Part shown: positions 1 through 64,000 of the stretch, piece by piece
Position numbering within the stretch: position 1 is the stretch's first letter
How the letters are laid out: each line of letters opens with the position of its first letter
Assembly (NCBI GenBank): GCA_021513695.1
Contig: CP084166.1
Coordinates: forward strand, 2,720,001-2,784,000
Length of the DNA: 64,000 bases
Direction: 5' to 3'
Source of the DNA: Candidatus Heimdallarchaeum aukensis
GTDB lineage: Archaea > Asgardarchaeota > Heimdallarchaeia > Heimdallarchaeales > Heimdallarchaeaceae
The notes under the pieces: model-generated
What the model saw: the letters and a program-made list of their open reading frames with translations, nothing else
What the model was told of the DNA's origin: nothing
Databases searched by the model: none
Translations under genes and position numbers: made by a program

Positions 1-1523
1 GAACTTAATTTGTGTGTTTTTTGATATTTATCTGCTAAAATGCCTACAACTATTTTTCCATCTGTAACAAATTCTAACAATCTAGGTATAGAACTGTTTA
101 TGTCCAAGTAGAAAGCTTCTTCAGGAATAATTGAAATGATGGGAAGATCTTTGGTTTTCTCAAGGAACAAGTAATTGAACTTTGTAAGGGCAATAATTGG
201 GTCTAAAAGTTCTGTAGGATAACTAACATTCTCTTCAGAAATAAACGTTGTTGGATTCTCTTCTTTTTCTTGAGACTGAATAAGTGCTGTAATTGCAAAA
301 TTATCTTCTCGGTAAGAATCATATACTTCTATTCCTGGTTCTATACCTGAAACGCTGTTATAAAGCATCTCTTCCAGAAACAAGTTGTTCCATCTTTCAA
401 AATCTTTAGTTATAGTCACTGACTTTACAAATAAAGCTTTTATCTTTGAAAAGAAACCTTTAGATTGTTTTTTAGTTTTTGTTTCAGTTTCAAGTGGATC
501 TAATATATGATCTTTGTTTTTGTATAATGAAAGGAGGGTGGAAATTTTATTTTTCATCATTACTTCTAATTTTGTTAAATTTATGTCATCGATAGTACTA
601 CTAATTCCTATCCATCCATATGAGTCACCCTTGTTTGCACAAACAATTATGAAGTTTAATGGGGCTGATTCTTCGAGTTTACATTCCATCCTACAGTATT
701 TCAACATATGAGGTTGATTCTCTGATACTTTAAGTTTTGATGCGCTATCTATGAATGCTTTTTTAATCTCTTCTATTTTCTGTTTGTTATCGATATTTGA
801 ATCAAAGAATTTCTTTTTCTTCCCATTGACATTAAGTTCATAATAGTGAAATATATCTGTTTCATTTACATAAGGAACAGGAACTGTATCATTTCTTTCT
901 CCTATTAATTCATTCTCTGCTTTCAAAACTATCAAGTAACTTGCATAATCTATGTCTTCTATGTCTAATAATTTTAGACTCTCTGGAACTTGAGAAAGTG
1001 TTTTAGAAAATATAGACTGATAAAGAGCTGTTTCAATTAACGCTGCCCACCAAAAAATAGGTACTACTGGGCTTTTTTTATTTAGAAATTCAAATAAATA
1101 GCGTATGAAATAACTAGCAAGTCTAAAGGAAGCTATCTTTTTTGGTATTCCCTTATCTAATTGGAAATAATATCTTTTTCTTAAAATAGAAGCAATATGA
1201 TAAATAAAAGCTACCAAATGAGTAAAATCTATCCAATTATCAATATCATGGTAAGGTAAACATAACCAATATTCAATTATTTCTTTTCTTCTAGCTTCAT
1301 CATCAAGTTCCACCTTTACTTCTGACGACATAATAATGTAATCAGATGTATAAAGAGCAGAGCTTATTAATTCTTTAACTAATGTATATTTCTTCTGATA
1401 TTCATTTATTATAGATTTGAACAAAGGTAAGGAGTCATACCTGTTAAAATGAGAATTAATTTTATGTGTTCGTACAATATTTTGAAATTCATTTTCAAAA
1501 AATTGAAGTATAGTTTTATCCAT
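1..1523 (-). CDS. hypothetical protein, 3' end truncated by window edge (at least 507 codons)
   Basis: Hand translation of the reverse strand from ATG at 1523..1521 (MDKTILQFFENEFQNIVRTHK...) runs to position 1 without a stop. An in-frame stop lies just upstream at 1562..1560. It is absent from the ORF track, presumably because it has no in-window stop. No recognisable family. Confidence 0.6.
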   Translation of the reverse strand, partial: MDKTILQFFENEFQNIVRTHKINSHFNRYDSLPLFKSIINEYQKKYTLVKELISSALYTSDYIIMSSEVKVELDDEARRKEIIEYWLCLPYHDIDNWIDFTHLVAFIYHIASILRKRYYFQLDKGIPKKIASFRLASYFIRYLFEFLNKKSPVVPIFWWAALIETALYQSIFSKTLSQVPESLKLLDIEDIDYASYLIVLKAENELIGERNDTVPVPYVNETDIFHYYELNVNGKKKKFFDSNIDNKQKIEEIKKAFIDSASKLKVSENQPHMLKYCRMECKLEESAPLNFIIVCANKGDSYGWIGISSTIDDINLTKLEVMMKNKISTLLSLYKNKDHILDPLETETKTKKQSKGFFSKIKALFVKSVTITKDFERWNNLFLEEMLYNSVSGIEPGIEVYDSYREDNFAITALIQSQEKEENPTTFISEENVSYPTELLDPIIALTKFNYLFLEKTKDLPIISIIPEEAFYLDINSSIPRLLEFVTDGKIVVGILADKYQKTHKLS

Positions 1524-1702
1524 ATCAGAAACATCTTTTAGATTAGATATAAATGTTTTTCAAAAAAAGATTTAATAAACTGAAAACAATTTTGGTTTTA
1601 AATGAAAGCGTTGAGATGATGATGGTTTTACCGTTTGAGGAAAAACCGATGAAATGAACTGGCACACTGATCACGCTTTTCTTTTTTAAAAAATAAAAAA
1701 AA

Positions 1703-3064
1703 TTATAGTAAAAGCTTTGCTGCTTTATTTTGTTTTTTCCAATATTGGTTATATAGAATCACAGGTTTCTTTAAAGGAGTACTTGCTTCAATTTTTTTTA
1801 TCCACGTTTTTGTTTTTTCTACACTTAATGTAAAAGCTTTTTTCGTAATCTTTTTTAGCTCTTCTTTGTCTTTTTTGGATAATTTTCCTGTAATTTTACT
1901 TATTTTCTCATAGGTTTCTTGTATAAATTGTCTTTCTAATTCATCACGTTCAGATCTATACATATTTAATCGATTGACATAGTCCGTTAATACGAGTCGG
2001 TGTAGTTTTTCGTGAATCCACCAAAGATTATCAGGATCGTAAGTAGAGCTAATAGCTTTTTTCTCATTTTCTTTTCCAATACCCGGTAGAAAAATAGGTT
2101 TAAAGATACTAGTACACGGAGCTGACGTTCCAGTAACCCAATGAATCTGTATATTCTCTTTTAAATGTGAAACCATTGAGCCAGTACTCTGGCTGGGTGT
2201 CATCATTGAAGTTGCATGTAAACAAGGACTTTTCATTGAACTTTTGTGTGGAGCCCATTTTTCTTCTTTTTTTGATTGGATGTTATGATCTCGTAAAACA
2301 CTCATTACTATTTCAGGAGTAATCTCTCCTTTATGTTTTTCAAGAAGGAATTGAGTTCTTTTTTTTCTCTTTTTACCCATGGCGCCAATTTGATTAATAT
2401 TTAATTTTTGAACAAAACATTTGGTAAAATCAAAATCTTCTTCTGATTTGCAGTAACCCTTTTTTACAGCGTAATCAACCAATTCTGGGTGTATAAGATC
2501 ATATTCTTTTCCAATTGTAATGGTGTTAGAGATTGTTCTAACTCCTTTTACTTTTTCAGCAATCCAAAATTTATCTGCTGTCTCTAGAACCCATGCTTCT
2601 TTTTTATCTGCAATGATGAAAGAATTGTGATAAAAGAGTTTCTTATCGGTATAGCCTCCTGGACCTCCTTGACCATATTCTTCTAACAATTTAGTGATTA
2701 AAGTCAAAGCTTCAGAAGCAGTTTTTGTACGTTCTAAAGCTAAACGCATCAGATCCATTCCTAAAAGACCTATTTTTCTATAGGGCATTTTAGTCCAAAC
2801 AGCTTCATTACCTATAGTTACTCCAAATTCATTACTCCCCATTTCGCACCCCCAAATCCAGAAGGGTTTGAGGAGTAACACTTCATATGTTTCCTCTACT
2901 TGAGGGATGTTAAGATAAGTTGTTCTAACAGTTTCCTCTTCATGTTTCTTTCTGGGATAATATTCAATAACATGAACTTCATTTGGTTCTCTATCAGAAT
3001 TTTTTCCAAATATTACACTCCCATCCTTCGTTGCATCTCCAATAGCTACAATTGTATCGCACAT
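1703..3064 (-). CDS. secernin-like / peptidase C69-family Ntn-hydrolase (dipeptidase)
   Basis: The N-terminus MCDTIVAIG has Cys2 as the putative N-terminal nucleophile. VIFGKNSDREPNEV, FWIWGCEMGSNEFGV, LLGMDLMRLALER and LLEEYGQGG align closely with the animal secernin / bacterial C69 dipeptidase consensus as I recall it. Confidence 0.7.
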   Translation of the reverse strand: MCDTIVAIGDATKDGSVIFGKNSDREPNEVHVIEYYPRKKHEEETVRTTYLNIPQVEETYEVLLLKPFWIWGCEMGSNEFGVTIGNEAVWTKMPYRKIGLLGMDLMRLALERTKTASEALTLITKLLEEYGQGGPGGYTDKKLFYHNSFIIADKKEAWVLETADKFWIAEKVKGVRTISNTITIGKEYDLIHPELVDYAVKKGYCKSEEDFDFTKCFVQKLNINQIGAMGKKRKKRTQFLLEKHKGEITPEIVMSVLRDHNIQSKKEEKWAPHKSSMKSPCLHATSMMTPSQSTGSMVSHLKENIQIHWVTGTSAPCTSIFKPIFLPGIGKENEKKAISSTYDPDNLWWIHEKLHRLVLTDYVNRLNMYRSERDELERQFIQETYEKISKITGKLSKKDKEELKKITKKAFTLSVEKTKTWIKKIEASTPLKKPVILYNQYWKKQNKAAKLLL

Positions 3065-3108
3065 ATTATTAGAAATGAATATTGAAAAAATAAAAAGATT
3101 GTGAAAAG

Positions 3109-4449
3109 CTATCTGTATTTCTCGATAAGATAAGCGATAAGTTCCATTCCTTTAATCCAGTCTTCGACAAATATGTTCTCATTTGGAGCATGAGCATTAG
3201 AATCAGCATGACCTGTCCCTATTGATACACAAGGAATATCCTTAAACAGATACATAGGACCAGATCCTCCCACAATTGGCCAACAAATTGGATCGTGGTT
3301 ATAAACCTCTTTTATAACAGAAATAACTTTTTGGGCAAATTCATTTTCGATAGGAGTAACAGCTGCAGGATAACCATCCCATGAAGTTATCTCAATATGA
3401 GAAAAGTTTTGTTCATCTAAGTAAGTTCTAATTTTTTTAACTAAATCGTCTGGATTTTGTCCTGGAACCAATCTACAATCTACTTTAGCAAATGCTTCAT
3501 TTGGTGTAACGGTTTTACTTCCTTGTCCTTGGTATCCACTCCATATTCCACAAATATTAAGAGTAGGTTCGAGGAAATATTTTTTCTTTAAATCCATTCC
3601 TGATAAATTCATTCTGAATTTTTCAATCCCAAATGACTCTTTTAGATGTTCTTCTTTAATTTTAAATTCTCTTATTGTCTTCATCTCTTTCTCAGAGGGG
3701 GGTGTTATATTTTCATAAAAACCAGGAACAAGTATTTTGTCTTTTCTATCTTTGAGTGAACTTAAGGCCCAAACCAGTTCATAAGCTGCATTATCGACAA
3801 ACTGTGTATATCCAGAATGAATATCTCGTCCTATTGTTTTTGTATGAAAATGTAGGTATAGAATTCCTTTAACTCCTAAATTTACTTGCTGGATTCCATC
3901 CTTGTCCTTTCCTCCAAACTCCCAAATAATGCCATCTGTGTTTAGAGCAAAATCTTTGTTTTTCTCTACAAAATATCCTAAATTGGGGCTACCTATTTCT
4001 TCTTCTCCTTCTAATATAAATTTAATATTGACGGGTAACTCTCCAAAGATTTCTTTATAAGCTTTTATTGCTTGTAGCCTACAAATTATTTCTCCTTTAT
4101 TATCCGCGACACCACGAGCAAAGATCTTTCCTTCTCGAATAGTAGGTTCAAATGGAGGACTTTCCCATAATTCTACTGGGTCTTCAGGTTGAACATCATA
4201 ATGATCATAAAAACTGATTGTTTTTTCTGCTCCTGAATTTAACTCTGCACAAAAAACAGGGTTACCTGGTGTTTCTGCAACAAAGAAGTCAAATCCCGCT
4301 TCTTTAAAAATTTTCGTTAGAAAATCGATCGCTTCTTCTGTCCCTAATTTTTTTGCTGCAACTGTAGGGATTCTTAAAAATTCAAATAACAAGTCAAGAG
4401 ACTTTTCTTTATTTTGGTGAATAACTTTTGAAACATCATGAGAAGACAT
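3109..4449 (-). CDS. M20 family metallopeptidase (ArgE/DapE/ACY1/dipeptidase-like)
   Basis: The HADSNAHAPNE metal-binding region and overall M20 layout. The ORF track starts at 4554, but the N-terminal 35 residues look non-coding. The likely start is ATG at 4449 (MSSHDVSK...). Confidence 0.75.
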   Translation of the reverse strand: MSSHDVSKVIHQNKEKSLDLLFEFLRIPTVAAKKLGTEEAIDFLTKIFKEAGFDFFVAETPGNPVFCAELNSGAEKTISFYDHYDVQPEDPVELWESPPFEPTIREGKIFARGVADNKGEIICRLQAIKAYKEIFGELPVNIKFILEGEEEIGSPNLGYFVEKNKDFALNTDGIIWEFGGKDKDGIQQVNLGVKGILYLHFHTKTIGRDIHSGYTQFVDNAAYELVWALSSLKDRKDKILVPGFYENITPPSEKEMKTIREFKIKEEHLKESFGIEKFRMNLSGMDLKKKYFLEPTLNICGIWSGYQGQGSKTVTPNEAFAKVDCRLVPGQNPDDLVKKIRTYLDEQNFSHIEITSWDGYPAAVTPIENEFAQKVISVIKEVYNHDPICWPIVGGSGPMYLFKDIPCVSIGTGHADSNAHAPNENIFVEDWIKGMELIAYLIEKYR

Positions 4450-4586
4450 GATTAGTAATTGTTTGTTTAATTTATAAACTCTTTCGTTAAAATTAAGCTT
4501 TAAACTATTGATTATAAAAATTAAGAAAAATAGGATAAAACGTCTTTTAGGCAAATATTTAAGAGAGAGAGAAAAAGAAAATTCTT

Positions 4587-5774
4587 ATGGAAAAAAGAAA
4601 GTACAAGTTTGATACTTTATCAGTTCATGCTGGAGAAAACGTTGAAAAAACAGGAACTATAGCTCCTCCAATTTATCAGTCTGTTGCATACCCCTATTAT
4701 TCTGCAGAATACGCTGCAAAGTTGTTTAGATATGAAATAGAAGGATATATGTATGGAAGAATGGATAATCCCACAAATGCAATGTTTGAAGAAAGAATTG
4801 CAGCGTTAGAAAATGGTGAAAAAGCTGTTGGAACATCATCTGGTATGTCTGCTGAATTTTTAGCTTGTCTTCACTTGTTAGAGCATGGGGATAATTTTGT
4901 TACTGCTGGAAAAATATATGGAGGTACAAATCAACTCTTTACTGTAACATTACCCAAGATGGGCTTTAATCCTAAATTTGTATATGAACCAGATAATTTA
5001 GAAAATTGGGAAAAAGAAATTGACAAGAGAACAAAATTTCTTTATTTAGAAACACCCTCAAACCCCAATTTATTTGTTGGAGATATATCTGGTATAGCTA
5101 AACTTGCTCATGAACACGGAATTCCTCTAATTGTAGATAATACTGTAGCTTCTCCTGCTTTACAGAAACCTTTGAATCTTGGAGCAGATATAGTGGTTCA
5201 TTCAGCAACAAAATATCTTAGCGGAAATTCGACATGTATTTCGGGTGTAATAGTGGGTAAAGCTGATTTTATTGATGGAATAAGAGAAAAAGAGTACAGA
5301 AACATTGGTCCATCTATTAGCCCATTTAATAGTTGGTTGTTACTATTAGGGATGGAAACACTAAGCCTAAGAATGGATAAGCACAGTAAAAATGCTTTAG
5401 CTATTGCTGAGTTTTTAGAAGACCATTCAAAAATTGTTTCTGTTAACTATCCTGGTTTGAAGAGTCATCCTCAACATGAACTTGCGAAAAAACAAATGAA
5501 AGGATATAGTGGGCTATTATCCTTTGTAACTAAAGGAGAACTAGATGATGCGAAAAACGTTCTAAATAGTTTTCAGCTAATTATCCACACAGGACATCTG
5601 GGCACTACAAAAACACTAGCGACCCATCCAGCTTTTACTACACATCAGCAACTATCACAAGAAGAGAGAGAAGCAATAGGAATACCTGATACTATGATCA
5701 GAATGTCTGTAGGAATAGAAGATGTTGATGATTTAATAGAGGATTTAGATCAAGCCTTAACAAAGATTAAATGA
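4587..5774 (+). CDS. PLP-dependent Cys/Met-metabolism enzyme (O-acetylhomoserine sulfhydrylase / methionine gamma-lyase family)
   Basis: SATKYLSGNS PLP-lysine motif, with family-typical N-terminal DTLSVHAG and C-terminal regions. ATG start preceded by a purine-rich stretch. Confidence 0.8.
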   Translation: MEKRKYKFDTLSVHAGENVEKTGTIAPPIYQSVAYPYYSAEYAAKLFRYEIEGYMYGRMDNPTNAMFEERIAALENGEKAVGTSSGMSAEFLACLHLLEHGDNFVTAGKIYGGTNQLFTVTLPKMGFNPKFVYEPDNLENWEKEIDKRTKFLYLETPSNPNLFVGDISGIAKLAHEHGIPLIVDNTVASPALQKPLNLGADIVVHSATKYLSGNSTCISGVIVGKADFIDGIREKEYRNIGPSISPFNSWLLLLGMETLSLRMDKHSKNALAIAEFLEDHSKIVSVNYPGLKSHPQHELAKKQMKGYSGLLSFVTKGELDDAKNVLNSFQLIIHTGHLGTTKTLATHPAFTTHQQLSQEEREAIGIPDTMIRMSVGIEDVDDLIEDLDQALTKIK

Positions 5775-5801
5775 AAATAATATGAGTTTAGTAGAGAATA
5801 A

Positions 5802-6629
5802 TTAGAATAATTGCTTTAATTGTTCAATTTTTTCTGCAGAATAATTATTTCTTTTCATTATTTTAAGAGCTTTATCGTAATATTCCTGTGCTTTTTTCTT
5901 CTTTTCTAGTTTAAGATATATCTTTGCTATTTGCATAACTATTGTAACCAGAAAGTCATCTTGTTTCTTATGTTCAAAATAAGACATTGCAGATAGAAAG
6001 TAATTTAATGCATCTTTTTCATTTTCTGTTGAGAGAGAAAGTAAAGCTAAGTCTATCTCTGCTAATGCTTTTTTTTCTTCAGCTTTTGCCTTCTTAAACA
6101 ATTGTATTGCTTTTTGATAAGCCAACTTAGTATTTTGAACAGAATTAGGGTTCTGTACATCTTTTAAAAGAGTATTTCCTATTTCTTTCCACGAATCACC
6201 TAAATGTTCTATAGATCCTATATCTTCAAAAAGTTCCTTTGAAATATCTAAAAATTTTATACTTTTTTCTATATTTTTGCATTCTCTGTGAAGAGAACCC
6301 ATCTTTAATGCACATTCAGCAGCCTTCTCAATATTTTGAATTTCAGTGAACTTAATGAAAGCTTCATTGAGAGACTTTAAGGCATAGTTCATCTGGTTCA
6401 AATTTAAGTATGCATGACCTAAAATAAACATACTTTCCGCAGCTAATTCCTTTGAATTTAAAGTTGAAAAAAGACTCTCTGCAAACTGTAGGTCTCTTAC
6501 ACACTTTTCATAATTCCCTTTTTCAAAATTAATTTTACCTTGATTAAAATACATGTTTGCTTGAGCTTTATGCGGATTAGCTGCTTCGACCATATGTGTA
6601 CTATTTGATTTTTCTTTTTTTAAATTCAT
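5802..6629 (-). CDS. TPR-repeat protein
   Basis: Repeated 34-residue helical units with the TPR pattern (A/G/Y/L spacing). The track start at 6641 is TTG; the nearest ATG is at 6629. Confidence 0.6.
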   Translation of the reverse strand: MNLKKEKSNSTHMVEAANPHKAQANMYFNQGKINFEKGNYEKCVRDLQFAESLFSTLNSKELAAESMFILGHAYLNLNQMNYALKSLNEAFIKFTEIQNIEKAAECALKMGSLHRECKNIEKSIKFLDISKELFEDIGSIEHLGDSWKEIGNTLLKDVQNPNSVQNTKLAYQKAIQLFKKAKAEEKKALAEIDLALLSLSTENEKDALNYFLSAMSYFEHKKQDDFLVTIVMQIAKIYLKLEKKKKAQEYYDKALKIMKRNNYSAEKIEQLKQLF

Positions 6630-6920
6630 GGATAGTACCAATTAGAAATTTTAATAGAAACGTAATACTCTCGATTTTTTTGAGAAAAGAGTAATTAAAA
6701 ATTAATGGAAAATGGATAAACTACAGTTTAATAATTAATCCTCTTTTGGTTTTTGTTATTAAAAAGTTTAAACTTATTTAAGCTATTCTCTATTTATATA
6801 GTTGTCATCACCTAATTTTGACAAGGAATCTATAAAAAAAGAAAAAAAAGAAAAAAATTTAGGCGCGAAATAGATAATTTTTGCTAGCTAAAGAAAAAGA
6901 AATAATTAAATTAGAAAAGC

Positions 6921-6928
6921 TTTATAAA
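6921..6928 (+). promoter_or_regulatory. candidate archaeal TATA box (tttataaa) upstream of tbp
   Basis: TATA-like octamer about 25 nt upstream of where a transcript for the 6977 start would begin. Motifs of this kind are ambiguous in AT-rich DNA. Confidence 0.25.
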
Positions 6929-6976
6929 GGCTATAAAGAAATCGACATGAATTTAAAAAAAAGGTGTTTAAAACCA

Positions 6977-7552
6977 ATGACAAAATTAGATTTTGGTATA
7001 GTAATACAAAATGTAGTAGCAAGTATAAATCTGTACTGCACTATTGATTTAGTGAATGCTTATCAGATGCTTATTGATGACGATCAACTTTTTGTTTCTT
7101 ACAACCCTGAAACTTTTCCTGGTTTGATTCTTAAAATTAAAAAACCAAAAATTTCTTCTCTAGTTTTTTCTAGCGGCAAACTTGTTTTAACTGGCGCTAA
7201 ATCCACTGATATGGTAAATAAAGGCGTTCAACAGATGATTAAAATACTAAGATCTGTTGGCACAGAGATTACTGAAGAGCCTGAAATTATTGTTCAAAAC
7301 ATTGTTGCTAGCGGACATTTTAACAACCGTTCTATTAACTTAGAACTTGCTTCTTTATGGTTAGACCATTCTATGTATGAACCTGAACAATTTCCAGGTT
7401 TAATTTATCGTTTAGCTGAACCAAAAACAGTCTTACTTCTTTTCCAGAGTGGTAATCTTGTTTGTACTGGAGCTAAAACTGAAGAGCAAGTGCGGCAAGC
7501 AGTTGAAAATACGTATAACCACTTAGACGAAATTAATGCCTTTGAATTTTAA
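6977..7552 (+). CDS. tbp: TATA-box-binding protein
   Basis: Two direct repeats carrying NVVASINL.. and NIVASGHF.. plus (S/T)GKLV(L/C)TGAK, the hallmark of TBP. The track ORF begins at a TTG at 6881. The spacing to the first repeat favours ATG 6977 (MTKLDFGIV...). ATG 6947 is an alternative. Confidence 0.9.
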   Translation: MTKLDFGIVIQNVVASINLYCTIDLVNAYQMLIDDDQLFVSYNPETFPGLILKIKKPKISSLVFSSGKLVLTGAKSTDMVNKGVQQMIKILRSVGTEITEEPEIIVQNIVASGHFNNRSINLELASLWLDHSMYEPEQFPGLIYRLAEPKTVLLLFQSGNLVCTGAKTEEQVRQAVENTYNHLDEINAFEF

Positions 7553-7636
7553 TTTTATTTTTCACTTATTTTTTTATTATACTTCTACATCACGTAAAAT
7601 CTTTGTTACTAAATTAATAACTTAATTCTTTTTTCT

Positions 7637-9223
7637 TTATTTTTCTATAATTGTTAAATAGTTCTTCTGTACATTTTCACTTACTGATACAATTTCCACC
7701 TTCTTGAATTTTTGAGGAGACTTTATCAGCTCATATATTAATAAAATATCAAATTCTTCAAAATGCTTCTGTCTTACTACTGAATCAGGTACTATATGTC
7801 CTATTATTTGATATCCATCAAAAATTCTTTTTTTCTTGTTTAACGATTTCTCGTTTACAGTTGAGCCTGATAACAGTAGAGAACACATCTCATTTTCATA
7901 AGTTATTGCATTTATTAACAAAATCTCTATATTTTTTATTATTTCTTCGTTTTTCTTTTCATGTGTTATTGAACTTATTGCAGGGGTTATATGAATAACA
8001 TCTTTTAGATTTTCTATGATTTTTTTCTTGATATCATTTCTTTTCAAACCAAATATTGCATCAGAATCGGTTATTGCGGATCGATATTTGTAAACTCCGG
8101 GTTTTCCAAGCAAACTATCAGAATCTGTTTTAATCTTTAGATTTTTTAATTTAACAATGTCACTAGAAGATGAAGCAAGGTCGTAAACCATAGTAATATT
8201 TATTGCATTAGCCAACAAGTAAGCATAGTTTTTTCTTATTCGTTGTTGTTCATCATCTGTCAACTTTTTAGTATTTTTCAAAGCTTCAGGAAAAATGGAT
8301 AGAGCTTTAGAATATCCTTTATAATCACCTAATCCATTTGCGATAGCAGCATAAAGAATAGATTTTTTAGTTGTTTTATGTTGTTTTACAAAGTCTAAAA
8401 GTAAGGGTAGAATTCGCTCTACTTGCTCATCAGAAATCTTGCTCATCATTGTTAGAATGGATAACCTTTTTGCTATTTCGTTAGGATTTTTAACTTTAGA
8501 GAGTGTACGTAGAACTAGATTAACTCCATCTACAACCATTGATTTATACTTAGGTGCAACTATTAATCCTTGATTTTCGCTAAAAAGGTGAAGAAAAAAG
8601 TCTGAGGCCATATGTAGTTTTGTAGATGAATAAGCATTATCTTTAACTATTTCTATTACTTTCTTACATGAGTCTGCAGCATCGTTGATTTTTTTGTTAA
8701 ACATATGCATTAATCCGATATTTACTTCTGTGTATACCAAATTTTCTACCATGTTGTTTTTTTCTGCTATTTGCTTCGATTTAATGAGATATTCAAGAGC
8801 TTTATCCTTTTCCAGAGTTCTATAAATGGCAAACAGAAGATTTAAGGACTTAACTATCAATTCGGGGTTATTTATTTTATATGCCATATTTTTTGCTTTT
8901 TCTGCAGCTTTTCTTGCCCCTTCATATTCATTGTTTATCATAAAAGAATTAGCTAAGTTTAGGTAAAACCTAACATAATTCTCTCTTGAAGATAAAGGAA
9001 TTAAAGGTTTTATTCTTTTAAGGAGAATTAAAGCTTGAGAACGTTTTTCTTCTAATAACAATTCATATGTTTCGGATAAAAGAAAATCAACAAAACTGCT
9101 GATATCCATCTCTCTCTCGATTTCAAGATCAGATAATAGTTGTTTTCTCTTTTTATTATCTACGACAATTTCCTTTAACTCATCGACGCTAAAAGCTCCA
9201 ATGTACTTAACTACATCGCTCAT
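7637..9223 (-). CDS. hypothetical protein with TPR-like helical repeats
   Basis: Long ORF with ATG start, co-directional and immediately downstream of hisS. Helical-repeat character in the central part. No confident family. Confidence 0.5.
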   Translation of the reverse strand: MSDVVKYIGAFSVDELKEIVVDNKKRKQLLSDLEIEREMDISSFVDFLLSETYELLLEEKRSQALILLKRIKPLIPLSSRENYVRFYLNLANSFMINNEYEGARKAAEKAKNMAYKINNPELIVKSLNLLFAIYRTLEKDKALEYLIKSKQIAEKNNMVENLVYTEVNIGLMHMFNKKINDAADSCKKVIEIVKDNAYSSTKLHMASDFFLHLFSENQGLIVAPKYKSMVVDGVNLVLRTLSKVKNPNEIAKRLSILTMMSKISDEQVERILPLLLDFVKQHKTTKKSILYAAIANGLGDYKGYSKALSIFPEALKNTKKLTDDEQQRIRKNYAYLLANAINITMVYDLASSSSDIVKLKNLKIKTDSDSLLGKPGVYKYRSAITDSDAIFGLKRNDIKKKIIENLKDVIHITPAISSITHEKKNEEIIKNIEILLINAITYENEMCSLLLSGSTVNEKSLNKKKRIFDGYQIIGHIVPDSVVRQKHFEEFDILLIYELIKSPQKFKKVEIVSVSENVQKNYLTIIEK

Positions 9224-9241
9224 ACTTCACCACTACCACTT

Positions 9242-10744
9242 TTATTCTGTGTTAACTATTTTTCTTAGTTCGTCCTCTATTCCTTCAATTGGAAGTAATG
9301 TTTGTTCTCCTGTTTCAAGGTTTCGTAGAGTTACTTTATTTTGCTCTAGTTCTCTTTTTCCAACTATTATCATGTGTTTAATTTTTCTAGCAGCTGCATC
9401 TTCTAATTGGTTGGATAATTTCCATCCAAAAGGGTTGAACAAGACTCTAAACTCTTTTCTTAGTCTTGCAGTTATATCTGCCGCTTCCTTTATAACTTTC
9501 TTATTTACAGGAGCAACATAAAAATCTACTTTTTGACAATAAGTAGGTAACCTTCCCAAATCTTCTAAGATTGCCATTAATACGGTTTCTCCCATCCCTA
9601 TTCCAGTTGCAGGTATCTTTTCTCCACCGAAACTTGAGACCAATTGATCATATCTTCCACCACCAGCTATGGCTCTTACAACAGAACCAGTACGATCAAA
9701 AAATTCATAGACAATACCCGTATAATAATCTAAACCTCTAGCAATTGAAGCATTATATTCACAATTATTGATAACTCCAAAATATTCTAAATAAATAGCT
9801 AGTTCTCTTAATTTTTCTAATGCTAAACTAGCTTTCTCTCCCAAATCCAATTTTGAAATTTCTTCGAGGAAGAAAGAAGGCGTCCCTTTAGTTTTTGAAA
9901 AAAAGTATACCTTCTCTGCAATTTCTTCATCCAACCCTATTTTTATGAGCGTTTCAATGATTTTCTGTTTCTCTATTTCTGGGGAAAGTTCGTAATAATA
10001 ATTTATGTACTCCTTATCTTTATTGGATAAGTTTGGGAACTCTTTCTCTTTTTTTTGCTTTTTTAGTCTAACAAAAGTTGCAATTTCTTTTGCTTTAGAA
10101 GCAGTAAATTTTTTTTCTAAAAGTTCTTCTACAATAAAATCTTGGATGTACTTCTCTTTTGAATCTAAAACTTTGATTACATCAAGGTAATTTTCAATTC
10201 CTAAGTATTCAATATAACTTTGAACTAACTCTCTACTATTTATTACACAGATAAATTCTCCATCTTTTAATCCACTAGTTTTAATAATGTTACATGTTAA
10301 AGCAATAATTTCTGCATCAGCTGCAGGGTGATCGACACCTATAATATCTGCATTAAATTGAAAAAATTCTCTTACTCTCCCTTTCTGAGGAGTTTCATTT
10401 CTAAAAATTCTAGGTATTGAAAACCAGCGGATTGGTTTAGGATAACGTTGTTGTTCATTTACAATCATTCTAGCTAAAGTGGGTGTTTGCTCTGGACGAA
10501 GAACAAGTTTTCGATCATCTTTACCTTTAACAATAAAAGTCTCTTCTAATATTTCCTCACCTGATTTAATCTCAATTAATTTTGCATATTCTAAAGAAGG
10601 GCCTTCGTATTCCTCATAACCAAAACTTTCAGAGACTTTTTTCATAATATCTAGAATGTAGTTTACCTTCGCAAAATCTGCAGGATAATAATCTCGAAAA
10701 CCTTTAATTCCTTTTAGTATCTCCTTAAGTACTCCGTCATCCAT
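9242..10744 (-). CDS. hisS: histidyl-tRNA synthetase (class II aaRS)
   Basis: N-terminal KGFRDYYP, class II motifs, GGGRYD and the C-terminal anticodon-binding domain. About 80 extra K/E-rich residues sit in the insertion domain. Confidence 0.9.
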   Translation of the reverse strand: MDDGVLKEILKGIKGFRDYYPADFAKVNYILDIMKKVSESFGYEEYEGPSLEYAKLIEIKSGEEILEETFIVKGKDDRKLVLRPEQTPTLARMIVNEQQRYPKPIRWFSIPRIFRNETPQKGRVREFFQFNADIIGVDHPAADAEIIALTCNIIKTSGLKDGEFICVINSRELVQSYIEYLGIENYLDVIKVLDSKEKYIQDFIVEELLEKKFTASKAKEIATFVRLKKQKKEKEFPNLSNKDKEYINYYYELSPEIEKQKIIETLIKIGLDEEIAEKVYFFSKTKGTPSFFLEEISKLDLGEKASLALEKLRELAIYLEYFGVINNCEYNASIARGLDYYTGIVYEFFDRTGSVVRAIAGGGRYDQLVSSFGGEKIPATGIGMGETVLMAILEDLGRLPTYCQKVDFYVAPVNKKVIKEAADITARLRKEFRVLFNPFGWKLSNQLEDAAARKIKHMIIVGKRELEQNKVTLRNLETGEQTLLPIEGIEDELRKIVNTE

Positions 10745-10863
10745 TTAATTTCAAAGACAATTTCCAGAGGAGTTTAAATAATTTAGCTTCTTTAAGATAT
10801 TTCTAGATATATGCCAGTAGAAAAATTAAGGAAAAAAAAAGAATAAATGTTAAAATGATCTAT

Positions 10864-11844
10864 CTATTCATCTTGAAAATCTCTTATTAGGGTAACTTCA
10901 AAGAGTGGTGCAGCTTTTACAGACCAGAAAACTTGTTTATCTATTATATTGCTTAGAAGGTAACGCGTTATTTCAGTTTCAGTTAAACCTGTTTTTGTTT
11001 TCTTGATACCTTGTAAATCCTTCACAAATTCTATCAACAATTTCGTTAATAGATTTGTAGATCTTATTTGTTCCATTCTGGTGGTAACTAACCAACACGA
11101 AACAGAATCATCAGCAGCCATGATAAACTGACGGTCTCTATATTTCAAAATTTCAATTATAGGAAAATGACTAGAAGAAAATTTACACTGAATGACTGGA
11201 GATAAAATATCAGAGTTCAAATTAGATTGAGGAGTAGTTAATCTCATCTCGTAAACTCCCTTATCAGTTTTGATGTAAGAAATAAACATCTCAACAGTTA
11301 TTTTGTCAACTATTAATTGTTGGATAATGCTTGAAGCTAACCAATTAATTGTTCTATCAAAATTTTTTCCTGAACTAAAGGATGTGCTTAAATACTCGAT
11401 GTTTTTTTTTCTTACTCCATCTGAAAATTTCTTAACTATGGATTTTACTTCAGAGTTAGAGAATTCTTCATCTCTCATGTTAAATAATACTAAAACAGGA
11501 TTTTCTTCTTTTAACCAATTTAAAGAGCGAGTAAACCACTTTTTAGATTCATGTAGCTGATCTTTTTTAGTAATATCTGTAACATAAATAAGTGCATCAG
11601 AGCGAGAAATAAAACTCTTCCATAAGGTCTTTCTAAAAGAAGGAAGACCACCTAAATCAGTAATATCTAATATTATACCATCGGCATTATATAACTCGTG
11701 GTTAACTCCCATTGTAGAAGTGATAATGGTGTTGTTGTAACCTAATAGACGGTTAATGAAATAAGTTTTGCCAGAATTTTCTAATCCAGCAACAGTAACA
11801 GAAATATCACGTTTCAAATAATAATAATTCGGTGACACATCCAA
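10864..11844 (-). CDS. small GTPase with C-terminal roadblock/longin-like domain (Rag/Gtr- or MglA-like)
   Basis: P-loop GLENSGKT, switch II DLGG and an NMRD (NKxD-like) motif lie in the first ~175 aa. The following ~150 aa form an alpha/beta domain. The start codon is TTG. Confidence 0.55.
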   Translation of the reverse strand: MDVSPNYYYLKRDISVTVAGLENSGKTYFINRLLGYNNTIITSTMGVNHELYNADGIILDITDLGGLPSFRKTLWKSFISRSDALIYVTDITKKDQLHESKKWFTRSLNWLKEENPVLVLFNMRDEEFSNSEVKSIVKKFSDGVRKKNIEYLSTSFSSGKNFDRTINWLASSIIQQLIVDKITVEMFISYIKTDKGVYEMRLTTPQSNLNSDILSPVIQCKFSSSHFPIIEILKYRDRQFIMAADDSVSCWLVTTRMEQIRSTNLLTKLLIEFVKDLQGIKKTKTGLTETEITRYLLSNIIDKQVFWSVKAAPLFEVTLIRDFQDE

Positions 11845-12274
11845 TCCCCAGCAATAGGTAACCCCGAAACGATCTTCATCGTAAGTAGATGTAAATTGAA
11901 TATTAAGAAGAAATACTTCTTAGTATATTCAGATTTTTAACATCCAATGAAGATTGTTTATTAAACTAGTATTAACAATATAAATATATAATTATATCGT
12001 TTTTAGTTTAAATGAACTTCTTTTAAAGTTAAAATCGTTGAAAAAAAAATTAGAGGATTGAATTAGATGAAATTACAAGAAAAAAATCAAAAAAGAGGAA
12101 GAAAGAAAAACAAAAAAAAAGCTTTTAGTTAAATTGGGAGACTGCTACTTAAAAAGAATTATCTGAACCTATAAATAGAAAGTAATGCTTATAAATGCGT
12201 CTGGTTTTCGTTGTTATAGTTAGTATAAGGAAATTTATTGTTCAAAGTGAACAAAAAGAAAAAGGTGAAATTAT

Positions 12275-13282
12275 TTGAGTTTAAAAGGATATATACTCAG
12301 ACGAACAATCTACATAGTTCCTATTATGCTTGCAATTACACTAATGAACTTTACACTGATTAACATCAGTCCAGGAGATCCTGTTTTAGTAAGATTAGGA
12401 CTGATTAAATGTGAAACACCTGAATGTTACAACGCAGCGTACAACAAAGAAGCAATAGAAATGGGACTACTAGATAATAGTTTATACACTGTTCCATGGT
12501 TCGAAAGATATATAGATTTTGTAAATGATCTATTGCATTTCGACCTAGGAAAAAGCTGGTCATATACCCAAGCAGGAGAAGGGATACCGATATCGAAAAT
12601 AATTGGAGACCACGCAGTTTATACGGTGGTGCTAAACTTACTATCATTTGTTTTATCACTATTATTATCAACAGCAATAGGGGTAGTATCAGCAACAAGA
12701 CAAAACAGTTTCTGGGATAGAACACTAACAGTAGCAATGCTATTAGGATATTCTATGCCTTTGTTCTGGTTAGCAAAATTGTTAATGCTAGTGTCCTATT
12801 ATTTATTTAACTTTACAGGAGTAGCAAACAAATCGGCGTTTAACAAACCGTTAATACTGAACCCGATGTTCTATAAGTTCTTAATATTACCAACATTGTC
12901 ACTAACACTGGGTGGACTAGTGTTCATGGCAAGGTTAATTAGATCACAACTGCTGGAGATATTAAGACAAGATTACATAACAACTGCAAAATCAAAAGGA
13001 TTAGATAGAAGAGCAGTAATATACAAACACGCGTTCAGAAATGGTTTATTGCCTATAGTAACAATTATAGGAAATTCACTACCAGGATTACTATCCGGGT
13101 CAGTAATGGTTGAGTCAGTCTTCGGATGGCCAGGATTAGGAACAATATTCCTAGAAGCTGCATTTATGAGAGATTATCCAATGATGATGGCAACAAACAC
13201 AATATTTCCATTCCTGTTCCTAATAGCAAGATTGCTGACAGATATAACCTATGTCTTTATAGACCCGAGAATAAAATACTAA
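12275..13282 (+). CDS. dppB: ABC peptide transporter permease, DppB/OppB type
   Basis: Characteristic N-terminus YILRRTIYIVPIMLAITLMNF...SPGDPV and the BPD-transport core. TTG start 7 nt after GGTGA. Confidence 0.85.
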   Translation: MSLKGYILRRTIYIVPIMLAITLMNFTLINISPGDPVLVRLGLIKCETPECYNAAYNKEAIEMGLLDNSLYTVPWFERYIDFVNDLLHFDLGKSWSYTQAGEGIPISKIIGDHAVYTVVLNLLSFVLSLLLSTAIGVVSATRQNSFWDRTLTVAMLLGYSMPLFWLAKLLMLVSYYLFNFTGVANKSAFNKPLILNPMFYKFLILPTLSLTLGGLVFMARLIRSQLLEILRQDYITTAKSKGLDRRAVIYKHAFRNGLLPIVTIIGNSLPGLLSGSVMVESVFGWPGLGTIFLEAAFMRDYPMMMATNTIFPFLFLIARLLTDITYVFIDPRIKY

Positions 13283-13301
13283 AAGAGGAGAGTAAAGAAA
13301 A

Positions 13302-14363
13302 ATGGCAACAGTTGATAAAAAAGCAGTAGAAGAGGAAGGACCAATTCTAGATGAAACAACTTTAAAAGAAATTGAAAGCATGAAAGGAGCAGGACAATGG
13401 TCTATTGTATGGAGAAGATTGAAAAAGGATACAATGGGAATGGTAGGATTATACATTGTAACATTCCTAATATTGATGGCAATAGTGTCCTGGTTCTTAC
13501 TAATGTACGATAAATGGCTATTTAATAATGTAGCACTAACAAGAGATCCAGATAATCCATACTCACTAGCTAATCTATATGTAGACTTCTGGCTACCTGG
13601 AATGAAGGAACCAATAATACTGTTCCAACATCCAGAATGGCAATTCGCAGATCAAGTAAAATTGCCACCAAGCATTGAACACCCATTTGGAACAGATAAA
13701 AACGGAAGAGATATGTTCTCAAGAGTGTTCTTTGGAGCTACAATATCAATGGCTCTAGGTTTCATTGGACAAATGACAACCGTAATCATCGGAACAATTT
13801 TAGGATCACTTTCTGGATATTATGGTGGATTATTTGACGACATCCTACAAAGAATAGTAGAATTACTATACTCAATGCCTGGATTTATCTTGCTAGTGTT
13901 CGTAATCGTGCTATTCGAAAATACAAATATACCAGGAGGAAGATACGCAGTAGTAGTAATATTCTTCTCACTAATAAGCTGGGGAGGAACAGCACTTATA
14001 GTAAGATCGAACTTCTTCTCGCTAAAACAACAAGACTTTGTAGAAGCAGAAAAAGCACTAGGGGCAGCAGACATGAGAATAATATTCAGACATATACTAC
14101 CAAACTCACTAGCACCACTGATAATTATAATAACGCTAGGTATAGCAGGAACAATATTCACATTCGCAGCACTAGCATTCTACGGATTCGGAGACCCAAA
14201 CGTCGTTTCCTGGGGTGACGACCTTAACCGCTGGCAAAATGATCTCATGACTTATCCGTGGATGCCCATGTTTCCCGCTCTAATGATATTTTTCACAGTG
14301 TTGGGTTTCAACTTACTTGGTGACGCCCTTCGTGATGCTCTTGATCCTCGTTTGAAAGATTAA
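13302..14363 (+). CDS. dppC: ABC peptide transporter permease, DppC/OppC type
   Basis: EHPFGTDKNGRDMFSRVFFGATISM motif and six predicted TM segments. It follows dppB by 19 nt. Confidence 0.85.
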   Translation: MATVDKKAVEEEGPILDETTLKEIESMKGAGQWSIVWRRLKKDTMGMVGLYIVTFLILMAIVSWFLLMYDKWLFNNVALTRDPDNPYSLANLYVDFWLPGMKEPIILFQHPEWQFADQVKLPPSIEHPFGTDKNGRDMFSRVFFGATISMALGFIGQMTTVIIGTILGSLSGYYGGLFDDILQRIVELLYSMPGFILLVFVIVLFENTNIPGGRYAVVVIFFSLISWGGTALIVRSNFFSLKQQDFVEAEKALGAADMRIIFRHILPNSLAPLIIIITLGIAGTIFTFAALAFYGFGDPNVVSWGDDLNRWQNDLMTYPWMPMFPALMIFFTVLGFNLLGDALRDALDPRLKD

Positions 14364-14710
14364 ATTAATTCTTTTTTTCCTTTTTCAATTATTTTTTCAA
14401 CTATTTCTAAAAATAATAATACTTTGAGTTTAGATAGACTCTTGTAACTTTTAAGGAAGTAGAAGCGCTAATTTATCTCTTTCAATAAAATTATTCCAGA
14501 AAACAATTGACATTTATTTCCTATCCTGTTGTTCATCAAGCAGAATTTGAGCAACCTATGCTTATATAGCATGTGGAAAAGCTTATACAGAAGGCAGAAA
14601 AGCGACATAATTATTATAAATATCTGTAAGAAAATATAGTCGCTCAACTAGTGGAAAATGTAACAAGGGAGATAAAAAAATCATGCCTAAATTACTTAGG
14701 AAAAAAAATT

Positions 14711-15340
14711 ATGTATAAATTGCTGGGAAAATTATTAATACTAATATTACTGCTTCCAATACTTATTTTTCATGGTGTGTTATCAATTAGAGGTGCTCAA
14801 CCTGTTCTCGCTTCTAGAATTTCTGAGATTACTGAAATCACAATTTCTGAATCTACTGATAACCCTTTATTTGAAAATTATACTGCTTTTAAAATCGAAG
14901 CTGAAGTAGAGATCTTAAATAGAGCTGATGAAAATCAAACAGTTATTTCTCCTGATCTTAAACTTATGATTAATGCAAGCTTGGTTAATCAATCATTGAA
15001 GTTGGTAGTGGAAGCAATGGGTTCTTGTATGGTTACTTACGACACCTATTCTCCTGGTATCACTATTGAAAATCACTCTCTTAAATTCTATATTAATCAA
15101 ACGGATTTAAGTTATCTCCCTGATGGTAATTATACTCTCTGGAGACCTATTAATGGGGGAGAAGAATTACCTACGATTATTATAATTAAATCTGGTATAA
15201 TGAATATTACTTACAGTAGTTTTGGCAATCAAGAGACTGAAGCGGTGAGCTTTTTCCTTCTGTTTCCTTTAATGTTATTCCTTCCACTCTTTTCATATGT
15301 GATTGTCTTTTCTAAATGTAAAAAGTCAGAGATTGCTTAA
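14711..15340 (+). CDS. small secreted/surface-anchored protein (N-terminal signal/TM, C-terminal TM anchor plus basic tail)
   Basis: MYKLLGKLLILILLLPILIF hydrophobic N-terminus and a C-terminal FLLFPLMLFLPLFSYVIVFSKCKK anchor. Several N-x-S/T sequons. The track start at 14651 adds 20 non-hydrophobic residues. Confidence 0.5.
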   Translation: MYKLLGKLLILILLLPILIFHGVLSIRGAQPVLASRISEITEITISESTDNPLFENYTAFKIEAEVEILNRADENQTVISPDLKLMINASLVNQSLKLVVEAMGSCMVTYDTYSPGITIENHSLKFYINQTDLSYLPDGNYTLWRPINGGEELPTIIIIKSGIMNITYSSFGNQETEAVSFFLLFPLMLFLPLFSYVIVFSKCKKSEIA

Positions 15341-15385
15341 AAGTTTCTTAGAAAAAAAACCTTACCATTTTTTGTTAAATTTTTG
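15289..15385. repeat. ~95-bp direct repeat, copy 1 (3' end of the 14711..15340 gene plus downstream spacer)
   Basis: atgtgattgtcttttctaaatgtaaaaagtcagagattgcttaaaagtttcttagaaaaaaaaccttaccattttttgttaaatttttgcc matches 19472..19565 at about 90% identity. Confidence 0.8.
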
Positions 15386-15539
15386 CCTTTGTAATCATCT
15401 TATGTGCTCTTTAGGAATTATTTAAGAGATTATATGCGACAAAGGAGTTTTGTACTGACGTGGATGAAGAAGTACATAAATTTTTTAATGTTTTTGGGAA
15501 TATGATTTAAATCTTTATAATTGGAGGAAAATTGTTCTC

Positions 15540-16484
15540 ATGTTATCAGCTAGCAATATATCAAAAACATATCCGAATGGTATTAAAGCATTGCAAGACG
15601 TAAATCTTGAGGTTTCCGAAGGAGAGATAATGGGATTTATTGGCCTAAATGGTGCAGGAAAGACTACTTTTATTAAAATTGCGAATGGTGTGCTGCAAAA
15701 TGATACAGGTAACATTACGATATGTGGTATGAACCCCATATCTGAATTAAAAAAAATAACTCGTAAAATTGCTTGGATTCCTCAAGATGGTCTAAGAAAA
15801 TTCAACACATTTCTTTCTGGTCGTGATAATATAATCTATTTTTCAAGACTGAAGGGTATGAATTCCTTGCAGATTAATCAAAAGTTAGATGAACTCTTGG
15901 AGCATCTATGTCCAGCAAAGGATTTTATTGATAAGAAAATTTCAATTATGAGTGGAGGACAAAAGCAATTGTGCAATCTGTTAACGGGTTTTGTGTTAGA
16001 TAGCGAGTTTCTATTTTGTGATGAAATTTCAGTAAATATTGATCCTATAACCTTAGATAAGATCTACTCTTATTTGCGAGAATATGCATCAGAAGGTAAG
16101 TCTGTATTATTAACCTCACAAAATCTCCATGAAATTGAAGAGTTGTCAAACACTATCGCACTATTACACAAAGGAAAGATTATGCAGGTAGGAAAACCAA
16201 AGGACATATCCAATAAACTTCTAAAATATGAAATAATCGACATAGGGTTTGAAGAAAGAATGAAGGAACTGAATTCAATAAAAGATTTTAGCTTAAAACT
16301 GGAATCAATAGCTGATAAAATAATTATTGATAATGAAAAAAATTTGATACGTATTTATTGTGAAGATTCACTGAGCCTTTTACCTCAAGTAGTTGAGTTT
16401 CTAAAAGAGTATAACTTTGCTGCATCTATAGAAAGTGGTAAAGCTGATTTAACTAATGCAATTATAACTTTAGCGGGGAGATAA
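15540..16484 (+). CDS. ABC-2 type transporter ATP-binding protein
   Basis: Walker A GLNGAGKTT, signature MSGGQKQ and Walker B LFCDE. GGAGGA sits 10 nt upstream of the ATG. Confidence 0.85.
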   Translation: MLSASNISKTYPNGIKALQDVNLEVSEGEIMGFIGLNGAGKTTFIKIANGVLQNDTGNITICGMNPISELKKITRKIAWIPQDGLRKFNTFLSGRDNIIYFSRLKGMNSLQINQKLDELLEHLCPAKDFIDKKISIMSGGQKQLCNLLTGFVLDSEFLFCDEISVNIDPITLDKIYSYLREYASEGKSVLLTSQNLHEIEELSNTIALLHKGKIMQVGKPKDISNKLLKYEIIDIGFEERMKELNSIKDFSLKLESIADKIIIDNEKNLIRIYCEDSLSLLPQVVEFLKEYNFAASIESGKADLTNAIITLAGR

Positions 16485-16486
16485 CT

Positions 16487-17326
16487 ATGAAAACGTTTAT
16501 TGCGAACTTTATAACACAAATAAAATATTTTACTGGCCTCAGAGTCATATGGATTTCAAGGATCGTTTATGTTTTTGTATCCTTACTCACCTCATTTACA
16601 ATGGGTATGGTGTATAAATTTAATGAAGCAACACAAAATTTGATAGGTGTCCAAAATGTTGCTATATTTGTTCTTACTGGCTTTTTCTTGCAATTTTTAA
16701 TGAATGCAAGTTCAGGTTATACACCAGCAGCAGTTAGGGAGATGATACAAAATGGAAACCTTGAGTATTCAGTACATTGTGGAGCTAATATTGTTCAACA
16801 AATATTGGGTATATACATCGCTTCATATCTCTTCGATTTCGTTATTTGTTTGCCTTTCATTGTTACTTTGTCTCTCTTAACCATTAATACAATTTCAGTT
16901 TACGCTTTATTGTCTTTTATAGGTTTTCTCTTTATTTCAGGTTTGTGTCTTTTTTCTATAGGCTTTCTGTTTTCTTCTCTTTACGTTCTGAGCAAGGGAT
17001 TTCTTGGTTTTCATAGTGTGATTGCAAACATAGTCTACTTTATCTGTGGGGTCTATTTTCCAATACAAGGCTATTTAACTCTATTCGGTTCTGTGGGTGG
17101 CTGGATTGCCATAGCTATTGTGTCTATTTTTCCGTATACATATGTATTTGACCTATCACGTTATATGATTTTTCTCGGGCAAAATTATCAAACGTTTTTA
17201 CCTTTTGGTATTGAATTGATAATATTCATTTGTTCTTCAATTTTAATAATGCTTATTGCAATGCAACTATTCAAGTTAGGATTTAAAAGAATGAGAAAAA
17301 AAGGTTTCATAAGTTTTATCTACTAA
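16487..17326 (+). CDS. ABC-2 type transporter permease
   Basis: Polytopic membrane protein of six TM segments, translationally coupled to the upstream ATPase by a TAACTATG junction. Confidence 0.7.
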   Translation: MKTFIANFITQIKYFTGLRVIWISRIVYVFVSLLTSFTMGMVYKFNEATQNLIGVQNVAIFVLTGFFLQFLMNASSGYTPAAVREMIQNGNLEYSVHCGANIVQQILGIYIASYLFDFVICLPFIVTLSLLTINTISVYALLSFIGFLFISGLCLFSIGFLFSSLYVLSKGFLGFHSVIANIVYFICGVYFPIQGYLTLFGSVGGWIAIAIVSIFPYTYVFDLSRYMIFLGQNYQTFLPFGIELIIFICSSILIMLIAMQLFKLGFKRMRKKGFISFIY

Positions 17327-17451
17327 TTCTAAATTTTCATTTTTCCCTTATTTTTTCTTATTCTTCCTTTTTCTTGATTTTTAGATTGTTTTTACTGCAA
17401 CTTATTAAGTAACAATTAAAAATAATAAAACTAATTATCTCTTGATTAAAC

Positions 17452-19464
17452 GTGCGTGATAATTTTTTCTTTCTTAGAAGGTTAAATCTTTTGGGTAAAC
17501 TTGAGAAGTTCGATAAATATTTTTCTTCTATTGATTGGACTTCTATTTTGGATGAAATCAATGAACGCTTGTTTTTTTTTGGTGGAGGTTATAGTCGCAT
17601 TCTTGATTTATTTTCTGCTACTCTCATTGAACGTGGTATTTGGTTTGATTCTCGTTATTATATGAGCAATAAAGTTCTTAAAATTGTCTTTAAGGTTTTA
17701 TCTCAGTTTGCAGATAACAACCTTATTTTTTCTTTAGTTTCTGCTTTGGATGACTACGATTCTGATGTTCGTGCTGCTGTTGCTGAGCTGTTAGGTCTAA
17801 TTGGCCATTCTCTTGCTGTTGACCCCTTAATCAAATTACTCAAAGATGAGAATTGCTTTGTTCGCAGTAGTGTTGTCATAGCTTTGGGTAAGCTTGGTGA
17901 TCCTCGCTCCATTGCTGCATTTAATGATATTGCCTTATATGATGATTCCCAGGGTGTGCGTGCCGATGTTATACGATCCTTGAGAGAGATAGGTGATCCT
18001 CTTGGTGTTTCCCTTCTAATCGAAGCCCTAAAAGATGAGGATAGTATTGTTGTAAGAGCTGCTTTAGAAGTCTTGCTAGAATTGGTTGATTCTGGTTCTG
18101 TTGAGTTATTAATAGAAGCTCTAAAAGATAGGCATTGGTTTGTTCGCAGTAGTGTTGCAGAAGCGTTAGGCAAAATAGGAGACCCTAGAGCCATTGACTC
18201 CCTAGTAGCTGCCTTGAAAGATAAGGATTATTTTGTTCGCAGTAGTGTTGCAAAAGCTTTAAGTAAAATGGACGATTCTAGAGCCATTGACTCCCTAGTA
18301 GCTGCCTTAAAAGATAAAGATTTGCGAATGCGTCGTATTGCTGCAGAAGTGTTGGGAGAAATAGGTGACTCTAGGGCAGTTGAACCCTTAATAGATGTAG
18401 CTCTAAAAGATGAGGGTTTTTTTGTGCGTGAAAAAGCTATAATACTGTTAGGTGAACTAGGTGATTCTAGAGCAGTCAAGCCCTTAATAGAATTACTAAA
18501 AGATGAAGATTGGGAAGTGCGTCGTAATGTTGCAACAGCGTTGGGTAAAATAGGTGACCCTAGAGCCATTGAACCATTAATCAATGCAACTCTATATGAT
18601 GGTAATTGTGAAGTGTGTTATTTTTCTAAAGAGTCACTGATAAAAATAGGTGATATGAGTGCCGTTGAACCTCTAATAGAAGGACTGAAAGATAAGCATC
18701 CTTCTGTTCGTTGTGTTGCTGCTGAAGTGTTAGGTGAACTAGGTGATTCTAGAGCTGTCAAGCCCTTAATAGAATTACTAAAAGATGAAAATAGGAAAGT
18801 GCGTTGTGATGCTGCAGAAGCGTTAGGTAAAATAGGTGACCCTAGAGCCATTGAACCATTAATCAATGCAACATTATACGATGATGTTTTTCATGTGCGT
18901 AATAATGCTGCCTCGGCACTGAGAGAAATAGGCGTTTCTAGTGCTGTTGAACCATTAGTTAAACTAGCCTTATATGATGAAGATTCAGAAGTGCGTAAAA
19001 ATGCTGCTTATGCTTTAGGTGAAATATGTAATCCTAATGTCGTTGACCCATTAATCGATGCAGACCTATATGATGATGAGGAAGTGTGTGAAAATGCTTC
19101 CTCTGAGTTAGGTTTAAGATGTGATCCTAGTTCAGCTGAATTATTAGTAAATTTAACACTCTATGAGGAGGATTCAGTAGTGCGTGCAAGAGCTTTAAAT
19201 TTATTGGTTCAAATACGTGATTCAATTGCAATAGAAAAATTAATCAATATAGTGCTGTATGATGAAGATTCAGAAGTGCGTAAAAATGCCGCAAAAGCCT
19301 TAGGTGAGATAGGTGATACAAATTCATTTGAAACATTAATAATGAATGCCCTAGATGATGACGAGGGGAAAGTGACTAAAAATGTTGAAGAAGCTGTAAG
19401 AATAATGGGCGATCCTGAATTAATTGAATCACTAGAAGATGCCCTATTAAATAAGAGTTGGTAA
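17452..19464 (+). CDS. HEAT-repeat (PBS-lyase HEAT-like) protein, about 18 tandem repeats
   Basis: About 31-aa units such as VRxxAAEALGKIGDPRAIEPLIxALKDxD reiterate from residue ~95 to the C-terminus. The start is uncertain: GTG at 17452, with the first in-frame ATG far downstream. Confidence 0.8.
   Translation: MRDNFFFLRRLNLLGKLEKFDKYFSSIDWTSILDEINERLFFFGGGYSRILDLFSATLIERGIWFDSRYYMSNKVLKIVFKVLSQFADNNLIFSLVSALDDYDSDVRAAVAELLGLIGHSLAVDPLIKLLKDENCFVRSSVVIALGKLGDPRSIAAFNDIALYDDSQGVRADVIRSLREIGDPLGVSLLIEALKDEDSIVVRAALEVLLELVDSGSVELLIEALKDRHWFVRSSVAEALGKIGDPRAIDSLVAALKDKDYFVRSSVAKALSKMDDSRAIDSLVAALKDKDLRMRRIAAEVLGEIGDSRAVEPLIDVALKDEGFFVREKAIILLGELGDSRAVKPLIELLKDEDWEVRRNVATALGKIGDPRAIEPLINATLYDGNCEVCYFSKESLIKIGDMSAVEPLIEGLKDKHPSVRCVAAEVLGELGDSRAVKPLIELLKDENRKVRCDAAEALGKIGDPRAIEPLINATLYDDVFHVRNNAASALREIGVSSAVEPLVKLALYDEDSEVRKNAAYALGEICNPNVVDPLIDADLYDDEEVCENASSELGLRCDPSSAELLVNLTLYEEDSVVRARALNLLVQIRDSIAIEKLINIVLYDEDSEVRKNAAKALGEIGDTNSFETLIMNALDDDEGKVTKNVEEAVRIMGDPELIESLEDALLNKSW
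17750..19330. repeat. DNA-level tandem ~93-bp repeats encoding the HEAT units
   Basis: Nearly identical nucleotide blocks recur, for example ggtgaccctagagccattgaaccattaatcaatgcaac at about 18560 and again at about 18836. They produce long spurious antisense ORFs. Confidence 0.7.
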
Positions 19465-19471
19465 ATGTGAT

Positions 19472-19565
19472 ATGTGCTTGTTTTTTCTAAATGTAAAAAA
19501 TCAGAAACTGCTTAAAAGTTTCTTAGAAAAAAATCTTACCTTTTTTGTTAAATTTTTTCTTTTCT
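19472..19565. repeat. ~95-bp direct repeat, copy 2
   Basis: atgtgcttgttttttctaaatgtaaaaaatcagaaactgcttaaaagtttcttagaaaaaaatcttaccttttttgttaaattttttc matches 15289..15385. Confidence 0.8.
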
Positions 19566-19597
19566 CTTTCCTTTCTCTTCTTTTTTGCTAACTTTTG

Positions 19598-19810
19598 TTA
19601 ATACCTGAATCTTTCTCTAGATTTTAAATAAATTTCCATCAGTTTTGGTTTTTTTGACGCTCTATCCATTAGTTCTTCAATTTCTTTCTTTGGTTGTCCT
19701 TTTTCTGCTTTAATTCTTGATGTAGTAACGATCACATAAATTAACATCGCAGTAATAGCTAAAAAACCTCCAAAAACGATTATACCGAAGGCTACTATTA
19801 CTATATTCAT
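19598..19810 (-). CDS. small single-TM membrane protein (70 aa), paralogue 1
   Basis: MNIVIVAFGIIVFGGFLAITAMLIYVIVTTSRIK..., a TM helix plus a K/E-rich tail. About 75% identical to the ORF at 20082..20297. Confidence 0.5.
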   Translation of the reverse strand: MNIVIVAFGIIVFGGFLAITAMLIYVIVTTSRIKAEKGQPKKEIEELMDRASKKPKLMEIYLKSRERFRY

Positions 19811-19860
19811 CGAATAATAATAGCTTTCAACAATTAAATACTTTTGGAAAAAAGGTATAA

Positions 19861-20080
19861 TTAATTATCTCTTAATTTTTTGTTCATATGCCTTCATTAG
19901 TTCCTTAAAGCTTCTTCTTTTGTAATATCTTTTGGATTTAAGGTAAGTGTTCCATCGTTTATCGCTTTTTCTGTTATTTCTTCTAGCTGTTCTTCTTTTT
20001 CTCCCTCCTCTTTCAATGTTTTTGGTAATTTTGTTAATTAACCTTTCTTGAAGTTCTTCTACTTTTTTTTACTGACTTAT
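19861..20080 (-). pseudogene. decayed duplicate of the 3' end of the Fe-alcohol-dehydrogenase gene
   Basis: The nucleotide sequence parallels 20341..20560 (adh C-terminal ~70 codons) at roughly 85% identity, but in-frame stops break the ORF. Confidence 0.6.
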
Positions 20081-20081
20081 G

Positions 20082-20297
20082 TTAAAACCATAATCTTCCC
20101 TTATACTGTAAATAATTTTCCATTAATTTTGTATTTTTTGCTGCTCTATCCATTAATTCTTCAATTTTCTTTTTTGGTTGTCCTTTTATTGGTTTGATTC
20201 TTGATGTCGTAGCAATTAGATAAATTAATATCGACATAATAGCAAAAAAGCCTACAAAAACAATTACTCCAAAGGCTACTATTAGTGAACTCATCAT
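20082..20297 (-). CDS. small single-TM membrane protein (71 aa), paralogue 2
   Basis: MMSSLIVAFGVIVFVGFFAIMSILIYLIATTSRIK..., immediately downstream of adh on the same strand. Confidence 0.5.
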   Translation of the reverse strand: MMSSLIVAFGVIVFVGFFAIMSILIYLIATTSRIKPIKGQPKKKIEELMDRAAKNTKLMENYLQYKGRLWF

Positions 20298-20360
20298 ATA
20301 ATAATAGTATTCGACAGTTATATACTTTTGGAAAAAGGGTATTAATTATTTCTTAATTTT

Positions 20361-21542
20361 TTATTCATATGCCTTCATTAGTATCCTTAAAGCTTCTTCT
20401 TTTGTTACATCTTTTGGATTTAAGGTAAGTGATCCATCATTTATCGCTTTTTCTGCTATTTCTTCTAGTTGTTCTTCTTTCACTCCTGCTTCTTTCAATG
20501 TTTTTGGTAATTTTATTAGTTCATTTAACCTCTCTTGAAGTTCTTCTATTTTTTCTATGAACTTTCTAGCTCTTTCTTTTTCTTCAGTTTTTACATATAT
20601 TTCTTCTCCCGCTAGTGGTAAAAGTAGTTCTTTTAACTCTTCTTTAATCTCTTCGTAGTTGAATTTAAGCACATGTGGTAGAAATATGTTCATTGCTACT
20701 CCATGAGGAATTTTTGCTACTGCTCCTGCAGCGTGTCCTAAACTATGTACTAGACCGACCATAGAATTAGAAAAAGCTACTCCTGCCATTGTTGCTGCTA
20801 TTGCCATTTCTAATCTTCTTTCTTTGTCCTTTCCATTTTTCACTAGTTCAACGATGTTTTTACTAATTAATTCTATAGCCTTCCATGCATAGACGTCGCT
20901 AAAGAGGTTTTTTTGTAAACAAGTATATGCTTCTATAGCGTGAGTTAGTGCGTCCATAGCTGTTAAAGCTGTTATATAAGCTGGTAGGGTAATAGTCATT
21001 CGTGGATCTATTACTGCTACGTCAGGCATAAGATATCGTGAAGTAAATAACATTTTAGTTGCAGACTTGTCATCTTTTATCACAGCAACTGCTGTTACTT
21101 CTGAACCTGTACCTGCAGTAGTAGGAATAACAAAAAGAGGTCTAAGCGGACGTTTTAATCTTTCTGCTCCAGCAAATTCTTTTAGATCTTTTCCTTTTTC
21201 TGAAACTAAGATATTTACTCCTTTTGCTGTATCTATTACTGATCCTCCGCCTATTGCTATTATCCCATCACATTTTTTTTCATTATAGATTTCTGCTATT
21301 TTATTTACTTCCTCGGTTGAAGAATCTTGAGGTATGTCATCTATTATAGCAGGGAATATTACATCTGCTCCTCCACATGCTTTAATTACTTTATCTACCA
21401 ACCCTGCTTTGTTTACTCCTCTATCAGTGAGAATGATAGGTCTTTTTACTCTGAAATTATCAAATTCCGAAGGCAAGTTTTCTAAAGCTTTTTTGCCTGC
21501 TAATATTTTTGTCTTATTCTGAAATTCAAAATATTCTTTCAT
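20361..21542 (-). CDS. iron-containing (group III) alcohol dehydrogenase
   Basis: GGGSVIDTAKG, the HGVAMNIFLPHVLKFN metal-site region and the Fe-ADH fold. The track start at 21551 is GTG; the likely start is ATG 21542 (MKEYFEF...). It lies 5 nt downstream of aor. Confidence 0.85.
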   Translation of the reverse strand: MKEYFEFQNKTKILAGKKALENLPSEFDNFRVKRPIILTDRGVNKAGLVDKVIKACGGADVIFPAIIDDIPQDSSTEEVNKIAEIYNEKKCDGIIAIGGGSVIDTAKGVNILVSEKGKDLKEFAGAERLKRPLRPLFVIPTTAGTGSEVTAVAVIKDDKSATKMLFTSRYLMPDVAVIDPRMTITLPAYITALTAMDALTHAIEAYTCLQKNLFSDVYAWKAIELISKNIVELVKNGKDKERRLEMAIAATMAGVAFSNSMVGLVHSLGHAAGAVAKIPHGVAMNIFLPHVLKFNYEEIKEELKELLLPLAGEEIYVKTEEKERARKFIEKIEELQERLNELIKLPKTLKEAGVKEEQLEEIAEKAINDGSLTLNPKDVTKEEALRILMKAYE

Positions 21543-21556
21543 TTTTTTCACCTTTA

Positions 21557-23935
21557 TTAAATGTTAAAAGGAATTGAGAATAAATATAGGTAAATTCTAA
21601 CAATATATCTCTTCATTAAATTAATAGTAGGTATTTTTCGCATTATTCTTTTTGCAATAATTCTTGGAAAAAGATAGGTTTCTGTGATATTTAGGCAACG
21701 TATTAGAGACATAGCAATTTGAGTATCTCCTTTAACTTTTATTGCATTAGATGCATAAGCATGATGTATGCCTTTCTGAGCAGTCATTAACTCAAAAGCA
21801 GCGTCTATAGTTCTAAAAGTAATAACTAGATCTGCTTGTTTTTCTGGAATCTTTTGAGGATTTAAGACTCCTTTTTTATTCTTTAAAAGCCCTAAACTAG
21901 TTTCATAGTTATCTACATTAAATAAAATCTTGAAATTTGTTGGCCAAGATCTAATCTCTTGCTTAATATTAGAATCAATAGTTGATAATGTCTTCATTGC
22001 TCTTCCTAAAATTGTAAAAACTAAAGATACTATTCTTTCTTTAATTCTCTTAGGTTTAGGTTGGAATCCTTCTTCTATTCCTAACTTTTTCATGACCTTT
22101 GCTGTTGGGACACCGTTTCTTGAATAACCTCTAATCTTGTAATACTTTTCTTGCATCTCTTCTAAGGGGACAACTTTTTTCTTTTTATCGCTCTCTCTTC
22201 CTTCATTTAGGAATCGTTCAGGAAGAGTATCATCTATTCTTGAGACACCTATCAAGGTGTTCATATATCTTTCTAGAATATGAATTCTTTCACCTGCTTT
22301 GAGAAAATCACGAGAACTTTGTTTTATTCCAGTTACAGTTTCAAATAATTTAGAGTAAATACTTATATCTAATACTTTTTGCGTTATTCTTGGAAAATAG
22401 CTAATAAAGATTTTCAGAAATATTTTTGGCGGATACTTTGCTATTGGTGCTTCTAACATAAAGGCATAAGAAGTAAAAATACATAATTGTAGTGAATTAA
22501 TTGCTGAAAAGAGATTTTCCATGTAATAAACAAACTGTGCTTTAGCTCGCTTCGATTCTCCTTTAAGAAAATTGAAAAATGCTTCTAGGGTGAATAATGA
22601 TGCAGAAAGGTGACACGCTCCTCTATTTGCAACACTGTAGGATAGCCCTTGTCCCCAACATCCTCTTGGATCATATCCTGAAAATTCTAGACCTTTAATA
22701 TTCATTGCAAATCCTTTTCCACCATATTTTTCTGCTAGCCTTTTAGTTCCAAGGGCTAACTCTTCTCCTATTCCTTTTCTGTATGCAATGTCATAAAGTA
22801 TTTCAGAAACTCCTTCTGGAGAACCAAATTTTAGTGGAAAAGAAAAGAGATTTTTCTCATTAGCTTCTATGGCATATGCTAATGTTACAGATATAGAAAT
22901 AGTATCTAATCCTAATCTTGAACAAATTTCATTCCATTCAGCAATTTTTTCAGCATCATATATCTCTAGATTAGAACCAAATAAACTTGTGGTCTCATAT
23001 TCTGGAGCTTGAATTAATTTACCGTTGAACATTCCTTTATGTCCACAGAGGATTGCACAGTTCCTGCAAGAGCTGTATTTCTTATAGAATTCGGACTTTA
23101 ATCTTTCACCATACAGTTCACTAGCTTTTTCGCTCATACCTTTTGTGAAATTGCGAACTGGTAAGATCTTTTTTTCGTTACATATCCTAAAACCAGCGTT
23201 TGTGCCATAATTTCTGTATAAATCTGAAGTATATTCGTTTCTATTAATATACTTAATTGCTTTTCTTTTTATTTTCATGTATTTCTTTTCTTTTTTTGGT
23301 TTTATTCTGAAAGAACCTTTTTCAACAACAATAGCTTTAAGGTTTTTAGCTCCAAAGACAGCTCCTATTCCTCCTCTACCAAAAAATCTGTGTCCAGAAG
23401 CTACATTGGCATAAAGAACCCTATTTTCTCCTGCAGGACCAATAACTAGATTCCCTTTATTTTTTGCTTCTAGTAATTCTTGAGTCTCAAAGATATCTTT
23501 ACCCCAAATTTTAGAAGCACTGTTAAATGAAACACCGTTTTCTGTAATAGATAGATAAGTTGGTTCTTTTGCTTGCCCTTTTATTATTACTCCGTCATAA
23601 CCTACAGATTTCAAGAAAAACGCAAATGACCCTCCACAAGATGAAGAAACTATTAAACCTGTAAGCGGAGATTTAGTAACAGCAGCAAAGCGAGAAGAAT
23701 TGGGTGCACCAGTTCCAACCATTACTCCACCAAAGATGGCAATAATGTTATCTTCACCTAAAGGGTCACAAGACAGATCCATCTTTTTATATAGATAGTA
23801 AATGGCTAATCCCTTTCCTCCGAGATAAAGTTTTCTTTCTTCATTACTTATAGAAACTGTTGTAAAAGCTTTCTTTGTAAGATCAATCTCAAGTAGTTTG
23901 TTGTGAGACCCTAAAATCAACCTAGGACTAGTCAT
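21557..23935 (-). CDS. aor: tungsten-type aldehyde:ferredoxin oxidoreductase with C-terminal SCP2 sterol-carrier-like domain
   Basis: N-terminal LGGKGLAIYYLY...APNSSRFAAVTKSPLTG and the CRNCAILC 4Fe-4S motif. The FETVTG...KAGERIHILERYMNT...DTLPERFLNEG segment also matches the AOR family. Residues ~630-760 (NPQKIPEKQADLVITFRTIDAAFELMTAQKGIHHAYASNAIKVKGD) match the SCP2 fold consensus (ADxTITMxDxDFLALMTGKLNPQxAFxxGKLKIKG). Confidence 0.85.
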   Translation of the reverse strand: MTSPRLILGSHNKLLEIDLTKKAFTTVSISNEERKLYLGGKGLAIYYLYKKMDLSCDPLGEDNIIAIFGGVMVGTGAPNSSRFAAVTKSPLTGLIVSSSCGGSFAFFLKSVGYDGVIIKGQAKEPTYLSITENGVSFNSASKIWGKDIFETQELLEAKNKGNLVIGPAGENRVLYANVASGHRFFGRGGIGAVFGAKNLKAIVVEKGSFRIKPKKEKKYMKIKRKAIKYINRNEYTSDLYRNYGTNAGFRICNEKKILPVRNFTKGMSEKASELYGERLKSEFYKKYSSCRNCAILCGHKGMFNGKLIQAPEYETTSLFGSNLEIYDAEKIAEWNEICSRLGLDTISISVTLAYAIEANEKNLFSFPLKFGSPEGVSEILYDIAYRKGIGEELALGTKRLAEKYGGKGFAMNIKGLEFSGYDPRGCWGQGLSYSVANRGACHLSASLFTLEAFFNFLKGESKRAKAQFVYYMENLFSAINSLQLCIFTSYAFMLEAPIAKYPPKIFLKIFISYFPRITQKVLDISIYSKLFETVTGIKQSSRDFLKAGERIHILERYMNTLIGVSRIDDTLPERFLNEGRESDKKKKVVPLEEMQEKYYKIRGYSRNGVPTAKVMKKLGIEEGFQPKPKRIKERIVSLVFTILGRAMKTLSTIDSNIKQEIRSWPTNFKILFNVDNYETSLGLLKNKKGVLNPQKIPEKQADLVITFRTIDAAFELMTAQKGIHHAYASNAIKVKGDTQIAMSLIRCLNITETYLFPRIIAKRIMRKIPTINLMKRYIVRIYLYLFSIPFNI

Positions 23936-24078
23936 TTTTTTTAAAAGAAAAGAACTTGTTTAAATTTTTTTGTACTGGTAACGGAAATATTATGGTTTTC
24001 TATATTGGTAGAACTCAAAGAGAGAAAGTGAAAAAAAATGAAGAAGCAAACAAAAAAAGAAAAAAGAAAAAAAGGAGT

Positions 24079-27021
24079 TTAGTTAGTTTTAGCGAAAACA
24101 AGACCTTTTTTCTTGAGTAATAGCAGTATTACTGTAATAAGACCAATGCCGCCCACTGCAGCTAGAGGAATAATATACATTAATGGATTAATTTCTTTTT
24201 CTACACTGTAATTTATTTCAAATATTTCAGTTTCTGTAGTTAAAGATGAGTCATCAGTTGCACTTATCTTGAAAATTAAGGTTCCTGATTTTTTGGGTAA
24301 TTCTATGTCAAAGAAGTAACAATCTGTCTCATTGTTGTAAAGCATTGTTTCAACCATCCATTCATCTTCTGTAGCAAATTTGTAAGAAAACAGGACATTT
24401 GTTATATTTCCATCATCGGTCACATTAGCTCTGATTCTTATCGCTTTTTCTTCTAGGACTAAAGGAGAAGAGAATGACGTATCTAACACGATAATTATTG
24501 GAGCTAAAGCTTTTGTAAACTCTATAATGGTAATATTAGATTCTGAAGAAAATCCAGCAAGATCATATGCTCTTACTTTGTATGTCAAGTTCCCTGAAGA
24601 AATAATGACCGGTATCGAAACTGTGTATAAAGATATAGAAGAGTCATATTTCATTGAAAGTATTTTCCAATCGCTTTCTTCATCAAATGTGTAATAAACT
24701 TCTACTGTAAGTAATCCTCCTTTATCTGTGACATTTGCTTGAACTTCAATATCATAACCCCCAGCTAGGTCAAGAGGACTTGTAATAGGAATTAGACTAA
24801 TATTTGGAGCTAATCCATCTGAATAATAACTAAAGGTAGAACTATTAACTGAGTTATCTAATGCGTCAGTTAAGGTAATATAAAATAGAACATCTGTATC
24901 CATATTTGTTCTGGGGATAGTAGAAATAAATTCATAACCTATTGGAATAGTATAATGCTTTAATACAATCTCATAATTTATTACAGAACCAGAATATAAA
25001 TCAGAATAATCTGTAATTTTTAGAGTGAAATTAGCTTCTGTGAAGTCAGATTGAGTTAACCCAAGTTCTAGTAAGTCGATGCTTAAAGTAAAACTTGTTG
25101 GTCTAGTTTCTCTATCAAAAATCAAAAATTCTCTTCCATCATCTAATTCTAACCAGATTCTAATATCTGCAGATTTCTCGTGAGTGATGTCAACGTTTAG
25201 TGTTGCTTCTGATACTCCTCCTCCTCTTTCAACATTTAAAGTTACAAGTGTTGTACTATTGTCTTCAATTAAGGCAGGTAAGTCTACAGCAGTAAAAGTT
25301 TCCATATAATCCATAAAAGAATTGTAGTTTATGACATAGGATATTGTGTTGTTCCACGTTATTCCTCCATCTGTACTATACCAAACAACAGAAGTTTTAA
25401 GGTCTGTGTAGTCGGTCGCATTAAATAACACTTGGACATCGGTAATATTTGAGATTACTGGGGGGTTAACAAGTAGTTTGCCCAAAATAGGTGCTGCACC
25501 ATCAGCATAATAGAAGTTGACTGAAGTGTTCCCCACATTGTCAAAAAAGTCATAAGTTTCAAAGAAGTACTCAACAAACGTTGTTTCGTTTGTTTCAGGT
25601 AGAATAACTGTAAAAGTTGTGGGGGATGTTCCTTCTTCTATTGGCGTTGTATTGACCATCTGTTTTCTTAAGAAAGTTGTTCCGTTAGGCATTGAGTATA
25701 AAATATCAACTCTTTTTGTTCCTGAAGGGTCAACAAATTTTGCAGTAATATTAACTTCTGAACTTGTTAATGTTACATTTTCTATTCCTGGAATAGATAT
25801 TCCGCCATAAATTGAAATTGAATTTACTCTGGGATTCATGTTATCTACTATGGCGGTTTTTAATCCAGATGATCCCTCTCTTCCTTTTTTAGAGTCAACT
25901 ATATCTGAAGCATTTATCATGTATAGAAGATTAGCTTCTACATTAGAAATATCGTCTATTTGAAGTGTTGTACGGTAACTTGCCGCTGTACTACTTAAAT
26001 CTGTCAAATATTCAAAGTTTTGCGATTTATAGTCTTCCTCACCTTCAATCTTATAGTATAAAGTTACACTAGTATCATTAATCGTTTCTACTCCATCATA
26101 ATCCGTAACTGTGACATTAAATACAAAACCAGTGTCTGCATTAATAACTGTTGGTACTTCATGAATGGTAATCTTGGGGGTCCAATCCATAAGAAATGTG
26201 TATGTTTCACTGGTCATTGAATTATTGAATAGATCAAACGAGGTAACATAATATTCAACCCAAGTGGGAGTGTTAGTTGTGACGCTAGGTGGAGTTATAT
26301 CTCCACTAAAATATTCTTCATATATACGCAAGTAATTAAATACTGGGTCATTTACATTAGGATGATCTCCAATATGTGTGATCGCAAATATCTTATATCC
26401 TAATACAGATTCTGTGCTATCATAATCTACAGGAAATGGTGAAACTTCTTCTGTCCCTCCATATGATCCATCAATATATCTTTGTTCCCATGTTTCTGAA
26501 GTAATATTAAAGGCTTCAATTGAGACATAGACAAGATTGTTACGACTTGTTTCCTTATCAATTGAGCAATATATTCTCTTTATTACATCTCCTTCATTAG
26601 CTATGAAAATGTATTCACCATATCTCCATTCTGTTTTATCATTCGTTTTGATTCCAGTGTCAGTTATGTATCCTGTTGATTCAAACTCTGTCTCATCCAC
26701 AACTAGTTGTAAATCTCTACTCATCGAAGCGTTAAACAAAGTATCGTTTAGTGAAATATACTTCCACCACAGAGTAGCATTCCTTATTTCATCTGAATCA
26801 CTTATTGTCAAAGAAACCGTTGCTGTTTCATTGCTATTTGGAGCATCAGGACTAACCTGTGGTGTTCCGAAGAAACTATATTCTGAACTGAATTTTATAG
26901 GTGTTTCTCTGTCTAAAGTTCGGTTTGAAGATAAGTAAATATTCAGCGATACTTCTACACTAGCAGTTATTAAGACAGCTGTAATTAAAATAATTTGGCT
27001 AAATTTCTTTAATTCTTTCAT
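24079..27021 (-). CDS. large cell-surface (S-layer-like) glycoprotein, N-terminal signal peptide and C-terminal TM anchor
   Basis: A signal-like N-terminus FSQIILITAVLITASVEVSL, dozens of N-x-S/T sequons, and a C-terminal LMYIIPLAAVGGIGLITVILLLLKKKG TM plus basic tail. No enzymatic motifs. Confidence 0.6.
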   Translation of the reverse strand: MKELKKFSQIILITAVLITASVEVSLNIYLSSNRTLDRETPIKFSSEYSFFGTPQVSPDAPNSNETATVSLTISDSDEIRNATLWWKYISLNDTLFNASMSRDLQLVVDETEFESTGYITDTGIKTNDKTEWRYGEYIFIANEGDVIKRIYCSIDKETSRNNLVYVSIEAFNITSETWEQRYIDGSYGGTEEVSPFPVDYDSTESVLGYKIFAITHIGDHPNVNDPVFNYLRIYEEYFSGDITPPSVTTNTPTWVEYYVTSFDLFNNSMTSETYTFLMDWTPKITIHEVPTVINADTGFVFNVTVTDYDGVETINDTSVTLYYKIEGEEDYKSQNFEYLTDLSSTAASYRTTLQIDDISNVEANLLYMINASDIVDSKKGREGSSGLKTAIVDNMNPRVNSISIYGGISIPGIENVTLTSSEVNITAKFVDPSGTKRVDILYSMPNGTTFLRKQMVNTTPIEEGTSPTTFTVILPETNETTFVEYFFETYDFFDNVGNTSVNFYYADGAAPILGKLLVNPPVISNITDVQVLFNATDYTDLKTSVVWYSTDGGITWNNTISYVINYNSFMDYMETFTAVDLPALIEDNSTTLVTLNVERGGGVSEATLNVDITHEKSADIRIWLELDDGREFLIFDRETRPTSFTLSIDLLELGLTQSDFTEANFTLKITDYSDLYSGSVINYEIVLKHYTIPIGYEFISTIPRTNMDTDVLFYITLTDALDNSVNSSTFSYYSDGLAPNISLIPITSPLDLAGGYDIEVQANVTDKGGLLTVEVYYTFDEESDWKILSMKYDSSISLYTVSIPVIISSGNLTYKVRAYDLAGFSSESNITIIEFTKALAPIIIVLDTSFSSPLVLEEKAIRIRANVTDDGNITNVLFSYKFATEDEWMVETMLYNNETDCYFFDIELPKKSGTLIFKISATDDSSLTTETEIFEINYSVEKEINPLMYIIPLAAVGGIGLITVILLLLKKKGLVFAKTN

Positions 27022-27297
27022 TATTTTAACCTTTTATAGTTTACTAGTACATAGTTACTTTTCTTACATATATAAGGTAACTTCTCCAAAAAAGTAAAGT
27101 TTGTCTCTTAAACGAAGAAAAATAAGTAAAGTGGAATAATTCCTTAAAAAACTAGTATATTTTTATTTTCTAATTAAAGTAAATTATTAATAAGATTACT
27201 ATCTTTCAAAAAAGTTATAAAGTTCTGTAGTTTTTACGTTTATAACAAGGTAAAGCATTAAGATAAACTTATGCAAATGAAAATTTAAAGTGATTTT

Positions 27298-28347
27298 ATG
27301 AGTGTAAGAGCACCGGAAGATATTCTACTAGAAGTAAAAGGCTTAAAAACCTACTTCTTTACAGAAGAAGGAGTAGTGAAAGCTATAGAATCAATTAATT
27401 TTGTTGTTTATAAATCAGAAACATTAGGGCTAGTAGGAGAATCTGGATCTGGAAAAAGTGTAACTGCTCTAAGCATCTTAGGAATAGTACCGGACCCACC
27501 GGGAAAAGTCCTTGAAGGTGAAGTTATTTTCCATGGTCAAGATTTACGTAAATTAAGCCCTGCTGAAATGCGCAAAATCAGAGGAAACCAGATTGCCCAA
27601 GTATTTCAAGATCCAATGACCTCTTTGAACCCTGTTTTCACTGTTGGAGACCAAATCGGAGAAGCTATTATTCTTCATCAACAAGTTTCAAGGAAGGAAG
27701 CTAGAGAAAAAGCTATCAAAATTATGTCTCTTGTTGGTATTCCTTCTGCAGATGAACGTGTTGATAACTATCCCTTTGAGTTCTCAGGAGGTATGCGCCA
27801 AAGAGTTATGATTGCTATGGCTCTCAGTTGTAATCCTGAGCTTCTCATCGCAGACGAACCTACAACAGCTTTAGACGTAACTATTCAAGCTCAAATTCTC
27901 GAGCTTCTAAAAGCAACCAGTGAAGAGTTCGACATGAGTATTATTCTTATTACACATGATATGGGTGTTATTGCAGAGATGTGTGATCGTGTAGCAGTCA
28001 TGTATGCAGGGTATATTGCTGAAGTTAGCGACATAATGACTATTTTCAAGTCTCCTTTGCATCCTTATACCAAAGGTTTGCTCGGAGCTATTCCTCGTCC
28101 TGATGCGAAAAGAGAAGACTTGACGATTATTAGAGGAAGTATTCCTAATCTTATTAATCCTCCATCTGGATGTCGTTTCCATCCTCGATGTGATTACTGG
28201 ATTAAAGGCTTATGTGAAGTGAAAGTTCCTGAGTTTATAGAAATTGAACCAGGACATGAATTAATGTGCCACTTATACACTGAAGAAGGTAAAGCTTATC
28301 TGGAAGCTCACAAAGACCACCCCAGAATATCTTATGCAGCAAAGTAG
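27298..28347 (+). CDS. dppD: ABC peptide transporter ATP-binding protein DppD/OppD type
   Basis: Walker A GESGSGKS, signature FSGGMRQR, Walker [13 protein letters not shown] and the C-terminal oligopeptide-ABC Cys-rich extension. Confidence 0.9.
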
Positions 28348-28358
28348 GTGAATAAAGA

Positions 28359-29564
28359 ATGTCAACACCATCTATTATAGAAAAATTACAAGCAAAAAAA
28401 GGAAAAGATGCAAGAATTAAAACTAAAGAACTCGAGGAAGATGTTGTTCTCGAAGTTGAAAATTTAGCTAAATACTTTAAAATCCCTAATCCTATGGATA
28501 CAACTTGGTTCTTAGTTGCTTTTGTAGCCTCATTAGTAATATTCGCATTTTTCAAAATTATTGGACTTATTCTTATAGGATTGATTATTCTAGCTTATTT
28601 CATTATACCTTATATTCCACCATTCAATAAAAGACCAAAATTTGTTTATCTGAAAGCAGTTGATGGTCTAAACCTTAAAATTAGAAAACAAAAAATTGTA
28701 GGTCTTGTAGGAGAAAGTGGATGTGGAAAGAGTACAGCAGCTAGAACTATTTTACGTCTTCTCGAACCAACCAAAGGTTCTGTTTATTTCAGGGGTATAG
28801 ACATCAACAGATTAACTTCTGATGAATTAAAAGAAATGAGAAGATATATGCAGATAGTGTTTCAAGATCCTTATGCCAGTCTTAACCCAAGAGCAACAGC
28901 TTTTGATATTATATCTGAACCATATATCATTCATGGAGTAGCTTCTGGAGACGAAATAAGTATTAATGTTCTCAGATTGTTAAAGGAAGTAGGATTAGCT
29001 CCTCACCACGCTTACAGATATCCTCATGAGTTCTCTGGTGGTCAAAGACAAAGAATAGGAATTGCTCGTGCTTTAGCTTTAGAGCCTGATTTCATCATCA
29101 TGGACGAACCTGTAAGTAACTTAGACGTTTCTGTAAGAGCAGCAATTATTCAACTAATTCTAAAATTACAACAAAAAATGGGTTTGACTTATCTATTTAT
29201 TGCTCATGATCTTGCACTAGTTCGTATCCTCTGTGATGAAGTAAATGTTATGTATCTCGGAAAACTAATGGAAGCTGGAACAAGCGATGAAATCTTCGAG
29301 GATATGAAGCATCCTTATACAAAAGCTTTAGTTTCTGCAGTTCCAATAGCTGACCCAACAAAAAGATCTAAGAAAATATTCTTACAAGGAGATATTCCTA
29401 CACCAATTAATCCTCCACCAGGTTGCCGTTTCCAAACTCGATGTCCTCTTGTGAGTGACATCTGTCGAGCTGAAGATCCTAAACCTAAATATTTCAGTAA
29501 AACACATGTTGTATATTGCCACAATGTTGAGGGTGGAGAAGATTCTCCAAACGCTTTTGAATAA
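28359..29564 (+). CDS. dppF: ABC peptide transporter ATP-binding protein DppF/OppF type with ~55-aa hydrophobic insertion
   Basis: Walker A GESGCGKST, FSGGQRQR and IIMDEPVSNLD. Residues ~44-97 (TTWFLVAFVASLVIFAFFKIIGLILIGLIILAYFIIPYIPPF) are inserted between the first beta-strand and the P-loop. Confidence 0.85.
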   Translation: MSTPSIIEKLQAKKGKDARIKTKELEEDVVLEVENLAKYFKIPNPMDTTWFLVAFVASLVIFAFFKIIGLILIGLIILAYFIIPYIPPFNKRPKFVYLKAVDGLNLKIRKQKIVGLVGESGCGKSTAARTILRLLEPTKGSVYFRGIDINRLTSDELKEMRRYMQIVFQDPYASLNPRATAFDIISEPYIIHGVASGDEISINVLRLLKEVGLAPHHAYRYPHEFSGGQRQRIGIARALALEPDFIIMDEPVSNLDVSVRAAIIQLILKLQQKMGLTYLFIAHDLALVRILCDEVNVMYLGKLMEAGTSDEIFEDMKHPYTKALVSAVPIADPTKRSKKIFLQGDIPTPINPPPGCRFQTRCPLVSDICRAEDPKPKYFSKTHVVYCHNVEGGEDSPNAFE

Positions 29565-29653
29565 AACTTTCTTTTTTCCTTTTCAACCTTTTTTAAATAT
29601 AGCATAATTCTTATATTACTTATTATTATATTTCAATTGTTAAAATAAAATGC

Positions 29654-30421
29654 TTGGTGACCAAGTCAATGAGTAAGGTAAATGTACAAACAGCTCTAAA
29701 TAATATTGAAAGAATAAAGTCAGAATTAGAAGAATTAACTCAATTAGTTGTTGGGTTGAAAGAAGATCTTAATTATTCTGTAGAAAATAGTAAAAATTCA
29801 TTGTCAAGTATACTAAAAAAAATAGAAGAGAAAAGTGAAAATATAACCAATCTTGAAAATTCTAGAAAAGAATTACAACGTCAAATTAGCGAAAAAACTG
29901 GTGAATTAAACGAAAAGACATCAAAGAAGGATATTTTGGCCTCTGAAATACAAAGTAAAAGGCAAGACTTAGAAAAGCTTAATTCTGTCATTCTCACAGA
30001 AGAAAAGAATAAAACAGAACTGCAAACCGAAACAGTTGGAAAAGAGGAGAAGTTACAATCACTTAACAGAAAAATAGAAGAGAATCAAGTCTTAATTGAA
30101 GCAACAAAAGAAGAAACAGAGAAAGAAATTTTAGCCAAGAATCAAGAACTTATGAAATTAAGTGATGAAAAAGATAAAATTATTTCAAGAGCTAAAGCGC
30201 TAAAATATCTCCTGAAGAAAAACATTATCAGCTTACCAGAGATCAATGTAATCAGAAGTCTAAATGTACCAGGAGTAGATACTGAAGAAAACATTAGAAA
30301 AACTTCTGGCGTTTCTGACCAGATTGTAAGGAAAATTTTGATGGATCTGGATGAGAGAGGAATTATAACCTATGAAACATTATCGGGGAAGGTGCAAAAA
30401 CTAACTAGAATAGATATTTAG
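29654..30421 (+). CDS. coiled-coil protein with C-terminal winged-helix-like domain (paralogue A)
   Basis: About 180 aa of heptad-rich E/K/L/Q sequence, then LPEINVIRSLNVPGVDTEENIRKTSGVSDQIVRKILMDLDERGIITYE, which looks like a wHTH. No enzymatic motifs. Confidence 0.5.
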   Translation: MVTKSMSKVNVQTALNNIERIKSELEELTQLVVGLKEDLNYSVENSKNSLSSILKKIEEKSENITNLENSRKELQRQISEKTGELNEKTSKKDILASEIQSKRQDLEKLNSVILTEEKNKTELQTETVGKEEKLQSLNRKIEENQVLIEATKEETEKEILAKNQELMKLSDEKDKIISRAKALKYLLKKNIISLPEINVIRSLNVPGVDTEENIRKTSGVSDQIVRKILMDLDERGIITYETLSGKVQKLTRIDI

Positions 30422-30432
30422 GAGGAATAAGA

Positions 30433-31197
30433 ATGCAAGAAGTTGAACAACTTAGGTCTCATTTAGACAGAATTAGAGAATCAATAGACAACTTGAGCAA
30501 TAAGCTCAATAATAAAATCAATACAATTCGTTCTATTTCTTCTTCTACTGATGAAGAAATAAATGTAATTCCTGGATTCTTCGAAGAACTAGAAAAAAAA
30601 GAAAATGAACTAAATGAAGAAATCAAAAAACTAAAAGAAGACCTTCAAAATTTAGTAGATAATATACAAAAAACTGAAGAAGAAATCTCTCTCAATGAGG
30701 TTGAACTACAGAAGTTAAAAGAAAAAGAAAATGAAAAAAGAGAAGAGAAAGATAAGATTATTTCTGAAATAGCTGAGTTGAAAAACAAGAATATTCTTTT
30801 AGATACTCAAATAGAGGAAAAAACAAAAGAACTTGAAACATTAACAGAACAATATTCACAAGTACAAATTAATTCAAAACAACAGATAGAAGAACTAACA
30901 GCAAAAATTAGCGCACTTGAAGAGGAACTAAAGAAAGCGAAAGAAGATAATAAACTTATAGTTTACTTGATGGACGCAGGATTGATGGATGTTCCTGAAG
31001 CTGAAATAATCTCGGTAATTGCAGCAAGTACTGATGGATTAACATTAAACGAAATAAAGGAAAAAGTTTCTATCCCTAGCGTAAGAGTACAACCTACACT
31101 AAATAATTTACTTGAAAAAGTCTTAACTTATGATGCAAGAAGAGAGAAATACCAGATTAGTTCAATAGTACAAGAAGAAATGAACAATAGATCCTAA
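30433..31197 (+). CDS. coiled-coil protein with C-terminal winged-helix-like domain (paralogue B)
   Basis: Same architecture as the upstream gene, 11 nt downstream and preceded by GGAGGA. C-terminal DGLTLNEIKEKVSIPSVRVQPTLNNLLEKVLTY. Confidence 0.5.
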   Translation: MQEVEQLRSHLDRIRESIDNLSNKLNNKINTIRSISSSTDEEINVIPGFFEELEKKENELNEEIKKLKEDLQNLVDNIQKTEEEISLNEVELQKLKEKENEKREEKDKIISEIAELKNKNILLDTQIEEKTKELETLTEQYSQVQINSKQQIEELTAKISALEEELKKAKEDNKLIVYLMDAGLMDVPEAEIISVIAASTDGLTLNEIKEKVSIPSVRVQPTLNNLLEKVLTYDARREKYQISSIVQEEMNNRS

Positions 31198-31222
31198 AAT
31201 TCTATTGTTCATTAAACTTTAT

Positions 31223-32182
31223 TCATTTTTTCTTAGATTCAAAATTCTTCTTTATTTCATAATAATCTTTATTGTTAAAAGGACAGACCTTTAAACATAT
31301 GCTACATCCGTATTCATTAGTAAAATGTGGCATACATTTTTCCTGTATAATATGAGTTATTCTTCCTGAGCTGTGAATAATTGGTTCATCTAGAATTGCT
31401 TTACCTGGGCAAGAACGAATACATTTTCTACATTTTTTACAATAATCCTCTATCCAAGAGTGCTTATTCTCTTTCGCAAAAGGTAAATTTTCAATATTTG
31501 TATATATTGCTGATATTCTAAATCTAGGACCAAACTCAGGAGAAATCATTAATCCGGAGTAACCGATCCAAGCTAATCCCGCAGCTTGTGCTAAAGGTGG
31601 ATATAGAGAAATCCCTCCTAAAGGGTGTCCTGCATGAGCTGAAAAGCCTAGCTTTCTTAAATATTTAGTTAATTTGTTTGTTAAGATGCCAAGTTTGTTA
31701 TAAGTGTGCATTACTTCTTTAATTGCTTTAAAGCTGGGGGATGTATCCATTTTTTCTTTATTCATTTCCATTCCTAAAACAATAGCATTTTTGTACAAAA
31801 CGCATTTTTCCTTGAAAATGTTTTGTGGTTCTACTTTTGCATAACCAATGAGGTCAATACCTATCTGTTTTGCATAATTTTCAACATCTTTTAATTCTGC
31901 TTTTGTAATTCTTTTCTTAGGATTAGAAGGGTTCTTCTTTAATGTATCAATTGCCTTGTGTAAATTAATTACATTAGAAATTACTATTGGAGATAAACGA
32001 ACTAATCCTCTAAGTCCTTCAGGTCTATATTTAGCACTTTCTTTAGGTATAAAGAATCTTTCAATGGAATCTTCATTGTAACTGACACTAGTTTCATATC
32101 TACAAACATTGTTCTCTTTCTTAAAAAGAGGATTCATAGCTCTATCTAAAAAAAATCCTTGAATTTTACCAATGATTTTCAT
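31223..32182 (-). CDS. QueG-family (epoxyqueuosine-reductase-like) Fe-S protein
   Basis: AAGLAWIGYSGLMISPEFGPRF matches the QueG GLGWIGKN..L(I/L)TPEFGSW signature. Two 4Fe-4S motifs follow: CKKCRKCIRSCP and CSICLKVCPFN. Confidence 0.6.
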   Translation of the reverse strand: MKIIGKIQGFFLDRAMNPLFKKENNVCRYETSVSYNEDSIERFFIPKESAKYRPEGLRGLVRLSPIVISNVINLHKAIDTLKKNPSNPKKRITKAELKDVENYAKQIGIDLIGYAKVEPQNIFKEKCVLYKNAIVLGMEMNKEKMDTSPSFKAIKEVMHTYNKLGILTNKLTKYLRKLGFSAHAGHPLGGISLYPPLAQAAGLAWIGYSGLMISPEFGPRFRISAIYTNIENLPFAKENKHSWIEDYCKKCRKCIRSCPGKAILDEPIIHSSGRITHIIQEKCMPHFTNEYGCSICLKVCPFNNKDYYEIKKNFESKKK

Positions 32183-32375
32183 TTTTACATTACTCGTTTT
32201 TTGTTTATTTTCAACATAAATAATTCATTAAATTCTTAAAAATTTTTGAGGTAAACGGCTATTTTCTTTTTAAAATCTTAAATTTTGTTTTAACTTTATT
32301 CTAATTTTGAAATGAATTAGATTTAAATGCTAGATATTAATAATCACTTACTCCTTGAAATTTAAATAGTTGAAA

Positions 32376-33038
32376 TTAAACTAATGAGGTATTTATTAAA
32401 TAAGTAGAGAAAATAGCATTCATTAATTCATTTCTTTCTCTGATTAACTCAGTGATGATTTCTCCAAATCTTTCGTCTCTTATTTCTTCTCTAACTTCAT
32501 TCAACAGTATTTCGTTAAGTCCTTTGTTTAAACATAAAGTTATTTTATTGCATTTATACAAGATTGCTAGTAATAGTTTGGTGTGCATGGTTGCTTTTTT
32601 CGAATTAATTATAGTCTCTTGTAATTGATGCATTAGTTCAATTTTTACGCGTTCTTCTGTACAGAAAATTTTTCTTCTTTTAAAAAATAGAAACCTTTTT
32701 TCAGATTTAGTTAGTATTCCGCTCTTAATCATAACTTCAATAAAAGATTCAAGTATTTGATTTGATTTTATGCCTAATGATCTTATCCAAAACCTAATAT
32801 CGCTTTCATGTTCATTTTGCATTTCTTCAATAATATTCTTAAAAATAGGTTGTGTAGTTTCTGATGAAATAATCTCTATCTTATTATCATCTCTAATTTT
32901 TATTAAGTTTAACATCTCTAAATCGATAATTATAGATGAAGGTAAACCATAAAAAATAAGGTCACTACTACTTTTTTCTATCCTTCCTCTCCTTTGATCA
33001 ATTAACAAGATTATTAACTTCTCTGTTAGTAATAACAT
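32376..33038 (-). CDS. GPP34 (GOLPH3/Vps74-like) family protein
   Basis: The N-terminal LLLTEKLIILLIDQRRGRI...YGLPSSIIIDLEMLNLIKIRDD follows the GPP34 pattern (LxEELLLLALDDxxGK...LAGAxLAELxLxGRI). The FWIRSLG...SGILTKSEKRFLFFKRRKI and LLLAILYKCNKI blocks are also in family order. Confidence 0.45.
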   Translation of the reverse strand: MLLLTEKLIILLIDQRRGRIEKSSSDLIFYGLPSSIIIDLEMLNLIKIRDDNKIEIISSETTQPIFKNIIEEMQNEHESDIRFWIRSLGIKSNQILESFIEVMIKSGILTKSEKRFLFFKRRKIFCTEERVKIELMHQLQETIINSKKATMHTKLLLAILYKCNKITLCLNKGLNEILLNEVREEIRDERFGEIITELIRERNELMNAIFSTYLINTSLV

Positions 33039-33730
33039 TCAAATTAAAATTAACTATTTCACCCTAATATATTTTGCTTTCTAGTAAATAAAATAATCGT
33101 AAAATTCAAGATTCATTAAAGCATCAACTAGATTTTTGTACGCTAATCTTGCTTATGAAGTAAAGGAGAGAAGTCCTGTACTACCCATCATTTTTTTTAT
33201 AGTTAGATTGCCAGTCCAGTTCTTGTTTTTGGCTAGTTTTATACGATTTCTAACTTGAACTATTTTGATGTATTCTAGAAAAAAAAGGAAAAAGGTAATT
33301 ATACTTTTGAACTATCTTTTGAGTAATAGTAAATATGAAATGAAACCAACAGCAATTGTTCCAATTACCAGGGCAACAATTCTTGTAGTCATGAAGAATA
33401 GAGCAGTAGCAAGAATTTTCCTATATGTTGTCTTAAGGTTACCTTATTGTATGGGGCACAATCTAATAACATAGTATGTTCTTAACTTTTTTACTAAGTT
33501 TTAGTCCTTTTATAGAAATATGTATTTTTAGCCATTAAAATCAGATCTCTAAATTAAAGCCTATTTTATACAACAATAATACTAAATAATCTAATTGTTT
33601 GCTATTTTTTGTTAAGCCATACAAAAAACCAATCTGTTGTTACAAGGATAGACGCTGTGATTCTTTAGAAGGAGAATATTTTTTTCTATTAAAATGGCTA
33701 AACTTTTTATGAACTGGAAGCTTAGTCAAG

Positions 33731-34762
33731 TTGCTAAGTCTCTTGAATGAAATGAAAAACGAAAGAAAGGTAAAGAAAATGGTTGAATTTTTAAAAGTGA
33801 AAGAAGGTAAAAAGGATAATGTTGATTGGGCTTCATTTCAATCCTCAAAGCGTGAGATAATGAATCTTTATTTTGAAAAGAAGTATGAGGAAGGTTTGAA
33901 GAAGTCCCAACAACTAATAGAAAAATTTCCAGAGTTTCCTGAAACTACATATTTCTACACTGCTTGTTTTTATGGATTATTAAATAAAAGAGAAGAAGCA
34001 CTAAATTCTCTTAAAATGGGTATGGAAAAAGGGGCTTGGTGGACTTCTCAATTTTTAAATTCAGAAACAGATTTGGATCTCTTAAAGGACGACCCTAGAT
34101 TTATTGAACTAGGAAAGAGAGGAGATCAAATATTAAGAGAAGAAGAGACATCACCTGAATTATTAATAAGTTACTCTGATAATTACAACTTAAACGAAGA
34201 GTACATTGTTTTATTAATTTTGCATTGGTTTAGTGGCAATAATCTTGAAACACGTTTCTTTTGGGACACTTTACTTAAACTAAGAAATGACTTAATACTT
34301 TGTTTCTTACAATCCTCTCAAATTTGCGGAAAAAATCGTTATTGTTGGGATAATTGGGCTATGACCAGAAAAGAAGTGCTGAAAGCATACAACTACTTGA
34401 AAACAAATCTTAGAATCAAAGAGACAATTTTAGCAGGAGTATCACAAGGTGCAACAGTTGCATTTAGAATGACATTCAATAATTTTATTCGAGCCGACAG
34501 ATTAATTTTAGTTATACCTTCAATTAAGTCGAAAGAGCAGATTAGCGAAATAATAGAAAATGTAGAACAAGATGTACAGGAGATATCTACACTTATTTTT
34601 GCTGGACAGAAAGATACATTTTATCAAGGAGCTCTTCAACTAGATCAGTATATAAAAGAAAAAAGACTAAAGAGCAAAATTTACTCCTACTCTAATTTAG
34701 GTCATTCAATACCCGAGGATACTATAGAAAAAGTAAATGAATTTATTGAAAAAAATAATTAG
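33731..34762 (+). CDS. alpha/beta-hydrolase-fold esterase with N-terminal helical (TPR-like) region
   Basis: GVSQGA (GxSxG nucleophile elbow) after a beta-strand and a C-terminal LGHSIPED candidate catalytic His. The N-terminal ~150 aa are helical. Confidence 0.5.
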   Translation: MLSLLNEMKNERKVKKMVEFLKVKEGKKDNVDWASFQSSKREIMNLYFEKKYEEGLKKSQQLIEKFPEFPETTYFYTACFYGLLNKREEALNSLKMGMEKGAWWTSQFLNSETDLDLLKDDPRFIELGKRGDQILREEETSPELLISYSDNYNLNEEYIVLLILHWFSGNNLETRFFWDTLLKLRNDLILCFLQSSQICGKNRYCWDNWAMTRKEVLKAYNYLKTNLRIKETILAGVSQGATVAFRMTFNNFIRADRLILVIPSIKSKEQISEIIENVEQDVQEISTLIFAGQKDTFYQGALQLDQYIKEKRLKSKIYSYSNLGHSIPEDTIEKVNEFIEKNN

Positions 34763-34873
34763 TTAAATGTGTTTAGTTCCTCTAATCTCTTCGAGAGATA
34801 AGAAGTAATTGGTTCAGTCAAGCTTGTTATGGCAAAATTATTTAATGTCTTATGTTAGACGACTTGAAGTCAA

Positions 34874-35464
34874 ATGATTGTTAATGAATATGTTGTGATG
34901 AATTTTTTCCTCGAACAGATGTCTCAAGATAAAATTGCTTTTTTAGCAGATAGTCCAGAGAAAAAAGAAAAAATTCGTGAAAAAATAACTTATTTGACCA
35001 AGTGTAATAATCTTCACGATCAAATATTAGCAGCAAAAAGCCTATGGAAAATGCTCTTTGAGAGTGCAATGAGTTTTATTGATGAAAATAAAAGAGGTTA
35101 TGATGACCTTTTCTCTTACTTTGATGCTTTTGTTAATTTTGAAGAGTTGATTTTTGCTTCAGATTCGTTTTATAGAGATCATACTTTACATAGTCTTTGG
35201 GTTTATTTTCTTGGTGAATATCTATTTAGAGCACAGGAATTTCAACCTCTTTGGACGAATTTTAACTATCCATTCCGTGTTTTACTAAAAGCTCAAAAGA
35301 TTCTTGAACATTTAGATTGTCCTGAGGTTTTTGACACTTATTCAAAAACTCTTGATGCTATCATTCCTTTTATTAATTTTGAAGATTCTATCCGCTGTAT
35401 TGCTCCTCTAACGCATCATTTAAATTCTTTAGTGAAATTATTACTGATATTCCTTTTTTTTTGA
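34874..35464 (+). CDS. hypothetical protein
   Basis: ATG-initiated ORF with non-repetitive composition and no recognisable motifs. Confidence 0.4.
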   Translation: MIVNEYVVMNFFLEQMSQDKIAFLADSPEKKEKIREKITYLTKCNNLHDQILAAKSLWKMLFESAMSFIDENKRGYDDLFSYFDAFVNFEELIFASDSFYRDHTLHSLWVYFLGEYLFRAQEFQPLWTNFNYPFRVLLKAQKILEHLDCPEVFDTYSKTLDAIIPFINFEDSIRCIAPLTHHLNSLVKLLLIFLFF

Positions 35465-35625
35465 ATATTTAGTTTCAATATCTTCAATTTGAAAGATTTT
35501 TTCTATTTTTTCTTTTTATATACTCTTTTTTTGATATTTTTTGAATTATTTGTAAAATCTGCCTATCTCTTCACTGTAACCTTTTAGAGATATTGTTAAC
35601 CCTTCATATCGGAATATTTAAATTT

Positions 35626-36603
35626 ATGAATGTATTTTTTCCCCCCATGTCGGATAAAACTCTATTTAAAAAACAATTATTGTTTAAGTATTTACCTGTA
35701 ACAATTTTACTTATTGTTATTGGTATAATCGAACTTCTTTCTATTCTTTTAAATTTTAACCGCCCACAAGATGCTCCTGAGCTGACATGGTTTTTAATTA
35801 TTATTTTGTTAATCGTAGGTATTACAGCAGGTTTTCTAGGCGGTATTATTGGTACTGGTGGTTGCAGTGTTATGCTTCCAATATTACACTTTTGGTTGGG
35901 TTTCCCTGCTCCACTTGCAGTTGGTACAACATTATTTGCTGTTATTTTTACTGCCATATCTGGTGGGTATGGACACTTAATCCGAAAAAATGTAGATAAA
36001 AGAGCATCCATTATCTTAGGATTATCGGGTATTGCTGGTGTCGCTCTTGGTTCTTGGTTATTTACTATGCTGACTGGAGAAAACACAGTAAGATATTTGA
36101 GTTTGATTCTTGGTATTGTTTTTATATGGCCCGCAATTAGGATGACTTGGGAAGGAATAAGGGGCAAGATAATAGATAAAAAAGGTTCTACGGAAATAAA
36201 AACAGAGACTAAAGAGCAGGTAATTAAAGGATCAGTTAAATGGTTAAGTGTATTTGGTTTTATTATTGGAATAACTACTGGCTTAATTGGTCTTGGAGGT
36301 GGTTATGCTCTTGTTCCTGGACTTATATATCTGTTTGGAGCACCTGTTTATATAACAATGGGTACTTCTTTGGCTATTATGATACCTTTAGCTTTAACTG
36401 GTGGGTTGATTAAATTATTCCAAGGATATGTTGTTCTTGACGCCGCTCTGCTTCTTGCAGCAGGAACAATTATTGGTGCTCAAATAGGTTCTGCTGTGAT
36501 TAAAAAATTCAGACCTTATTACTTGAAGCTCATATTTGGTCTGTATTTTGTTTACGTTTCATTAAAGTTCATATTCTGCTTTTTTGGTTTGAGAATATGG
36601 TAA
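35626..36603 (+). CDS. TauE/SafE (DUF81) family sulfite/sulfo-compound exporter
   Basis: Two 4-TM halves, each with G-rich motifs (GFLGGIIGTGGCSVMLPIL and LIGLGGGYALVPGLIYLF). The track start is TTG 35593; candidate ATG starts are 35626 or 35647. Confidence 0.7.
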   Translation: MNVFFPPMSDKTLFKKQLLFKYLPVTILLIVIGIIELLSILLNFNRPQDAPELTWFLIIILLIVGITAGFLGGIIGTGGCSVMLPILHFWLGFPAPLAVGTTLFAVIFTAISGGYGHLIRKNVDKRASIILGLSGIAGVALGSWLFTMLTGENTVRYLSLILGIVFIWPAIRMTWEGIRGKIIDKKGSTEIKTETKEQVIKGSVKWLSVFGFIIGITTGLIGLGGGYALVPGLIYLFGAPVYITMGTSLAIMIPLALTGGLIKLFQGYVVLDAALLLAAGTIIGAQIGSAVIKKFRPYYLKLIFGLYFVYVSLKFIFCFFGLRIW

Positions 36604-36855
36604 AAATTAATCAAAATTTAAATATTCTTTTTTTTCTTTTCATTAATAATAATTAAAATGATTAACAGTGTATTTTTGAGTTGAAAAATTACTAAATATC
36701 TGATTATTTAACGTTTTTAACGATTATACATTTTTAGGTACGCTGCAGGTTCTTTTTCTCATTATCAATTAGAATCTCAAAATTTTTTTGTAATTATTAA
36801 GTTGATGAAATAGTTTAATAGAAAAAGGATTCGAATATACTATAAAAATTGATTT

Positions 36856-37977
36856 TCACATTTTCTTTTGGCCATCTATTAACATAAGTACACTTTGTTC
36901 TTTGGGTTTTTCATAGCCCCATTTGTTAATAAATTGCTTCCAACGAGAGTAGATCTTTAATTTATCTGCTTCTGATATTCGATATGAACCTGGTTTGTAA
37001 TCTTTTGTTTTTTCTAAATATTTGTCAAACATGGGTTTAGCATCGTTAAATCCTGGTAAAGATAAATCTTGATAAATTCCTTCTAATACTTTAATCGGAT
37101 TCTTTACAAATTCTTCGTATCTAATTTCAACATAGTTCTCTTTAGGTATTAAATCTAAATCTTGGTAAAACTTGTTGTACATCTGCTCAAAGTTTGATAG
37201 AACGAACTCATCTAGGTCTTCTTCTCTTTCTTGTAATTGAAGCAAACTAATAAGTTTCTTGTGCATTCTTTTTGTTGAAAAGAAAACTTTGTATGGATCT
37301 CTAATTATATGGATAAATTTAGCTTTAGGAAAAAGTTCTGTTAGCAAATCTACCCTTGCAGTATCAATTGGACTTTTCATTACTAGTGTTTTATCTTGCT
37401 TCTTAATTTCTAGTTTTTTGATCAAATAAAGAATACTTCTTTTTAGTTTTCTTTTCTCTTTTTTTGAGACATTCTTGAAAGTTACATACCTGTTGTAATA
37501 GTCTTGATTAGTTGGAAAATAAGCTCCGGTATAAGGAGACATTGTACAAAGATTAGCTATCGCGAAATCATGTTCACTTGGAGAATCAGCTTTAATTTTC
37601 ATATTATCTTGCGGTCTTTTTTCAGGTAAAAATAAAGATAAAAGCCAATTAAAGAAACGAGAAAAACCTAGAAAATAATAGGGAAAGACACTTTCAGTTA
37701 AAGTTATGAATTCGTGTTGGGGGTCACTTACTAATAATTCGTGCAAAAATGTAGTCCCTGTTCTCCAATGACCTAGTATAAAAATTGGTTGTTTCTTTAT
37801 TTTATGCTTAGATATTTTGCGATCAAAAAGAATCTTTTCTATGAGTATTAAAGGACTAAAAATAAATGTAAGAAAAGTTATAATTATTGCTCTTAAGCTG
37901 TATTTCCATGAGATTTTAAATCTATTTTCAAAAAGCAATTTCATCCATTTAGCAAAACTAGTTCCAACTACAAACAT
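36856..37977 (-). CDS. membrane-anchored sulfotransferase (PAPS-dependent family), paralogue 1
   Basis: 5'-PSB P-loop ILGHWRTGTTFLHELL and the 3'-PB region IHIIRDPYKVFFS. An N-terminal hydrophobic segment (AIIITFLTFIFSPLILIEKILF) precedes the catalytic domain. Confidence 0.75.
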   Translation of the reverse strand: MFVVGTSFAKWMKLLFENRFKISWKYSLRAIIITFLTFIFSPLILIEKILFDRKISKHKIKKQPIFILGHWRTGTTFLHELLVSDPQHEFITLTESVFPYYFLGFSRFFNWLLSLFLPEKRPQDNMKIKADSPSEHDFAIANLCTMSPYTGAYFPTNQDYYNRYVTFKNVSKKEKRKLKRSILYLIKKLEIKKQDKTLVMKSPIDTARVDLLTELFPKAKFIHIIRDPYKVFFSTKRMHKKLISLLQLQEREEDLDEFVLSNFEQMYNKFYQDLDLIPKENYVEIRYEEFVKNPIKVLEGIYQDLSLPGFNDAKPMFDKYLEKTKDYKPGSYRISEADKLKIYSRWKQFINKWGYEKPKEQSVLMLIDGQKKM

Positions 37978-38163
37978 TTTCTCTCTTCCAGCTCTTTCTT
38001 CTAATTAAACAATGGTGTGAAAATACATGATACTTTGTGTGAAACGAAGATTGTGTTTATAAAGCTCTGAGTGAAACAATGATATTTACATGAAAATAAT
38101 AAATTCTGGTAAGAATCATTCAATAATTAAAATGACCTTTAGGCTTTTACCATTTCTTTCTTT

Positions 38164-39039
38164 CTAATCTCTAAGTGAAAATTTGCAGTTAGTGTCTCCT
38201 TTTGCTCTACATTCTGTCTCGCTTACATTTATTTTAGGGTTGTTTAATGCACCCTCAATGAAACCTGTAAAAAAGTCGCACATTGGTTCATCTGATGAGT
38301 AACCTCTACATATTGGGCAGAGTTTCATTACAAATTGATTGTTTTTTTCATCGAAGTCTACTACTGAAATTTCGGATAGCAAATTATAAACATCTTTAGG
38401 GCTAATTACAAGTTTCTTTGAGTAATTTTTTTTAGCTAGCTTATAGCCAAAATATTTTCCAATAGATTCTAGCACATTTTTCTTTATATTTTCATCGTAC
38501 TTAGAATATAGTTCTCTTGCTAACTTTACTGTTCGTTCAGGATAATCATCTAGTAAACCCTTCTCCAGTTCTACTGATTCGAGTAATATAGTTAATGGTA
38601 AATTAGGATCAAAGATATTAAAAAATTCAGGGTTGGTTTGATAAAGATGATATAATTGGTCGTATAATTTTTGAGCCTTTACACCAAAAGTCTCAAAAAT
38701 AGATTTTTCAATATAAGTAATATCTTGGGTTTCAAAGAAATATGAAAAATCTTTCAAAAATTCAATTTCTATTTGCTTAACAAGAAATTGCCCCAACTTT
38801 ACATCTTCTTTTTCAAAGGCATGAACAACAAAAATCAATCCATGCTTTGATGAATAAATGAGGGTTCCATCTTCTGTTTGAATAGCGTAAAGGTTTGAAT
38901 GACCTAATTCTTTTAAGAATAGATCGATTGCACTAGAAACGCCAGCAAAAAGAATTTCATCAATATCTTGTTTTTTGTCAATTGAGAATTTGAATACTGG
39001 TAACCCTGTTAAATGAAAGATGTAAACAGCTTTAATCAT
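38164..39039 (-). CDS. longin-like N-terminal domain plus C-terminal V4R domain protein (TRAPP Bet3/Trs-like)
   Basis: The C-terminal CPICRGY...CDFFTGFIEGALNN...ETECRAKGDTNCKFSL matches the V4R consensus (C..C...G..xG....ETxCxAxGxxxCxF). The N-terminal ~120 aa (MIKAVYIFHLTGLPVFKFS...) have a roadblock/longin-like pattern. Confidence 0.5.
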   Translation of the reverse strand: MIKAVYIFHLTGLPVFKFSIDKKQDIDEILFAGVSSAIDLFLKELGHSNLYAIQTEDGTLIYSSKHGLIFVVHAFEKEDVKLGQFLVKQIEIEFLKDFSYFFETQDITYIEKSIFETFGVKAQKLYDQLYHLYQTNPEFFNIFDPNLPLTILLESVELEKGLLDDYPERTVKLARELYSKYDENIKKNVLESIGKYFGYKLAKKNYSKKLVISPKDVYNLLSEISVVDFDEKNNQFVMKLCPICRGYSSDEPMCDFFTGFIEGALNNPKINVSETECRAKGDTNCKFSLRD

Positions 39040-39097
39040 TGATAATCTACTTTTCTTATGCTGCTTTTTTACTTTTTGGTTTTTTTTGTTTGTTAAA

Positions 39098-39457
39098 TCA
39101 TTCTTCTCCTAGTAATCTTTTTGATAATTGATAAAATTGGAAAAACATAACCACTAGTAAAATAATTGCTATTACCATTAAACCTAATTTGGTTGGTTTC
39201 CAAATTTGGTCATAAAAGGATTTTGGGTTAAACCAGAAAAACTCATCATAAGCATTCATTAATGAACTGAGTGTTCCAAGTATTCCAAAACTTAATAGTG
39301 GATAGAAAATTTTCTTTTTTTCAAAAAGTGGAAAACGTTTTCTAAGTATAAATATTATAACTACTAAAAAAATAAAAGTAACAAATAGCAATACATCAAA
39401 AATTGCCTTCAAAATAGCTAAAATATTATCAGGCAAGTGAAGAATTACTGAAACCAT
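39098..39457 (-). CDS. small polytopic membrane protein
   Basis: Three predicted TM helices, with an ATG start one nt after the stop of the upstream ORF. Confidence 0.4.
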   Translation of the reverse strand: MVSVILHLPDNILAILKAIFDVLLFVTFIFLVVIIFILRKRFPLFEKKKIFYPLLSFGILGTLSSLMNAYDEFFWFNPKSFYDQIWKPTKLGLMVIAIILLVVMFFQFYQLSKRLLGEE

Positions 39458-39458
39458 T

Positions 39459-39788
39459 TCATAAACCCCATTGTTTTTTTCCTTCAGTAGAAGTTAACAG
39501 TAATCCAATTGCAATTAAAGCTATTGCAGTGAAAAAGAATAGTCCGTCAAAAAGATCGAACCAATCACTCAAATTTCCAAAATCAAATGTGTCAAAGATA
39601 TCGAACAAACTATGTAAAATCCCACAAAATAAACCAACTTGAATAACAATCCAACTCTTTGTGCGAGAAATTTTAGGATAGTTTTTACTTAATATTGAAG
39701 TCATAAAGAATGATGTTGAAAAACCTAAAAATGAAATTATTTCAAATATGAATAAATAAATGTCTGGAGCTTCAAATATTGCCATCAA
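39459..39788 (-). CDS. small polytopic membrane protein
   Basis: Hydrophobic ORF with ATG start. Its TGA stop is separated from the next ATG by one nt (TGAAATG). Confidence 0.4.
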   Translation of the reverse strand: MMAIFEAPDIYLFIFEIISFLGFSTSFFMTSILSKNYPKISRTKSWIVIQVGLFCGILHSLFDIFDTFDFGNLSDWFDLFDGLFFFTAIALIAIGLLLTSTEGKKQWGL

Positions 39789-40000
39789 ACAAAATGTCTT
39801 ATCCTTATTTTTAAGATTTTTGGGTTCAAGAATTAAAAAATGAAAAAAAGCGATGAAATTTTTGGTAAATTCTCGAATTTTTTAAACTTATATCTCCACG
39901 AATTCTATTGCTTGATATAACAATTCTTTTCTTAACGCTTTCCAAAAAGAATTTCAAAGGTTTTATTTTCTCTTCATTATTTTTATCGGTTCTTCACAAC

Positions 40001-40010
40001 ATTTAAATAT
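40001..40010 (+). promoter_or_regulatory. candidate TATA box (atttaaatat) for the nuo operon
   Basis: TATA-like decamer about 185 nt upstream of the nuoJ ATG, followed by an unusually GC-rich palindromic leader. Confidence 0.3.
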
Positions 40011-40036
40011 GCAACTGTAAAAATTACTCGTCGATT

Positions 40037-40110
40037 GTGTGCAGTTGTGTCATTAGTGCGCACAAAGTGCATAACCATGCACAGCGGTTCTAGATAGACA
40101 CTCTGTACAG
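40037..40110 (+). promoter_or_regulatory. GC-rich nested inverted repeats in the nuo leader (candidate operator or structured 5'-UTR)
   Basis: The outer imperfect inverted repeat is TGTGCAGTTGTGTC ... GACACTCTGTACA. Inside it are the palindrome GTGCGCAC and the perfect inverted repeat GTGCAT-aacc-ATGCAC. Local GC is far above the intergenic background. Confidence 0.4.
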
Positions 40111-40194
40111 ACAAAATAAGAATAATTGTGAATAGAATGATGAAAACGGAAAGAAATTCTGACTTCTTCTATAATTTATTTTTTGGTGATAACA

Positions 40195-40728
40195 ATGGTT
40201 AATGTTTATGCAATTGACTATATCATTATGGCTGTGCTTATTATAATAAGCGCAATAATGGCTCTAGAAGCAAGAGAAATAGTCTATGCAATTTTTTTCT
40301 TTGACCTGTTTACAATAGGCATTGGAGGAATGTTTCTTTTATTCAACGCTGGTTATGTGGCAATGTTTCAGTTGGCAGTCTATGCTGGTGCTGTGGCAGT
40401 AACAGTGTTGTTTGCAGTAATGCTTACAAGACGAACTGCGACAGGAAAAGAAATTATCTCTTTTGCATCAATACGAAATAAAATTGCAAGTCTTGTTTTA
40501 GCTCTCAGCATTGCAGCATTAATGCTTATTCTAGTTTCGAGATATGATTGGGCTACTCCTGCTGGTGATTATCCTGATCCATTAGGTGGTGGAGCGATAT
40601 TTACAAGTATAGTTACGAACTATGTTGTACCTTTTCTAGGAATTAGTCTAATTCTTGCTGCTTCTTTGGTAGGAAGCGTTGCATTGCTAAGAGAAGAGAG
40701 AAGTAAAAAGGAGGTTGCCAGTAAATGA
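40195..40728 (+). CDS. nuoJ: complex I subunit J (ND6-like)
   Basis: YAGAVAVTVLFAVMLT and the NuoJ TM pattern. The track start at 40183 is TTG; the likely start is ATG 40195, 5 nt after GGTGA. Confidence 0.8.
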   Translation: MVNVYAIDYIIMAVLIIISAIMALEAREIVYAIFFFDLFTIGIGGMFLLFNAGYVAMFQLAVYAGAVAVTVLFAVMLTRRTATGKEIISFASIRNKIASLVLALSIAALMLILVSRYDWATPAGDYPDPLGGGAIFTSIVTNYVVPFLGISLILAASLVGSVALLREERSKKEVASK

Positions 40729-41087
40729 CAGCAGTTCCAACAGAGTGGACAGTTTATTTGTCAGTAGTAATTTTGTCGATAGGTCTCTATGGTATTTTTA
40801 CTAGACGAAGTATGATACGCATTCTCCTTGGAGTAGAATTAATTTTAGGTGCAGCGACGCTGAATTTTATTGTATTTTCAATGTCTGTGCTAAATGGAGA
40901 TGTAGTAGGTCACATTCTGACCTTATTCGTTATAGCTCTAGCTGCAGCTGAAACAATTATCGGGTTAATCTTGCTTATTATGCTTTACAAAGATGTTGGC
41001 TCTATTGACATTTCTTTAGCAAGTGATGTAAAAGCGGAAGAGCAAGATGAAAATAAATTAACAAGAGGTGAAAAAGAAGATGGGTAA
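40725..41087 (+). CDS. nuoK: complex I subunit K (ND4L-like)
   Basis: LSIGLYGIFTRRSMIRILLGVELILGAATLNF is typical of NuoK. Its ATGA start overlaps the nuoJ stop. Confidence 0.85.
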   Translation: MTAVPTEWTVYLSVVILSIGLYGIFTRRSMIRILLGVELILGAATLNFIVFSMSVLNGDVVGHILTLFVIALAAAETIIGLILLIMLYKDVGSIDISLASDVKAEEQDENKLTRGEKEDG

Positions 41088-41580
41088 ATTTGCAGATTTT
41101 TTTAAGAAATGGGCTCGTAGTTCCTCTATTTGGCCCGTCAGATATTGTGTAGCCTGCTGTTCTACAGAAATGGCGGCAGCAATGGCTTCAAGATTTGATA
41201 TGGAACGTTATGGTGTGATGCCAGTTTGGGGACCTCGTCAAGCTGATTTTCTCATGATTGGTGGAATTGTTACTAAAAAAGCAGCAACAAGAATAAAAAC
41301 AATTTATGAGCAAATGCCTGAACCGAAGTATGTACTAGCTTTAGGTGCTTGTACAAGTGGTGGAGGACCTTATTATGATAGTTACAATGCAGTTCAAGAT
41401 GTAAGTGAGATTGTTCCTATTGATGTATATGTTCCTGGTTGCCCTCCTAGACCAGAAGCAATCCTAAGAGGAATTGAGATGATACAAGAAATGATTAAGA
41501 AAGGAATTAGAGCTGATGCTCCTCTACAAGTCGATGAAAAGACCAAATTGAAGGAGGTTCTAAAGTCATATGAACGTTGA
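41080..41580 (+). CDS. nuoB: complex I subunit B (PSST, N2 cluster)
   Basis: The CCSTEM, GACTSGGGPY and VPGCPP cysteine motifs. The track start at 41068 is GTG; the likely start is ATG 41080 after GAGGTGA. Confidence 0.9.
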   Translation: MGKFADFFKKWARSSSIWPVRYCVACCSTEMAAAMASRFDMERYGVMPVWGPRQADFLMIGGIVTKKAATRIKTIYEQMPEPKYVLALGACTSGGGPYYDSYNAVQDVSEIVPIDVYVPGCPPRPEAILRGIEMIQEMIKKGIRADAPLQVDEKTKLKEVLKSYER

Positions 41581-42040
41581 AGAGTTAAAAAAGAAGTTTC
41601 TAGACAATATAAAAACGGCTCAAGAAGAGAAAATTCAAGATAATCAGATTTTTATTAAAATCGACAAAGAGGATATCAAAACTGTTTCTAAATTTATCAA
41701 GGAGCAATTTGATGACGTAAATAAAATACTAGAGCAAGTTTTTGCTATAGATTTTCCTGATAGAAATGAAATGGAAATGATTTACACCTGGTGGTTTATC
41801 GAATATCATGCCTTAGTTCATTTTCGTGTAATCTTACCATATGATGATCTGAAAGTTGTATCTATTCAAGATGATTGGGTCGCTGCTAATTGGCATGAGC
41901 GAGAAACTTGGGAAATGTTTGGGATAGATTTTGAAGGACATCCAAACTTAAAGCAATTTTTGCTCTCAGACGAACTTTTCGGTAAACATCCTATGAGGAA
42001 ATCTTTCAAAATTGAGCATAATCCGGAGGAAGCAAAATGA
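41570..42040 (+). CDS. nuoC: complex I subunit C (30 kDa)
   Basis: NuoC-like length and conserved WHERETWEMFGIDFEGHPNL block. AGGAGGT upstream. Confidence 0.8.
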   Translation: MNVEELKKKFLDNIKTAQEEKIQDNQIFIKIDKEDIKTVSKFIKEQFDDVNKILEQVFAIDFPDRNEMEMIYTWWFIEYHALVHFRVILPYDDLKVVSIQDDWVAANWHERETWEMFGIDFEGHPNLKQFLLSDELFGKHPMRKSFKIEHNPEEAK

Positions 42041-43152
42041 CAGAAAATAAAGAAAGAAGTTCAAGTTTAGTTTCTTTTAGCTATGGTCCTCAACATCCTG
42101 GAACACATCCTTATTCCTTACTTTTAACTGTTGATGGAGATCGAATAGAAAAAGTAGAAGCACAGATTGGTTATGTTCATAGAGGATTAGCTAAACAAGC
42201 TGAATCAAGAACATTTATCCAAGCTTTACCAATAATGGAAAGATCTTGTTTCATTGATTCAGTTAACCATCAATTTGGTTATGTCATGGCAGTGGAAAAA
42301 TTAGCCGGTATAGAAGTACCAGAAAGAGCAGAATACCTTAGAGTTATTGCTGCTGAATTATCACGCATGAACTCTTTGATAAGCTGGTTTGGTGGTTACG
42401 CAGCTGAAACTGGAATTAACTCAGCTTTCATGTGGGCTTGGAAAGATAGAGAAATGTTTCTTGACCTATTTGGCCATCTTGCAGGAAGCAGAGTTTCTGT
42501 AATGTACTTAACTATCGGAGGAGTTAGGTGGGATTGGAATGATAAGCTAACCAATTTAACTTGGGAAATTATTGATTATATGGAAGAGAGACTAAAAATA
42601 CACAAAAAGCTGGTTATGAAGAATTCAATATTCAAAAAACGAACTAAAGGTGTAGGAGTCGTTTCAAAAGAGAAAGCACTAGAATATGCATTTACAGGGC
42701 CTAACTTAAGAGCTTCAGGAGTACAAGGCGATATTAGAATTTTAGAACCCTATAGTGTTTATGATCATTTCAAATTTACTCCTAAAGTAATGACTGAGGG
42801 AGATAACTGGGCTAGAACCATGATTCGTCTACACGATATTGAAACTAGTATGGAGATTCTAAAACAAGCTCTTCCAGAGATTCCCGAAGGAGAATACAAG
42901 ACTAAAGTTCCTCTAAAATTAAGAGCTAATGCTGGCGAGGCATATGCAAGAGTAGAGTTGTCTAGAGGAGTCATGGGTTATTATATTAGAACAGTGGAGG
43001 ACAAATCAACAAAACCCTATAGAGTTAAAATAAGAGGACCTTCATTCTCACACTTCCAAATTGTAGAAGATATTCTAGTTGGAACACATATGGCTGATAT
43101 TCCAATAATCAAAGGTTCTCTAGATGTATGTCCAGCAGATTTAGATAGATAA
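42037..43152 (+). CDS. nuoD: complex I subunit D (49 kDa), no NiFe-binding cysteines
   Basis: SFSYGPQHPGTHPYSLLLTVDGDRI and the RGxEK-like core. The N- and C-termini lack the RxCGxC and DPCxxC motifs of hydrogenase large subunits. Confidence 0.85.
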   Translation: MTENKERSSSLVSFSYGPQHPGTHPYSLLLTVDGDRIEKVEAQIGYVHRGLAKQAESRTFIQALPIMERSCFIDSVNHQFGYVMAVEKLAGIEVPERAEYLRVIAAELSRMNSLISWFGGYAAETGINSAFMWAWKDREMFLDLFGHLAGSRVSVMYLTIGGVRWDWNDKLTNLTWEIIDYMEERLKIHKKLVMKNSIFKKRTKGVGVVSKEKALEYAFTGPNLRASGVQGDIRILEPYSVYDHFKFTPKVMTEGDNWARTMIRLHDIETSMEILKQALPEIPEGEYKTKVPLKLRANAGEAYARVELSRGVMGYYIRTVEDKSTKPYRVKIRGPSFSHFQIVEDILVGTHMADIPIIKGSLDVCPADLDR

Positions 43153-43165
43153 GAAGGTGAAAGTA

Positions 43166-44140
43166 ATGAATACAGATTTTCTATTTATAAAAGTCGCAGT
43201 ATTTCCTGGTGTCCTTTTCGTACTATTTGGATGTCTTTATTTGATGTATTTCGAAAGGAAAACAATAGCGAGAATTCATGGAAGAATAGGGCCACAATAT
43301 GTAGGCTATGGAGGTTTGTTACAAACAATAGCTGATCTAATGAAATTAATGTTTAAGGAATGGATATTCCCAAAAACAGCAAAGAAAGCAGCTCTATTTC
43401 TAACCCCTATTGCTCTATTTCTACTTGCTTTTCTACCCCTATCGGTTGTTCCATGGGGAGAAAATTGGTATGTAGCAGATTTCAGTGTTACATTGATCTT
43501 TGCATTTGTGGTTATAGCTGCTATTCCTTTCTTAAGCCTTCTACTTGGTTGGTCCTCAGGAAGTAAATATTCTTTGATAGGCGGATACAGAGCTGCATCA
43601 CAACAAATTGTGTTTGAGGTTCCTTTATTTCTTTCTGCATTAACTCCTGCTATACTTGCAAATAGTTTGAGTTTAATGGATATTACAAAAAATCAGAAAA
43701 TATGGTTCCTTGTACTGAATCCAATCGCTGCTTTCGTCTTTTTCGTTTCTATGCTTGCAATGATGGAAAGACAACCTTTTGATATTCCTGAAGCAGAATC
43801 CGAATTAGTATTTGGTTGGAAAACAGAGTTAAGTGGTATTTTCTTTGGTTGGTCAATATTCGCTGGTTACACTATTATGATCGGAGGAAGTGCTCTATTT
43901 GTTGTTTTATTCATGGGTGGTTTTAACGGGCCAGGAAATAATTTAGGTGTCCTATGGTTTATGCTCAAACTAGCTTTGATATGGCTTATTCTTTTCGCTA
44001 TGAGAGCAGTTTTACCAAGATATAGAATGGATCAGATACTAAGAATGTCTTGGAGGTTGATGATACCACTTTCTTTGGTCAGTATTGGCTTATCAATCGG
44101 GTTACTATTTGCATTCCCCAATTTCTTCAGAGGTGTATAA
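43166..44140 (+). CDS. nuoH: complex I subunit H (ND1-like)
   Basis: The ERKTIARIHGRIGPQYVGYGGLLQTIADLMKL region and eight TM helices. The track start at 43157 is GTG; the likely start is ATG 43166 after AAGGTGA. Confidence 0.85.
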   Translation: MNTDFLFIKVAVFPGVLFVLFGCLYLMYFERKTIARIHGRIGPQYVGYGGLLQTIADLMKLMFKEWIFPKTAKKAALFLTPIALFLLAFLPLSVVPWGENWYVADFSVTLIFAFVVIAAIPFLSLLLGWSSGSKYSLIGGYRAASQQIVFEVPLFLSALTPAILANSLSLMDITKNQKIWFLVLNPIAAFVFFVSMLAMMERQPFDIPEAESELVFGWKTELSGIFFGWSIFAGYTIMIGGSALFVVLFMGGFNGPGNNLGVLWFMLKLALIWLILFAMRAVLPRYRMDQILRMSWRLMIPLSLVSIGLSIGLLFAFPNFFRGV

Positions 44141-44183
44141 TTTGGCAGATAAAAACTTTCTAACTAACATAAGATCGTTATAC

Positions 44184-44627
44184 ATGGCTATTGCACAGAT
44201 GTTCAAGAAACCATTCACAACAAAGTATCACACAACAAACAAAGAAAGAATAGTGGAATACGACAGATTGCGTGGAGAACTTATAATGAACTTACCCAAA
44301 TGTGTGGGTTGTACACTATGTGTTCAAGCTTGTCCTAATGCTGCATTGAAAATGGTTTCATATGACAATGGAAATCCAAGAAACAAAAAGAAACATGTTC
44401 CTTCTTTTAATTTAGGACTCTGCAGTTTTTGCGCTTTATGTGTAGAAGCTTGTCCTTATGATGTCCTAGAAATGGGTAAAGTGTACGATAGAGCCTATGC
44501 CACTATGGAAGATATGCTTCGTTCTCCTGAGGAGATGTATGAGGATTGGATTGAACAGAAAGGAGAAGAAGATGAAATAGATCCTGAAGAAATTGAAACT
44601 GACAAAATCGATATCGAGGAGGATTAA
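44184..44627 (+). CDS. nuoI: complex I subunit I (2x[4Fe-4S] ferredoxin-type)
   Basis: CVGCTLCVQACP and CSFCALCVEACP. The track start at 44085 overlaps nuoH; ATG 44184 avoids the overlap. An acidic C-terminal tail. Confidence 0.8.
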   Translation: MAIAQMFKKPFTTKYHTTNKERIVEYDRLRGELIMNLPKCVGCTLCVQACPNAALKMVSYDNGNPRNKKKHVPSFNLGLCSFCALCVEACPYDVLEMGKVYDRAYATMEDMLRSPEEMYEDWIEQKGEEDEIDPEEIETDKIDIEED

Positions 44628-44628
44628 A

Positions 44629-46086
44629 ATGGTTGTTAGTACAGTTTTGTTATTAATTTCTATAATAGCTCCTTTAGTTATAGGATTCTTATTATTCATT
44701 CCATTCCTTCAAAAATATGCAGGGTGGATAACAGCTGGAGTATCTACTGTCGTTTTAGCCTTCTTAATTACTGCTTCTGTTCCAATATGGAACAGTTCTG
44801 TAACAAAAGTGGAACTCCAATGGGCTCCAGCAGCTGGTCTGTTAATGGGATTCTTGTTGGACAATCTATCAGCACTTATTGCATTATTGATAGCAGTTGT
44901 TTCTACCTTAACAGCTTTCTATTCCATAAAATATATGGAGCATGAAGAGAGAAAAGGATTATACTTTAGCTTATACAACTTCTTCTTTGCAGGTATGCTC
45001 GGAGTAGTTCTATCTACAAACCTCCTAGAGTTTTTCTTCTTCTGGGAACTTATGCTAATTCCTAGTTACTTAATGATTGTTTATTGGGGTACTAAAGCTA
45101 AAGCAGCAAAAGTTGCATTGAAGTATTTCTTCTATACTCAAGTGGGTTCTATTGGAATAATTGTTAGTTTTGCAATTATTGCCTTTTATGGTAACAGTTT
45201 AAACATTGCAGAAATTGCAACTAATCTCTCAATATCTTCACTTCCAAATGCTATACTCTACTTAACCTTTATACTACTGATGATAGGTTTAGCTGTAAAA
45301 CTCGCTATCTTTCCTTTCCAAAATTGGTTACCTGATGCTCACGGAGAAGCTCCAACACCAATAAGTGTATTGCTCTCTGCAGTTATGATCGAAACAGCAG
45401 CTTATGCAATAGTTCGTATTGCTATGCAATTTTATGGAGAGATTTTCGAAACATCTAGGATTGTCTTTGAGAGTGTAGGAGTATTTACCCTCTTGTATGG
45501 AGGCTTCTTAGCTTTAAGGCAAACAGATGTTAAAAGACTACTCGCTTATTCTTCTGTAAGCCAAATGGGTTATGTCTTTATTGGTTTATCAACATACAAC
45601 CAATTTGGTGTTTCAGGAGGATTATTCCACATATTAGCTCATGGATTTGGAAAAGGGATACTCTTCATGACTGCAGGAATTCTCATACATGAAGTGAAAA
45701 CTAGAGATATTACTGCAATGGGTGGATTAGGTAGAAAAATGCCTTTCACTGCTATAATTTCATTTATTGCAGCATTAAATCTCGCTGGAACACCCCCACT
45801 AAGTGGATTCTTCAGTGAATGGTTTATCTTTAGTGGCGCATTCTATCAAGCAACAACAGAGTTTGTAATTCTAGGTATTTTTCTATTACTAGGTTCAATA
45901 TTAAGCGCAGCTTATATGCTACGTTTTCTGTGGAAAGTGTTCCTTGGTCCTTTACCAGGAGAACTAGAAAAGACAAAAGAAACAAAGCTATTACTTTGGG
46001 TTCCAGGAGCGATTTTAGCACTATTGGCTATATTCTTCGGTATCTTTGCTAATGTTGCAATTGAACTTTTCAGTACAGTGATTTGA
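44629..46086 (+). CDS. additional antiporter-like subunit, NuoM/ND4-like (or MrpD-like)
   Basis: WLPDAHGEAPTPISVLLSAVMIETAAYAIVRI is a NuoM-type motif. The ATG at 44629 directly follows the nuoI stop, and GAGGAGGA lies upstream. Confidence 0.75.
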   Translation: MVVSTVLLLISIIAPLVIGFLLFIPFLQKYAGWITAGVSTVVLAFLITASVPIWNSSVTKVELQWAPAAGLLMGFLLDNLSALIALLIAVVSTLTAFYSIKYMEHEERKGLYFSLYNFFFAGMLGVVLSTNLLEFFFFWELMLIPSYLMIVYWGTKAKAAKVALKYFFYTQVGSIGIIVSFAIIAFYGNSLNIAEIATNLSISSLPNAILYLTFILLMIGLAVKLAIFPFQNWLPDAHGEAPTPISVLLSAVMIETAAYAIVRIAMQFYGEIFETSRIVFESVGVFTLLYGGFLALRQTDVKRLLAYSSVSQMGYVFIGLSTYNQFGVSGGLFHILAHGFGKGILFMTAGILIHEVKTRDITAMGGLGRKMPFTAIISFIAALNLAGTPPLSGFFSEWFIFSGAFYQATTEFVILGIFLLLGSILSAAYMLRFLWKVFLGPLPGELEKTKETKLLLWVPGAILALLAIFFGIFANVAIELFSTVI

Positions 46087-46095
46087 GGTGAAAAA

Positions 46096-48126
46096 ATGGA
46101 AGCTATAATAATTACAGTATTACTAACAGTTTTGGTTCCTCTTGTAGGAAGCTTGATAAGTCCATTATTAAATAAAATATTGAAAGAGAAAATACACTTT
46201 TATGCTATAGCCATAGCAGTTATAACTGCTGCACTTGGAATAACTTCTTTTTCAATTGGTTTAAGAATGGAGGAAATAGAGCCTTGGACATTCAATTGGA
46301 TTAAAGATCTATTAAATCCTGGAGAGTTTATACAAGGAGGAATTTTTCTAGATAAATTCTCGTTACTTATGCTAATGCTTGTTTCAGTAATAGCCATGTT
46401 GATTGTAATCTTTAGCCATGATTATATGCACGGTGATGATGCTTTACCAAGATATTATTTCTGGATACTATTCTTTATTGGCAGTATGCTAGGGCTAATA
46501 GTATCAGACAACTTGATTCAGTTGTTTATATTCTGGGAAGGTGTAGGATTAGCCAGTTATGGACTAATTGGTTTCTGGAACAGAGAAAATGAAAATGTGA
46601 AGAGTGGTACAAAAGCTTTTCTTGTTACAAGAGCTGGAGATATGGGTTTACTTGCTGCGATAATATTGATTTACTTTAATGTAGGAACACTAAGTTTCTC
46701 TGAATTCACCTCTGATTTTGGAAATATTTTAGGTGAAAGTAAATTAATAGTGTTAGTAGGAGTCTTAATACTCGTTGGAATTGCAGGTAAATCTGCTCAG
46801 TTTCCTTTGCAGTTCTGGTTACCGGAAGCTATGGCAGGTCCTTCAACCGTATCGGCTCTCATCCATGCAGCAACAATGGTTAAAGCTGGTATTTATCTCG
46901 GAGGAAGATTCTTACCTTATTTCTTAACCGCAGCGCCTTTATATGCTGAGCAATTAGAAGTTCTCTTCTTAATAATTGCAGCTGTTGGAGTATTCACAGC
47001 TTTTCTTGCAGCATCTATAGGCATGGCAGCGAGAGAATTCAAAAAAATACTGGCTTTTTCAACTATTTCGCAATTAGGATACATGTTGCTTGCAATTGGT
47101 GTTGCTGGTCTGCTTCATAATGGAGAAGATGCTCTATTTGCTTCTATCTTCCACATGACCTCCCATATGTTCTTCAAAGCATTACTCTTCCTTGGTGCAG
47201 GAGCTATCTTACATTCTGTAACAACTACGAAGGATATCTTTGAAATGGGAGGACTGAGAAAATATATGCCTAAAACAACATTGTTGTTCAGTGCAGGAGC
47301 ATTATCTTTAGCTGGAATACCTCCTTTTGCAGGTTTCTTCTCCAAAGAGACAATATTTTCAAAAATTATTGAGTATATTGAAGAAACTTCATCAGTATGG
47401 GGGTGGATATTCCTGTCATTAGCAGTAATTGCAGCGATAATGACATTATTTTACACGATGCGAATGATAGGTGTAGTTTTCTTTGGAGAAAGTGGAGAAC
47501 ATGTAAAAGAAGCTGAAAAACATGGACATCTTCATGATCCTAGTTGGTTTATGATGGGCCCTTTACTAGTTTTAGCAATAGGATCAACAATATGGGGATT
47601 CTTTGGCGGATTAATAGAACATTGGTTTTATCACGGAGATCAAACCTATGGAGAATGGATAGGCCATATCTTCAGAAATGGATGGGGATGGTTAATATTA
47701 GCTATAATTGTAATTGTTGGTGGAATACCAGGATACCTAATTTACTTTAGAAAAGTAAACAATACTTTCTTTGCCAACTCGTTCTTACAGAAGTTTCTGT
47801 ATAATCGTTGGTATTGGAATTCCTTAATGTTAACTGTTTTCGTTGACGGAACAACAAAAGTTGGAGATCTGCTTCAATATCCAGAAAAAGCACTTGATCA
47901 TGGAACAAACTCCCTTGCAAGTGGAGTTCTTGCTACTGCTAATGCTTTCGAAGTTCTTGATCGCAAAATAGTTGACGGTGCAGTAAACAAAATAGCTTAT
48001 GGTTTCCAATGGATGGGGATGAAACTTCGAAGATTCGAAACAGGCTTCATATCTCAATACCTGTGGATAGGAGCATTTGGTTTTGTTATTCTATTAATTG
48101 GAGTAACACTTGCTATTATATTGTGA
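46096..48126 (+). CDS. nuoL: complex I subunit L (ND5-like, with long C-terminal extension)
   Basis: WLPEAMAGPSTVSALIHAATMVKAGIYL, 676 aa with the C-terminal region typical of NuoL. GAGGTGAAAAAATG start context. Confidence 0.85.
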   Translation: MEAIIITVLLTVLVPLVGSLISPLLNKILKEKIHFYAIAIAVITAALGITSFSIGLRMEEIEPWTFNWIKDLLNPGEFIQGGIFLDKFSLLMLMLVSVIAMLIVIFSHDYMHGDDALPRYYFWILFFIGSMLGLIVSDNLIQLFIFWEGVGLASYGLIGFWNRENENVKSGTKAFLVTRAGDMGLLAAIILIYFNVGTLSFSEFTSDFGNILGESKLIVLVGVLILVGIAGKSAQFPLQFWLPEAMAGPSTVSALIHAATMVKAGIYLGGRFLPYFLTAAPLYAEQLEVLFLIIAAVGVFTAFLAASIGMAAREFKKILAFSTISQLGYMLLAIGVAGLLHNGEDALFASIFHMTSHMFFKALLFLGAGAILHSVTTTKDIFEMGGLRKYMPKTTLLFSAGALSLAGIPPFAGFFSKETIFSKIIEYIEETSSVWGWIFLSLAVIAAIMTLFYTMRMIGVVFFGESGEHVKEAEKHGHLHDPSWFMMGPLLVLAIGSTIWGFFGGLIEHWFYHGDQTYGEWIGHIFRNGWGWLILAIIVIVGGIPGYLIYFRKVNNTFFANSFLQKFLYNRWYWNSLMLTVFVDGTTKVGDLLQYPEKALDHGTNSLASGVLATANAFEVLDRKIVDGAVNKIAYGFQWMGMKLRRFETGFISQYLWIGAFGFVILLIGVTLAIIL

Positions 48127-48135
48127 GGTGAAAAA

Positions 48136-49605
48136 ATGATAGGAATATTAACTACTTTAATAACTGTTCCCCTTATAGGAGCAATAATTGTGTTCTTGAT
48201 TGGAACAAAAAATAAAAAACTTTCAAGACTTTTAGCTCAATTTATAACATTTGCTGAGTTATCAATCTCTTGGAGTTTATTCGCTTTCTATGATAGAATT
48301 AATAAAAGGCTCAATATTGAGGATGAATTTGTACGATGGATAGATTCTTTTTCTATTCATTTTTCGCTCAGCATTGATGGAATAAGCTTTGTGCTAGTAC
48401 TACTCTCAACTACCATCGTATTTCTAGTTGCTCTCCAATCTACATTCGTAATAGAAGAAAATGAACATTTATACTATACTTTGCTTTTACTATTTGAGAC
48501 AGGAATTTTAGGAGTCTTCTTGGCTTCAAACTTAATAATATTCTACATTTTCTGGGAATTAGTTTTAGTTCCAATGTTCTTTCTTATAGGTGAATGGGGT
48601 GGAGAAAGAAAACGTTATGCTGCAGTCAAGTTCTTCATATTTACACATGTAGGAAGCTTGTTTATGCTACTAAGTTTTCTGTATCTATTCATTAACATGA
48701 AAACATTTAGTATTATAGAGTTAAGTCAAAAGGATATACCTGAAATTGTTCAAACCATTGCAGCAATCGGTATCTTCCTTGGAGTGGCAGTAAAACTACC
48801 CGCTGTTCCAATACATTCATGGTTACCTGATGCACATGTAGAAGCTCCAAGTCCAGTAAGTGTATTACTCGCAGGTCTATTGCTAAAAATGGCAGGATAT
48901 GGTTTTCTTAAACTAGGATTGAATATTGTCCCAGAAGGAATAAAAGTCCTGCGTCCTGTTCTTATAACCTTAGGTGTAGTTGGAGCTTTTTATGCTGCTT
49001 TTGCTGCTATAGCACAAAAGGATCTCAAGAGAGTTATTGCTTTTACTTCAATTAATCACATGAGTTTTATCATGATCGCAGTAGCAGTTGCAACACCCCT
49101 TGCAATTATTGGAGCAGTATTTCAAATGATAAGCCATGGAATAATCATAGGGCTAATGTTCTTCCTCTCTGGTATAATACAACACCATGTAGGAACCAGA
49201 GAAATAAACTTACTTGGAGGAATAAAAAAGAAACCTGTTTTAACTGGTTTCTTAATTGTTGGCTCTATAGCTGCATTTGGCGCTCCTCCAATGAGTGGAT
49301 TCATTGCAGAAATGATGATATTCTTTGCTTCGATTCCAGTATATCCTTGGGTAATGACTGTGGCTGCTTTCTCAATCGTAATAACCTCTGTTATTTACCT
49401 TTGGTTACTAACTAGAGTACTATTTACTAATAAAGCAGAAGAAGTAGTTTTTGAGGACCTAGTATCTCATCAGAACTACTTAAAATATGAATTATCAATA
49501 GTTGGTCTCTTATTTATACCTATATTCGTTCTTGGATTCTTTCCAAATTTGTTAGTATCAATTATTGAACAAGCTGTGAACCAGCTTCTTAAAATAATAG
49601 GGTGA
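48136..49605 (+). CDS. nuoM: complex I subunit M (ND4-like)
   Basis: WLPDAHVEAPSPVSVLLAGLLLKMAGYGFLK. GAGGTGAAAAAATG start context. Confidence 0.85.
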   Translation: MIGILTTLITVPLIGAIIVFLIGTKNKKLSRLLAQFITFAELSISWSLFAFYDRINKRLNIEDEFVRWIDSFSIHFSLSIDGISFVLVLLSTTIVFLVALQSTFVIEENEHLYYTLLLLFETGILGVFLASNLIIFYIFWELVLVPMFFLIGEWGGERKRYAAVKFFIFTHVGSLFMLLSFLYLFINMKTFSIIELSQKDIPEIVQTIAAIGIFLGVAVKLPAVPIHSWLPDAHVEAPSPVSVLLAGLLLKMAGYGFLKLGLNIVPEGIKVLRPVLITLGVVGAFYAAFAAIAQKDLKRVIAFTSINHMSFIMIAVAVATPLAIIGAVFQMISHGIIIGLMFFLSGIIQHHVGTREINLLGGIKKKPVLTGFLIVGSIAAFGAPPMSGFIAEMMIFFASIPVYPWVMTVAAFSIVITSVIYLWLLTRVLFTNKAEEVVFEDLVSHQNYLKYELSIVGLLFIPIFVLGFFPNLLVSIIEQAVNQLLKIIG

Positions 49606-49610
49606 AAAAA

Positions 49611-51041
49611 ATGGAAGTAATTATTTATCCTTTAATCGCACTCCTTGTTGGTATTGTGTTAAGTTTAATAACTGGAACACTAAAAAAAGGAGATGTTGCA
49701 CGTACAATAAGTATCTTAAGCCTTATAACAGCGATATCTTTGCTTGCGGTTTTCTATCCTTTCAACGGTCAAAGACTATTCAGTGACACAATTGTTCTAG
49801 ATAATTTTGGAGGATTTTTTGTTTTTCTATTCTTATCTCTCGCTGTATTTATTCTACTTGGAAGCACAAAAGTGTTGGATGAACATCCTGAAATGCCGGC
49901 ACTTTTACTTCTTTCTACAATTGGGATGGCTTTAATCGGAATTACTGATAACTTAGTGATGATCTTTGTAGCTTGGGAATTAATGAGTTTGACAACATAC
50001 GTATTAGCAGGTCTTGGAAAAAGAGAACAATCAACAGAAGCGGCCATGAAATACTACATTTATGGAAGTGTTTCTTCTGCCCTTATTCTATTCTCTATTA
50101 GCTTGATATACGGTATAACTGGCTCTATGCAATTGTCCATAATAGCTACTGTTGCATCTTCACTAGACACAACGGCAATAGGTGTTCTGCTTTTATCTGC
50201 AACAATATTCATCTTTGGTTTTGGATATAAAGTAGGAATAGTTCCATTCCATCTTTGGTTACCAGATGTGTATGAAGGAAGCCCCGCTCCAGTAAGTGGG
50301 CTTCTAGCAGGTGTATCAAAGAAAGTAGCTATTGTCGCAACAGCTAGAATCTTTTTGACTGGATTTGAGAGTGTAGACTTTAATTGGAAAATCCTTTACG
50401 CAATTATAGCTGTAATAACTATGACTGTTGCTAATATTGCTGCTTTATCTCAAAGAAAAGTTGTAAGAATGTTTGCATATAGCTCGATCTCTCAAATAGG
50501 ATACATGATTGTCGGATTTGCTATATTTTCTCCTGAAGGATTGGCAGCAACGATGATGCAACTAACTGTTCATGCAGTTACAACCGTTGGAGCCTTTATC
50601 ACAATAGGTATTATAGCAAAGAAACTAGATCTCAGGACATATGATGACTATAAAGGTTTAGGAGCTAGAAAACCTGTGTTAGGACTAGGTTTGACAATAA
50701 TGATGTTGTCTTTAGCTGGCATTCCTCCTCTTGCAGGATTTGTCAGTAAATTGTTCTTGTTTACTGAAGCAGTAAGAGCTAATTTACTGTGGTTAGCAAT
50801 CGTTTTAGTTTTGAACAGCGTTTTATCGCTTGGTTACTATCTCCCTCTCATAAGAAACATGTATCTTGAGAAACCAGAGAAAACAACAGAAGGCGAAGAA
50901 ACGAAAAAAGAAAAATTCGACACTAGGACTATAGGTCCTATAATGGTCAATATTATGACTACATTAGCTATTGTAATTATACCAATCTTTGCACAAAAGA
51001 TTTTCGACATAATCACTGAAGCAGCTAAAAATGTAATATAG
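49611..51041 (+). CDS. nuoN: complex I subunit N (ND2-like)
   Basis: FHLWLPDVYEGSPAPVSGLLAG. The track start at 49602 is GTG overlapping the nuoM stop; the likely start is ATG 49611 (MEVIIYP...). Confidence 0.85.
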   Translation: MEVIIYPLIALLVGIVLSLITGTLKKGDVARTISILSLITAISLLAVFYPFNGQRLFSDTIVLDNFGGFFVFLFLSLAVFILLGSTKVLDEHPEMPALLLLSTIGMALIGITDNLVMIFVAWELMSLTTYVLAGLGKREQSTEAAMKYYIYGSVSSALILFSISLIYGITGSMQLSIIATVASSLDTTAIGVLLLSATIFIFGFGYKVGIVPFHLWLPDVYEGSPAPVSGLLAGVSKKVAIVATARIFLTGFESVDFNWKILYAIIAVITMTVANIAALSQRKVVRMFAYSSISQIGYMIVGFAIFSPEGLAATMMQLTVHAVTTVGAFITIGIIAKKLDLRTYDDYKGLGARKPVLGLGLTIMMLSLAGIPPLAGFVSKLFLFTEAVRANLLWLAIVLVLNSVLSLGYYLPLIRNMYLEKPEKTTEGEETKKEKFDTRTIGPIMVNIMTTLAIVIIPIFAQKIFDIITEAAKNVI

Positions 51042-51054
51042 AGGTGAAAAAAAG

Positions 51055-51432
51055 ATGATGTTATTTGATGCAATAATTCCAGTACTCGCATTGGGCCTAG
51101 CAGGTATGATTTTCGTAGGTATAATGATGACTTTATCAGTCTTGACTAAACCTAAAGGAGAAAAAACAAAGCTAAAGTTACAAACCTATGAAAGTGGAGA
51201 AGTTCCAGTAACTGACCGTTTAGGATTCCAATTTAATTATCAATACTTTGTTTATGCTATAGTTTTCACTGCTTTGGACGTTATGTCTATTTTCTTATAT
51301 GCGTGGGCTGTTGATTCTGCCCGTTTAGAAACAAACACCTTACTAACGATACTTGGCTTTATCACAATTTTATTCTTGGGCTTTGTTTATGTATCTGTAG
51401 CAACAAGAGAGTGGAAGAAAAATATAATGTAA
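51055..51432 (+). CDS. nuoA: complex I subunit A (ND3-like)
   Basis: YESGEVPVTDRLGFQFNYQYFVYAIVFTALDVMSIFLYAWAV is the NuoA signature. GAGGTGAAAAAAAGATG start context. Confidence 0.85.
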   Translation: MMLFDAIIPVLALGLAGMIFVGIMMTLSVLTKPKGEKTKLKLQTYESGEVPVTDRLGFQFNYQYFVYAIVFTALDVMSIFLYAWAVDSARLETNTLLTILGFITILFLGFVYVSVATREWKKNIM

Positions 51433-51555
51433 ATTAAATTACAGCACAAAAGTGTTGTATCTCTTTTTTTTATTATTTTGAAATTGTTTATTTTAAATTC
51501 AATACATATTCATTCAAGGAAACAGTTTAAAACAAGCAAATTATCTTTATAATCA

Positions 51556-52218
51556 ATGAAAAAAGATTTGTATTTAACAGAGGAAAATCGAAAAGAAAAA
51601 TCTGTTCAATGGTTAAAAGAATGTAGAAAATACAAAAAAACTAATCCTTTTAACTTTAATTTGAAAACCGCTGCTTTAGTTGTTTTAGATATGCAAAAGG
51701 TTTTTCTCGAAAAAGATTCACACGCTTTTATTCCTTCAGGGGTTACTATTATACCGATCATTAATAAAATAGTAACAAAATTCAACGAATACAAACGTCC
51801 AATTATCTTTTCTAGACATATTTTTCCAGAGAGCAAAGAGTCTCTTTTGTACAAAATTTGGAGAAATTCTATAGATCTTAACCAAGAAGAGTCAGAACTA
51901 GTTGAAGAAATAAAAAGTGGAGGAATTATTCTAATAAAAAGGAATTATAGCGCATTTAGGAAAACTAACCTAGAAACAATTTTAAGAAAAAACAAAGTCA
52001 AACAACTAGTTGTAACAGGGTTAATGAGCCATCTTTGTTGTGATACAACAACAAGGGATGCTTTTATGTTGGGATATGAACCATTTTTTGTTGTTGATGC
52101 TACAGCTACCTATAATGAAACTTTACATTTAGGAACACTAAGAGCGCTTTCTCATGGATTTTCAGTACCTATTGTTTCGGAGGAGATAATTAATTGGAAA
52201 GAAAATCCAAAAATGTAG
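51556..52218 (+). CDS. isochorismatase-family cysteine hydrolase
   Basis: AALVVLDMQKVF (Asp), the Lys region and VVTGLMSHLCCDTTTRDA (catalytic Cys). Confidence 0.75.
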   Translation: MKKDLYLTEENRKEKSVQWLKECRKYKKTNPFNFNLKTAALVVLDMQKVFLEKDSHAFIPSGVTIIPIINKIVTKFNEYKRPIIFSRHIFPESKESLLYKIWRNSIDLNQEESELVEEIKSGGIILIKRNYSAFRKTNLETILRKNKVKQLVVTGLMSHLCCDTTTRDAFMLGYEPFFVVDATATYNETLHLGTLRALSHGFSVPIVSEEIINWKENPKM

Positions 52219-53093
52219 ACATATTACTAGTTGGTGGAGGGCCTGCTTGTTGTTCTGCCGCAATTCAATTAGTAAGAAGTAAAAAAAACATTTTACTGAT
52301 TACTAAAGAAATAGGCGGTTTAGTTAAAAATGCCAACTTAATAGAAAATTTATTGGGTTTTCCTAATGGAATTAGAGGAAAAGATTATGCTTCATTGATG
52401 CAAGAACAATTAAAGAAAATCAAAGTACCAGTGCTTATAGATGAAGTAAAAAAAGTAGAGAAAGTAGAAGAGCATTTCGTTATAACAACTTCAAATAAGA
52501 AATTTACTGCAAATTATGTTATTATTGGTTCTGGAACTATTCCTAAAAAACTAGAAATTTCAGGAGAGGAGAAGGCATATCAAGATAAAAAATTATTTTA
52601 TGAAGTCTATGAAGCAAAAGAATTTCTAGAAAAGAAAGATGATGTAATTATAATTGGAGGAGGAGATGCAGCTTATGATTATGCTTTAAACATATCGAAT
52701 CAAGTTAAACAAATTAGAATTTTGCAAAGATCAGAAAATGCAAAATGTTTGCCTTTATTATTAAAACGAGTTAAAAAAAAGGAAAATATACAAATTATAA
52801 AAAATGTAACTCCTTCAGAGATTAGTTTTTATTCAAACAAATTATTATTAACTGTTAGAAAATCAACAAATAATTTTCTAGACTTATTGACTGATAAAAT
52901 TTTGATAGCAGTAGGTAGAACACCTAACATTTCTTTTATTGAAGAAGGTTTATTAACATCTGAAAACTTACAAAGCACAGACCGAAGATTAATCCTAATC
53001 GGCGACATTAAAAATAAACGACTTAGACAAATTTCAATTGCAATTGGAGATGGTCTTAAAGAAGCAATGAAAATAATTGAAGAGAATGAGTGA
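52194..53093 (+). CDS. FAD/NAD(P)-binding pyridine-nucleotide-disulfide oxidoreductase family protein (thioredoxin-reductase-like, no obvious CxxC)
   Basis: Two Rossmann dinucleotide motifs: VDILLVGGGPACCSAA and VIIIGGGDAAYDYA. It overlaps the upstream gene by 25 nt. Confidence 0.65.
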   Translation: MERKSKNVDILLVGGGPACCSAAIQLVRSKKNILLITKEIGGLVKNANLIENLLGFPNGIRGKDYASLMQEQLKKIKVPVLIDEVKKVEKVEEHFVITTSNKKFTANYVIIGSGTIPKKLEISGEEKAYQDKKLFYEVYEAKEFLEKKDDVIIIGGGDAAYDYALNISNQVKQIRILQRSENAKCLPLLLKRVKKKENIQIIKNVTPSEISFYSNKLLLTVRKSTNNFLDLLTDKILIAVGRTPNISFIEEGLLTSENLQSTDRRLILIGDIKNKRLRQISIAIGDGLKEAMKIIEENE

Positions 53094-54045
53094 TAAAATG
53101 GAAATAATCGGTAAATACGGAAAAGATGATTTAGCGATATTATATATAGCAAAGATGGATAATGGACAGATTCTAGAGTTTGTTGAAAGTACCCAACCAC
53201 CCATCCCCAGAGAGAAAAAATGGGTACTAATAATCTCCACAATGTTTGGTTGTCCAATTCAATGCTTAATGTGTGATGCAGGAGAATATTATGCTGGAAA
53301 CATTTCAAAAGAACAAATGCTAGAGGAAATTGATTTCTTAATAAAGAGTAGATTTCCAGATACAAAGTACATAGATGTTCCTAAATTTAAAATTCAATTT
53401 GCTAGAATGGGTGAACCTGCTTTAAATGATGATGTACTTGAGGTAATAAGAGAACTTCCTTCAATCTATGATGCTCCTGGACTAATGCCGTGTATAAGTA
53501 CTGTTGCACCAAGAACTGCAGGAGAGTTTATGGAAAAATTATTGGTTATAAAAGACCAATTATACTCTAATGGAAAATTCCAGCTTCAATTTTCTATTCA
53601 CTCCACAAATGAAGAAATAAGAAAGAAATTAATGACTTCAAACATCTGGACATTGGAGGAAATAGCAGAATATGGACAACGATGGTTTAAAGAAGGAGAT
53701 AGAAAAATTACTCTAAACTTTGCAGTAGCAGAGGACTATGAAATTGATCCTTCGGTTTTGAAAAGAATTTTTGATCTATCAAAATACATGATAAAAATAA
53801 CACCTATCAACCCTACAAATAAAGCTATAGAGAATAATCTTGAATCAGCGATAAAGGAAGAAAATGAACATTATTTTCCACTGGTTGAAGAATTAAGAAA
53901 AGAAGGATTTGAAACTCTAATTAGCATAGGAGAATGGGAGGAAAATAAAATAGGTACAAACTGTGGTCAATTTGCTACAAAGTATAATAAAGGACAAGTT
54001 GAGATAAAAGAAACTTACTTAACCACACAATATAAATTAAATTGA
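53077..54045 (+). CDS. radical SAM enzyme, RlmN/Cfr-like family
   Basis: A CPIQCLMC (Cx3Cx2C) cluster motif. The blocks MGEPALN, STVAPRTAG, FSIHSTNEEIR, ITPINP and C-terminal NCGQ are in the same order as the RlmN blocks MGEPLLN, STSG, SLHAPNDEIR, LIPWNP and CGQ. Confidence 0.55.
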   Translation: MKRMSDKMEIIGKYGKDDLAILYIAKMDNGQILEFVESTQPPIPREKKWVLIISTMFGCPIQCLMCDAGEYYAGNISKEQMLEEIDFLIKSRFPDTKYIDVPKFKIQFARMGEPALNDDVLEVIRELPSIYDAPGLMPCISTVAPRTAGEFMEKLLVIKDQLYSNGKFQLQFSIHSTNEEIRKKLMTSNIWTLEEIAEYGQRWFKEGDRKITLNFAVAEDYEIDPSVLKRIFDLSKYMIKITPINPTNKAIENNLESAIKEENEHYFPLVEELRKEGFETLISIGEWEENKIGTNCGQFATKYNKGQVEIKETYLTTQYKLN

Positions 54046-54062
54046 AAAAAAAGAAAAAGAAG

Positions 54063-55199
54063 TTAGTTACTGGTACTAGAAGGTTCTATTTTTTCATATC
54101 CCCAATGATCTCTGTAGTCTGACCAGTATTTATTCACTCTTTCTATCACATCATCTGTTATTTTGTGTACATTAGGTTTATATTCTCTTTTTTGTGTTTC
54201 TGCATATTTTCTCATGTTTTCTCTATATTCTTCTTTTAGCTCTAAACCAAGCTCTGAGTATATTCTATCAATATGTTTCATTGGTTCCTCAATGAATTCT
54301 TCATATTTTACATGTACAATATTACCTTCAGGAATAAGTTTGATATCTCGTTCTAGATATTCATAAAGAGTTTTGTAGTTGCGTAGAATATCCAATTTCA
54401 TTTTTTCATCATCCCAAGTTTGTAAGGTATAAATTGCAAAAACTTCATCAAAGAACTTGTATGTACTAGGATAAACTTCATAGGGATTTCTATAAGTATG
54501 AATGAATTTTGCGTTAGGAAACATTTCTAGAATATGAGGAATTCGATAACTATTAGTGGGATTTTTAAAAATCATCTGTCTTCCTTCATATTTTAAGGTC
54601 ATTTTCTGAACAAAGTAGTAATAGATTTTTTTCCATTTCTCCAGATCCTTGGGTAAACCCTCAAAAGTCAAGTAACGAGTATATTGGTCAAAATTTCTTG
54701 GAAAAATAAATCCATTATAATAACCATATTTAGACATAGCTCCAATTGAGTACTCTTCTTCTGTTGGTTCTTCTGCTCCCATCGGAACGTTATCCATTGG
54801 TCTTACATCTGGCAAAGACATATCAATCAGTGCTTTAGTAATTTTAGGGAATGAAAGGAAGAAGTGTGGAGCATAACCCTCTAAGTTTGAAACATAACCT
54901 CTATCTTTATCCATAGATAATAAAGTCATTAGGTATGTTGTTCCAGTCCTATAATGACCAATTACAAAAATTGGGTCGGTTTTTATTTCTGTTTTCTTTA
55001 TTTTTCTATGATATAAAATTCTCTCTATAACCCTCATTGGAGCAGTAATTGTAGCTAGACCAATCGCATACCAGAATCTCAAATAATATTTGGGGTGAAT
55101 CCTGAATTTATTTTCCCATAGCAATCGAAAAATATTTGTAAAAGACATTCCAGCCAAAGGCTCTTCTTTGCAAATCAACCAAGTTTTTTTGTGTGCCAT
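54063..55199 (-). CDS. membrane-anchored sulfotransferase (PAPS-dependent family), paralogue 2
   Basis: VIGHYRTGTTYLMTLL and IHTYRNPYEVYPS. It aligns along its full length with the 36856..37977 product, including the N-terminal hydrophobic segment. The track start at 55238 is GTG; the nearest ATG is 55199. Confidence 0.75.
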   Translation of the reverse strand: MAHKKTWLICKEEPLAGMSFTNIFRLLWENKFRIHPKYYLRFWYAIGLATITAPMRVIERILYHRKIKKTEIKTDPIFVIGHYRTGTTYLMTLLSMDKDRGYVSNLEGYAPHFFLSFPKITKALIDMSLPDVRPMDNVPMGAEEPTEEEYSIGAMSKYGYYNGFIFPRNFDQYTRYLTFEGLPKDLEKWKKIYYYFVQKMTLKYEGRQMIFKNPTNSYRIPHILEMFPNAKFIHTYRNPYEVYPSTYKFFDEVFAIYTLQTWDDEKMKLDILRNYKTLYEYLERDIKLIPEGNIVHVKYEEFIEEPMKHIDRIYSELGLELKEEYRENMRKYAETQKREYKPNVHKITDDVIERVNKYWSDYRDHWGYEKIEPSSTSN

Positions 55200-55351
55200 A
55201 AAATCACTCTCGTCCTCTAGATCCTCAAAGAAAAGCACTTGGTTATAAAATTAATTCTAAAACGAAAAAGAAAAGAAACATTTTACTGTTTTACCCCAGC
55301 TTAACTCATATTTAAGGTGCTGCTTTTTTCTTAAAAAAATGAGCTGAAAAT

Positions 55352-55714
55352 TTATCTTTTTTTGGTTGAAGCAATAATGTAAATTATTCCTGCAATTACA
55401 ACTATTAATCCAGGAAGACCTATACCAATAATGCCTAATATTATCAATATGATTCCTAACAGAAAATCTGACAATTTAGAAGAGGGTAAAGCAATGGCAA
55501 GTATTCCTAGGACTATGGTTATAATTGCAATTATGAAATCATGAGTAATGATTCTTAATAAAAATCCTTTTGCAATAAGGTCAAGTTCAAGAGTCCCCAT
55601 ATTAAAGCGGAGTAAAATATGTAAAATTAAAAACACTCCTCCTAAAATATATAAAACCCCTCCGATAATTGAAAGAGCTTTTCCCCATTTTTCTAATTTA
55701 CTTTTTCGAGCCAT
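55352..55714 (-). CDS. small membrane protein (3 TM)
   Basis: G-rich hydrophobic helices (IIGGVLYILGGVFLILHILL...) with an ATG start. Confidence 0.4.
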   Translation of the reverse strand: MARKSKLEKWGKALSIIGGVLYILGGVFLILHILLRFNMGTLELDLIAKGFLLRIITHDFIIAIITIVLGILAIALPSSKLSDFLLGIILIILGIIGIGLPGLIVVIAGIIYIIASTKKR

Positions 55715-55757
55715 ATTTTTTTAAACAGTAAAGCAGTATTTTAGTTTTTCCACAGAT

Positions 55758-56129
55758 TTAGCATGTAAGATGAAGTAAAGCAACGATATGCTGTTTTTGT
55801 TTAATTGCAGAATTTATTTTGGATATTATTTTTGGTGTTGTCTCTTCTATAATTTTAACTTTAGAATTTTCTAAAATTCTTCTTGTCTCTGATGGAATAG
55901 GTAAAACGCCAAATTGCCCTTTTCCAATAAAGAATATTTCAGGTTTATATGATAATAGAAATTCAGCTTCTTTTTCACCAAAGCAAGTGTGACCTTTTAC
56001 TTTGTAGGATAATTCTTTTTTTCTTTTTTGAATAATAAACTCTTCATTCTCTGAAATAATATAAATATCGTTAGAATACTTTTTACCATCAATAACTATT
56101 TGACCAAAAGAAGTTTTCTCAATTTTCAA
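55758..56129 (-). CDS. Mth938-like (DUF498) domain protein
   Basis: SFGQIVIDGKKYSNDIYI ... KPEIFFIGKGQFGVLPIPSETRRILENSKVKI follows the Mth938/NDUFAF3-like pattern (FG.I.IDG..Y..D...G.G.....E.L...G). TTG start, 4 nt after GAGGTGA. Confidence 0.45.
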   Translation of the reverse strand: MKIEKTSFGQIVIDGKKYSNDIYIISENEEFIIQKRKKELSYKVKGHTCFGEKEAEFLLSYKPEIFFIGKGQFGVLPIPSETRRILENSKVKIIEETTPKIISKINSAIKQKQHIVALLHLTC

Positions 56130-56205
56130 CGAATCACCTCAATTTATTTTGTTTCTTGCTTATTATTCCAGTAATTTTTAAATATTAATTGTTTTTCGTT
56201 AAATT

Positions 56206-57597
56206 ATGGGTAGTATTCGAGAAAACTTTATGATTCTCGCTATTGTTTCTCTAACTTCTTTTACTATTTCATTCGGTGGCTCATCATTAAATCTTGCTAT
56301 TCCTATAATGCAAATTGATCTTCAAGCAGATTCTTCCACTATGAGTTGGTTTGTTACAATCTATATTTTAGCAACAGCTATGTTTCAAATACCTTTTGCT
56401 AAACTTTCTGACATTTTCGATAGAAAAATAATTTATTTGTTAGGACTATTCATTTTTTCCATTTCCTGTATTATGGTAGTATTAACAAAAAATATCTCAT
56501 TATTACTTATACTTCGTTTTCTCCAAGGTTTTGGTGGAGCTCTAATTTTTGCTACTGGGACTGCAATTTTAGCTAATACCTTTTCACCAGAAATTAAAGG
56601 GAAGGTTTTTGGGATTAATATTTCTTCAGTTTATTTTGGATTGACAACAGGACCTGTGATAGGTGGACTGATTGTTAGTTTTTTTTCTTGGAAAGGTATA
56701 TTTGTAGTAACTGCTTCTTTAGGTGCTCTTTCATTAATTCTTCTTTTGATAAAAGTAGATATCAGACAAGAGAGAATTTCAAATGAAAAATTTGACTACT
56801 TAGGAGCATTGTTTTATACTCTTACACTTTTCACTCTCCTATATGGCTTTAGAATATTACCTAATAATGTAGGATATATTCTCATAGGAGGTTCAGTTCT
56901 TTTTAGTATATTTTTTATTTTCTGGGAAACACGAGTTACCAGCCCTCTAATTCAACTATCTATATTTAAAAATAACAGATTTTTTACATTTGCTAATCTT
57001 ACATCAATAACCTATTATACTTCAGTAACAGCTATAGCCTTTTTAATAAATTTATTTTTACAAAATGTAAAAAATTTTAGCCCTCAGTTTGTAGGCTTTA
57101 TTTTACTCACACGCCCTTTATCACAAGCTCTTGTTTCTCCCTTTGGTGGGCTACTCTCAGATAAGATTGAGCATAGAATATTAACAACTATAGGAACTAT
57201 TTTAGGAGCTATAGGTCTATTCATTTTCATATTTCTTAATGCTAATACTCCTCTATATCTAATTCTCTTAAGTTTGGTAATAGGAGGTGTTGGTTTCGGT
57301 CTGTTTTCTTCTCCAAATACAAATTCAATTATGAGCGGCGTAGAAAGAAAATATTATAACACTGCCTCTGCTTTAATCGGAACTATGAGAACGATAGGAC
57401 AAACGATGTCTATGGGAATAGTTACAATCACTTTTTCAGTTCTAATTGGAAAAGAGCAAGTTGGTTCAAACATCTACAATGAGAAACTTATTTACAGTAT
57501 TAATACCTTATTTACTATATTTCTCGGAATATGTTTAGTTTCCTCAATATTCTCTTATCTAAGAGGAAAACAACTTACAAAAACCGGAATAGAATAA
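56206..57597 (+). CDS. MFS transporter (14-TM, DHA2-like)
   Basis: MFS signatures: the LSDIFDRK-type loop between TM2 and TM3, LQGFGGALIFATGTAIL, and 14 hydrophobic segments. Confidence 0.7.
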   Translation: MGSIRENFMILAIVSLTSFTISFGGSSLNLAIPIMQIDLQADSSTMSWFVTIYILATAMFQIPFAKLSDIFDRKIIYLLGLFIFSISCIMVVLTKNISLLLILRFLQGFGGALIFATGTAILANTFSPEIKGKVFGINISSVYFGLTTGPVIGGLIVSFFSWKGIFVVTASLGALSLILLLIKVDIRQERISNEKFDYLGALFYTLTLFTLLYGFRILPNNVGYILIGGSVLFSIFFIFWETRVTSPLIQLSIFKNNRFFTFANLTSITYYTSVTAIAFLINLFLQNVKNFSPQFVGFILLTRPLSQALVSPFGGLLSDKIEHRILTTIGTILGAIGLFIFIFLNANTPLYLILLSLVIGGVGFGLFSSPNTNSIMSGVERKYYNTASALIGTMRTIGQTMSMGIVTITFSVLIGKEQVGSNIYNEKLIYSINTLFTIFLGICLVSSIFSYLRGKQLTKTGIE

Positions 57598-57633
57598 ATT
57601 TTAAGAAATAATTAAATATAATTAGTTTTTTCT

Positions 57634-59070
57634 ATGTTCAGAATGAGTGTTAGAAACTATTTAACTAATGTAAAAGAGAGTTATAATAGAGCAAAAGAAG
57701 GAGAAGGATTTTCCTTTCTTTTTACAGTTGTGATTGGTTTAGGCTTTTTTACAACCGCAATTACATGGGCAATGTATAATGTTTACATTCCTACTTATTT
57801 GGACGAGTACTTATTTTTGAATTGGGGAGAGCTGCCTTTTGCAAGCACAATTATTGGTTTCATCATGGTACTTGACAATATCGTTGCTGTGATAATGCAA
57901 CCTTGGATAGGTCATATTAGTGATCGAATATGGAAAAGATACTCTCCAAATAAATGGGGAAGAAGAATGCCTTTTATTGTAATTGGAATACCCTTAGGTG
58001 CTATATTTTTTACAATGTTAGGGTTGTTTGGTACTGATAACTTTACAGGTAGTCCCATGACAGGTTTCATTCTTTTACTGTTAACCATTGGAGGATTCAA
58101 TATTTCGATGGCTTTGTATCGTTCTCCTGTTGTAGCATTAATGCCCGATTTAGTACCAAAAGAGTATCGTAGCAGAGGAAACGGTTTGATCAACTTAATG
58201 GGCGGAGTAGGAGCCCTAATGGCTTTGTTTATTCTACCAATTGTATATCGAAAAAATCCTTTACTAGCTTACCTTATTGTAAGCTTAGTGATGATTTTCT
58301 GCTTGGTTATCTTATACTTTACAATAAAAGAACCTGAAGTACTTAAAGACAAAGAAGAAAAAGAAAAAGTGAAAATTATTGAGACTGTAAAAGAATTCTT
58401 TGCTCAAGAAGATAAAAGCATGATTTTTATCTTGTTTGCTATTTTCGCTTGGTTCTTGGGTTATAATGTCATAGAAACGTTTTTCTCGTTATACGGTGTT
58501 AACATCCTCCAAATAGAAAAAGAAGATGCAAGCACTATTTTAGGGGTACTAGCTTTAATGTTTATTCTCTCCTCTGTACCTGCTGGTTTTGTAGCCAAGA
58601 AGATTGGTAGAAAAAGAACGATCTTAGTTGGACTCGGGATAATTCTAGTTGCTCTAGTAATTGCTGCAATCTTTTCGGTAGTAACTATTCCAAGCTTACA
58701 AACTCGAACAACATTTTTAGGAATGGATGTTCCCTATACTGCTTTCATTATACTAGGTTGCTTCTTCTTTAGTGGAATTGGTTGGGCCTTTGTTAACATT
58801 AATAGTATAGTAATTGTCTGGACTTTAGCTGGAAAAGAGCGTGTAGGTGCTGGAACAGGAGTATATTATTTCTTCTCTGCTTCAGCAGCTATAATTGGAC
58901 CCGTTTTAGTAGGTGGAATATTTGATTTAATCAAATATATATTCGGTCTTCCAGCGGGATTACAATACAAGACTTTATTCTTCTTCTCTGCTTTCTTCTA
59001 TTTAGTAGCGATGGTCCTTACTCTCTTTGTTAAAACTACTGGAGTAGAAGGAGAAAAAGAAGAAGAGTAA
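57634..59070 (+). CDS. MFS-type transporter (12-TM; possibly GPH/sugar-cation symporter-like)
   Basis: 12 predicted TM segments with a central hydrophilic loop and an MFS-like GxxxDRxGRR region (HISDRIWKRYSPNKWGRR). Confidence 0.6.
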   Translation: MFRMSVRNYLTNVKESYNRAKEGEGFSFLFTVVIGLGFFTTAITWAMYNVYIPTYLDEYLFLNWGELPFASTIIGFIMVLDNIVAVIMQPWIGHISDRIWKRYSPNKWGRRMPFIVIGIPLGAIFFTMLGLFGTDNFTGSPMTGFILLLLTIGGFNISMALYRSPVVALMPDLVPKEYRSRGNGLINLMGGVGALMALFILPIVYRKNPLLAYLIVSLVMIFCLVILYFTIKEPEVLKDKEEKEKVKIIETVKEFFAQEDKSMIFILFAIFAWFLGYNVIETFFSLYGVNILQIEKEDASTILGVLALMFILSSVPAGFVAKKIGRKRTILVGLGIILVALVIAAIFSVVTIPSLQTRTTFLGMDVPYTAFIILGCFFFSGIGWAFVNINSIVIVWTLAGKERVGAGTGVYYFFSASAAIIGPVLVGGIFDLIKYIFGLPAGLQYKTLFFFSAFFYLVAMVLTLFVKTTGVEGEKEEE

Positions 59071-59086
59071 AATCACTTTTTTTTTC

Positions 59087-62065
59087 TTATTCTTCATTAG
59101 TAGAAGGTAAAAAAACCATTCCTTCTTTTCTTTTTGCGTCAACTCTTACAATTAAGGGTACATCTGTTTGTACATGAACAACATAATCCCCTTCTTCAAT
59201 AATTTTTTGACTTTTTAACCATTCCCAGTTTATAACATGTTTCTCTGAATTGTGTTTTATGTATAGATAACCTAAATTTCCAGCAACAATAGAAGAGAAA
59301 AAGTGACTTCCTTGGCTAAAATCCACACTGAAATCTGATGTTGAAGCTTCAATAATAGCTATAGCACCGTTAATATTTGTCCATTTTACAGGAATACCTA
59401 AAAATCTATCAGCGGTTCCCCATCTACCAAAGCCAATTAGGATATAAGGTGCGTTTTTCTCTCGTAGAATAGCGTTTAATTCATCTATTTCTTGAACAAT
59501 TTCAAGTGTTTTTGTCTTATCAAAAGTCTCTGGCCTAACATAAATAATGTCATTAATATCTTTTCTAATTAAGTTACCACTTACCGTGTTTGAAAAAAGA
59601 ATAATTTTGTCTTTCTGAATCATAGAATAATCTTCAAATTCTAATTCTTCTTGCAACAAAAATGGTCTGATTTGTAGCATATAGAATTGATCTTTTTCTT
59701 CCTTACCAGACTTGAAATTGCCTGCAAATTCTATTTCAATAGGCGAACCCATCGCTTTTTCTCCTATTTCCATCATTGTACTAATTATTTTTGCAAGAGG
59801 AAAGGTTTCTAATTTTAGTTGTTGGTTAAAAGTTATAACTGGAGAACCTTTTTGGTAATATCCTGTCTTCAATGCTTCAGAATTAAAGTCATATGTATCG
59901 GCTATTTTTGTCAAAGATCCGTCTTTTATTGCATGAATTAAGTTATACTTCTTCACATAAGGGTCAGTCGTCTCAATGTCGAATTCGTCTTTTTCCATAT
60001 CTATAGCATAAAAAGTATTTTGGCTTTGTTCAAGAAGTTCTTTAATGTCTGCATAGTAATTAACCTTTGGGTATTTTGGGCTAAATCGAATTGATTGTCC
60101 TCCTTCTACAACATATCTTCCTAGACCTAAAGCCACACTGGCTATCCTATCTTCAGATTTCATATAGTGACCTATTGGATAGAAATTGAAGGAAGAAGCT
60201 GTTCCGCTAAAATTAGGATAGTATCTCCCATCATATCGTTTTCCTACAACTTCTTGTATAACTACAGCCATTTTAGATTGTTCTACAGTCATGTCAATTA
60301 ATTCTGCGTATGTTCGTGCGAGTTTCAAAAAGGGGGAGGCATAGACTAATTTTATTGCCGTACATAATTGATTTAGACGTTTTTTAATATCTGAACTATT
60401 ATTGGGCAACATATAAGTCTCAAAAATTCCTGCAAATGGTTGATAGGCAGAATCTTCTAATAAACTTGAAGAACGAATGGCTAAAGGTTTTTTCAAATCT
60501 TTAAGCAAAAACTGCAAGTCTTCACGTAAACTAGATGATAATTTAGCTTTAACGAACTTTTCTTTTATTTGTTTGTCTGTTATATCTGGTTTGTGAGCAA
60601 ACTCATACAAATTGTTTTCAGCCATAAATTTATCAAATTCATCAGTTCCTATTACAATAGTTTTTGGTATTGTGATTGTAACGTTAGGAAATAGATCTTG
60701 AAGCTTGAATGAATGGATTAAGAACATTATAAAAGCTACTCCTCTCCCCTTTCCTCCTAATGAACCTGGACGAAGTCTTAAAAAAAGTATCTCTGGATGG
60801 TAGCTGTCTTTATTAAAATCATTTACTATCCCTTTGGTTTTCTCTACCACTATTCTTCTAAAATTCTTCAGTAAAAATTCTCTTAATTCTTCGTCTGTGA
60901 ACTCTGAAACTTTTCTGGGCTTAAGTGCTTCTGCTACATCGAACTCTCCTCTAGCATTTAACCATCCAGAAAAATGGTCATTTTTTCCATGATATTTTAA
61001 CGATTCATATGGAATTACCTTTAATTGTTCATAGAATTCAATTATATCTTTTGCTCTTCCCAGTTCTTTTCCTTTTTCATCTCGAAAAATAAATTCACCA
61101 AAACCAACGCATTCTAACAACCATTTATTAAGAGCACTTAAGACCTCGTGACTTCCTTTGTATATGAAGAAACAAGCTAGTTCATCTGCAAGTTTTTTAT
61201 ATTCCTTCTTTGAGGATTGCAAAATTACAGGAAGATTTTTTGTTTCTTTTTTTATTTGTTTTATAAAATCAATTCCTGCATTTTTGTCTAATACTCCATT
61301 TCTCGGGAATTCAACATCAGTAATTACTCCTAAAACATTGCTCTTATACTTAGAAAAATACTCCATCGCTTCTTCGTAAGTTTCAGCAAGTAATATTTTT
61401 GGCCTTATCCTCATCTTAAGTAGATCTAAATAATCGTTTGAACCTTCAAGTATTAATTGATGTGTCTGCTTCATTATGGCCCCATAAAGCTCTGGAAGAA
61501 GGAGTGAATAATGACGAATAGAATCCTCTACAAAAATGAAAACTCTAACATTTGCTATTTTAATATCATTATCAATATTTAATTTATCTTCCAAATGTTT
61601 AACAATTGCTACAAATAGTTTTGAATCACCATTCCAAACAAAAATACGATCAACATTTTTTCTTTTAGATTTTTCAGGTAAATATTTAATTTCTACAACA
61701 CTATTTAAAAGTAGAACTACAGGAATGTTTTTGATTTTCTTTACTTTTTCACCAAAAGTAAAAGGATTAATATCTCCAACCCGACTCATAGTTATTACTA
61801 AATCAAAATCTTCTTTTTTTATTAGCTCTAAAGCCTCAGAAGCTAATGAAACGCGGGTTATTCTTGGAAGAGTTCTCAAGTTAAGGTTCCGAAACTCTTC
61901 ATAAACTTGGTCGGATAACCTCCCATCCTCTTCTAAGAGAAAACTATCGTAGATTGAACTTACAATTAATATATTTTTCATCCTAATTTTCATTAATTCG
62001 TGAAATACTTTGTATCTAGGTTTGTATTCTGAGAATAACTGATTTGAACCTCTTATAAAATCCAA
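59087..62065 (-). CDS. multidomain signalling protein: two receiver (REC)-like domains plus a PEP-synthase/PPDK-type ATP-grasp domain, with a C-terminal domain possibly related to a degenerate PEP-utilising swivel
   Basis: The REC-like 1 (ILIVSS...DLVITM) lacks the acidic pocket. The REC-like 2 (IFVEDS...LGVITDVEFP...PVILQSS) retains a candidate phospho-Asp. LRPGSLGGKGRGVAF and PLAIRSSSLLEDSAYQPFAGIFETY match the PPDK_N nucleotide-binding signatures (GGKxxxL ... RSSAxxEDxxxxSFAGQxxTY). The C-terminal LIGFGRWGTADRFLGIPV resembles a His-less version of GGRTSHAAIxARELGIPxVVG. TTG start; the first ATGs are at residues 25 and 29. Confidence 0.65.
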   Translation of the reverse strand: MDFIRGSNQLFSEYKPRYKVFHELMKIRMKNILIVSSIYDSFLLEEDGRLSDQVYEEFRNLNLRTLPRITRVSLASEALELIKKEDFDLVITMSRVGDINPFTFGEKVKKIKNIPVVLLLNSVVEIKYLPEKSKRKNVDRIFVWNGDSKLFVAIVKHLEDKLNIDNDIKIANVRVFIFVEDSIRHYSLLLPELYGAIMKQTHQLILEGSNDYLDLLKMRIRPKILLAETYEEAMEYFSKYKSNVLGVITDVEFPRNGVLDKNAGIDFIKQIKKETKNLPVILQSSKKEYKKLADELACFFIYKGSHEVLSALNKWLLECVGFGEFIFRDEKGKELGRAKDIIEFYEQLKVIPYESLKYHGKNDHFSGWLNARGEFDVAEALKPRKVSEFTDEELREFLLKNFRRIVVEKTKGIVNDFNKDSYHPEILFLRLRPGSLGGKGRGVAFIMFLIHSFKLQDLFPNVTITIPKTIVIGTDEFDKFMAENNLYEFAHKPDITDKQIKEKFVKAKLSSSLREDLQFLLKDLKKPLAIRSSSLLEDSAYQPFAGIFETYMLPNNSSDIKKRLNQLCTAIKLVYASPFLKLARTYAELIDMTVEQSKMAVVIQEVVGKRYDGRYYPNFSGTASSFNFYPIGHYMKSEDRIASVALGLGRYVVEGGQSIRFSPKYPKVNYYADIKELLEQSQNTFYAIDMEKDEFDIETTDPYVKKYNLIHAIKDGSLTKIADTYDFNSEALKTGYYQKGSPVITFNQQLKLETFPLAKIISTMMEIGEKAMGSPIEIEFAGNFKSGKEEKDQFYMLQIRPFLLQEELEFEDYSMIQKDKIILFSNTVSGNLIRKDINDIIYVRPETFDKTKTLEIVQEIDELNAILREKNAPYILIGFGRWGTADRFLGIPVKWTNINGAIAIIEASTSDFSVDFSQGSHFFSSIVAGNLGYLYIKHNSEKHVINWEWLKSQKIIEEGDYVVHVQTDVPLIVRVDAKRKEGMVFLPSTNEE

Positions 62066-62273
62066 TTTTTTCTCTCCTTTTGTTACTATTACACTATTTT
62101 GTTTTCTTCCTATTATTATTTTCCTTAGATTTTTAAAAAAAATTGTTTAACGCTGTATGACTGATGTTTTTTGTTTAGACTCTATTAGTTTTTACTTTTT
62201 TTGCTTTTTTAATGATTTTAACTTAAATTATCTCCAAATTTTTAGAGAAAATATATAGTTTCAAAGGAAAAAG

Positions 62274-62283
62274 TATTTAAATA
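62274..62283 (+). promoter_or_regulatory. candidate TATA box (tatttaaata) upstream of alba
   Basis: It lies about 55 nt upstream of ATG 62338, and the AAGGTGA Shine-Dalgarno sequence sits 7 nt before the ATG. Confidence 0.3.
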
Positions 62284-62337
62284 AAGTATTAGACGAACTC
62301 TTACGTAACTAAGTTACTTATTTACAAGGTGAAAAAA

Positions 62338-62628
62338 ATGTCTGAAGGAGAAAATCAAGAAAGCGTAATTTTTATTGGCCGAAAATCGACTATTTCTTAT
62401 GTGTTGGTAGCTGTTACCATACTAAATAAGAATGATACTTGCAATATTCAAGCTCGTGGAAGACAAATTTCCAAAGCTGTTGATGTTGCAGAAATTACTC
62501 GACGCAAATTCCTTGCTGATCAAGTCGTTGTTGACAATGTCACAATCTCATCAGAAGAATTGCCTTCTGATAATGGAGAAGGAACAAAAACCGTAAGTAC
62601 AATTGAAATTACTCTCAAAAAGAAATAA
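62338..62628 (+). CDS. alba: Alba DNA/RNA-binding chromatin protein
   Basis: VIFIGRKSTISYVLVAVTILNKN...IQARGRQISKAVDVAEITRRKF matches the Alba consensus (IGKKPVMNYVLA..T.L......I.ARGRAISKAVD..EI.R..F). The track starts at GTG 62329; ATG 62338 follows GGTGAAAAAA. Confidence 0.9.
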   Translation: MSEGENQESVIFIGRKSTISYVLVAVTILNKNDTCNIQARGRQISKAVDVAEITRRKFLADQVVVDNVTISSEELPSDNGEGTKTVSTIEITLKKK

Positions 62629-62810
62629 TCTATGAGAGTAATCTAACTCAGAGATTTTTCCAATAATTTTTCTTTTTGTTTTATTTTGAAACTATTTTTT
62701 TGCTCACATAATTCTAAAGTATCGTATTGTAGAGTATAATATAGTTTCGTGTAAAAAATGTGCGCTATTTCAAAATATTATTATATCCAAACTTTAAACA
62801 TTTATAAACA

Positions 62811-64000
62811 ATGAATATCCGAACTAAAAGTGATTTTATTATAGTAGCAATTAGCGTGCTTGTGTTCTCTACAACAAGAGTTATCTATAGCCTTTTAATA
62901 ATAAATTGGAATAATTATGAAAAAGGGAATGTTACACCTTCATTTTTATTTTGGATAGATTTTATATCCTATTTTGTGGTTTTTTTCTTGTATTTGCTCT
63001 ATGGGTGGTATATTCGAAGGAAACTTGTTAAAAAAAATCAAGATAAAGGAGATTATTCCTTACATTATATTATTAGAATATTTATTACTATTTATGCCCC
63101 CATTTTCCTCATATCTTTTGTTATTTCTTTTATAAAACAAATTGATTTACGGATATACTATACTGCATCGATATTTAATGAAACAGTTCAAATGATGTTT
63201 TTTAGTACACTAGTGGGTATTCTTCTATATAATCAAATTGAGCAATTTTTCTCTAAAGTTTTTAAATCTTCTAATTATCAAAAATATTCTTCTGAAGAGT
63301 TGACTTTTCTTGAGCAATCAATAGTCAAAACAATTAACCGTTTTTGGAGTTATGCGCTTTACACAGTTCTATTTTTTGTTTTTTTAGCAAATTTTTTGGT
63401 TTTAGTAATCTATCCAAGTATCCCTACAGAATACGATTCTAGTATCAAATTAATTATAGCCTATCCAAATTTCTCTTTTACCTTTAATAAAGAAACAGGT
63501 TTTCATCAAGAATTTTTTACTTATCTTGCACTAGATTATACAAAGTTTCTTAACTGGAAATTAATTCAGTCTTTACTCTGTATTCTTTTTATTTTAGCAA
63601 TAGCACTACTTTATTATCTTCCTTTGCATAAAAAAGAAAACGAACCTTTAAACAATGTAGAAAAACAAGAGATTGCAGAAATAAAATCTAAAACAGAAGA
63701 AGTTCAAAGCACAGAAAAAGGAATACTCAAGCAAAAAGATACAACAAAGTTAAACAACACAGGTCTACAACAAGAGATTGATTCCATCGTTTTCCTAAAC
63801 ACTGAAAATGATTATTATACTCCAATAGGTTTTATTAAGAAAAGAAACAGAAAACTTGAAAAATTGTTGTCTCAAATGAAAAAAAGTGATATTATCCCTG
63901 TGATGAATCTTGCTGCTTTGAATCTGGGTTTAGCTATGGTTTTTGTTTATTTTGTTCACTTATTTGTTCCATTAGCATATTCAAGTTACACATTATCAGA
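62811..64000 (+). CDS. polytopic membrane protein, 3' end truncated by window edge
   Basis: ATG at 62811 (MNIRTKSDFIIVAISVLVFS...). I read it in frame to the end of the window without a stop. Multiple hydrophobic helices and a central charged coiled-coil-like segment. Confidence 0.5.
   Translation, partial: MNIRTKSDFIIVAISVLVFSTTRVIYSLLIINWNNYEKGNVTPSFLFWIDFISYFVVFFLYLLYGWYIRRKLVKKNQDKGDYSLHYIIRIFITIYAPIFLISFVISFIKQIDLRIYYTASIFNETVQMMFFSTLVGILLYNQIEQFFSKVFKSSNYQKYSSEELTFLEQSIVKTINRFWSYALYTVLFFVFLANFLVLVIYPSIPTEYDSSIKLIIAYPNFSFTFNKETGFHQEFFTYLALDYTKFLNWKLIQSLLCILFILAIALLYYLPLHKKENEPLNNVEKQEIAEIKSKTEEVQSTEKGILKQKDTTKLNNTGLQQEIDSIVFLNTENDYYTPIGFIKKRNRKLEKLLSQMKKSDIIPVMNLAALNLGLAMVFVYFVHLFVPLAYSSYTLS

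Follow-up and report, generated by a model that had tools for sequence, protein, structure and literature searches.

Platforms built from longin or roadblock domains switch small GTPases on specific membranes, as in TRAPP, Mon1-Ccz1, Ragulator and the SRP receptor. In TRAPP, Mon1-Ccz1, DENN and the SRP receptor, the GTPase-binding platform is formed by longin domains. The eukaryotic TRAPP core, an exchange factor for Rab1/Ypt1, combines Bet3, Trs31 and Trs33 with the longins Bet5, Trs23 and Trs20. Its folds lie on separate polypeptides and it comprises no integral membrane subunit. Anchoring differs between the other systems: the SRX domain of SRα sits on SRβ, a GTPase with one transmembrane helix, and the anchor of Ragulator-Rag is the lipidated LAMTOR1. 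Neither the SRP receptor nor Ragulator-Rag contains a V4R domain. Prokaryotic V4R proteins (the phenol sensors PoxR, DmpR and XylR, as well as MJ1460, MsvR and BchJ) stand alone or are fused to AAA+ or HTH modules. To our knowledge, no prokaryotic V4R protein of these kinds carries a longin domain or has dedicated membrane-protein partners. Longin, roadblock and TRAPPC3-like proteins of Asgard archaea have been structurally solved.

A single longin-TRAPPC3 fusion from a Heimdall archaeon, predicted by AlphaFold2 to be a homodimer, was presented by Tran, Akil, Senju & Robinson 2024 (Commun Biol 7:273, PMC10933270, Suppl. Fig. 10g). The same study reports that Thor-TRAPPC3 contains ligand cavities and binds zinc through four cysteines. 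Furthermore, it states that the genes of GTPases and of their regulators are generally found outside operons in the Loki strain MK-D1, so that partners cannot be guessed from gene order. Full-text searches of the literature returned no account of the membrane partners, the family spread, the duplication in Thorarchaeota or the GTPase-linked sister subfamily which are described below, and neither longin nor V4R appears in the text of two recent large Asgard surveys which cite that study.

The window analysed here is a stretch of 64,000 nucleotides from Candidatus Heimdallarchaeum aukensis (contig CP084166.1). On its minus strand, gene C (38164..39039) encodes a soluble protein of 291 residues in which a longin domain is followed by a V4R/TRAPPC3-like domain, with no predicted transmembrane segment. 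Domain order and phylum are the same as those of the published Heimdall fusion. The closest relative returned by the homologue search is a protein of Ca. H. endolithica with 92% identity. Homologues form 16 clusters by single-sequence search and 38 by profile search, and the full-length ones comprise 290-310 residues. All organism-named clusters come from Asgard archaea, namely Heimdall, Hod, Thor, Loki and one MAG labelled ‘Odin’ by NCBI, and no family member from a cultured strain was among the homologues found. A HMMER search of 1.84 billion cluster representatives retrieved 15 clusters at E<=1e-30, mostly full-length, and further matches in the tail are confined to one portion of the protein, the N-terminal 130 residues or the V4R part. 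The family is apparently restricted to Asgard archaea. Existing annotations of the homologues read ‘V4R domain-containing’, ‘predicted hydrocarbon binding protein’ or ‘hypothetical’, and nothing else.

Relatives of the N-terminal domain are also found in other architectures (proteins P0105, P0124 and P0133). One of these joins a longin/roadblock domain to an NPRL3-like C-terminal HTH (419-422 residues) and another is a 520-residue Robl_LC7 + V4R protein. This variety suggests that longin/roadblock and V4R folds have been paired repeatedly.

The whole gene C protein was modelled with AlphaFold2 from an alignment of 17 sequences (pLDDT 85, pTM 0.81). Residues 1-135 (38635..39039, minus strand) adopt a β2-α-β3-α2 arrangement, with strands at 2-9 and 14-19, a helix at 28-45, strands at 51-55, 58-65 and 68-74, and helices at 79-103 and 112-135. 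This β-β-α-β-β-β-α-α order, with the helices at the C-terminal end, is the topology of longins and unlike that of roadblock domains. In the structural comparison, the match figures are highest for SRα (13.9 and 13.2), Sec22b (13.8), VAMP7 (12.9) and δ-COP (12.7), followed by a Loki longin (11.5), TRAPPC4 (11.4), AP σ (11.4), Mon1/Ccz1 (~11) and sedlin (11.0), which indicates no special closeness to the longins of TRAPP. Foldseek agrees with both the longin and the V4R assignment. At the sequence level, Pfam Fuz_longin_1 (PF19036) matches residues 3-79 below threshold (E=0.014, 16 bits, cut-off 26.1), and the relatives of the N-terminal domain show the same weak Fuz_longin_1 or Robl_LC7 matches. 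A longin-like N-terminal domain, which the earlier note had read from the letters as longin or roadblock, is thus borne out by the AlphaFold2 topology, the structural matches and Foldseek, the topology being that of a longin.

The most conserved N-terminal motif, LF[AG]G[VF]SSAI in the family alignment, lies at the start of helix α1 (residues 28-45; 38905..38958, minus strand) and includes the invariant G33 and S35. The same helix has the lowest confidence in the model (pLDDT 57-61). This combination may mark an interface which depends on a partner.

The C-terminal portion, residues ~139-291 (38167..38625, minus strand), consists of five helices (139-224) and a subsequent β-β-α-β-β unit, which is the V4R/TRAPPC3 arrangement. 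The two-layer α/β fold of PoxR and MJ1460, with N-terminal helices and a four-stranded sheet, is present in full. Its Pfam core (PF02830) covers residues 237-290 (38170..38331, minus strand) at 51.2 bits, above the gathering score of 31 (E=1.3e-13), and every homologue has a precomputed match to this family. The earlier note had recognised the V4R domain from its cysteine pattern; the sequence that it quoted is present, and both the profile match and the modelled fold uphold the assignment. The sole solved structure reached by sequence was the V4R protein MJ1460 (2osd, E=0.0017, residues 177-290). It was also the one credible match when the PDB was searched with the family profile, where DinB and C3-exoenzyme (E 0.07-0.4) resemble noise.

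How close this domain stands to Bet3 is relevant for its interpretation. The structural match figures are 12.2 for PoxR, 11.6 for Thor-TRAPPC3 (7yh2), 11.4 for DmpR, 11.1 for Bet3 and 10.7 for MJ1460, so that the domain is not nearer to Bet3 than to bacterial V4R sensors. Pfam TRAPP (PF04051) matches residues 249-286 only, with 13.4 bits (cut-off 27) and E=0.067; H-NOB (E=0.0045) and the NCBIfam families BchJ and MsvR are further sub-threshold matches. On these two grounds, the TRAPP reading of the earlier note finds no support if it is taken as membership of the eukaryotic family proper.

Five cysteines (C241, C244, C254, C277 and C285) are invariant in the family alignment and occupy loop, helix-start and hairpin positions of the V4R fold. 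In V4R domains, a zinc site is built from Cys/Glu residues which link the sheet to helix D. The five cysteines probably form such a site, although five is one more than it needs. In Bet3, by contrast, the zinc site has been lost and the protein is acylated. A rubredoxin-like zinc ribbon unrelated to V4R, which had been named as the opposing case, is ruled out: there is a single CPxC where such a ribbon has two CxxC knuckles, the other cysteines are spread over helix D and the last V4R hairpin within a complete V4R/TRAPPC3 fold, and no zinc-ribbon family matches the protein in Pfam at E<=1.

Two small genes precede gene C on the minus strand. Gene A (39459..39788) encodes a membrane protein of 108-109 residues, and its translation probably begins at the ATG at 39785. 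Gene B (39098..39457) encodes a membrane protein of 119 residues which is 100% identical to K9W45_12185. The stop of gene A and the start of gene B are 1 nt apart, and 58 nt separate genes B and C. Hydropathy indicates three hydrophobic helices in each product. The AlphaFold2 model of B (pLDDT 90) shows three long helices and a small β pair to which the N-terminus and the second loop contribute. Conserved residues of A are Y37, W46, H59, D63, D66, T67, D75 and D81. In B, a loop with the motif RKR(Y/F)P would be cytoplasmic and a conserved loop, MDAxDEFFWFxPKxFYDxIWKP, would face outwards. The positive-inside rule would place the N-terminus and the acidic and aromatic conserved loop of both proteins outside, and a basic R-Y-P loop together with the C-terminal tail on the cytoplasmic side.

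Neither protein matches a Pfam or NCBIfam family, and a fold search with B returned generic three-helix matches only, to parts of GPCRs, ORAI, DAD1 and Vtc1. However, the profiles of A and B align with each other over their full length (hhalign, probability 90%, E=1.4e-6), which identifies them as paralogues. The B family comprises 61 homologue clusters, and all the organism-named ones are from Asgard archaea.

Upstream of gene A, at 19-41 nt from its ATG, lies a BRE/TATA-like block, AACCCAAAAATCTTAAAAATAAG (39804..39826, minus strand). It is identical at 23/23 positions between the two Heimdallarchaeum species, while the DNA further upstream and the upstream neighbour gene differ. The conservation of these 23 nt next to different neighbours suggests that A-B-C has its own promoter, and the block is probably the archaeal BRE/TATA promoter of this unit. 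Transcription from it would yield a leaderless or short-leader A-B-C transcript. In the window, the gene divergent from A belongs to a complex-I-like (nuo) operon of 11 kb (40183..51432, plus strand), which separates gene A from a block of isochorismatase, Pyr_redox, radical-SAM and second-sulfotransferase genes (51556..55238). In H. endolithica, the isochorismatase/Pyr_redox/radical-SAM block directly abuts gene A (L001, 4457..5287; 160 nt), so that an insertion or a relocation of the nuo operon separates the two species. A coupling of A-B-C to the nuo operon is rejected on the same comparison.

Gene order was compared by HMM scan of the fetched loci. The order A-B-C is found at 20/20 distinct main-subfamily loci with enough flank, i.e. 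in the window and at 19 others, two truncated loci without it being excluded from this number. Gene A always comes first and gene B lies directly upstream of C, while the remaining neighbours vary from locus to locus. These loci span Heimdall, Hod, Loki and Thor archaea and the MAG with the NCBI label ‘Odin’. A Heimdall lineage with ~30% identity (L053) also shows A-B-C. A more divergent member (L041) has the order C-A-B, and at L040 a single B-like gene precedes a shorter longin-V4R protein of 268 residues.

In three Thorarchaeota loci, a second full-length longin-V4R paralogue, C', lies upstream of gene A (L013 2255..3199, L018 1133..2170 and L019 515..1435), giving the order C'-A-B-C with all five cysteines kept. 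A C/C' heterodimer matched to the A/B pair would fit this duplication. Since the same three families recur over many Asgard lineages, in three gene orders and with a duplication, they point to a functional unit, of which a physical complex would be the simplest form. The comparative evidence for the unit is strong, and it is on this synteny that the putative complex is based.

This unit differs from each of the systems described at the outset. TRAPP distributes its longin and Bet3-like folds over separate chains and lacks integral membrane subunits, whereas both folds are fused in C and two membrane-protein genes accompany it. Compared with SRβ and LAMTOR1, the potential anchor is a pair of three-helix paralogues, and C has the V4R domain that the SRP receptor and Ragulator-Rag lack. 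Compared with prokaryotic V4R proteins, the domain is joined to a longin.

The single neighbour cited by the earlier note was a sulfotransferase gene, and it proved not to be the conserved partner; this role falls to genes A and B, upstream of C. The sulfotransferase gene (36856..37977, minus strand; Sulfotransfer_3 E=1.4e-33) is indeed separated from gene C by 186 nt on the same strand. The direction had been reversed, however: C was placed downstream, but with the two genes on the minus strand it lies upstream. Membrane anchoring, also proposed, is plausible given one N-terminal hydrophobic segment around residues 28-46. The co-occurrence check suggested at the time turned out negative beyond the genus Heimdallarchaeum. 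The sulfotransferase adjoins the C homologue in H. endolithica only and is absent from the six other neighbourhoods that exact protein look-up yielded; in addition, tblastn of the sulfotransferase and TauE against all fetched Asgard loci gave matches in Ca. H. endolithica only. A conserved sulfotransferase coupling is rejected on this search. The 186 nt include a TTTATAAA element, by which the sulfotransferase probably has its own promoter.

Several further features of the window were noted. It contains two Sulfotransfer_3 paralogues (36856..37977 and 54063..55238). A TauE/SafE anion-exporter gene (35593..36603, plus strand) is convergent with the first of them, and this sulfotransferase-TauE pair is common to both Heimdallarchaeum species. 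An open reading frame of 196 residues (34874..35464, plus strand) corresponds, at 88% identity, to the first 188 residues of a 515-residue H. endolithica protein (L001, 9960..11507); the window copy appears truncated and TauE begins 130 nt further on. About 5 kb from A-B-C, a 220-residue open reading frame (32376..33038, minus strand) matches Pfam GPP34 (Golgi phosphoprotein 3 / GOLPH3, E=2e-18), another eukaryote-associated membrane-traffic family. At greater distance, a 670-residue protein (17452..19464, plus strand) is made almost wholly of HEAT repeats (HEAT_2 E=7e-114), and a 992-residue protein (59087..62065, minus strand) has both a response-regulator receiver and a PPDK_N ATP-binding domain.

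A link to small GTPases comes from a sister subfamily (P0097/P0099) which is 20-30% identical to the main one. Its A-like and B-like genes adjoin C or lie within 2 kb, convergent or nearby (L042, L043). Beside C, 4/4 loci of this subfamily (L042 1612..3004, L043 1465..2925, L045 and L051) encode a Ras/Roc-type GTPase of 192-194 residues and a helical protein of ~270 residues, an all-helical repeat with no Pfam match; these loci represent about three independent lineages. L044 duplicates L042 and is not counted, and L051 is truncated, yet retains the GTPase and helical-protein genes. A metagenome scan for the subfamily yielded two further full-length loci on short contigs in addition to the truncated L051, which leaves the sampling of the GTPase link thin. 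For the trafficking role that the earlier note proposed for C, this clustering with a Ras/Rab-like GTPase is the one pointer.

In the main subfamily, a related GTPase (37% identical) occurs at 1/20 loci (L005), 2.3 kb upstream on the opposite strand, and at the other 19, the window included, no GTPase gene is nearby. The window has no GTPase gene within 20 kb of gene C. The nearest one, 27 kb away, encodes an Arf-like protein of 326 residues (10864..11844, minus strand) with an Arf domain at residues 11-172 (Pfam Arf E=7e-19), a weak SRPRB match and about 150 extra C-terminal residues outside the Arf domain. This protein could be a candidate partner GTPase of the longin-V4R protein.

Building on the observed architecture and synteny, we propose that the products of A, B and C act together as a membrane-docked longin-V4R platform or sensor, possibly linked to a small GTPase. 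The chances that this complex and function are correct appear to us evenly balanced. As C has no membrane segment, an A/B heterodimer which anchors a C dimer at the cytoplasmic face is the natural model. In the cytoplasmic membrane, A and B would pair as a pseudo-symmetric heterodimer, and their cytoplasmic R-Y-P loops and C-terminal tails would dock the C dimer. The longin domains of C would then provide a membrane-proximal platform of the small-GTPase-binding kind known from TRAPP, Mon1-Ccz1, Ragulator and the SRP receptor. Lastly, the V4R domain would bind a hydrophobic or redox-active ligand and thereby modulate the platform. Because longins serve as GTPase platforms and the sister subfamily clusters with a GTPase, we favour a membrane-docked GTPase platform with a ligand- or redox-sensitive V4R domain.

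The strongest competitor, though in itself somewhat unlikely, is a membrane-associated small-molecule or redox sensor which works without a GTPase. In such a sensor, the V4R domain would respond, by way of its cysteine cluster, to a hydrophobic compound or to the redox state, and the longin domain would only dimerise the protein or transmit the signal; the output could be the regulation of a membrane role of A/B, e.g. as a small channel, transporter or anchor. A V4R domain as input has parallels in the phenol sensors PoxR and DmpR and in MsvR. It counts against the GTPase platform that the V4R domain of C is no more distant from bacterial ligand sensors than from Bet3. For the subfamily of the window itself, which has no GTPase neighbour, the sensor is nearly as likely as the GTPase platform. 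Nevertheless, the outputs to which known V4R sensors are fused are DNA-binding or AAA+ modules and not longins, known longins are overwhelmingly protein-protein platforms, typically for GTPases or SNAREs, and the sister subfamily consistently clusters with a small GTPase.

A bolder version of the GTPase platform would regard the unit as a ‘mini-TRAPP’. A longin and Bet3-like chain seated on a three-helix heterodimer would act as an exchange factor or as a GAP/effector platform for Rab/Ras-like GTPases, and this fused, membrane-bound state would be ancestral to the soluble TRAPP core of eukaryotes. We consider it improbable as it stands.

Still more doubtful is a module for lipid binding, lipid transfer or membrane-protein assembly, in which the V4R cavity would hold a lipid or acyl chain and A/B would offer the donor or acceptor site in the membrane. 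The strict co-encoding of C with integral membrane proteins agrees with it, as do the cavities of Thor-TRAPPC3, for which ligand transport has been speculated, and the binding of palmitate by mouse TRAPPC3 (PMC10933270). However, the idea stands purely on analogy, and no lipid-metabolism gene is conserved in the neighbourhoods compared.

A true orthologue of a TRAPP subunit, engaged in vesicle tethering or trafficking and functionally coupled to the sulfotransferase, is very improbable: both TRAPP core folds are present in C, the host is an Asgard archaeon and the window holds GPP34/GOLPH3-like and Arf-like GTPase genes, but the Pfam TRAPP match is sub-threshold, the fold is no nearer to Bet3 than to bacterial V4R domains, TRAPP has no integral membrane subunits, and the sulfotransferase, which probably has a promoter of its own, accompanies C in Heimdallarchaeum but in no other genus compared.

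The longin-V4R fusion was already known. What appears to be new, with respect to the literature searched, is a conserved family known so far from Asgard archaea only, its obligate pairing with two paralogous three-helix membrane proteins, the duplication in Thorarchaeota and a sister subfamily linked to a GTPase. How longin/roadblock platforms first became attached to membranes is a question of eukaryogenesis on which A-B-C bears. The unit offers a concrete and compact set of partners, two membrane proteins and a longin-V4R protein, to which the sister subfamily adds a GTPase and a helical protein. If the membrane-docked platform is correct as proposed, A and B would constitute a membrane receptor for a longin/TRAPP-like protein of Asgard archaea, the first to be defined. 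If the unit is instead a ligand or redox sensor, it would represent a new output architecture for V4R domains.

Follow-up and report, generated by a model that had tools for sequence, protein, structure and literature searches.

Several archaeal regulators act from promoter-proximal operators, among them the Thermococcales TGM (TrmBL1/Tgr), the SurR sites at mbh and mbx, and the operators of MDR1, LrpA and Phr. The TGM reads TATCAC-N5-GTGATA and the SurR site GTTn3AAC; SurR controls operons of complex I-related membrane complexes by redox state. Rex constitutes a bacterial family whose 18 bp operator (ROP), TTGTGAA-N4-TTCACAA, is located upstream of bacterial nuo and cyd operons, and sites of the CRP/FNR type have the form TGTGA-N6-TCACA. 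In AT-rich archaeal genomes, a GC peak is also a signature of structured RNA, and GC-rich islands have been used for finding small RNAs. Archaeal regulators generally act from operators that adjoin the core promoter, and repressors bound there block the recruitment of the polymerase (review PMC12993045).

The element analyzed here is a GC-rich, dyad-symmetric stretch ahead of a complex I-like operon of the Asgard archaeon Candidatus Heimdallarchaeum aukensis. It is read here as a pair of putative operator sites for a dimeric regulator of that operon, an assignment that is considered fairly probable. As with the archaeal operators named above, the palindrome is short and appears to lie at or just downstream of the TATA box, and where it stands with respect to the BRE (TFB-recognition element) and TATA box differs from promoter to promoter. 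The differences are the motif itself, TGTGY-N8/9-RCACA, and the location of the putative H. aukensis sites downstream of the predicted transcription start. With the Rex operator the motif shares TGTG/CACA cores, an A/T-rich centre and a place ahead of a complex I operon, features that hint at a redox-linked repressor; the cores of Rex sites, however, are 8 bp apart, whereas those of the Asgard nuo motif are separated by 10-11 bp in all eight exact sites. CRP/FNR sites likewise contain a TGTG...CACA inverted repeat that is recognized as sequence and not as pairing, but the spacing of the Asgard nuo motif is 2-3 bp longer, its fifth base is C/T instead of A, and it belongs to an archaeal TATA promoter. 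Because of the distance between its cores (10-11 bp versus 8 bp), the Asgard nuo motif is placed outside the Rex/CRP motif families.

Of all known archaea, Heimdallarchaeia are the most closely related to eukaryotes. Models of eukaryogenesis depend in large part on whether these organisms respire and by what means (bioRxiv 10.1101/2024.07.04.601786). No description of the TGTGY-N8/9-RCACA motif or of Asgard nuo regulation was found in the literature, nor anything on the regulation of electron-transport genes in Asgard archaea. Read as proposed, the element is a promoter operator of a familiar kind with a motif that is itself new and that occurs in a little-studied, evolutionarily important lineage. 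Since it is an ordinary promoter operator in kind, its value rests on the organism and the pathway and not on the mechanism. The conserved, operon-specific palindrome offers a concrete handle: as bait for the regulator, for scans of co-regulated genes and for the question of the signal (oxygen, redox state, iron or another).

The nuo locus of H. aukensis

The window, i.e. the whole stretch of 64 kb of DNA that was analyzed, stems from Ca. Heimdallarchaeum aukensis, and the NuoJ encoded in it is 100% identical to NuoJ of that organism. The following features frame the element:

39789-40194: intergenic region that holds the element, 406 bp
40002..40009, plus strand: TATA box of the nuo promoter, TTTAAATA, with CACAACA ahead of it
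40137..40202, plus strand: possible leader uORF of 21 codons, MMKTERNSDFFYNLFFGDNNG, ending in a TAA that shares bases with the start of nuoJ in ATGGTTAA
40185-40190, plus strand: Shine-Dalgarno sequence (SD) of nuoJ, GGTGAT
40195..40728, plus strand: nuoJ, first gene of the complex I-like operon, with its ATG at 40195 (ORF and Pfam calls)

The operon is encoded on the plus strand in the order nuoJ-K-B-C-D-H-I, followed by four antiporter-like subunits and by nuoA as the last gene, which ends at 51432 (ORFs and Pfam). Upstream of the nuo promoter, the minus strand carries two small membrane-protein ORFs, a V4R-domain protein and a sulfotransferase. The Pfam scan of 40 window ORFs yielded TBP, a V4R/HNOB-like protein and metabolic or eukaryotic-signature genes, and no specific DNA-binding regulator was among them. 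A conserved neighbouring regulator gene was not seen in the orthologous loci either, and the neighbourhood upstream of nuoJ varies across lineages.

Operons that begin with nuoJ define a clade of seven lineages in a collection of 5.8 billion proteins, namely the window, L001/L018, L003/L013, L004, L005, L006 and L007. NuoJ of the other lineages is 53-66% identical to that of the window, and a profile search placed the next homologues beyond the clade inside canonical nuoBCDHIJK operons. Searching genome contigs with NuoJ alone returned no loci; alignment-based scans added one locus from genome contigs (L013) and only re-found L003 (as L012) in metagenomes.

TTTAAATA is the sole TATA-like octamer in the 400 nt that precede nuoJ. 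Transcription is predicted to start near 40030-40035, going by the distance that is customary between TATA box and start in archaea. The resulting leader of approximately 160 nt is judged long because the TATA-like boxes of other window genes lie 30-90 nt from the start codon. An alternative leaderless promoter, TATAATTT (40171-40178), was rejected, since it is not suitably spaced from the ATG and nuoJ has an SD. The string GGTGA is found 5-8 nt ahead of the nuoJ start codon in the window, L004, L005, L006 and L007.

A GC-rich element in the nuoJ leader

The G+C content of positions 40036-40110 is 46.7%, and the flanks have 25% and 24%. Across the 64-kb window, coding DNA has 32.9% G+C and intergenic DNA 24.3%. 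Among all 75-nt windows in the 5.8 kb of intergenic DNA, this segment ranks first, with the runner-up at 38.7% and the mean at 24.3%, and the GC anomaly that the initial annotation had reported for this AT-rich intergenic DNA is real and extreme. The following parts were delimited within it:

40038..40109, plus strand: whole nested dyad, potential 72-nt transcript hairpin
40038-40051: left outer arm TGTGCAGTTGTGTC
40056-40063: enclosed string GTGCGCAC
40067-40082: GTGCAT-aacc-ATGCAC, i.e. GTGCATAACCATGCAC
40094..40115, plus strand: block ATAGACACTCTGTACAGACAAA, which bears a weak similarity to ATAGAGACGTCTGTGAGACAAA, a string directly ahead of nuoJ in L003 and L013
40097-40109: right outer arm GACACTCTGTACA

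Every string quoted in the initial annotation was found in the sequence. Its distances had to be corrected: the outer arms are separated by 45 nt and not 48 nt, and the space between the TATA box and nuoJ, given as approximately 110 nt, amounts to 185 nt, of which the last 85 nt separate the element from nuoJ. The dyad GTGCAT-N4-ATGCAC, for which further copies had been envisaged, occurs only once in the 64-kb window and is not over-represented. The same applies to GTGCGCAC, which was not found elsewhere in the 64-kb window. A second copy of the element was absent from the window and from the fetched loci, strain variants excepted, and an origin as a repeat or mobile element was rejected for want of any further copy in window or loci.

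Four strain variants (L008-L011) show no difference from the window across 39962-40146. Differences accumulate in the adjoining 39880-39961, where 23 were counted in approximately 80 nt, and three were found in 40147-40194. Beyond the strain level, the nuoJ upstream regions could not be aligned as wholes (MAFFT), and Smith-Waterman comparison of the element with the orthologous upstream regions gave marginal blocks at best (p about 0.04-0.05). One of these similarities, between ATAGACACTCTGTACAGACAAA and ATAGAGACGTCTGTGAGACAAA, reached a p of about 0.04 in local alignment; the ATAGAGACGTCTGTGAGACAAA stretch is 100% conserved between L003 and L013, and the sequence farther upstream has diverged. 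The outer arms carry extra TGTGC-like and ACAC-like words that have no conserved counterpart, and the outer inverted repeat is specific to the H. aukensis lineage.

A palindrome shared by orthologous nuoJ promoters

The motif is present in the window, unique there, conserved among orthologous loci and placed at nuo promoters. Its proposed recognition unit is an 18-19 bp palindrome, TGTGY-N8/9-RCACA, with the half-site TGTG[CT][AG]AAA, and two proposed sites can be delimited in the element:

40046-40064, no strand assigned: site A, TGTGT-CATTAGTGC-GCACA, an exact instance of TGTGY-N8/9-RCACA and proposed operator
40066-40083, no strand assigned: site B, AGTGC-ATAACCAT-GCACA, with one mismatch to the core, abutting site A and proposed as auxiliary operator

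Site A takes in the innermost part of the left outer arm together with the greater part of GTGCGCAC, and site B contains the GTGCAT-aacc-ATGCAC dyad. The proposal of an operator for a dimeric regulator, made in the initial annotation, thus gains support from the shared palindrome, but its division into nested arms gives way to TGTGY-N8/9-RCACA as the putative unit of recognition. In the window, which covers 64 kb of the 3.08-Mb genome, the strict motif has one match (site A; 0.21 expected), and the relaxed form TGTG-N10/11-CACA also matches site A alone. A position weight matrix (PWM) trained on the orthologues alone ranks 40046 first of all window positions with 14.2 bits, a score that is equalled by the best match in about a third of shuffled windows. 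Given that such scores are common in shuffles, the significance of site A is positional and comparative and not intrinsic. Site B scores 13.9 bits with the full PWM and less than 6 bits with the PWM from which the window was left out. An 8-mer within site B, GCATAACC, is also found in L004, L006 and L007, where it faces the other way with respect to nuoJ; this reversal suits a DNA site and not an RNA element.

Upstream of nuoJ, five of the six other lineages contain the strict motif: L001 has it three times, and L004, L005, L006 and L007 each have it once. All eight matches in approximately 110 kb are located within 260 nt upstream of a nuoJ start codon and none elsewhere. On the 16.4 kb contig of L018, three sites lie upstream of nuoJ and no others were found. 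The only copy in L003 and L013 is degenerate (7.7 and 8.4 bits); it comes right behind an upstream TATA-like box. It is the recurrence of the same 18-19 bp palindrome at the nuo promoter in five related lineages that makes these stretches putative binding sites, and this comparison with orthologous promoters also lifts the element beyond chance. The initial annotation had named a lack of the element in orthologous nuo leaders as an argument against it: the palindrome core is present in five of the six, whereas the hairpin and the outer arms are absent.

The motif was first spotted by eye, and unbiased scans came later on the same seven lineages. In these scans, all gapped palindromes of 4-mers with spacers of 0-14 were enumerated in the seven 350-nt nuoJ upstream regions. 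TGTG-N10/11-CACA ranked first, being found in six of the seven lineages, and it is the sole palindrome common to that many. The composition-aware binomial p-value is 1.2e-13, which was reached by none of 300 dinucleotide-shuffled sets (best null 2e-7). Among the 18 half-sites, both window sites included, the first four bases are T, G, T and G in 17, 18, 18 and 18 cases; next come C/T, then A/G, then a stretch rich in A. Between lineages, the spacers of the palindromes differ. Judging from these half-sites, the bases are conserved and not merely their pairing.

A GC-rich patch of accidental or historical origin and without a specific function, for instance the remnant of a local duplication or inversion, could in principle carry TGTG...CACA words that the lineages share by common descent. 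The marginal pairwise alignments, the modest z-score of the hairpin (see below) and a PWM score of site A that is not extreme compared with shuffles are in keeping with such an origin, and the TATA-to-start distance of the window, which exceeds that of four relatives by approximately 40 nt, would fit an insertion. This explanation is nevertheless improbable, because the palindrome was kept in six of seven lineages despite NuoJ identities of only 53-66%, unalignable non-coding DNA and differing spacers, because of the outcome of the unbiased scan and the absence of the motif from the rest of the approximately 110 kb, and because the overlap with the TATA box has an identical offset in three lineages.

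Position of the sites relative to the promoter

In the window, site A follows the TATA box at a distance of 36 nt. In L004, L005 and for the third site of L001, motif and TATA octamer overlap by one base, the octamer ending on the T of TGTG (gap -1), and the 19-bp site is predicted to fill the space between the TATA box and the transcription start and not to be transcribed from that promoter. Two further copies are found upstream of the TATA box in L001, and in L006 and L007 the site precedes the conserved TATA box by 60-105 nt. The TATA box itself, in the form CAACATTTA(A/T)A, is common to the window, L001 and L007, and the TATA-to-start distance is 148-153 nt in four lineages. As the palindrome of three lineages reaches into the 3' edge of the TATA box and precedes the predicted start, a DNA operator is favoured over an RNA element. 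The sites of the window, L006 and L007 do not abut the TATA box; placement is therefore not uniform across lineages, which counts against the operator model.

In the proposed mode of action, each palindrome would be bound by a dimeric, sequence-specific transcription factor. With a start near 40030-40035, the tandem sites of the window would occupy about +13 to +50, and a bound factor would hinder the RNA polymerase at or just after initiation or during early elongation, so that repression would probably result. At the sites that abut the TATA box (L001, L004 and L005), a bound factor would instead block the recruitment of the polymerase. For L006, L007 and the two upstream copies of L001, activation or a second promoter may also be considered. 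Protein binding, repression and any redox or oxygen link are steps that we infer, as is the start position. Redox or oxygen sensing by the element, which had been suggested at the outset, is pure conjecture. A more elaborate scenario, which would make the element the first cis-regulatory code to be defined for Heimdallarchaeial respiration, in which the operator pair serves a lineage-specific redox/oxygen regulator that arose together with the rearranged nuoJ-first operon, and in which the sites moved into the leader where the hairpin adds control at the RNA level (mRNA stability or translation of the uORF or nuoJ), is speculative and would be a long shot.

Folding potential of the leader

Since the sites are palindromes downstream of the predicted start, the transcript can fold into a hairpin. 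The 72-nt plus-strand hairpin has a free energy of -25.4 kcal/mol and a z-score of -2.1, with 7 of 200 shuffles folding as well; the minus-strand fold gave z = -0.5 and the whole leader z = -1.6. The fold of the dyad is modestly beyond chance, which is suggestive but weak. As an isolated RNA, site A forms no stable hairpin (-2.7 kcal/mol, z = -0.1), and its halves pair with other partners in the minimum-free-energy fold; both results favour recognition as DNA. Site B forms an apical hairpin of 6 bp (-7.1 kcal/mol). Sliding-window fold z-scores revealed no shared or comparable hairpin in the orthologous leaders. This, together with the failure of the upstream regions to align as wholes, identifies the nested hairpin as specific to the H. 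aukensis lineage. Covariation is unreadable because the strain variants are identical across the element.

These data bear on the second possibility raised in the initial annotation, a structured 5'-UTR. Such a leader RNA would act in cis as a stabilizer of the mRNA, as a protein- or ligand-dependent switch or as a regulator of the uORF or nuoJ start. In its favour, the plus-strand fold (-25 to -27 kcal/mol, z about -2.1) beats that of the minus strand owing to G-U pairs, the segment is the most GC-rich of the intergenic DNA in an AT-rich genome, the predicted leader is long with long leaders recurring in orthologues (148-153 nt in four lineages), and the loop TAACCAT is complementary to the nuoJ start ATGGTTA. 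It nevertheless appears rather unlikely. The z-score is modest and that of the whole leader even lower in magnitude, the element is not alignable, orthologues lack a consistently stable or positionally equivalent hairpin, and the outer arms are not conserved. The core is located upstream of the predicted start in three lineages, and what is conserved is the sequence and not the pairing. Rfam 15 gave no match at gathering thresholds in the 64-kb window, rRNA included. In the region 39800-40300, allowing E-values up to 10 produced sub-threshold matches only (E = 3.4-8.7), none of which assigns the leader to a family; the sole one to overlap the hairpin was MicF (40062-40148, E = 8.5, 16.9 bits versus a gathering score of 79). 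The operator sites remain the preferred reading, and the hairpin is regarded as mostly a by-product of their palindromic nature.

Small RNA and coding potential of the region

An independent small non-coding RNA gene transcribed from its own promoter (TATA at 40002), for example a single-hairpin guide of the H/ACA type, was considered as well. Like the non-coding RNAs discovered in GC islands, the element represents the strongest intergenic GC peak of the window, with a TATA box approximately 30 nt upstream and hairpin potential. The hairpin of about 72 nt is followed by ACA, and above a lower stem of about 9 bp a large internal region could open as a pocket. Of two ACA triplets, the one at 40107-40109 is base-paired in the minimum-free-energy fold, and the one at 40112-40114 comes 3 nt past the stem. 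Unlike such non-coding RNAs, however, the element has no match to archaeal H/ACA or other small-RNA families in Rfam, no T-run or terminator was found after the hairpin, its structure is not kept in relatives and its core lies upstream of the predicted start in three lineages. The apical stem is a regular 6-bp helix (GUGCAU/AUGCAC) with an AACC loop and has neither a tandem G-A motif nor a K-turn or K-loop, and an H/ACA-like sRNA was accordingly rejected. The element is absent elsewhere and not conserved as a unit in relatives, and the SD of nuoJ implies a leadered mRNA that reads through the region. A separate small RNA gene is thus very unlikely. ARAGORN detected no tRNA or tmRNA gene in the window.

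The element is also spanned by an open frame of 43 codons on the minus strand (39983-40114), and its G+C content is above the intergenic level; both points speak for a small protein encoded there. This frame crosses the TATA box, begins with TTG and has no SD. It matches no Pfam family, and tblastn found no conservation at the orthologous loci. Among 1.84 billion representative proteins, a single weak and fragmented match was obtained (E = 5e-5, 21% identity to a 413-aa protein), which is not a credible relative. The frame was rejected, and a small protein encoded here is extremely unlikely.

The possible leader uORF at 40137..40202 has no Pfam match, and none of the three substitutions that the strains show in it is synonymous. 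Visual inspection of the L004, L005 and L007 leaders pointed to similar uORFs there. In the same stretch, a C/D box sRNA (ATGATGA at 40137-40143 and CTGA at 40159-40162) was rejected: the stretch has a single C-like box and a single D-like box, spaced by 15 nt, and lacks C'/D' boxes, and the Rfam C/D matches reach 13.6-19.9 bits compared with gathering scores of 43-70. A GTGATGA string that resembles the ATGATGA of the window occupies the place expected for the nuoJ SD in L003 and L013.

Organization of the nuo operon and length of its leader

The operon occupies positions 40195-51432 of the window in the unusual order nuoJ-K-B-C-D-H-I, followed by four antiporter-like subunits and, in last position, nuoA; it lacks nuoEFG. 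In the protein collection that was searched, the order starting with nuoJ is common to only seven lineages, and remoter NuoJ homologues are encoded within canonical B-C-D-H-I-J-K operons. Measured from a conserved TATA box, the start codon of nuoJ is 148-153 nt away in four of the other lineages (loci L004, L005, L006 and L007), 193 nt away in the window, 101 nt away at locus L001 and approximately 78 nt away at loci L003 and L013. Having a long leader whose length is almost uniform appears to be characteristic of this operon.

Sequence variation between strains

Comparison of the window with two strain variants of the same locus (L009 and L010) detected no differences over the 185 nt of positions 39962-40146, a stretch that holds both the TATA box and the GC-rich nested dyad. 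Immediately adjoining it, between the divergent promoters, lies a hypervariable patch (39880-39961) with 23 differences in about 80 nt.

Recurring sequences and possible reading frames in the leader

A second repeated block was found in the nuoJ upstream regions, with the form (AT)CGGTTATGCA-N7-GTGTCACAACCG and the ends CGGTT...AACCG. Its 7-mers CACAACC and GGTTATG each occur in four lineages, which exceeds shuffles only marginally. The positions of this block (approximate within the loci of other lineages) and of a possible upstream open reading frame (uORF) are as follows.

L003 545-580: second block
L013 2323-2354: second block
L006 378-405: second block
L007 148-178: second block
L004 238-280: second block
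Window 39983-40001: shortened second block ATCGGTT-CTTCACAAC, just upstream of the TATA box
Window 40137-40202: possible leader uORF of 21 codons, MMKTERNSDFFYNLFFGDNNG, with an SD-like GTGAAT upstream

The TAA stop codon of the possible uORF overlaps the nuoJ start (ATGGTTAA). Reading by eye identified uORFs of 23-31 codons in the nuoJ leaders of L004, L005 and L007, of which that of L005 likewise has a stop overlapping the nuoJ start. The peptides share hardly any similarity, and all three strain substitutions within the window uORF (40147, 40180 and 40194) are nonsynonymous.

The same region contains ATGATGA followed 15 nt on by CTGA (40137-40162), which gave several sub-threshold matches to C/D box snoRNAs of Rfam (E = 3-9). 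As both C'/D' boxes and an adjacent terminal stem are absent, this likeness is most likely due to chance and a C/D box snoRNA was rejected.

In the apical hairpin, the loop together with the 3' side (TAACCAT, 40072-40078) is the exact complement of ATGGTTA at the nuoJ start codon (40195-40201), and ATAACCAT is also present in the leaders of L003 and L013. The match may reflect an anti-start pairing or a chance occurrence in AT-rich DNA.

Other genes in the window

38164-39039, minus strand: V4R-domain protein of 291 aa, with four cysteines in the C-terminal V4R domain and a weak HNOB-like (haem-NO-binding) match
6881-7552, 10864-11844, 17452-19464 and 32376-33038: TBP gene and eukaryote-like genes (Arf-family small GTPase, HEAT-repeat protein, GPP34/GOLPH3-like protein)

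The V4R protein, whose gene lies 1.1 kb upstream of the nuo promoter, is a possible small-molecule sensor. It showed no DNA-binding domain, and its position beside nuo is not conserved in other lineages. The Arf-family, HEAT-repeat and GPP34/GOLPH3-like genes are typical of Asgard genomes.

Follow-up and report, generated by a model that had tools for sequence, protein, structure and literature searches.

The 2M type of complex I, which lacks NuoEFG and is possibly driven by ferredoxin, has been described in archaea (PMC7300363; PMC9038741), and is recorded for Thaumarchaeota/Nitrososphaerales, heterotrophic marine Thaumarchaeota and Angelarchaeales (Chadwick et al. 2018, as cited in PMC7300363 and PMC9038741). 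In bacteria, the lateral helix of NuoL or MrpD2 has been noted to be enlarged by an insertion of about 26 residues in the 2M enzymes of Nitrospira and Chloroflexi and in the five-pump Complex_I_3 of Manganitrophus (PMC9040806; PMC7117926). Within a 64,000-nucleotide stretch of the genome of the Heimdall-group (Asgard) archaeon Candidatus Heimdallarchaeum aukensis (hereafter the window), twelve co-directional and closely packed genes were found at 40195-51432 on the + strand (Table 1). All 12 ORFs gave Pfam matches with E-values between 1e-20 and 1e-90, the families being Oxidored_q3 (J), q2 (K), q6 (B), Complex1_30kDa (C), Complex1_49kDa (D), NADHdh (H), 2x[4Fe-4S] Fer4 (I), Proton_antipo_M in four copies (M', L, M and N) and Oxidored_q4 (A), and the NCBIfam subunit names agreed with these assignments. 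The gene order NuoJ-K-B-C-D-H-I-M'-L-M-N-A, and the presence of all eleven complex-I-type core subunits together with a fourth antiporter-like subunit, both proposed in the initial annotation, were borne out by this analysis: the Q-module (B, C, D, I) is complete, and the anchor/E-channel (H, A, J, K) is joined by four antiporter-like subunits. M'-L-M-N in the absence of NuoEFG is the archaeal 2M arrangement already published. The same block was detected in Thaumarchaeota (locus L018), Thor (L007 and L022-L028), Lokiarchaeota, Bathyarchaeia and Promethearchaeota (L096).

Table 1. Genes of the complex-I-like cluster of H. aukensis (positions in the window)
Gene	Position	Strand	Length and features
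nuoJ	40195..40728	+	177 aa; Pfam Oxidored_q3, 7e-21; GGTGA 5 nt upstream
nuoK	40725..41087	+	120 aa; Pfam Oxidored_q2, 2e-20
nuoB	41080..41580	+	166 aa; carrier of proximal N2-type [4Fe-4S] cluster; NCBIfam NuoB 202 bits (cut-off 116)
nuoC	41570..42040	+	156 aa; Pfam Complex1_30kDa, 3e-28
nuoD	42037..43152	+	371 aa; substrate-site subunit; NCBIfam NuoD 380 bits (cut-off 360)
nuoH	43166..44140	+	324 aa; Pfam NADHdh, 1.5e-90
nuoI	44142..44627	+	161 aa from TTG 44142, 147 aa from ATG 44184; NCBIfam NuoI family matches
M'	44629..46086	+	485 aa; fourth antiporter-like subunit; Pfam Proton_antipo_N and Proton_antipo_M
nuoL	46096..48126	+	676 aa; extended lateral helix HL; NCBIfam NDH_I_L 484 bits
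nuoM	48136..49605	+	489 aa; canonical; TIGR01972 480 bits
nuoN	49611..51041	+	476 aa; TIGR01770 347 bits (cut-off 333)
nuoA	51055..51432	+	125 aa; Pfam Oxidored_q4, 1e-20; last in operon

The compactness of the cluster, its Shine-Dalgarno-like boxes and its overlaps suggest translational coupling, as had been proposed. GGTGA proper precedes seven of the 12 genes rather than nearly every gene, with GGAGG or AGGTG upstream of the rest; ATGA stop/start overlaps, said to be several, were confirmed for J/K and C/D only, while K/B and B/C overlap by 8 and 11 nt, respectively. Translation of nuoI probably starts at TTG 44142 rather than at ATG 44184, since a GAGGTG box lies just upstream and the N-terminal segment of the homologs is thereby restored; with this start, the intergenic distances for all genes range from -11 to +13 nt. 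In relatives, nuoA either lies upstream in divergent orientation (L004 and L005) or opens the operon (Thor, L007).

The extra NuoM-like gene between nuoI and nuoL proved to be real. Its product, M', is 33.7, 31.5 and 30.0% identical to M, L and N, respectively, and scores 309 bits (cut-off 264) with the TIGR01972 NDH_I_M model. By neighbour-joining (NJ), M' and its homologs form a clade of their own with 100% bootstrap support, and a larger group with canonical NuoM is supported at 80-81%; the nuoM and nuoN products of the operon fall inside the canonical NuoM and NuoN clades, each at 98-100%. The low identity and the separate clade exclude a recent duplication of nuoM, and M' is, as judged from these comparisons, a member of an old archaeal M-like family. 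The key residues of M' are E140 (TM5), K224 (TM7), E255 (TM8), H338 and E397 (TM12, the NuoM signature), of which E140, K224 and E397 are invariant across 62 homologs; the nuoM product of the operon has the set E/K/K/H/E. Since E255 replaces the central TM8 Lys of NuoM, NuoN and MrpD, the ion stoichiometry or specificity of M' may differ. In the AF2 model of M' (pLDDT 93.6), helices TM7 and TM12 are broken, as is typical of the family.

The lateral helix (HL) of NuoL is 26-30 residues (about 27) longer than in NuoL of E. coli, T. thermophilus and M. smegmatis, the anchor-to-anchor segment being 78 aa against 50 in E. coli; HL carries one additional repeat, about 27 residues long. Past TM15, the AF2 model has its main helices at 572-625 and 631-645, and TM16 comes next at 652-675. 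Among about 66 operons, the HL segment was 26 aa with two pump genes, 50-55 aa with three (46 of 51 operons) and 78-80 aa with four (13 of 14), the rule being broken by L013, L017, L096 and three survey loci. Because the segment length follows the number of pump genes, M' should be a built-in fourth ion-translocating module, placed in the membrane arm with NuoL on one side and the TM16 anchor point on the other. A fourth (or fifth) pump likewise goes with a longer lateral helix in the bacterial 2M and five-pump enzymes, but these, as far as is known, carry NuoEFG, and the bacterial extra subunit has been described as a NuoM duplicate in the order L-M1-M2-N, whereas M' represents a separate archaeal lineage and is encoded before L.

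The thaumarchaeal 2M complex is similar in several respects. An M-like gene stands directly upstream of nuoL (order A-B-C-D-H-I-J-K-M'-L-M-N in L018), the two share an HL segment of 78-80 aa in NuoL, both lack NuoEFG, and Tyr87 is missing from both NuoD proteins. M' groups with the thaumarchaeal extra subunit, a grouping that lacks bootstrap support, whereas its union with canonical NuoM is supported at 80%. In contrast, the H. aukensis order is permuted, with JK first and A last; its NuoD still has two of the NiFe cysteines, keeps His38 at the exact position, and is placed outside the clade of TACK and canonical NuoD; its NuoB has an extra Cys (C-x-x-C-C); and the centre of TM8 in M' is Glu, not Gly or Lys.

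Contrary to the claim that NuoD lacks the hydrogenase NiFe cysteines, two of the four are kept, as in both CxxC pairs the first Cys persists ('RSCFID' and 'DVCPAD'): 'ERSCFIDSVNH' aligns with the hydrogenase motif 'ERICGICSxxH', and the C-terminal 'DVCPADLDR' with 'DPCxxCxDR'. The His38 equivalent is retained ('GPQHPGTHP') and Asp139 was matched by eye to a Glu, but Phe occupies the position of the quinone-ligating Tyr87, preceded by Cys instead of Asp. In every complex I characterised, Tyr87 binds the quinone head group and donates a proton to it, and Phe at this position counts against quinone as the acceptor. NuoB ('YCVACCSTEM', 'GACTSGG' and 'GCPPRP') has all four canonical N2 cysteines, as had been stated, and in addition a fifth Cys three residues upstream of the tandem CC, so that the motif reads C-x-x-C-C; it is conserved in L004 and L005, but the homologs of E. 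coli, ammonia-oxidising archaea and hydrogenases do not have it. The TM5-6 loop of NuoH ('PFDIPEAESELVFGW') and further motifs in common with E. coli NuoH, both membrane glutamates of NuoK ('GVELILG' and 'AAAETIIG') and the TM1-2 loop of NuoA ('YESGE') are conserved. From His38, the Asp139 position aligned by eye, the NuoH loops and the NuoK glutamates, the Q-site appears to be partly intact.

On the electron-input side, no NuoE/F/G or FrhB/FpoF domain was detected by Pfam in the scanned window ORFs (at least 100 aa, excepting nine ORFs that overlap larger ones and ORF 55758-56129), in agreement with the proposed absence of a nearby NADH module. The suggestion of F420 as donor found no support: all NCBIfam Fpo-specific models scored far below their cut-offs (FpoD, 315 against 600; FpoL, 313 against 1050), and FpoF/FrhB was not found among the scanned ORFs of the window. 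In this respect the operon differs from the Methanothrix Fpo-like complex, which shares with it and with cyanobacterial NDH-1 an 11-subunit core without NADH module and for which, as for NDH-1, ferredoxin is the proposed or demonstrated donor; Fpo-like and NDH-1 complexes have three antiporter-like subunits against four here, and no ferredoxin-docking subunits of the NdhS/V/O type were identified with the H. aukensis operon. NuoI has two CxxCxxCxxxCP motifs and a very acidic C-terminal tail, which would offer no obvious docking surface for an acidic ferredoxin and argues against this donor. The window encodes also an aldehyde:ferredoxin oxidoreductase (AOR), Fe-ADH, peptidases and an Opp transporter, a possible supply of ferredoxin, the predicted donor. 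Neither a quinone biosynthesis gene nor a quinol oxidase was seen within the window.

Taken together, the locus is best read as encoding a complex I homolog of the 2M type, with 12 subunits and no NuoEFG, which probably acts as a quinone reductase driven by ferredoxin and pumping one additional proton. Reduced ferredoxin, generated by peptide and aldehyde fermentation, would dock at the NuoI side; electrons would run along the three [4Fe-4S] clusters that NuoI and NuoB carry and reach a membrane-soluble acceptor, most probably a quinone of the menaquinone type, bound in the NuoD/NuoB/NuoH pocket close to the conserved His; and the redox energy would translocate about five instead of four H+ per two electrons. 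Between ferredoxin, at about -450 to -500 mV, and menaquinone, at about -75 mV, there is a step of approximately 0.4 V, enough for roughly 4-5 H+ per two electrons.

An MBS/Mbx-like ferredoxin:sulfane-sulfur (polysulfide) reductase, or an enzyme for another hydrophobic substrate, that acquired a full complex-I membrane arm was considered as an alternative. The best PDB match of NuoD is MbsL (6u8y_L, 262 bits in one continuous alignment) of the P. furiosus membrane-bound reductase for sulfane sulfur (MBS, Mbx; PDB 6U8Y), with the shared pattern C-x-x-[D/E] and D-x-C-P-x-D-x-D-R, and in the NJ tree NuoD adjoins MbsL, outside the 90%-supported clade of canonical and TACK NuoD. In MbsL exactly the same two cysteines are kept, the remaining two being replaced by acidic residues, and Tyr87 is lacking (Yu et al. 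2020, PMC7684303). The C-x-x-C spacing of NuoB, in short-loop form, points in the same direction. The habitat of the organism, sulfidic hydrothermal sediment, also speaks for polysulfide. However, His38 of NuoD is absent from MbsL, and the tandem CC of NuoB predicts a four-Cys proximal cluster, whereas the corresponding cluster of MBS has three Cys ligands and catalysis by MBS is ascribed to such a three-Cys cluster (PMC7684303). The architecture is of the complex-I type (NuoA, J, K and H; NuoL with long HL), and the operon has neither MrpE/F/G/B-like (MbsA-C) genes nor the Mrp-type arm of MBS, with its two antiporter-like subunits and the peripheral module attached on the other side. Electron flow from ferredoxin to polysulfide yields about 0.2 V, too little for five translocation modules. 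Tyr87 is missing also from NuoD of ammonia-oxidising archaea, which are generally assumed to be quinone reducers. We consider this alternative unlikely; as NuoD shares two NiFe cysteines with MbsL and has Phe at Tyr87, the initial description as a true quinone or methanophenazine reductase rather than a hydrogenase holds for the second part, the acceptor being predicted and not demonstrated.

The same enzyme might operate mainly in reverse, proton-motive force (five H+ per two electrons) driving electrons from quinol to ferredoxin, a role proposed for the 2M and five-pump complexes of Nitrospira and Manganitrophus (PMC9040806). An extra pump raises the H+/e- ratio in favour of uphill electron transfer, and without an NADH module the low-potential partner would probably be ferredoxin; but the ferredoxin-reducing catabolism in the window (AOR, peptide uptake) calls for re-oxidation of ferredoxin, and no quinol-generating lithotrophic module is visible there, making this direction quite unlikely. 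Very unlikely is an NADH (or F420H2) dehydrogenase with its NuoEFG or FpoF module located in another part of the 3.08 Mb genome: such modules are unlinked in some cases and NuoEFG homologs occur in Asgard genomes, but these are reported to form separate complexes unassociated with other Nuo subunits (Appler et al., bioRxiv 10.1101/2024.07.04.601786), no E/F/G was found among the called genes within 10 kb in L004, L005, L007, L018 and 80 survey loci, and every Fpo-specific model remained below cut-off.

Asgard group-4 [NiFe] hydrogenases (Appler et al. preprint) belong to the same phylum and have related NuoL, M'-type, J and K subunits (L014, L015, L019, L031 and L032), and one Asgardarchaeia genome has both kinds of complex (L004 and L014); the hydrogenases have, however, four NiFe cysteines, NuoJ in split form (MbhD/E-like), an HL segment of 26-55 aa and two or three antiporter-like subunits, none of which is seen in the H. 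aukensis operon. That the H. aukensis complex is itself an H2-evolving group-4 [NiFe] hydrogenase of complex-I-like shape, as has been proposed for Heimdallarchaeia complexes in general, is highly improbable even though Heimdallarchaeia NuoD has been described as an apparently active [NiFe] hydrogenase (Appler et al., bioRxiv 10.1101/2024.07.04.601786) and NuoD gives a weak NiFeSe_Hases N-terminal match in Pfam (23.8 bits, below cut-off), for both bridging cysteines are Asp, the 'KEP' glutamate is missing, NuoB has a short CC-type loop without the long CxxC loop of the true hydrogenase operons L013 and L014, the arm with four antiporter-like subunits is not shortened, and the true hydrogenase operons of similar genomes (L013, L014, L019 and others) carry the full RICGICSxxH, DPCxxC and GGCNGCDIE motifs. 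The two NuoD cysteines and the extra NuoB Cys are best read as relics of a hydrogenase- or MBS-like ancestor, and would not form a working metal site. What is distinctive in the H. aukensis complex is that hydrogenase leftovers are still present in the substrate pocket, on an archaeal design already known.

Twelve co-directional open reading frames at 40195-51432 were matched by Pfam and NCBIfam models to NuoJ, K, B, C, D, H, I, M', L, M, N and A, where M' is an extra antiporter-like subunit (44629-46086). All 11 Nuo-type core subunits (NuoA, B, C, D, H, I, J, K, L, M and N) were found, and these matches confirmed the twelve-gene complex-I-like operon and the order J-K-B-C-D-H-I-M'-L-M-N-A proposed in the initial annotation. 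When nuoI is started at TTG 44142 instead of ATG 44184, the intergenic distances fall between -11 and +13 nt; this TTG has GAGGTG just upstream and restores the N-terminal segment of the homologs. The annotation had also described a GGTGA box about 5 nt before nearly every gene and several ATGA overlaps. Given the TTG start, a Shine-Dalgarno-like box does precede each operon gene, but it varies among GGTGA, GGAGG and AGGTG at distances of 5-12 nt, and the ATGA overlaps are those of J/K and C/D. Only Ca. H. aukensis combines JK at the front with A at the end, and the JK-first arrangement is common to its Asgard relatives and to the unrelated rhizobial 'green' complex I. The 'green' operon of S. 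meliloti pSymA also starts with nuoJ-K, and its two MrpD-like subunits each pair with a different subunit of a haloarchaeal plasmid Mrp operon (99-100% bootstrap; loci L010 and L011). The GC content is 0.36 over 40001-48000 of the window against 0.27-0.31 in the flanks, with a positive GC skew.

M' is a protein of 485 aa, with identities of 33.7, 31.5 and 30.0% to M, L and N of the window, respectively. A recent tandem duplication of nuoM was rejected, in agreement with the earlier judgement by eye that the two are not near-identical, on the basis of the 33.7% identity to M and a separate 100% clade with homologs across Archaea. The key residues of M' are E140 (TM5), K224 (TM7), a His in TM11 and E397 (TM12), of which E140, K224 and E397 are the same in all of 62 homologs. 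The TM12 Glu is a hallmark of NuoM, the same position being Lys in L, N, MrpA and MrpD, and M' also scores above the cut-off of the NCBIfam model NDH_I_M. The central Lys of TM8 is replaced by Glu (E255), a substitution shared by the Asgard members and by 29 of the 62 homologs. An AF2 model of M' (pLDDT 93.6) has broken TM7 and TM12 helices. The structural comparison with MrpD suggested by the initial annotation returned a matching fold, but in Foldseek NuoM, NdhD and MrpA-N matched equally (TM ~0.9), indicating that the fold is not discriminating.

Trees of antiporter subunits were constructed by neighbour-joining (465 columns, 200 bootstraps). The Asgard M' proteins formed a 100% clade, which was joined, without bootstrap support, by M-like subunits from complexes of Bathyarchaeota, Lokiarchaeota and Thermoprotei and by the thaumarchaeal extra subunit. 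The larger group of the M' family plus canonical NuoM reached 80-81%, and the canonical NuoM clade alone 98-100%. MrpA grouped with NuoL and MrpD was placed elsewhere; from these positions and the NuoM-specific TM12 Glu, recruitment of M' from MrpD or MrpA was rejected.

The lateral helix (HL) of NuoL provides a measure of how many pumps the arm holds. The window NuoL (676 aa) has an HL about 26-27 residues longer than those of M. smegmatis NuoL and T. thermophilus Nqo12, and relative to all four Asgard NuoL proteins in the alignment, E. coli NuoL is about 28-30 residues short at this site. The AF2 model of NuoL (pLDDT 84) places helices at 572-625 and 631-645 ahead of TM16 (652-675). When the HL segment was measured between two conserved anchors in the best 120 NuoL homologs, its lengths were quantised in discrete classes, and successive classes differ by a tandem repeat of about 27 residues that can be seen in the sequences. 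Among these homologs, P0289 carries four HL repeats and P0309 an exact recent duplication.

Length classes of the NuoL HL segment among the best 120 NuoL homologs
HL segment (aa)	Sequences	Protein for comparison (aa)
26	3	
51-54	77	E. coli (50)
78-82	32	window (78)
107-109	7	
135	1	

The segment length follows the number of antiporter-like genes. It was 26 aa in the two-pump hydrogenase operon, 50-55 aa in 46 of 51 three-pump operons and 78-80 aa in 13 of 14 four-pump operons. Exceptions include L013 (107 aa with three clustered genes), L017 (81 aa with three dispersed genes) and the Promethearchaeota locus L096 (107 aa with four). The operons of the 107- and 135-residue classes are truncated or dispersed (L012, L013 and L016), and these classes may mark archaeal complexes with five and six pumps. 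An HL insertion of like size and position has been reported for NuoL of the Nitrospira 2M complex I, the form with a second NuoM-like subunit (PMC9040806). Since the insertion in the window NuoL matches that of the Nitrospira protein in size and position and tracks pump number, our conclusion is that M' forms a fourth module built into the arm, at a site between NuoL and the anchor of TM16.

The extra M' gene was also found in related loci. By exact-protein look-ups, an Asgardarchaeia MAG (L004) and another MAG (L005) both have J-K-B-C-D-H-I-M'-L-M-N with a divergent nuoA upstream. Thorarchaeota have A-J-K-C-D-H-I-M'-L-M-N with nuoB detached, lying a few hundred bases or more 5' of nuoA in four of the five Thor-type loci surveyed (L022, L023, L024 and L027); nuoB was not found in the Thor loci L007 and L028. 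In the thaumarchaeal locus L018, M' is inserted into an otherwise canonical order (A-B-C-D-H-I-J-K-M'-L-M-N). An alignment scan for M' with one genome per species, in which open reading frames were classified by BLAST against a reference set, gave 80 loci. The four-pump block M'-L-M-N occurred in this survey in Thaumarchaeota, Bathyarchaeia, Thorarchaeota and one Promethearchaeota MAG, and in Nitrosopumilaceae (L048-L093) the order is A-B-C-D-H-I-J-K-M'-L-N, the M' type being the sole M-type subunit.

The M'-L-M-N arrangement is the 2M complex I of the literature, as both an extra NuoM-like antiporter gene inside the nuo operon and a NuoL HL insertion of about 26 residues (+26-30 aa against the three reference NuoL proteins) are present. 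Such enzymes have been described without NuoEFG, and as possibly ferredoxin-driven, in Nitrososphaerales, heterotrophic marine Thaumarchaeota and Angelarchaeales (PMC7300363; PMC9038741), and bacterial versions are known from Nitrospira and Chloroflexi (PMC9040806; PMC7117926). The 2M, NuoEFG-less architecture is therefore known. The literature searched does not report it from Heimdall-, Thor-, Loki- and Asgardarchaeia genomes, and links NuoM to Asgard archaea only in incidental mentions. Distinctive of this clade are a half-degenerate NiFe pocket, the C-x-x-C-C motif of NuoB, the TM8 Glu of M' and the permuted operon.

The membrane side is orthodox. The motifs of the NuoH TM5-6 loop, 'YESGE' of NuoA, both Glu of NuoK and the charged residues of L, M and N are kept relative to the E. 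coli subunits; L, M and N have the TM5 Glu, the TM7 Lys and a TM12 Lys or Glu, and NuoL has both HL and TM16. Four antiporter-like modules are intact, and the enzyme is without a hydrogenase site. In Thor NuoK (L007, L022-L028), the second membrane Glu is replaced by His. MrpE, F, G and B homologs are absent from the operon, and the arm is of NuoA, J, K, H type. In contrast, the sulfane-sulfur reductase MBS has an Mrp-type arm (MbsA-C, D, E, G, H and H') and a proximal cluster on three Cys, whereas NuoB of the operon has a tandem CC. The enzyme would probably accept electrons from ferredoxin, pass them to a menaquinone-type quinone and translocate about 5 H+ per two electrons.

The substrate site is less orthodox than proposed. 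The window NuoD sequences 'ERSCFIDSVNH' and 'DVCPADLDR' align with 'ERICGICSAAH' and 'DPCLACMDR' of two true group-4 [NiFe] hydrogenases (L013 and L014). In each NiFe pair the first Cys is kept and Asp takes the place of the second, so that two of the four Cys are retained, contrary to the initial annotation, in which NuoD lacked them. The equivalent of His38 (T. thermophilus Nqo4 numbering) is kept ('GPQHPGTHP'), Phe stands at the position of the quinone-ligand Tyr87, and the Asp139 position is Glu in our own alignment. With complex I NuoD defined by loss of all four NiFe Cys and by the presence of His38 and Tyr87, the window protein falls outside the definition. Among the best 120 NuoD homologs, 'D-Y' occupies the Tyr87 site in 90 and 'C-F' only in the 10 closest; 'C-F' with the C-terminal Cys is confined to these ten 90%-identity clusters, from Heimdallarchaeaceae, Asgardarchaeia and one other lineage. 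Thor NuoD (L007, L022-L028) has 'C-M' at the Asp86/Tyr87 position, without the C-terminal Cys. The four N2-cluster Cys of NuoB are present as annotated ('ACCSTEM', 'GACTSGG' and 'GCPPRP'), with one further Cys upstream. The resulting 'C-V-A-C-C' combines the tandem CC of complex I with a Cys at the C-x-x-C spacing of hydrogenases and MBS, in a short loop. With the two CxxCxxCxxxCP motifs of NuoI, the Q-module of the operon has three [4Fe-4S]-binding motifs in total.

These features raise the question of whether the acceptor is a quinone. The best solved-structure sequence match of NuoD is MbsL, the catalytic subunit of P. furiosus MBS (262 bits against 225 for Nqo4), which has the same two Cys and acidic replacements. 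MbsL is reported to keep C85 and C385 and to be without both His38 and Tyr87 (PMC7684303); the window NuoD likewise keeps two Cys and lacks Tyr87, but His38 is present. In a small neighbour-joining tree of NuoD rooted on true hydrogenases, the window clade (93%; 72% with Thor) lies beside MbsL, outside the 90% clade of canonical and TACK NuoD. Loss of Tyr87 alone is not evidence against quinone reduction, because all surveyed Nitrosopumilaceae NuoD read 'LERPVIHD' at this site. In these proteins (L048-L093), the His is also shifted by one position ('GSGHM'). The span from ferredoxin to menaquinone is about 0.4 V, and the large redox span required disfavours polysulfide as acceptor despite the MBS-like relics. 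A non-quinone acceptor is considered unlikely.

The pocket of the Heimdallarchaeaceae/Asgardarchaeia enzyme, with two NiFe Cys and two Asp, Phe for Tyr87 and the C-x-x-C-C NuoB, could also belong to a living intermediate between MBS/Mbx and complex I, which has the full arm and a fourth pump and binds a non-quinone substrate or a residual metal. We regard this as improbable. If true, quinone chemistry would be later than the complex-I architecture, and organisms closely related to the eukaryotic host lineage would respire with an enzyme whose chemistry is unknown. Operation of the enzyme mainly in reverse, from quinol, is also unlikely.

Ferredoxin is the probable donor, because the N-module is absent, other 11-subunit enzymes offer an analogy and the window encodes ferredoxin-producing catabolism (an aldehyde:ferredoxin oxidoreductase beside an iron-containing alcohol dehydrogenase, peptidases and an Opp transporter). 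The oxidoreductase, at 20361-23935 (minus strand) with its adjoining dehydrogenase, has 792 aa, about 170 of them beyond the AFOR domains. As the initial annotation had noted, neither NuoE, F, G nor an FrhB/FpoF domain is encoded nearby: none was found by Pfam among the submitted window ORFs of at least 100 aa, a set without nine overlapping ORFs and one further ORF, and the genes called in related loci did not include NuoE, F or G. An NADH or F420 input module could be unlinked to the operon, but this is very unlikely. F420, which the annotation had kept as a possible donor, is not supported, since the Fpo-specific NCBIfam models scored below their cut-offs (FpoD 315/600, FpoH 224/475, FpoL 313/1050, FpoK 79/145, FpoC 100/220 and FpoI 77/180) and no FrhB-type domain was detected among the scanned ORFs; identity as an F420H2 dehydrogenase (Fpo/Fqo) was rejected on the same scores. 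Directly 3' of nuoA, at 51556-54045 (plus strand), three overlapping genes encode an isochorismatase-family hydrolase, a thioredoxin-reductase-like flavoprotein and a radical-SAM protein. The flavoprotein is without the CxxC redox motif and is possibly a TrxR-type ferredoxin:NADP reductase. These genes were rejected as an input module, as they are not kept beside the operon in L004, L005, L007 and L018.

A group-4 [NiFe] hydrogenase is extremely improbable despite the two retained Cys, as 'RSCFIDSVNH', 'DVCPADLDR' and the short 'CVACC' differ from 'RICGICSAAH', 'DPCLACMDR' and 'GGCNGCDIE' of L013 and L014. The proposal of a true quinone reductase rather than an Mbh/Ech hydrogenase thus stands as to the hydrogenase motifs, and is weakened by the two NiFe Cys and by Phe for Tyr87. 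Appler et al. (bioRxiv 10.1101/2024.07.04.601786) described complex-I-like enzymes of Heimdallarchaeia as probable H2-evolving hydrogenases with shortened arms, and the NuoEFG homologs of Asgard archaea as separate complexes. The operon enzyme differs from those hydrogenases, being a non-hydrogenase with an enlarged four-pump arm. Both kinds of complex are encoded in the Asgardarchaeia assembly GCA_052584985.1, in which L014 is a group-4 [NiFe] hydrogenase with two antiporter-like subunits and an HL of 26 aa, and L004 a four-pump non-hydrogenase of the window type.

Other genes of the window were also inspected. Divergent from nuoJ, at 38164-39788 (minus strand), predicted membrane proteins of 109 and 119 aa are followed by one of 291 aa that has a V4R domain at its C-terminus, and the three genes occur together in contigs with identical NuoD (L001). 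The two small membrane proteins (39098-39788, minus strand) gave no family match and were seen only in such contigs; on these grounds they were not counted as parts of the operon. Two sulfotransferase genes (373 and 391 aa, minus strand) flank the region at 35593-37977 and 54063-55238, with a TauE/SafE sulfite-exporter family gene upstream. Eukaryote-like, Asgard-typical genes at 6881-7552, 10864-11844, 17452-19464 and 32376-33038 encode TBP, a small GTPase of the Arf family extended by about 150 aa at its C-terminus, a HEAT-repeat protein of 670 aa and GPP34, a Golgi phosphoprotein 3 homolog. On the minus strand, a 980-aa ORF at 24079-27021 had no Pfam match at E <= 1e-5, a 319-aa protein at 31223-32182 carries a 2x[4Fe-4S] ferredoxin domain at its C-terminus and is unannotated in its N-terminal part, and a 992-aa protein at 59087-62065 combines a response-regulator receiver with a PEP/pyruvate-dikinase nucleotide-binding domain.

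The HL repeat of about 27 residues allows pump modules to be counted from sequence alone, and in this way singles out candidate archaeal enzymes with five and six pumps. The Q-site, with two of four NiFe Cys and C-x-x-C-C in NuoB, preserves a step of the transition from hydrogenase through MBS to complex I, which makes it testable in what order complex I acquired its features. Asgard bioenergetics bears on models of eukaryogenesis, and the same four-pump design in Thor-, Loki- and Asgardarchaeia suggests strong pressure for maximal proton-motive force from low-potential ferredoxin.

Follow-up and report, generated by a model that had tools for sequence, protein, structure and literature searches.

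A putative response regulator of Candidatus Heimdallarchaeum aukensis with a PEP-synthase-type ATP-grasp domain, and the recurrent linkage of its family to glutamate dehydrogenase genes

Introduction

A single open reading frame in a 64-kb stretch of the Candidatus Heimdallarchaeum aukensis genome (contig CP084166.1; hereafter the window) appears to join receiver domains of the two-component type to an enzymatic module related to phosphoenolpyruvate (PEP) synthase, which raises the question of what such a protein would act upon. A first-pass annotation, made from the DNA letters, described a pseudo-receiver, a true receiver, a PEP-synthase-type ATP-grasp and a swivel-like domain without its histidine, and regarded the protein as a response regulator with a phosphotransfer output.

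The architecture itself is already catalogued. REC-PPDK proteins are listed in the response-regulator census of Galperin et al. 2018 (PMC5847659), and receivers lacking the phospho-acceptor Asp were found to be enriched with PPDK effector domains in the survey of Maule et al. 2015 (PMC4395418); these catalogue entries share the architecture of the window protein, and the passages matched from the two papers contain no function, no analysis of the C-terminal domain and no linkage to glutamate dehydrogenase (GDH). Literature searches for a functional study of DUF5752/PF19027, of proteins combining a receiver with PPDK_N, of GDH together with PEP synthase and a response regulator, or of BT1970-1972 found none. 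What is new here is the recurrent GDH linkage of the family.

Results

The gene, its homologues and its domain order

Translation of the window showed that the open reading frame is real and verified its codon coordinates. Thousands of full-length homologues were recovered in sequence searches at 33–93% identity, with Asgard homologues at 52–93% identity over 96–100% of the length and bacterial homologues at 33–50%. The orthologue of Ca. Heimdallarchaeum endolithica PR6 (CP084167.1) is 93% identical to the window protein. The domain features are far beyond chance, and the best reading of them is that the protein is a two-component response regulator whose output would be an enzyme of the PEP synthase/pyruvate phosphate dikinase/rifampin phosphotransferase superfamily (PpsA, PPDK and RPH, respectively). 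Pfam, the structural model, Foldseek and alignments agree on the domain order given by the first-pass annotation (Table 1), the interpretation of which is partly supported, as detailed below.

Table 1. Features of the REC-PPDK_N locus, in window coordinates.
Feature	Coordinates	Strand	Remarks
Whole gene, candidate REC-PPDK_N enzyme	59087..62065	minus	992 aa; TTG start; stop codon 59087-59089
REC1, aspartate-less pseudo-receiver, aa 28-172	61550..61984	minus	beta-alpha pattern in model; Foldseek, Pfam, alignments
REC2, phospho-acceptor receiver, aa 173-318	61112..61549	minus	PF00072 best stretch aa 202-291
Helical linker, aa 319-432	60770..61111	minus	pLDDT 84-90; PF19027 weak
PPDK_N ATP-grasp nucleotide-binding domain, aa 435-806	59648..60763	minus	PF01326 E 6e-37
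Swivel-like domain, aa 812-992	59090..59632	minus	G880-R881-W-G883-T884 loop; inserted beta-alpha-beta unit
MFS transporter, neighbour	57634..59070	plus	Pfam MFS_1/MFS_2; convergent with REC-PPDK_N gene

The neighbouring MFS gene is genomic context, with no demonstrated part in the REC-PPDK_N system. Neighbour clustering placed an MFS homologue beside the family gene in 10 other Asgard loci, and the window transporter is 51% identical to the one upstream of the homologue at locus L004 and 92% identical to that at the Ca. H. endolithica locus, L031.

One degenerate and one complete receiver

REC1 has indeed lost its acidic phospho-acceptor residues, as the first-pass annotation had claimed: S36-S37 (in ILIVSS) stand where the acidic pair would be, and T92-M93 (in DLVITM) where the phospho-Asp would be. 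Alignments reveal a conserved motif of its own, E45-E-D47-x-x-L-S-x-Q53, plus W144-x-G146. In isolation REC1 was matched by the Pfam REC profile with an E-value of 0.019, and its Foldseek matches include the tandem-receiver protein PleD.

The plausible phospho-Asp noted earlier in the second receiver is D250 (in LGVITDVEFP; codon 61316-61318), which belongs to a complete phospho-acceptor quintet with E180-D181, S284 and K303, a quintet that is incomplete in REC1. PF00072 (Response_reg) scored 33.2 bits on the 992-aa protein against a cut-off of 30.2, and Foldseek matched many receiver structures, both in keeping with the (beta-alpha)5 CheY-like fold. The five residues are conserved in an alignment across Asgard, Chloroflexota and Thermoplasmata homologues. 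D250 is found in 116/116 Asgard sequences and in 34 of the 49 sequences of bacterial paralogue A; in Cloacimonetes paralogue B it is replaced by Asn (65/66), and D181 by Thr (66/66).

Two consecutive receivers ahead of an enzymatic output, one phosphorylatable and one degenerate, are shared with PleD, the chains of which occupy Foldseek ranks 2–11. However, PleD carries the Asp in its first receiver and has a GGDEF cyclase output, whereas in the window protein it is the first receiver that is degenerate and the output comprises the ATP-grasp and swivel-like domains.

The linker and the ATP-grasp domain

The linker contains an invariant G321-F-G323 and the motif Y-H359-x-x-x-D-x-F-S366-x-W368-L. 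Its resemblance to DUF5752 is weak (PF19027 E-value of 0.0013 on the linker alone and 1e-5 in homologue P0123), and precomputed PF19027 matches exist for several homologues.

The middle region does carry the PEP synthase/PPDK nucleotide-binding signatures assigned to it, SLGGKGRGVAF (with K439) and AIRSSSLLEDS (with R531), and was detected by PF01326 (PPDK_N) at 128 bits against a cut-off of 27. Moreover, the key ATP-grasp residues, K439 and R441 (GGKGRG), R531 (RSSS), E537-D538, E777 and E779 (EIEFA), and Q798 and R800 (LQIRP), are 100% conserved in 231 homologues. Their counterparts in Escherichia coli PpsA, motif by motif, are K27, R127, D318/E320 and Q334/R336 (motifs GGK, VRSS, DIEW and QARP), and the two domains were aligned by hhalign with a probability of 93%. 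In searches of PDB sequences, whether with the single protein or with the family profile, RPH/PpsA were matched only across their RSSxxED stretch, receivers gave weak matches and the C-terminus gave none. With the whole structural model, the best PDB match in Foldseek was rifampin phosphotransferase (5hv2), consistent with the likeness to these enzymes noted from the sequence.

The C-terminal domain and residue H921

The motif LIGFGRWGTADRFLGIPV, quoted by the first-pass annotation as a swivel motif deprived of its histidine, is present at residues 876-893, and the canonical His position reads GFGRWGT, with the G-R-W-G-T loop located where PpsA has GGRTCH. Neither contains His, and to that extent the description stands. 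However, the inserted beta-alpha-beta unit carries S917-x-G919-x-H921-F-F (H921 codon 59303-59305), and H921, 30 residues downstream of the quoted motif in the loop S-x-G-[ST]-H-F-F (here S917-Q-G919-S-H921-F-F), is invariant in 231/231 homologues; the label ‘His-less’ therefore goes too far. In the predicted structure H921 is at the N-terminus of a helix, its loop being adjacent to the G-R-W-G-[ST] loop, which makes it a candidate for a relocated phospho-carrier.

Similarity searches with this part of the protein gave little. Neither PF00391 nor PF02896 was detected by Pfam in the 992-aa protein, and of the three profiles proposed earlier for annotating it, PF00072 and PF01326 were found and PF00391 was not. 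The isolated C-terminal domain had no Pfam match at an E-value of 10, and its model no significant Foldseek match in the PDB. When its profile was compared by hhalign with the PpsA swivel and with a three-sequence PpsA/PtsI/PtsP alignment, only DRFLGIPV was paired with ARELGIPA, at a probability below 1%. A regular-expression scan for further swivel domains in the loci studied and the window sequence returned only PpsA itself.

The window protein thus has in common with PpsA and PPDK the PPDK_N ATP-grasp with its catalytic Lys, Arg, Glu and Gln/Arg signatures, but lacks the PF00391 mobile domain, the G-G-x-[TS]-[SC]-H histidine and the PEP/pyruvate TIM barrel (PF02896), ends at residue 992 directly after the swivel-like domain, and has receivers in addition; on the PEP synthase equivalogs of NCBIfam it scored 39–52 bits against cut-offs of 598–883. 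In RPH (Listeria monocytogenes; PDB 5hv1/5hv2/5fbs) a large rifampin-binding domain separates the ATP-grasp from the His domain, the catalytic His is canonical and receivers are absent, whereas the window protein has GFGRWGT at the His position and places two receivers and the DUF5752-like linker before the ATP-grasp. Here only about five residues (aa 806-812) connect the ATP-grasp to the swivel-like domain, which leaves no room for a substrate domain, and the RPH model NF041857 gave 21 bits against a cut-off of 999. A classical PpsA/PPDK and an RPH-like antibiotic kinase were discounted because of the missing domains together with the NCBIfam scores.

Family extent and gene neighbourhood

The family comprises at least 1006 clusters (50% identity, E ≤ 1e-30). 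Its members are about 1000 residues long, keep their domains in the same order and have in common the motifs GGK-x-RG, RSSSLLEDS, E-x-E-F-A, LQ-x-RP, G-R-W-G-[ST] and S-x-G-[ST]-H-F-F, all of which occur in the window protein. Between archaeal and bacterial members, identity is about 50% across some 980 residues.

Of the 121 family genes flanked on either side by 1.6 kb or more of sequence, 52 (43%) have a GDH gene no more than 1 kb away, the encoded GDH being 60–67% identical to the Asgard one; by our estimate, adjacency of a gene present in one to three copies would be expected by chance at roughly 0.1%. The adjacency persists after clustering (27/72 clusters at 70% identity and 10/25 at 55%), spans Asgard archaea, Cloacimonetes and Bacteroidales, and occurs in all four relative gene arrangements. 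Among Asgard loci it was seen in 37 of 53, in two arrangements. Same-strand operons of the family gene and gdh are found in Cloacimonetes (loci L090-L092 and L093), and in one of Bacteroidales (L175) gdh is followed 43 bp on by the family gene. Tandem family paralogues, each paired with a dehydrogenase, were also observed.

The window protein itself has no GDH gene beside it: a phmmer search found no GDH in the 64-kb window, and none adjoins the orthologue at L031. Likewise, no GDH was found at 22 Chloroflexota, four Thermoplasmata and two Muribaculaceae family loci.

Single-sequence phmmer detected no cognate histidine kinase in the window, as the first-pass annotation had reported, and a search found no receiver there besides those of the 992-aa protein. 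Relatives do have signalling genes beside them, namely HisKA/HATPase kinases and NtrC-type regulators at Cloacimonetes-like loci, a kinase together with an OmpR-type regulator at 14–15 loci of Chloroflexota, and, at 21 loci, a sensor with three PAS domains. Other neighbours are variable and include MFS transporters, an MscS-like channel, AraC regulators and coiled-coil proteins.

Discussion

Glutamate dehydrogenase connects carbon metabolism with nitrogen metabolism and, a few lineage-specific cases aside, its post-translational regulation in archaea and bacteria is, to our knowledge, poorly characterised. From gene neighbourhood and homology, we tentatively favour the reading that the REC-PPDK_N protein is a phosphorylation-gated enzyme of the dikinase type that acts on or with GDH. 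A sensor kinase would phosphorylate D250 of REC2, while REC1, being without Asp, may serve as an adaptor or dimerisation module like the second receiver of PleD, and phosphorylation of D250 would gate the catalytic core. By homology with PpsA, PPDK and RPH, the ATP-grasp would bind Mg-ATP, and the swivel-like domain would dock and take the beta-phosphate, most likely on H921, with release of AMP. The phosphate would then be handed to a target. Because the GDH gene linkage is persistent through Asgard archaea and several bacterial phyla, GDH or a GDH ligand is the most likely one, although gene neighbourhood is an association and it is from this that we infer GDH as the substrate. The result would be a signal-controlled switch at the carbon–nitrogen branch point, with a logic comparable to that of AceK on isocitrate dehydrogenase. 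AceK and PDRP/PpsR (which act on PPDK/PpsA) are functional analogies only, each being an enzyme that adjoins and acts on one branch-point enzyme; their folds and chemistry are unrelated to those of the REC-PPDK_N family.

A stronger form of this proposal is speculative. We know of no PEP-synthase-type enzyme that phosphorylates a protein, and the family might be a protein dikinase, the first of that type with an enzyme as its substrate, in which a two-component-controlled phospho-H921, relocated to a new loop of a remodelled swivel, would switch GDH off or on. The gdh-X pair would have been exchanged between Asgard archaea and anaerobic bacteria. Reversible in vivo inactivation of Bacteroides GDH was reported in the 1980s–90s, and the family might be the ‘trans-acting gene downstream of gdhA’ of that inactivation.

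The substrate could instead be a small molecule, the protein being a metabolic (di)kinase that phosphorylates a metabolite of the glutamate/2-oxoglutarate node, or makes a signalling molecule, with the receivers tuning flux. We consider this unlikely, if the most serious of the alternatives. The substrates of all characterised PPDK_N enzymes known to us are either small molecules or glucans (pyruvate, rifampin, starch and a prodigiosin precursor), and the best NCBIfam matches of the window protein, all below threshold, are PigC, PpsA, RedH and RPH. Gene pairs of the gdh-X kind are also typical of consecutive pathway steps, and a 2-oxoacid:ferredoxin oxidoreductase operon is immediately upstream in L080 and close by in L088. 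However, there is no recognisable substrate-binding domain, with the PEP/pyruvate barrel absent and only the short joint present where RPH accommodates rifampin; moreover, receiver control and the tandem paralogues, each with its dehydrogenase, look more like a dedicated regulator.

It is more doubtful still that the protein is a response regulator whose enzymatic output is unrelated to GDH, with the adjacency reflecting co-regulation or co-transfer in amino-acid catabolism islands. Such a reading would accommodate the loci that lack an adjacent GDH, in the window, Chloroflexota, Thermoplasmata and Muribaculaceae, as well as the variability of the other neighbours, but an adjacency that recurs across domains of life, through four arrangements and at a frequency so far above our chance estimate, argues against it.

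We regard as improbable a self-contained phosphorelay, in which the ATP-grasp would load H921 and the phosphate would pass to the protein's own D250, making it an unorthodox ATP-driven receiver kinase with its real output elsewhere. In its favour, the passage of phosphate from His to Asp is natural chemistry, one chain contains both a complete receiver and an invariant His, and no kinase gene was detected in the window; kinase genes do, however, adjoin relatives, and paralogue B retains every ATP-grasp and C-terminal invariant, H921 included, in spite of its substitutions at D250 and D181. The catalytic core therefore works without the receiver aspartate, and it is for this reason that transfer from H921 to D250 is given less weight.

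Finally, a non-catalytic scaffold or pseudo-enzyme, or a mis-annotated PEP synthase/PPDK, is very improbable: public annotations do name relatives ‘phosphoenolpyruvate synthase’ or ‘PEP/pyruvate-binding domain-containing protein’ and no canonical GG-x-[TS]-[SC]-H motif is present, but the invariance of the catalytic ATP-grasp residues across 231 sequences speaks against a scaffold, and the lack of a PEP-utilizers_C barrel and the low equivalog scores against a true PpsA/PPDK.

Overall, the family to which the H. aukensis protein belongs is large and strongly conserved, appears to couple two-component input to PEP-synthase chemistry, and is often encoded beside gdh. For Asgard archaea, Cloacimonetes and the Bacteroidales of gut and sediment, it is a concrete and testable candidate for a regulator of GDH. 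If the proposed link to GDH is true, it would provide a handle on the old, unexplained observation in Bacteroides and would add to the dikinase superfamily a form without the canonical catalytic histidine motif.

Domain organization of the receiver-ATP-grasp protein

The receiver-ATP-grasp gene is read from a TTG codon, and this long start is right, because homologues conserve residues 10-24, which precede the first internal Met. Pfam searches placed a PPDK_N domain at residues 435-806 (E 6e-37) and a Response_reg match that barely exceeded its cut-off, and found neither PEP-utilizers (PF00391) nor PEP-utilizers_C (PF02896) in the protein. In NCBIfam, the PEP synthase, PigC/RedH and rifampin phosphotransferase (RPH) models matched sub-regions only, scoring 21-52 bits where cut-offs of 598-1350 apply. 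An AlphaFold model built from a 23-sequence alignment (mean pLDDT 74) displayed consecutive beta-alpha receiver folds (residues 28-172 and 173-318), a helical domain (residues 319-432, pLDDT 84-90), the ATP-grasp and, beyond a short low-confidence linker, a distinct C-terminal alpha/beta domain. When the model was compared with the PDB using Foldseek, the top match was RPH (5hv2, E 9e-8, 460 columns), followed by ten chains of the tandem-receiver diguanylate cyclase PleD. The helical domain weakly resembles DUF5752 (E 0.0013 for the isolated domain, E 1e-5 for a Bacteroidales homologue), on which a literature search found no papers.

The first receiver (REC1) carries S36-S37 in place of the acidic pair and T92-M93 in place of the phospho-Asp, and has a near-invariant motif of its own, E-E/x-D-x-x-L-S-x-Q (residues 45-53) with W144-x-G146. 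The second (REC2) has the full canonical set, E180-D181, D250, S284 and K303, in Asgard, Chloroflexota and Thermoplasmata homologues, and D250 is kept in 116/116 Asgard sequences. The first-pass annotation of a pseudo-receiver followed by a receiver was therefore correct.

Its assignment of the central region to a PPDK_N ATP-grasp also held, since PF01326 was found and the catalytic residues are all present. Using hhalign, this domain aligned with E. coli PpsA at 93% probability across its central part. A motif-by-motif comparison paired LGGKGRG (K439) with VGGKNAS (K27), AIRSSSLLEDS (R531) with AVRSSATAEDM (R127), EIEFA (E777, E779) with DIEWA, and LQIRP (Q798, R800) with VQARP. Established work on PPDK identifies these as the ATP- and Mg-binding residues. 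The six residues of this protein, and likewise R441, E537 and D538, do not vary across 231 homologues drawn from three divergent groups.

The C-terminal domain contains a candidate carrier histidine

Three collinear resemblances between the C-terminal domain and PpsA were read by eye: DIIYVRPETFD with DVLVTDMTDPD, YILIGFGR with AIVTNRGGR, and RFLGIPV with RELGIPA. Depending on gap placement, the canonical PpsA H421 falls between R881 and T884, where this comparison found no His. The domain also exceeds a classical swivel by some 70 residues, and its extra beta-alpha-beta unit bears the sequence S917-Q-G-S-H921-F-F. H921 lies at the N-terminus of a predicted helix (residues 920-928), the same local setting as that of the canonical T-S-H.

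H921, S917, G919, R881 and the W and G of a G-R-W-G-[ST] motif are invariant in 231/231 sequences. Among 130 family sequences, mostly 50%-identity cluster representatives, the H921-loop and G-R-W-G-[ST] motifs were present in at least 112 and at least 118, respectively. The two loops should lie on one edge of the sheet, because each comes after a parallel strand. Judged from sequence, the canonical position lacks a His and the domain retains H921 as a strong candidate for the carrier, either as the structural equivalent of the canonical residue or as a relocated one. The earlier description of the swivel as His-less thus applies to the canonical position and does not extend to the extra unit.

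The family is widespread and strongly constrained

A phmmer search of 1.84 billion representatives matched 4567 proteins at E <= 1e-3, of which 1006 reached E <= 1e-30, and the full architecture of about 1000 residues is retained down to 33% identity. Members with a named source belong, among archaea, to Heimdall-, Hod-, Thor-, Odin- and Lokiarchaeia and Thermoplasmata and, among bacteria, to Anaerolineales and other Chloroflexota, Cloacimonetes, Bacteroidales (including Muribaculaceae), Spirochaetales and Terriglobales; some Bacteroidales proteins have N-terminal extensions of 300-590 residues without Pfam matches. Archaeal and Chloroflexota proteins are about 50% identical over about 980 residues, which implies strong constraint together with lateral transfer. 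In public records the proteins are labelled 'hypothetical', 'PEP/pyruvate-binding domain-containing protein' or 'phosphoenolpyruvate synthase'. The precomputed annotation of a Hodarchaeales homologue (P0075) lists PF27715, which is newer than the Pfam release searched here and may be a recent model covering part of the family.

Family genes are linked to glutamate dehydrogenase

Of 79 loci taken from species-representative genomes, 53 are Asgard, and in 37 of these the family gene is flanked by a gene for an ELFV-family glutamate dehydrogenase (GDH) of 446 residues. In Heimdall lineages the GDH gene is convergent with the family gene and downstream of it; lineages of the Hod, Loki and Thor types have it upstream, in divergent orientation. 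Three Cloacimonetes-like loci (L090, L091, L092) encode on one strand two family paralogues (A, then B), GDH, a HisKA/HATPase kinase and an NtrC-type sigma-54 regulator, and a fourth (L093) has two paralogues followed by two GDH genes. On a further bacterial contig (L094:3880-9709) the sole insert between family gene and GDH is a restriction-modification cassette (N6_N4_Mtase, RhuM, ResIII). In a Bacteroidales MAG (L175), a 970-residue member begins 43 bp after gdh on the same strand and a second, 1547-residue member diverges from it; another Bacteroidales locus (L176) has the divergent arrangement of family gene and gdh. A metagenome scan with a diverse profile gave 80 loci. In 38 of them there is a GDH that shares 60-67% identity with the Asgard enzyme, mostly directly upstream on the same strand.

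When 172 loci were pooled, GDH lay within 1 kb of 52 of the 121 testable family genes, those flanked on each side by at least 1.6 kb. Adjacency was seen in 27/72 clusters at 70% identity and 10/25 at 55%; the chance expectation, for 1-3 copies per genome, is estimated at about 0.1%. GDH was upstream on the same strand in 34 cases (median gap 140 bp), downstream and convergent in 20 (39 bp), upstream and divergent in 17 (342 bp), and downstream on the same strand in 11 (126 bp).

Adjacency was absent from 22 Chloroflexota, four Thermoplasmata, two Muribaculaceae and some Cloacimonetes loci. At the Chloroflexota loci the place of GDH is taken by a divergent pair, an OmpR-type regulator and a kinase, and an MscS-like gene lies downstream in 9-10 of the 22; two Cloacimonetes loci (L080, L088) have an upstream operon for a four-subunit 2-oxoacid:ferredoxin oxidoreductase.

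A second ELFV-family dehydrogenase, of about 415 residues and about 30% identical to GDH, often lies downstream of the family gene (L100, L103, L106, L119, L122, L137, L164, L170, L174), so that the family enzyme is flanked by two different amino-acid dehydrogenases. Several metagenome loci read family gene, GDH, family gene, second ELFV dehydrogenase.

A rearrangement separates the gene from its usual neighbourhood

The AT-rich window (G+C about 31%) encodes archaeal or Asgard-type proteins including TBP and Alba. The gene is 93% identical to its counterpart in Candidatus Heimdallarchaeum endolithica PR6 (CP084167.1), where the flanks are conserved as well, so the source of the window is closely related to that Heimdallarchaeon. 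Its neighbours (two MFS transporters, a DUF498 protein, a sulfotransferase and Alba) offer no obvious functional lead. No kinase, additional receiver or GDH was detectable within the 64-kb window, in agreement with the first-pass finding that a cognate histidine kinase gene is missing from it.

Comparison with Heimdall locus L004 (MFS, family gene, GDH, two coiled-coil genes, OppF, OppD) accounts for the missing GDH. The Opp/coiled-coil block, which directly adjoins GDH and the family gene in other Heimdall genomes, lies 28 kb from the family gene in the window, and no GDH was found at either junction; GDH is absent here because a rearrangement has split the neighbourhood.

Elsewhere in the window, the 980-residue ORF is close to the studied gene in size and, judging by its lack of PPDK_N and REC matches, is not a paralogue. 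The two sulfotransferases and the TauE/SafE exporter suggest sulfated products, unusual for archaea. The aldehyde:ferredoxin oxidoreductase has a weak, sub-threshold SCP2 match at its C-terminus (20.2 bits against a cut-off of 21.3).

Features of the window
Feature	Position	Strand	Remark
Receiver-ATP-grasp gene	59087-62065	-	992 codons
Receiver-ATP-grasp gene with MFS gene	57622-62065		
Arf-family small GTPase with C-terminal extension	10864-11844	-	eukaryote-like signature protein typical of Asgard archaea
HEAT/Armadillo-repeat protein, 670 aa	17452-19464	+	as above
GPP34 (Golgi phosphoprotein 3) homologue	32376-33038	-	as above
Aldehyde:ferredoxin oxidoreductase adjoining iron-containing alcohol dehydrogenase	20361-23935	-	
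980-aa ORF	24079-27021	-	no Pfam family at E <= 0.001
OppD, OppF and two coiled-coil homologues	27289-31194	+	counterpart L004:10503-14425
TauE/SafE sulfite exporter	35593-36603		
Sulfotransfer_3-family sulfotransferase	36856-37977	-	
Sulfotransfer_3-family sulfotransferase	54063-55238	-	

Receiver phosphorylation as a probable regulatory input

In Cloacimonetes an NtrB-like kinase and an NtrC-like regulator accompany the family gene/GDH pair, and in Chloroflexota motif inspection identified a HAMP-type kinase nearby. A triple-PAS protein, whose C-terminal part is kinase-like by eye and has no Pfam kinase match, is found near the family gene in 15 Asgard and six metagenome loci. In Cloacimonetes paralogue B, D250 is replaced by N in 65/66 sequences and D181 by T in 66/66, and all of the catalytic invariants are kept. 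The receiver aspartate is therefore dispensable for the core, and phosphorylation would be a regulatory input and not a catalytic step; some lineages have lost this input, perhaps through partnership with paralogue A. The tandem paralogues overlap by 4 bp (L090:4038-10021) or lie 13-21 bp apart (L091:4022-9943, L093:4011-9976), and the second copy in L090 and L091, which retains the catalytic core and has lost both receiver aspartates, suggests a heteromeric enzyme.

A working model and its relation to known systems

By homology with PpsA, PPDK, RPH and GWD, ATP would be bound in the ATP-grasp, and a mobile C-terminal domain would take the beta-phosphate with release of AMP, H921 presumably serving as the carrier. 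The gene neighbourhood points to GDH, or something bound to it, as the possible acceptor, and to a nitrogen or amino-acid signal on which the REC pair may gate the reaction. The GDH of B. fragilis is reportedly inactivated reversibly in vivo (work ascribed to Yamamoto et al., 1987), and the L175 gdh-family gene operon fits this picture of reversible GDH inactivation in Bacteroides.

With an ATP-grasp and a swivel and no barrel, the protein would work most like RPH, and the tandem-receiver control ahead of its output recalls PleD. Membership of the PpsA/PPDK group was ruled out by the lack of the His motif, the barrel and an equivalog-level score, and that of the RPH group by the lack of the His motif, the substrate domain and such a score. 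The REC-PPDK architecture is already catalogued in two surveys (Galperin, 2018, PMC5847659; Maule, 2015, PMC4395418).

The literature searched yielded no functional work on the family. Both the superfamily of its enzymatic part and its type of signalling input are familiar, and that literature gave no description of the remodelled carrier domain or of the link to GDH. Overall, what the first-pass annotation had observed was confirmed, and its interpretation was borne out in part. The copy in the window stands without a GDH neighbour, and we infer both mechanism and target. The gene is no oddity of the window; it represents a very large family, unstudied and under strong constraint, for which GDH provides a clear functional lead.
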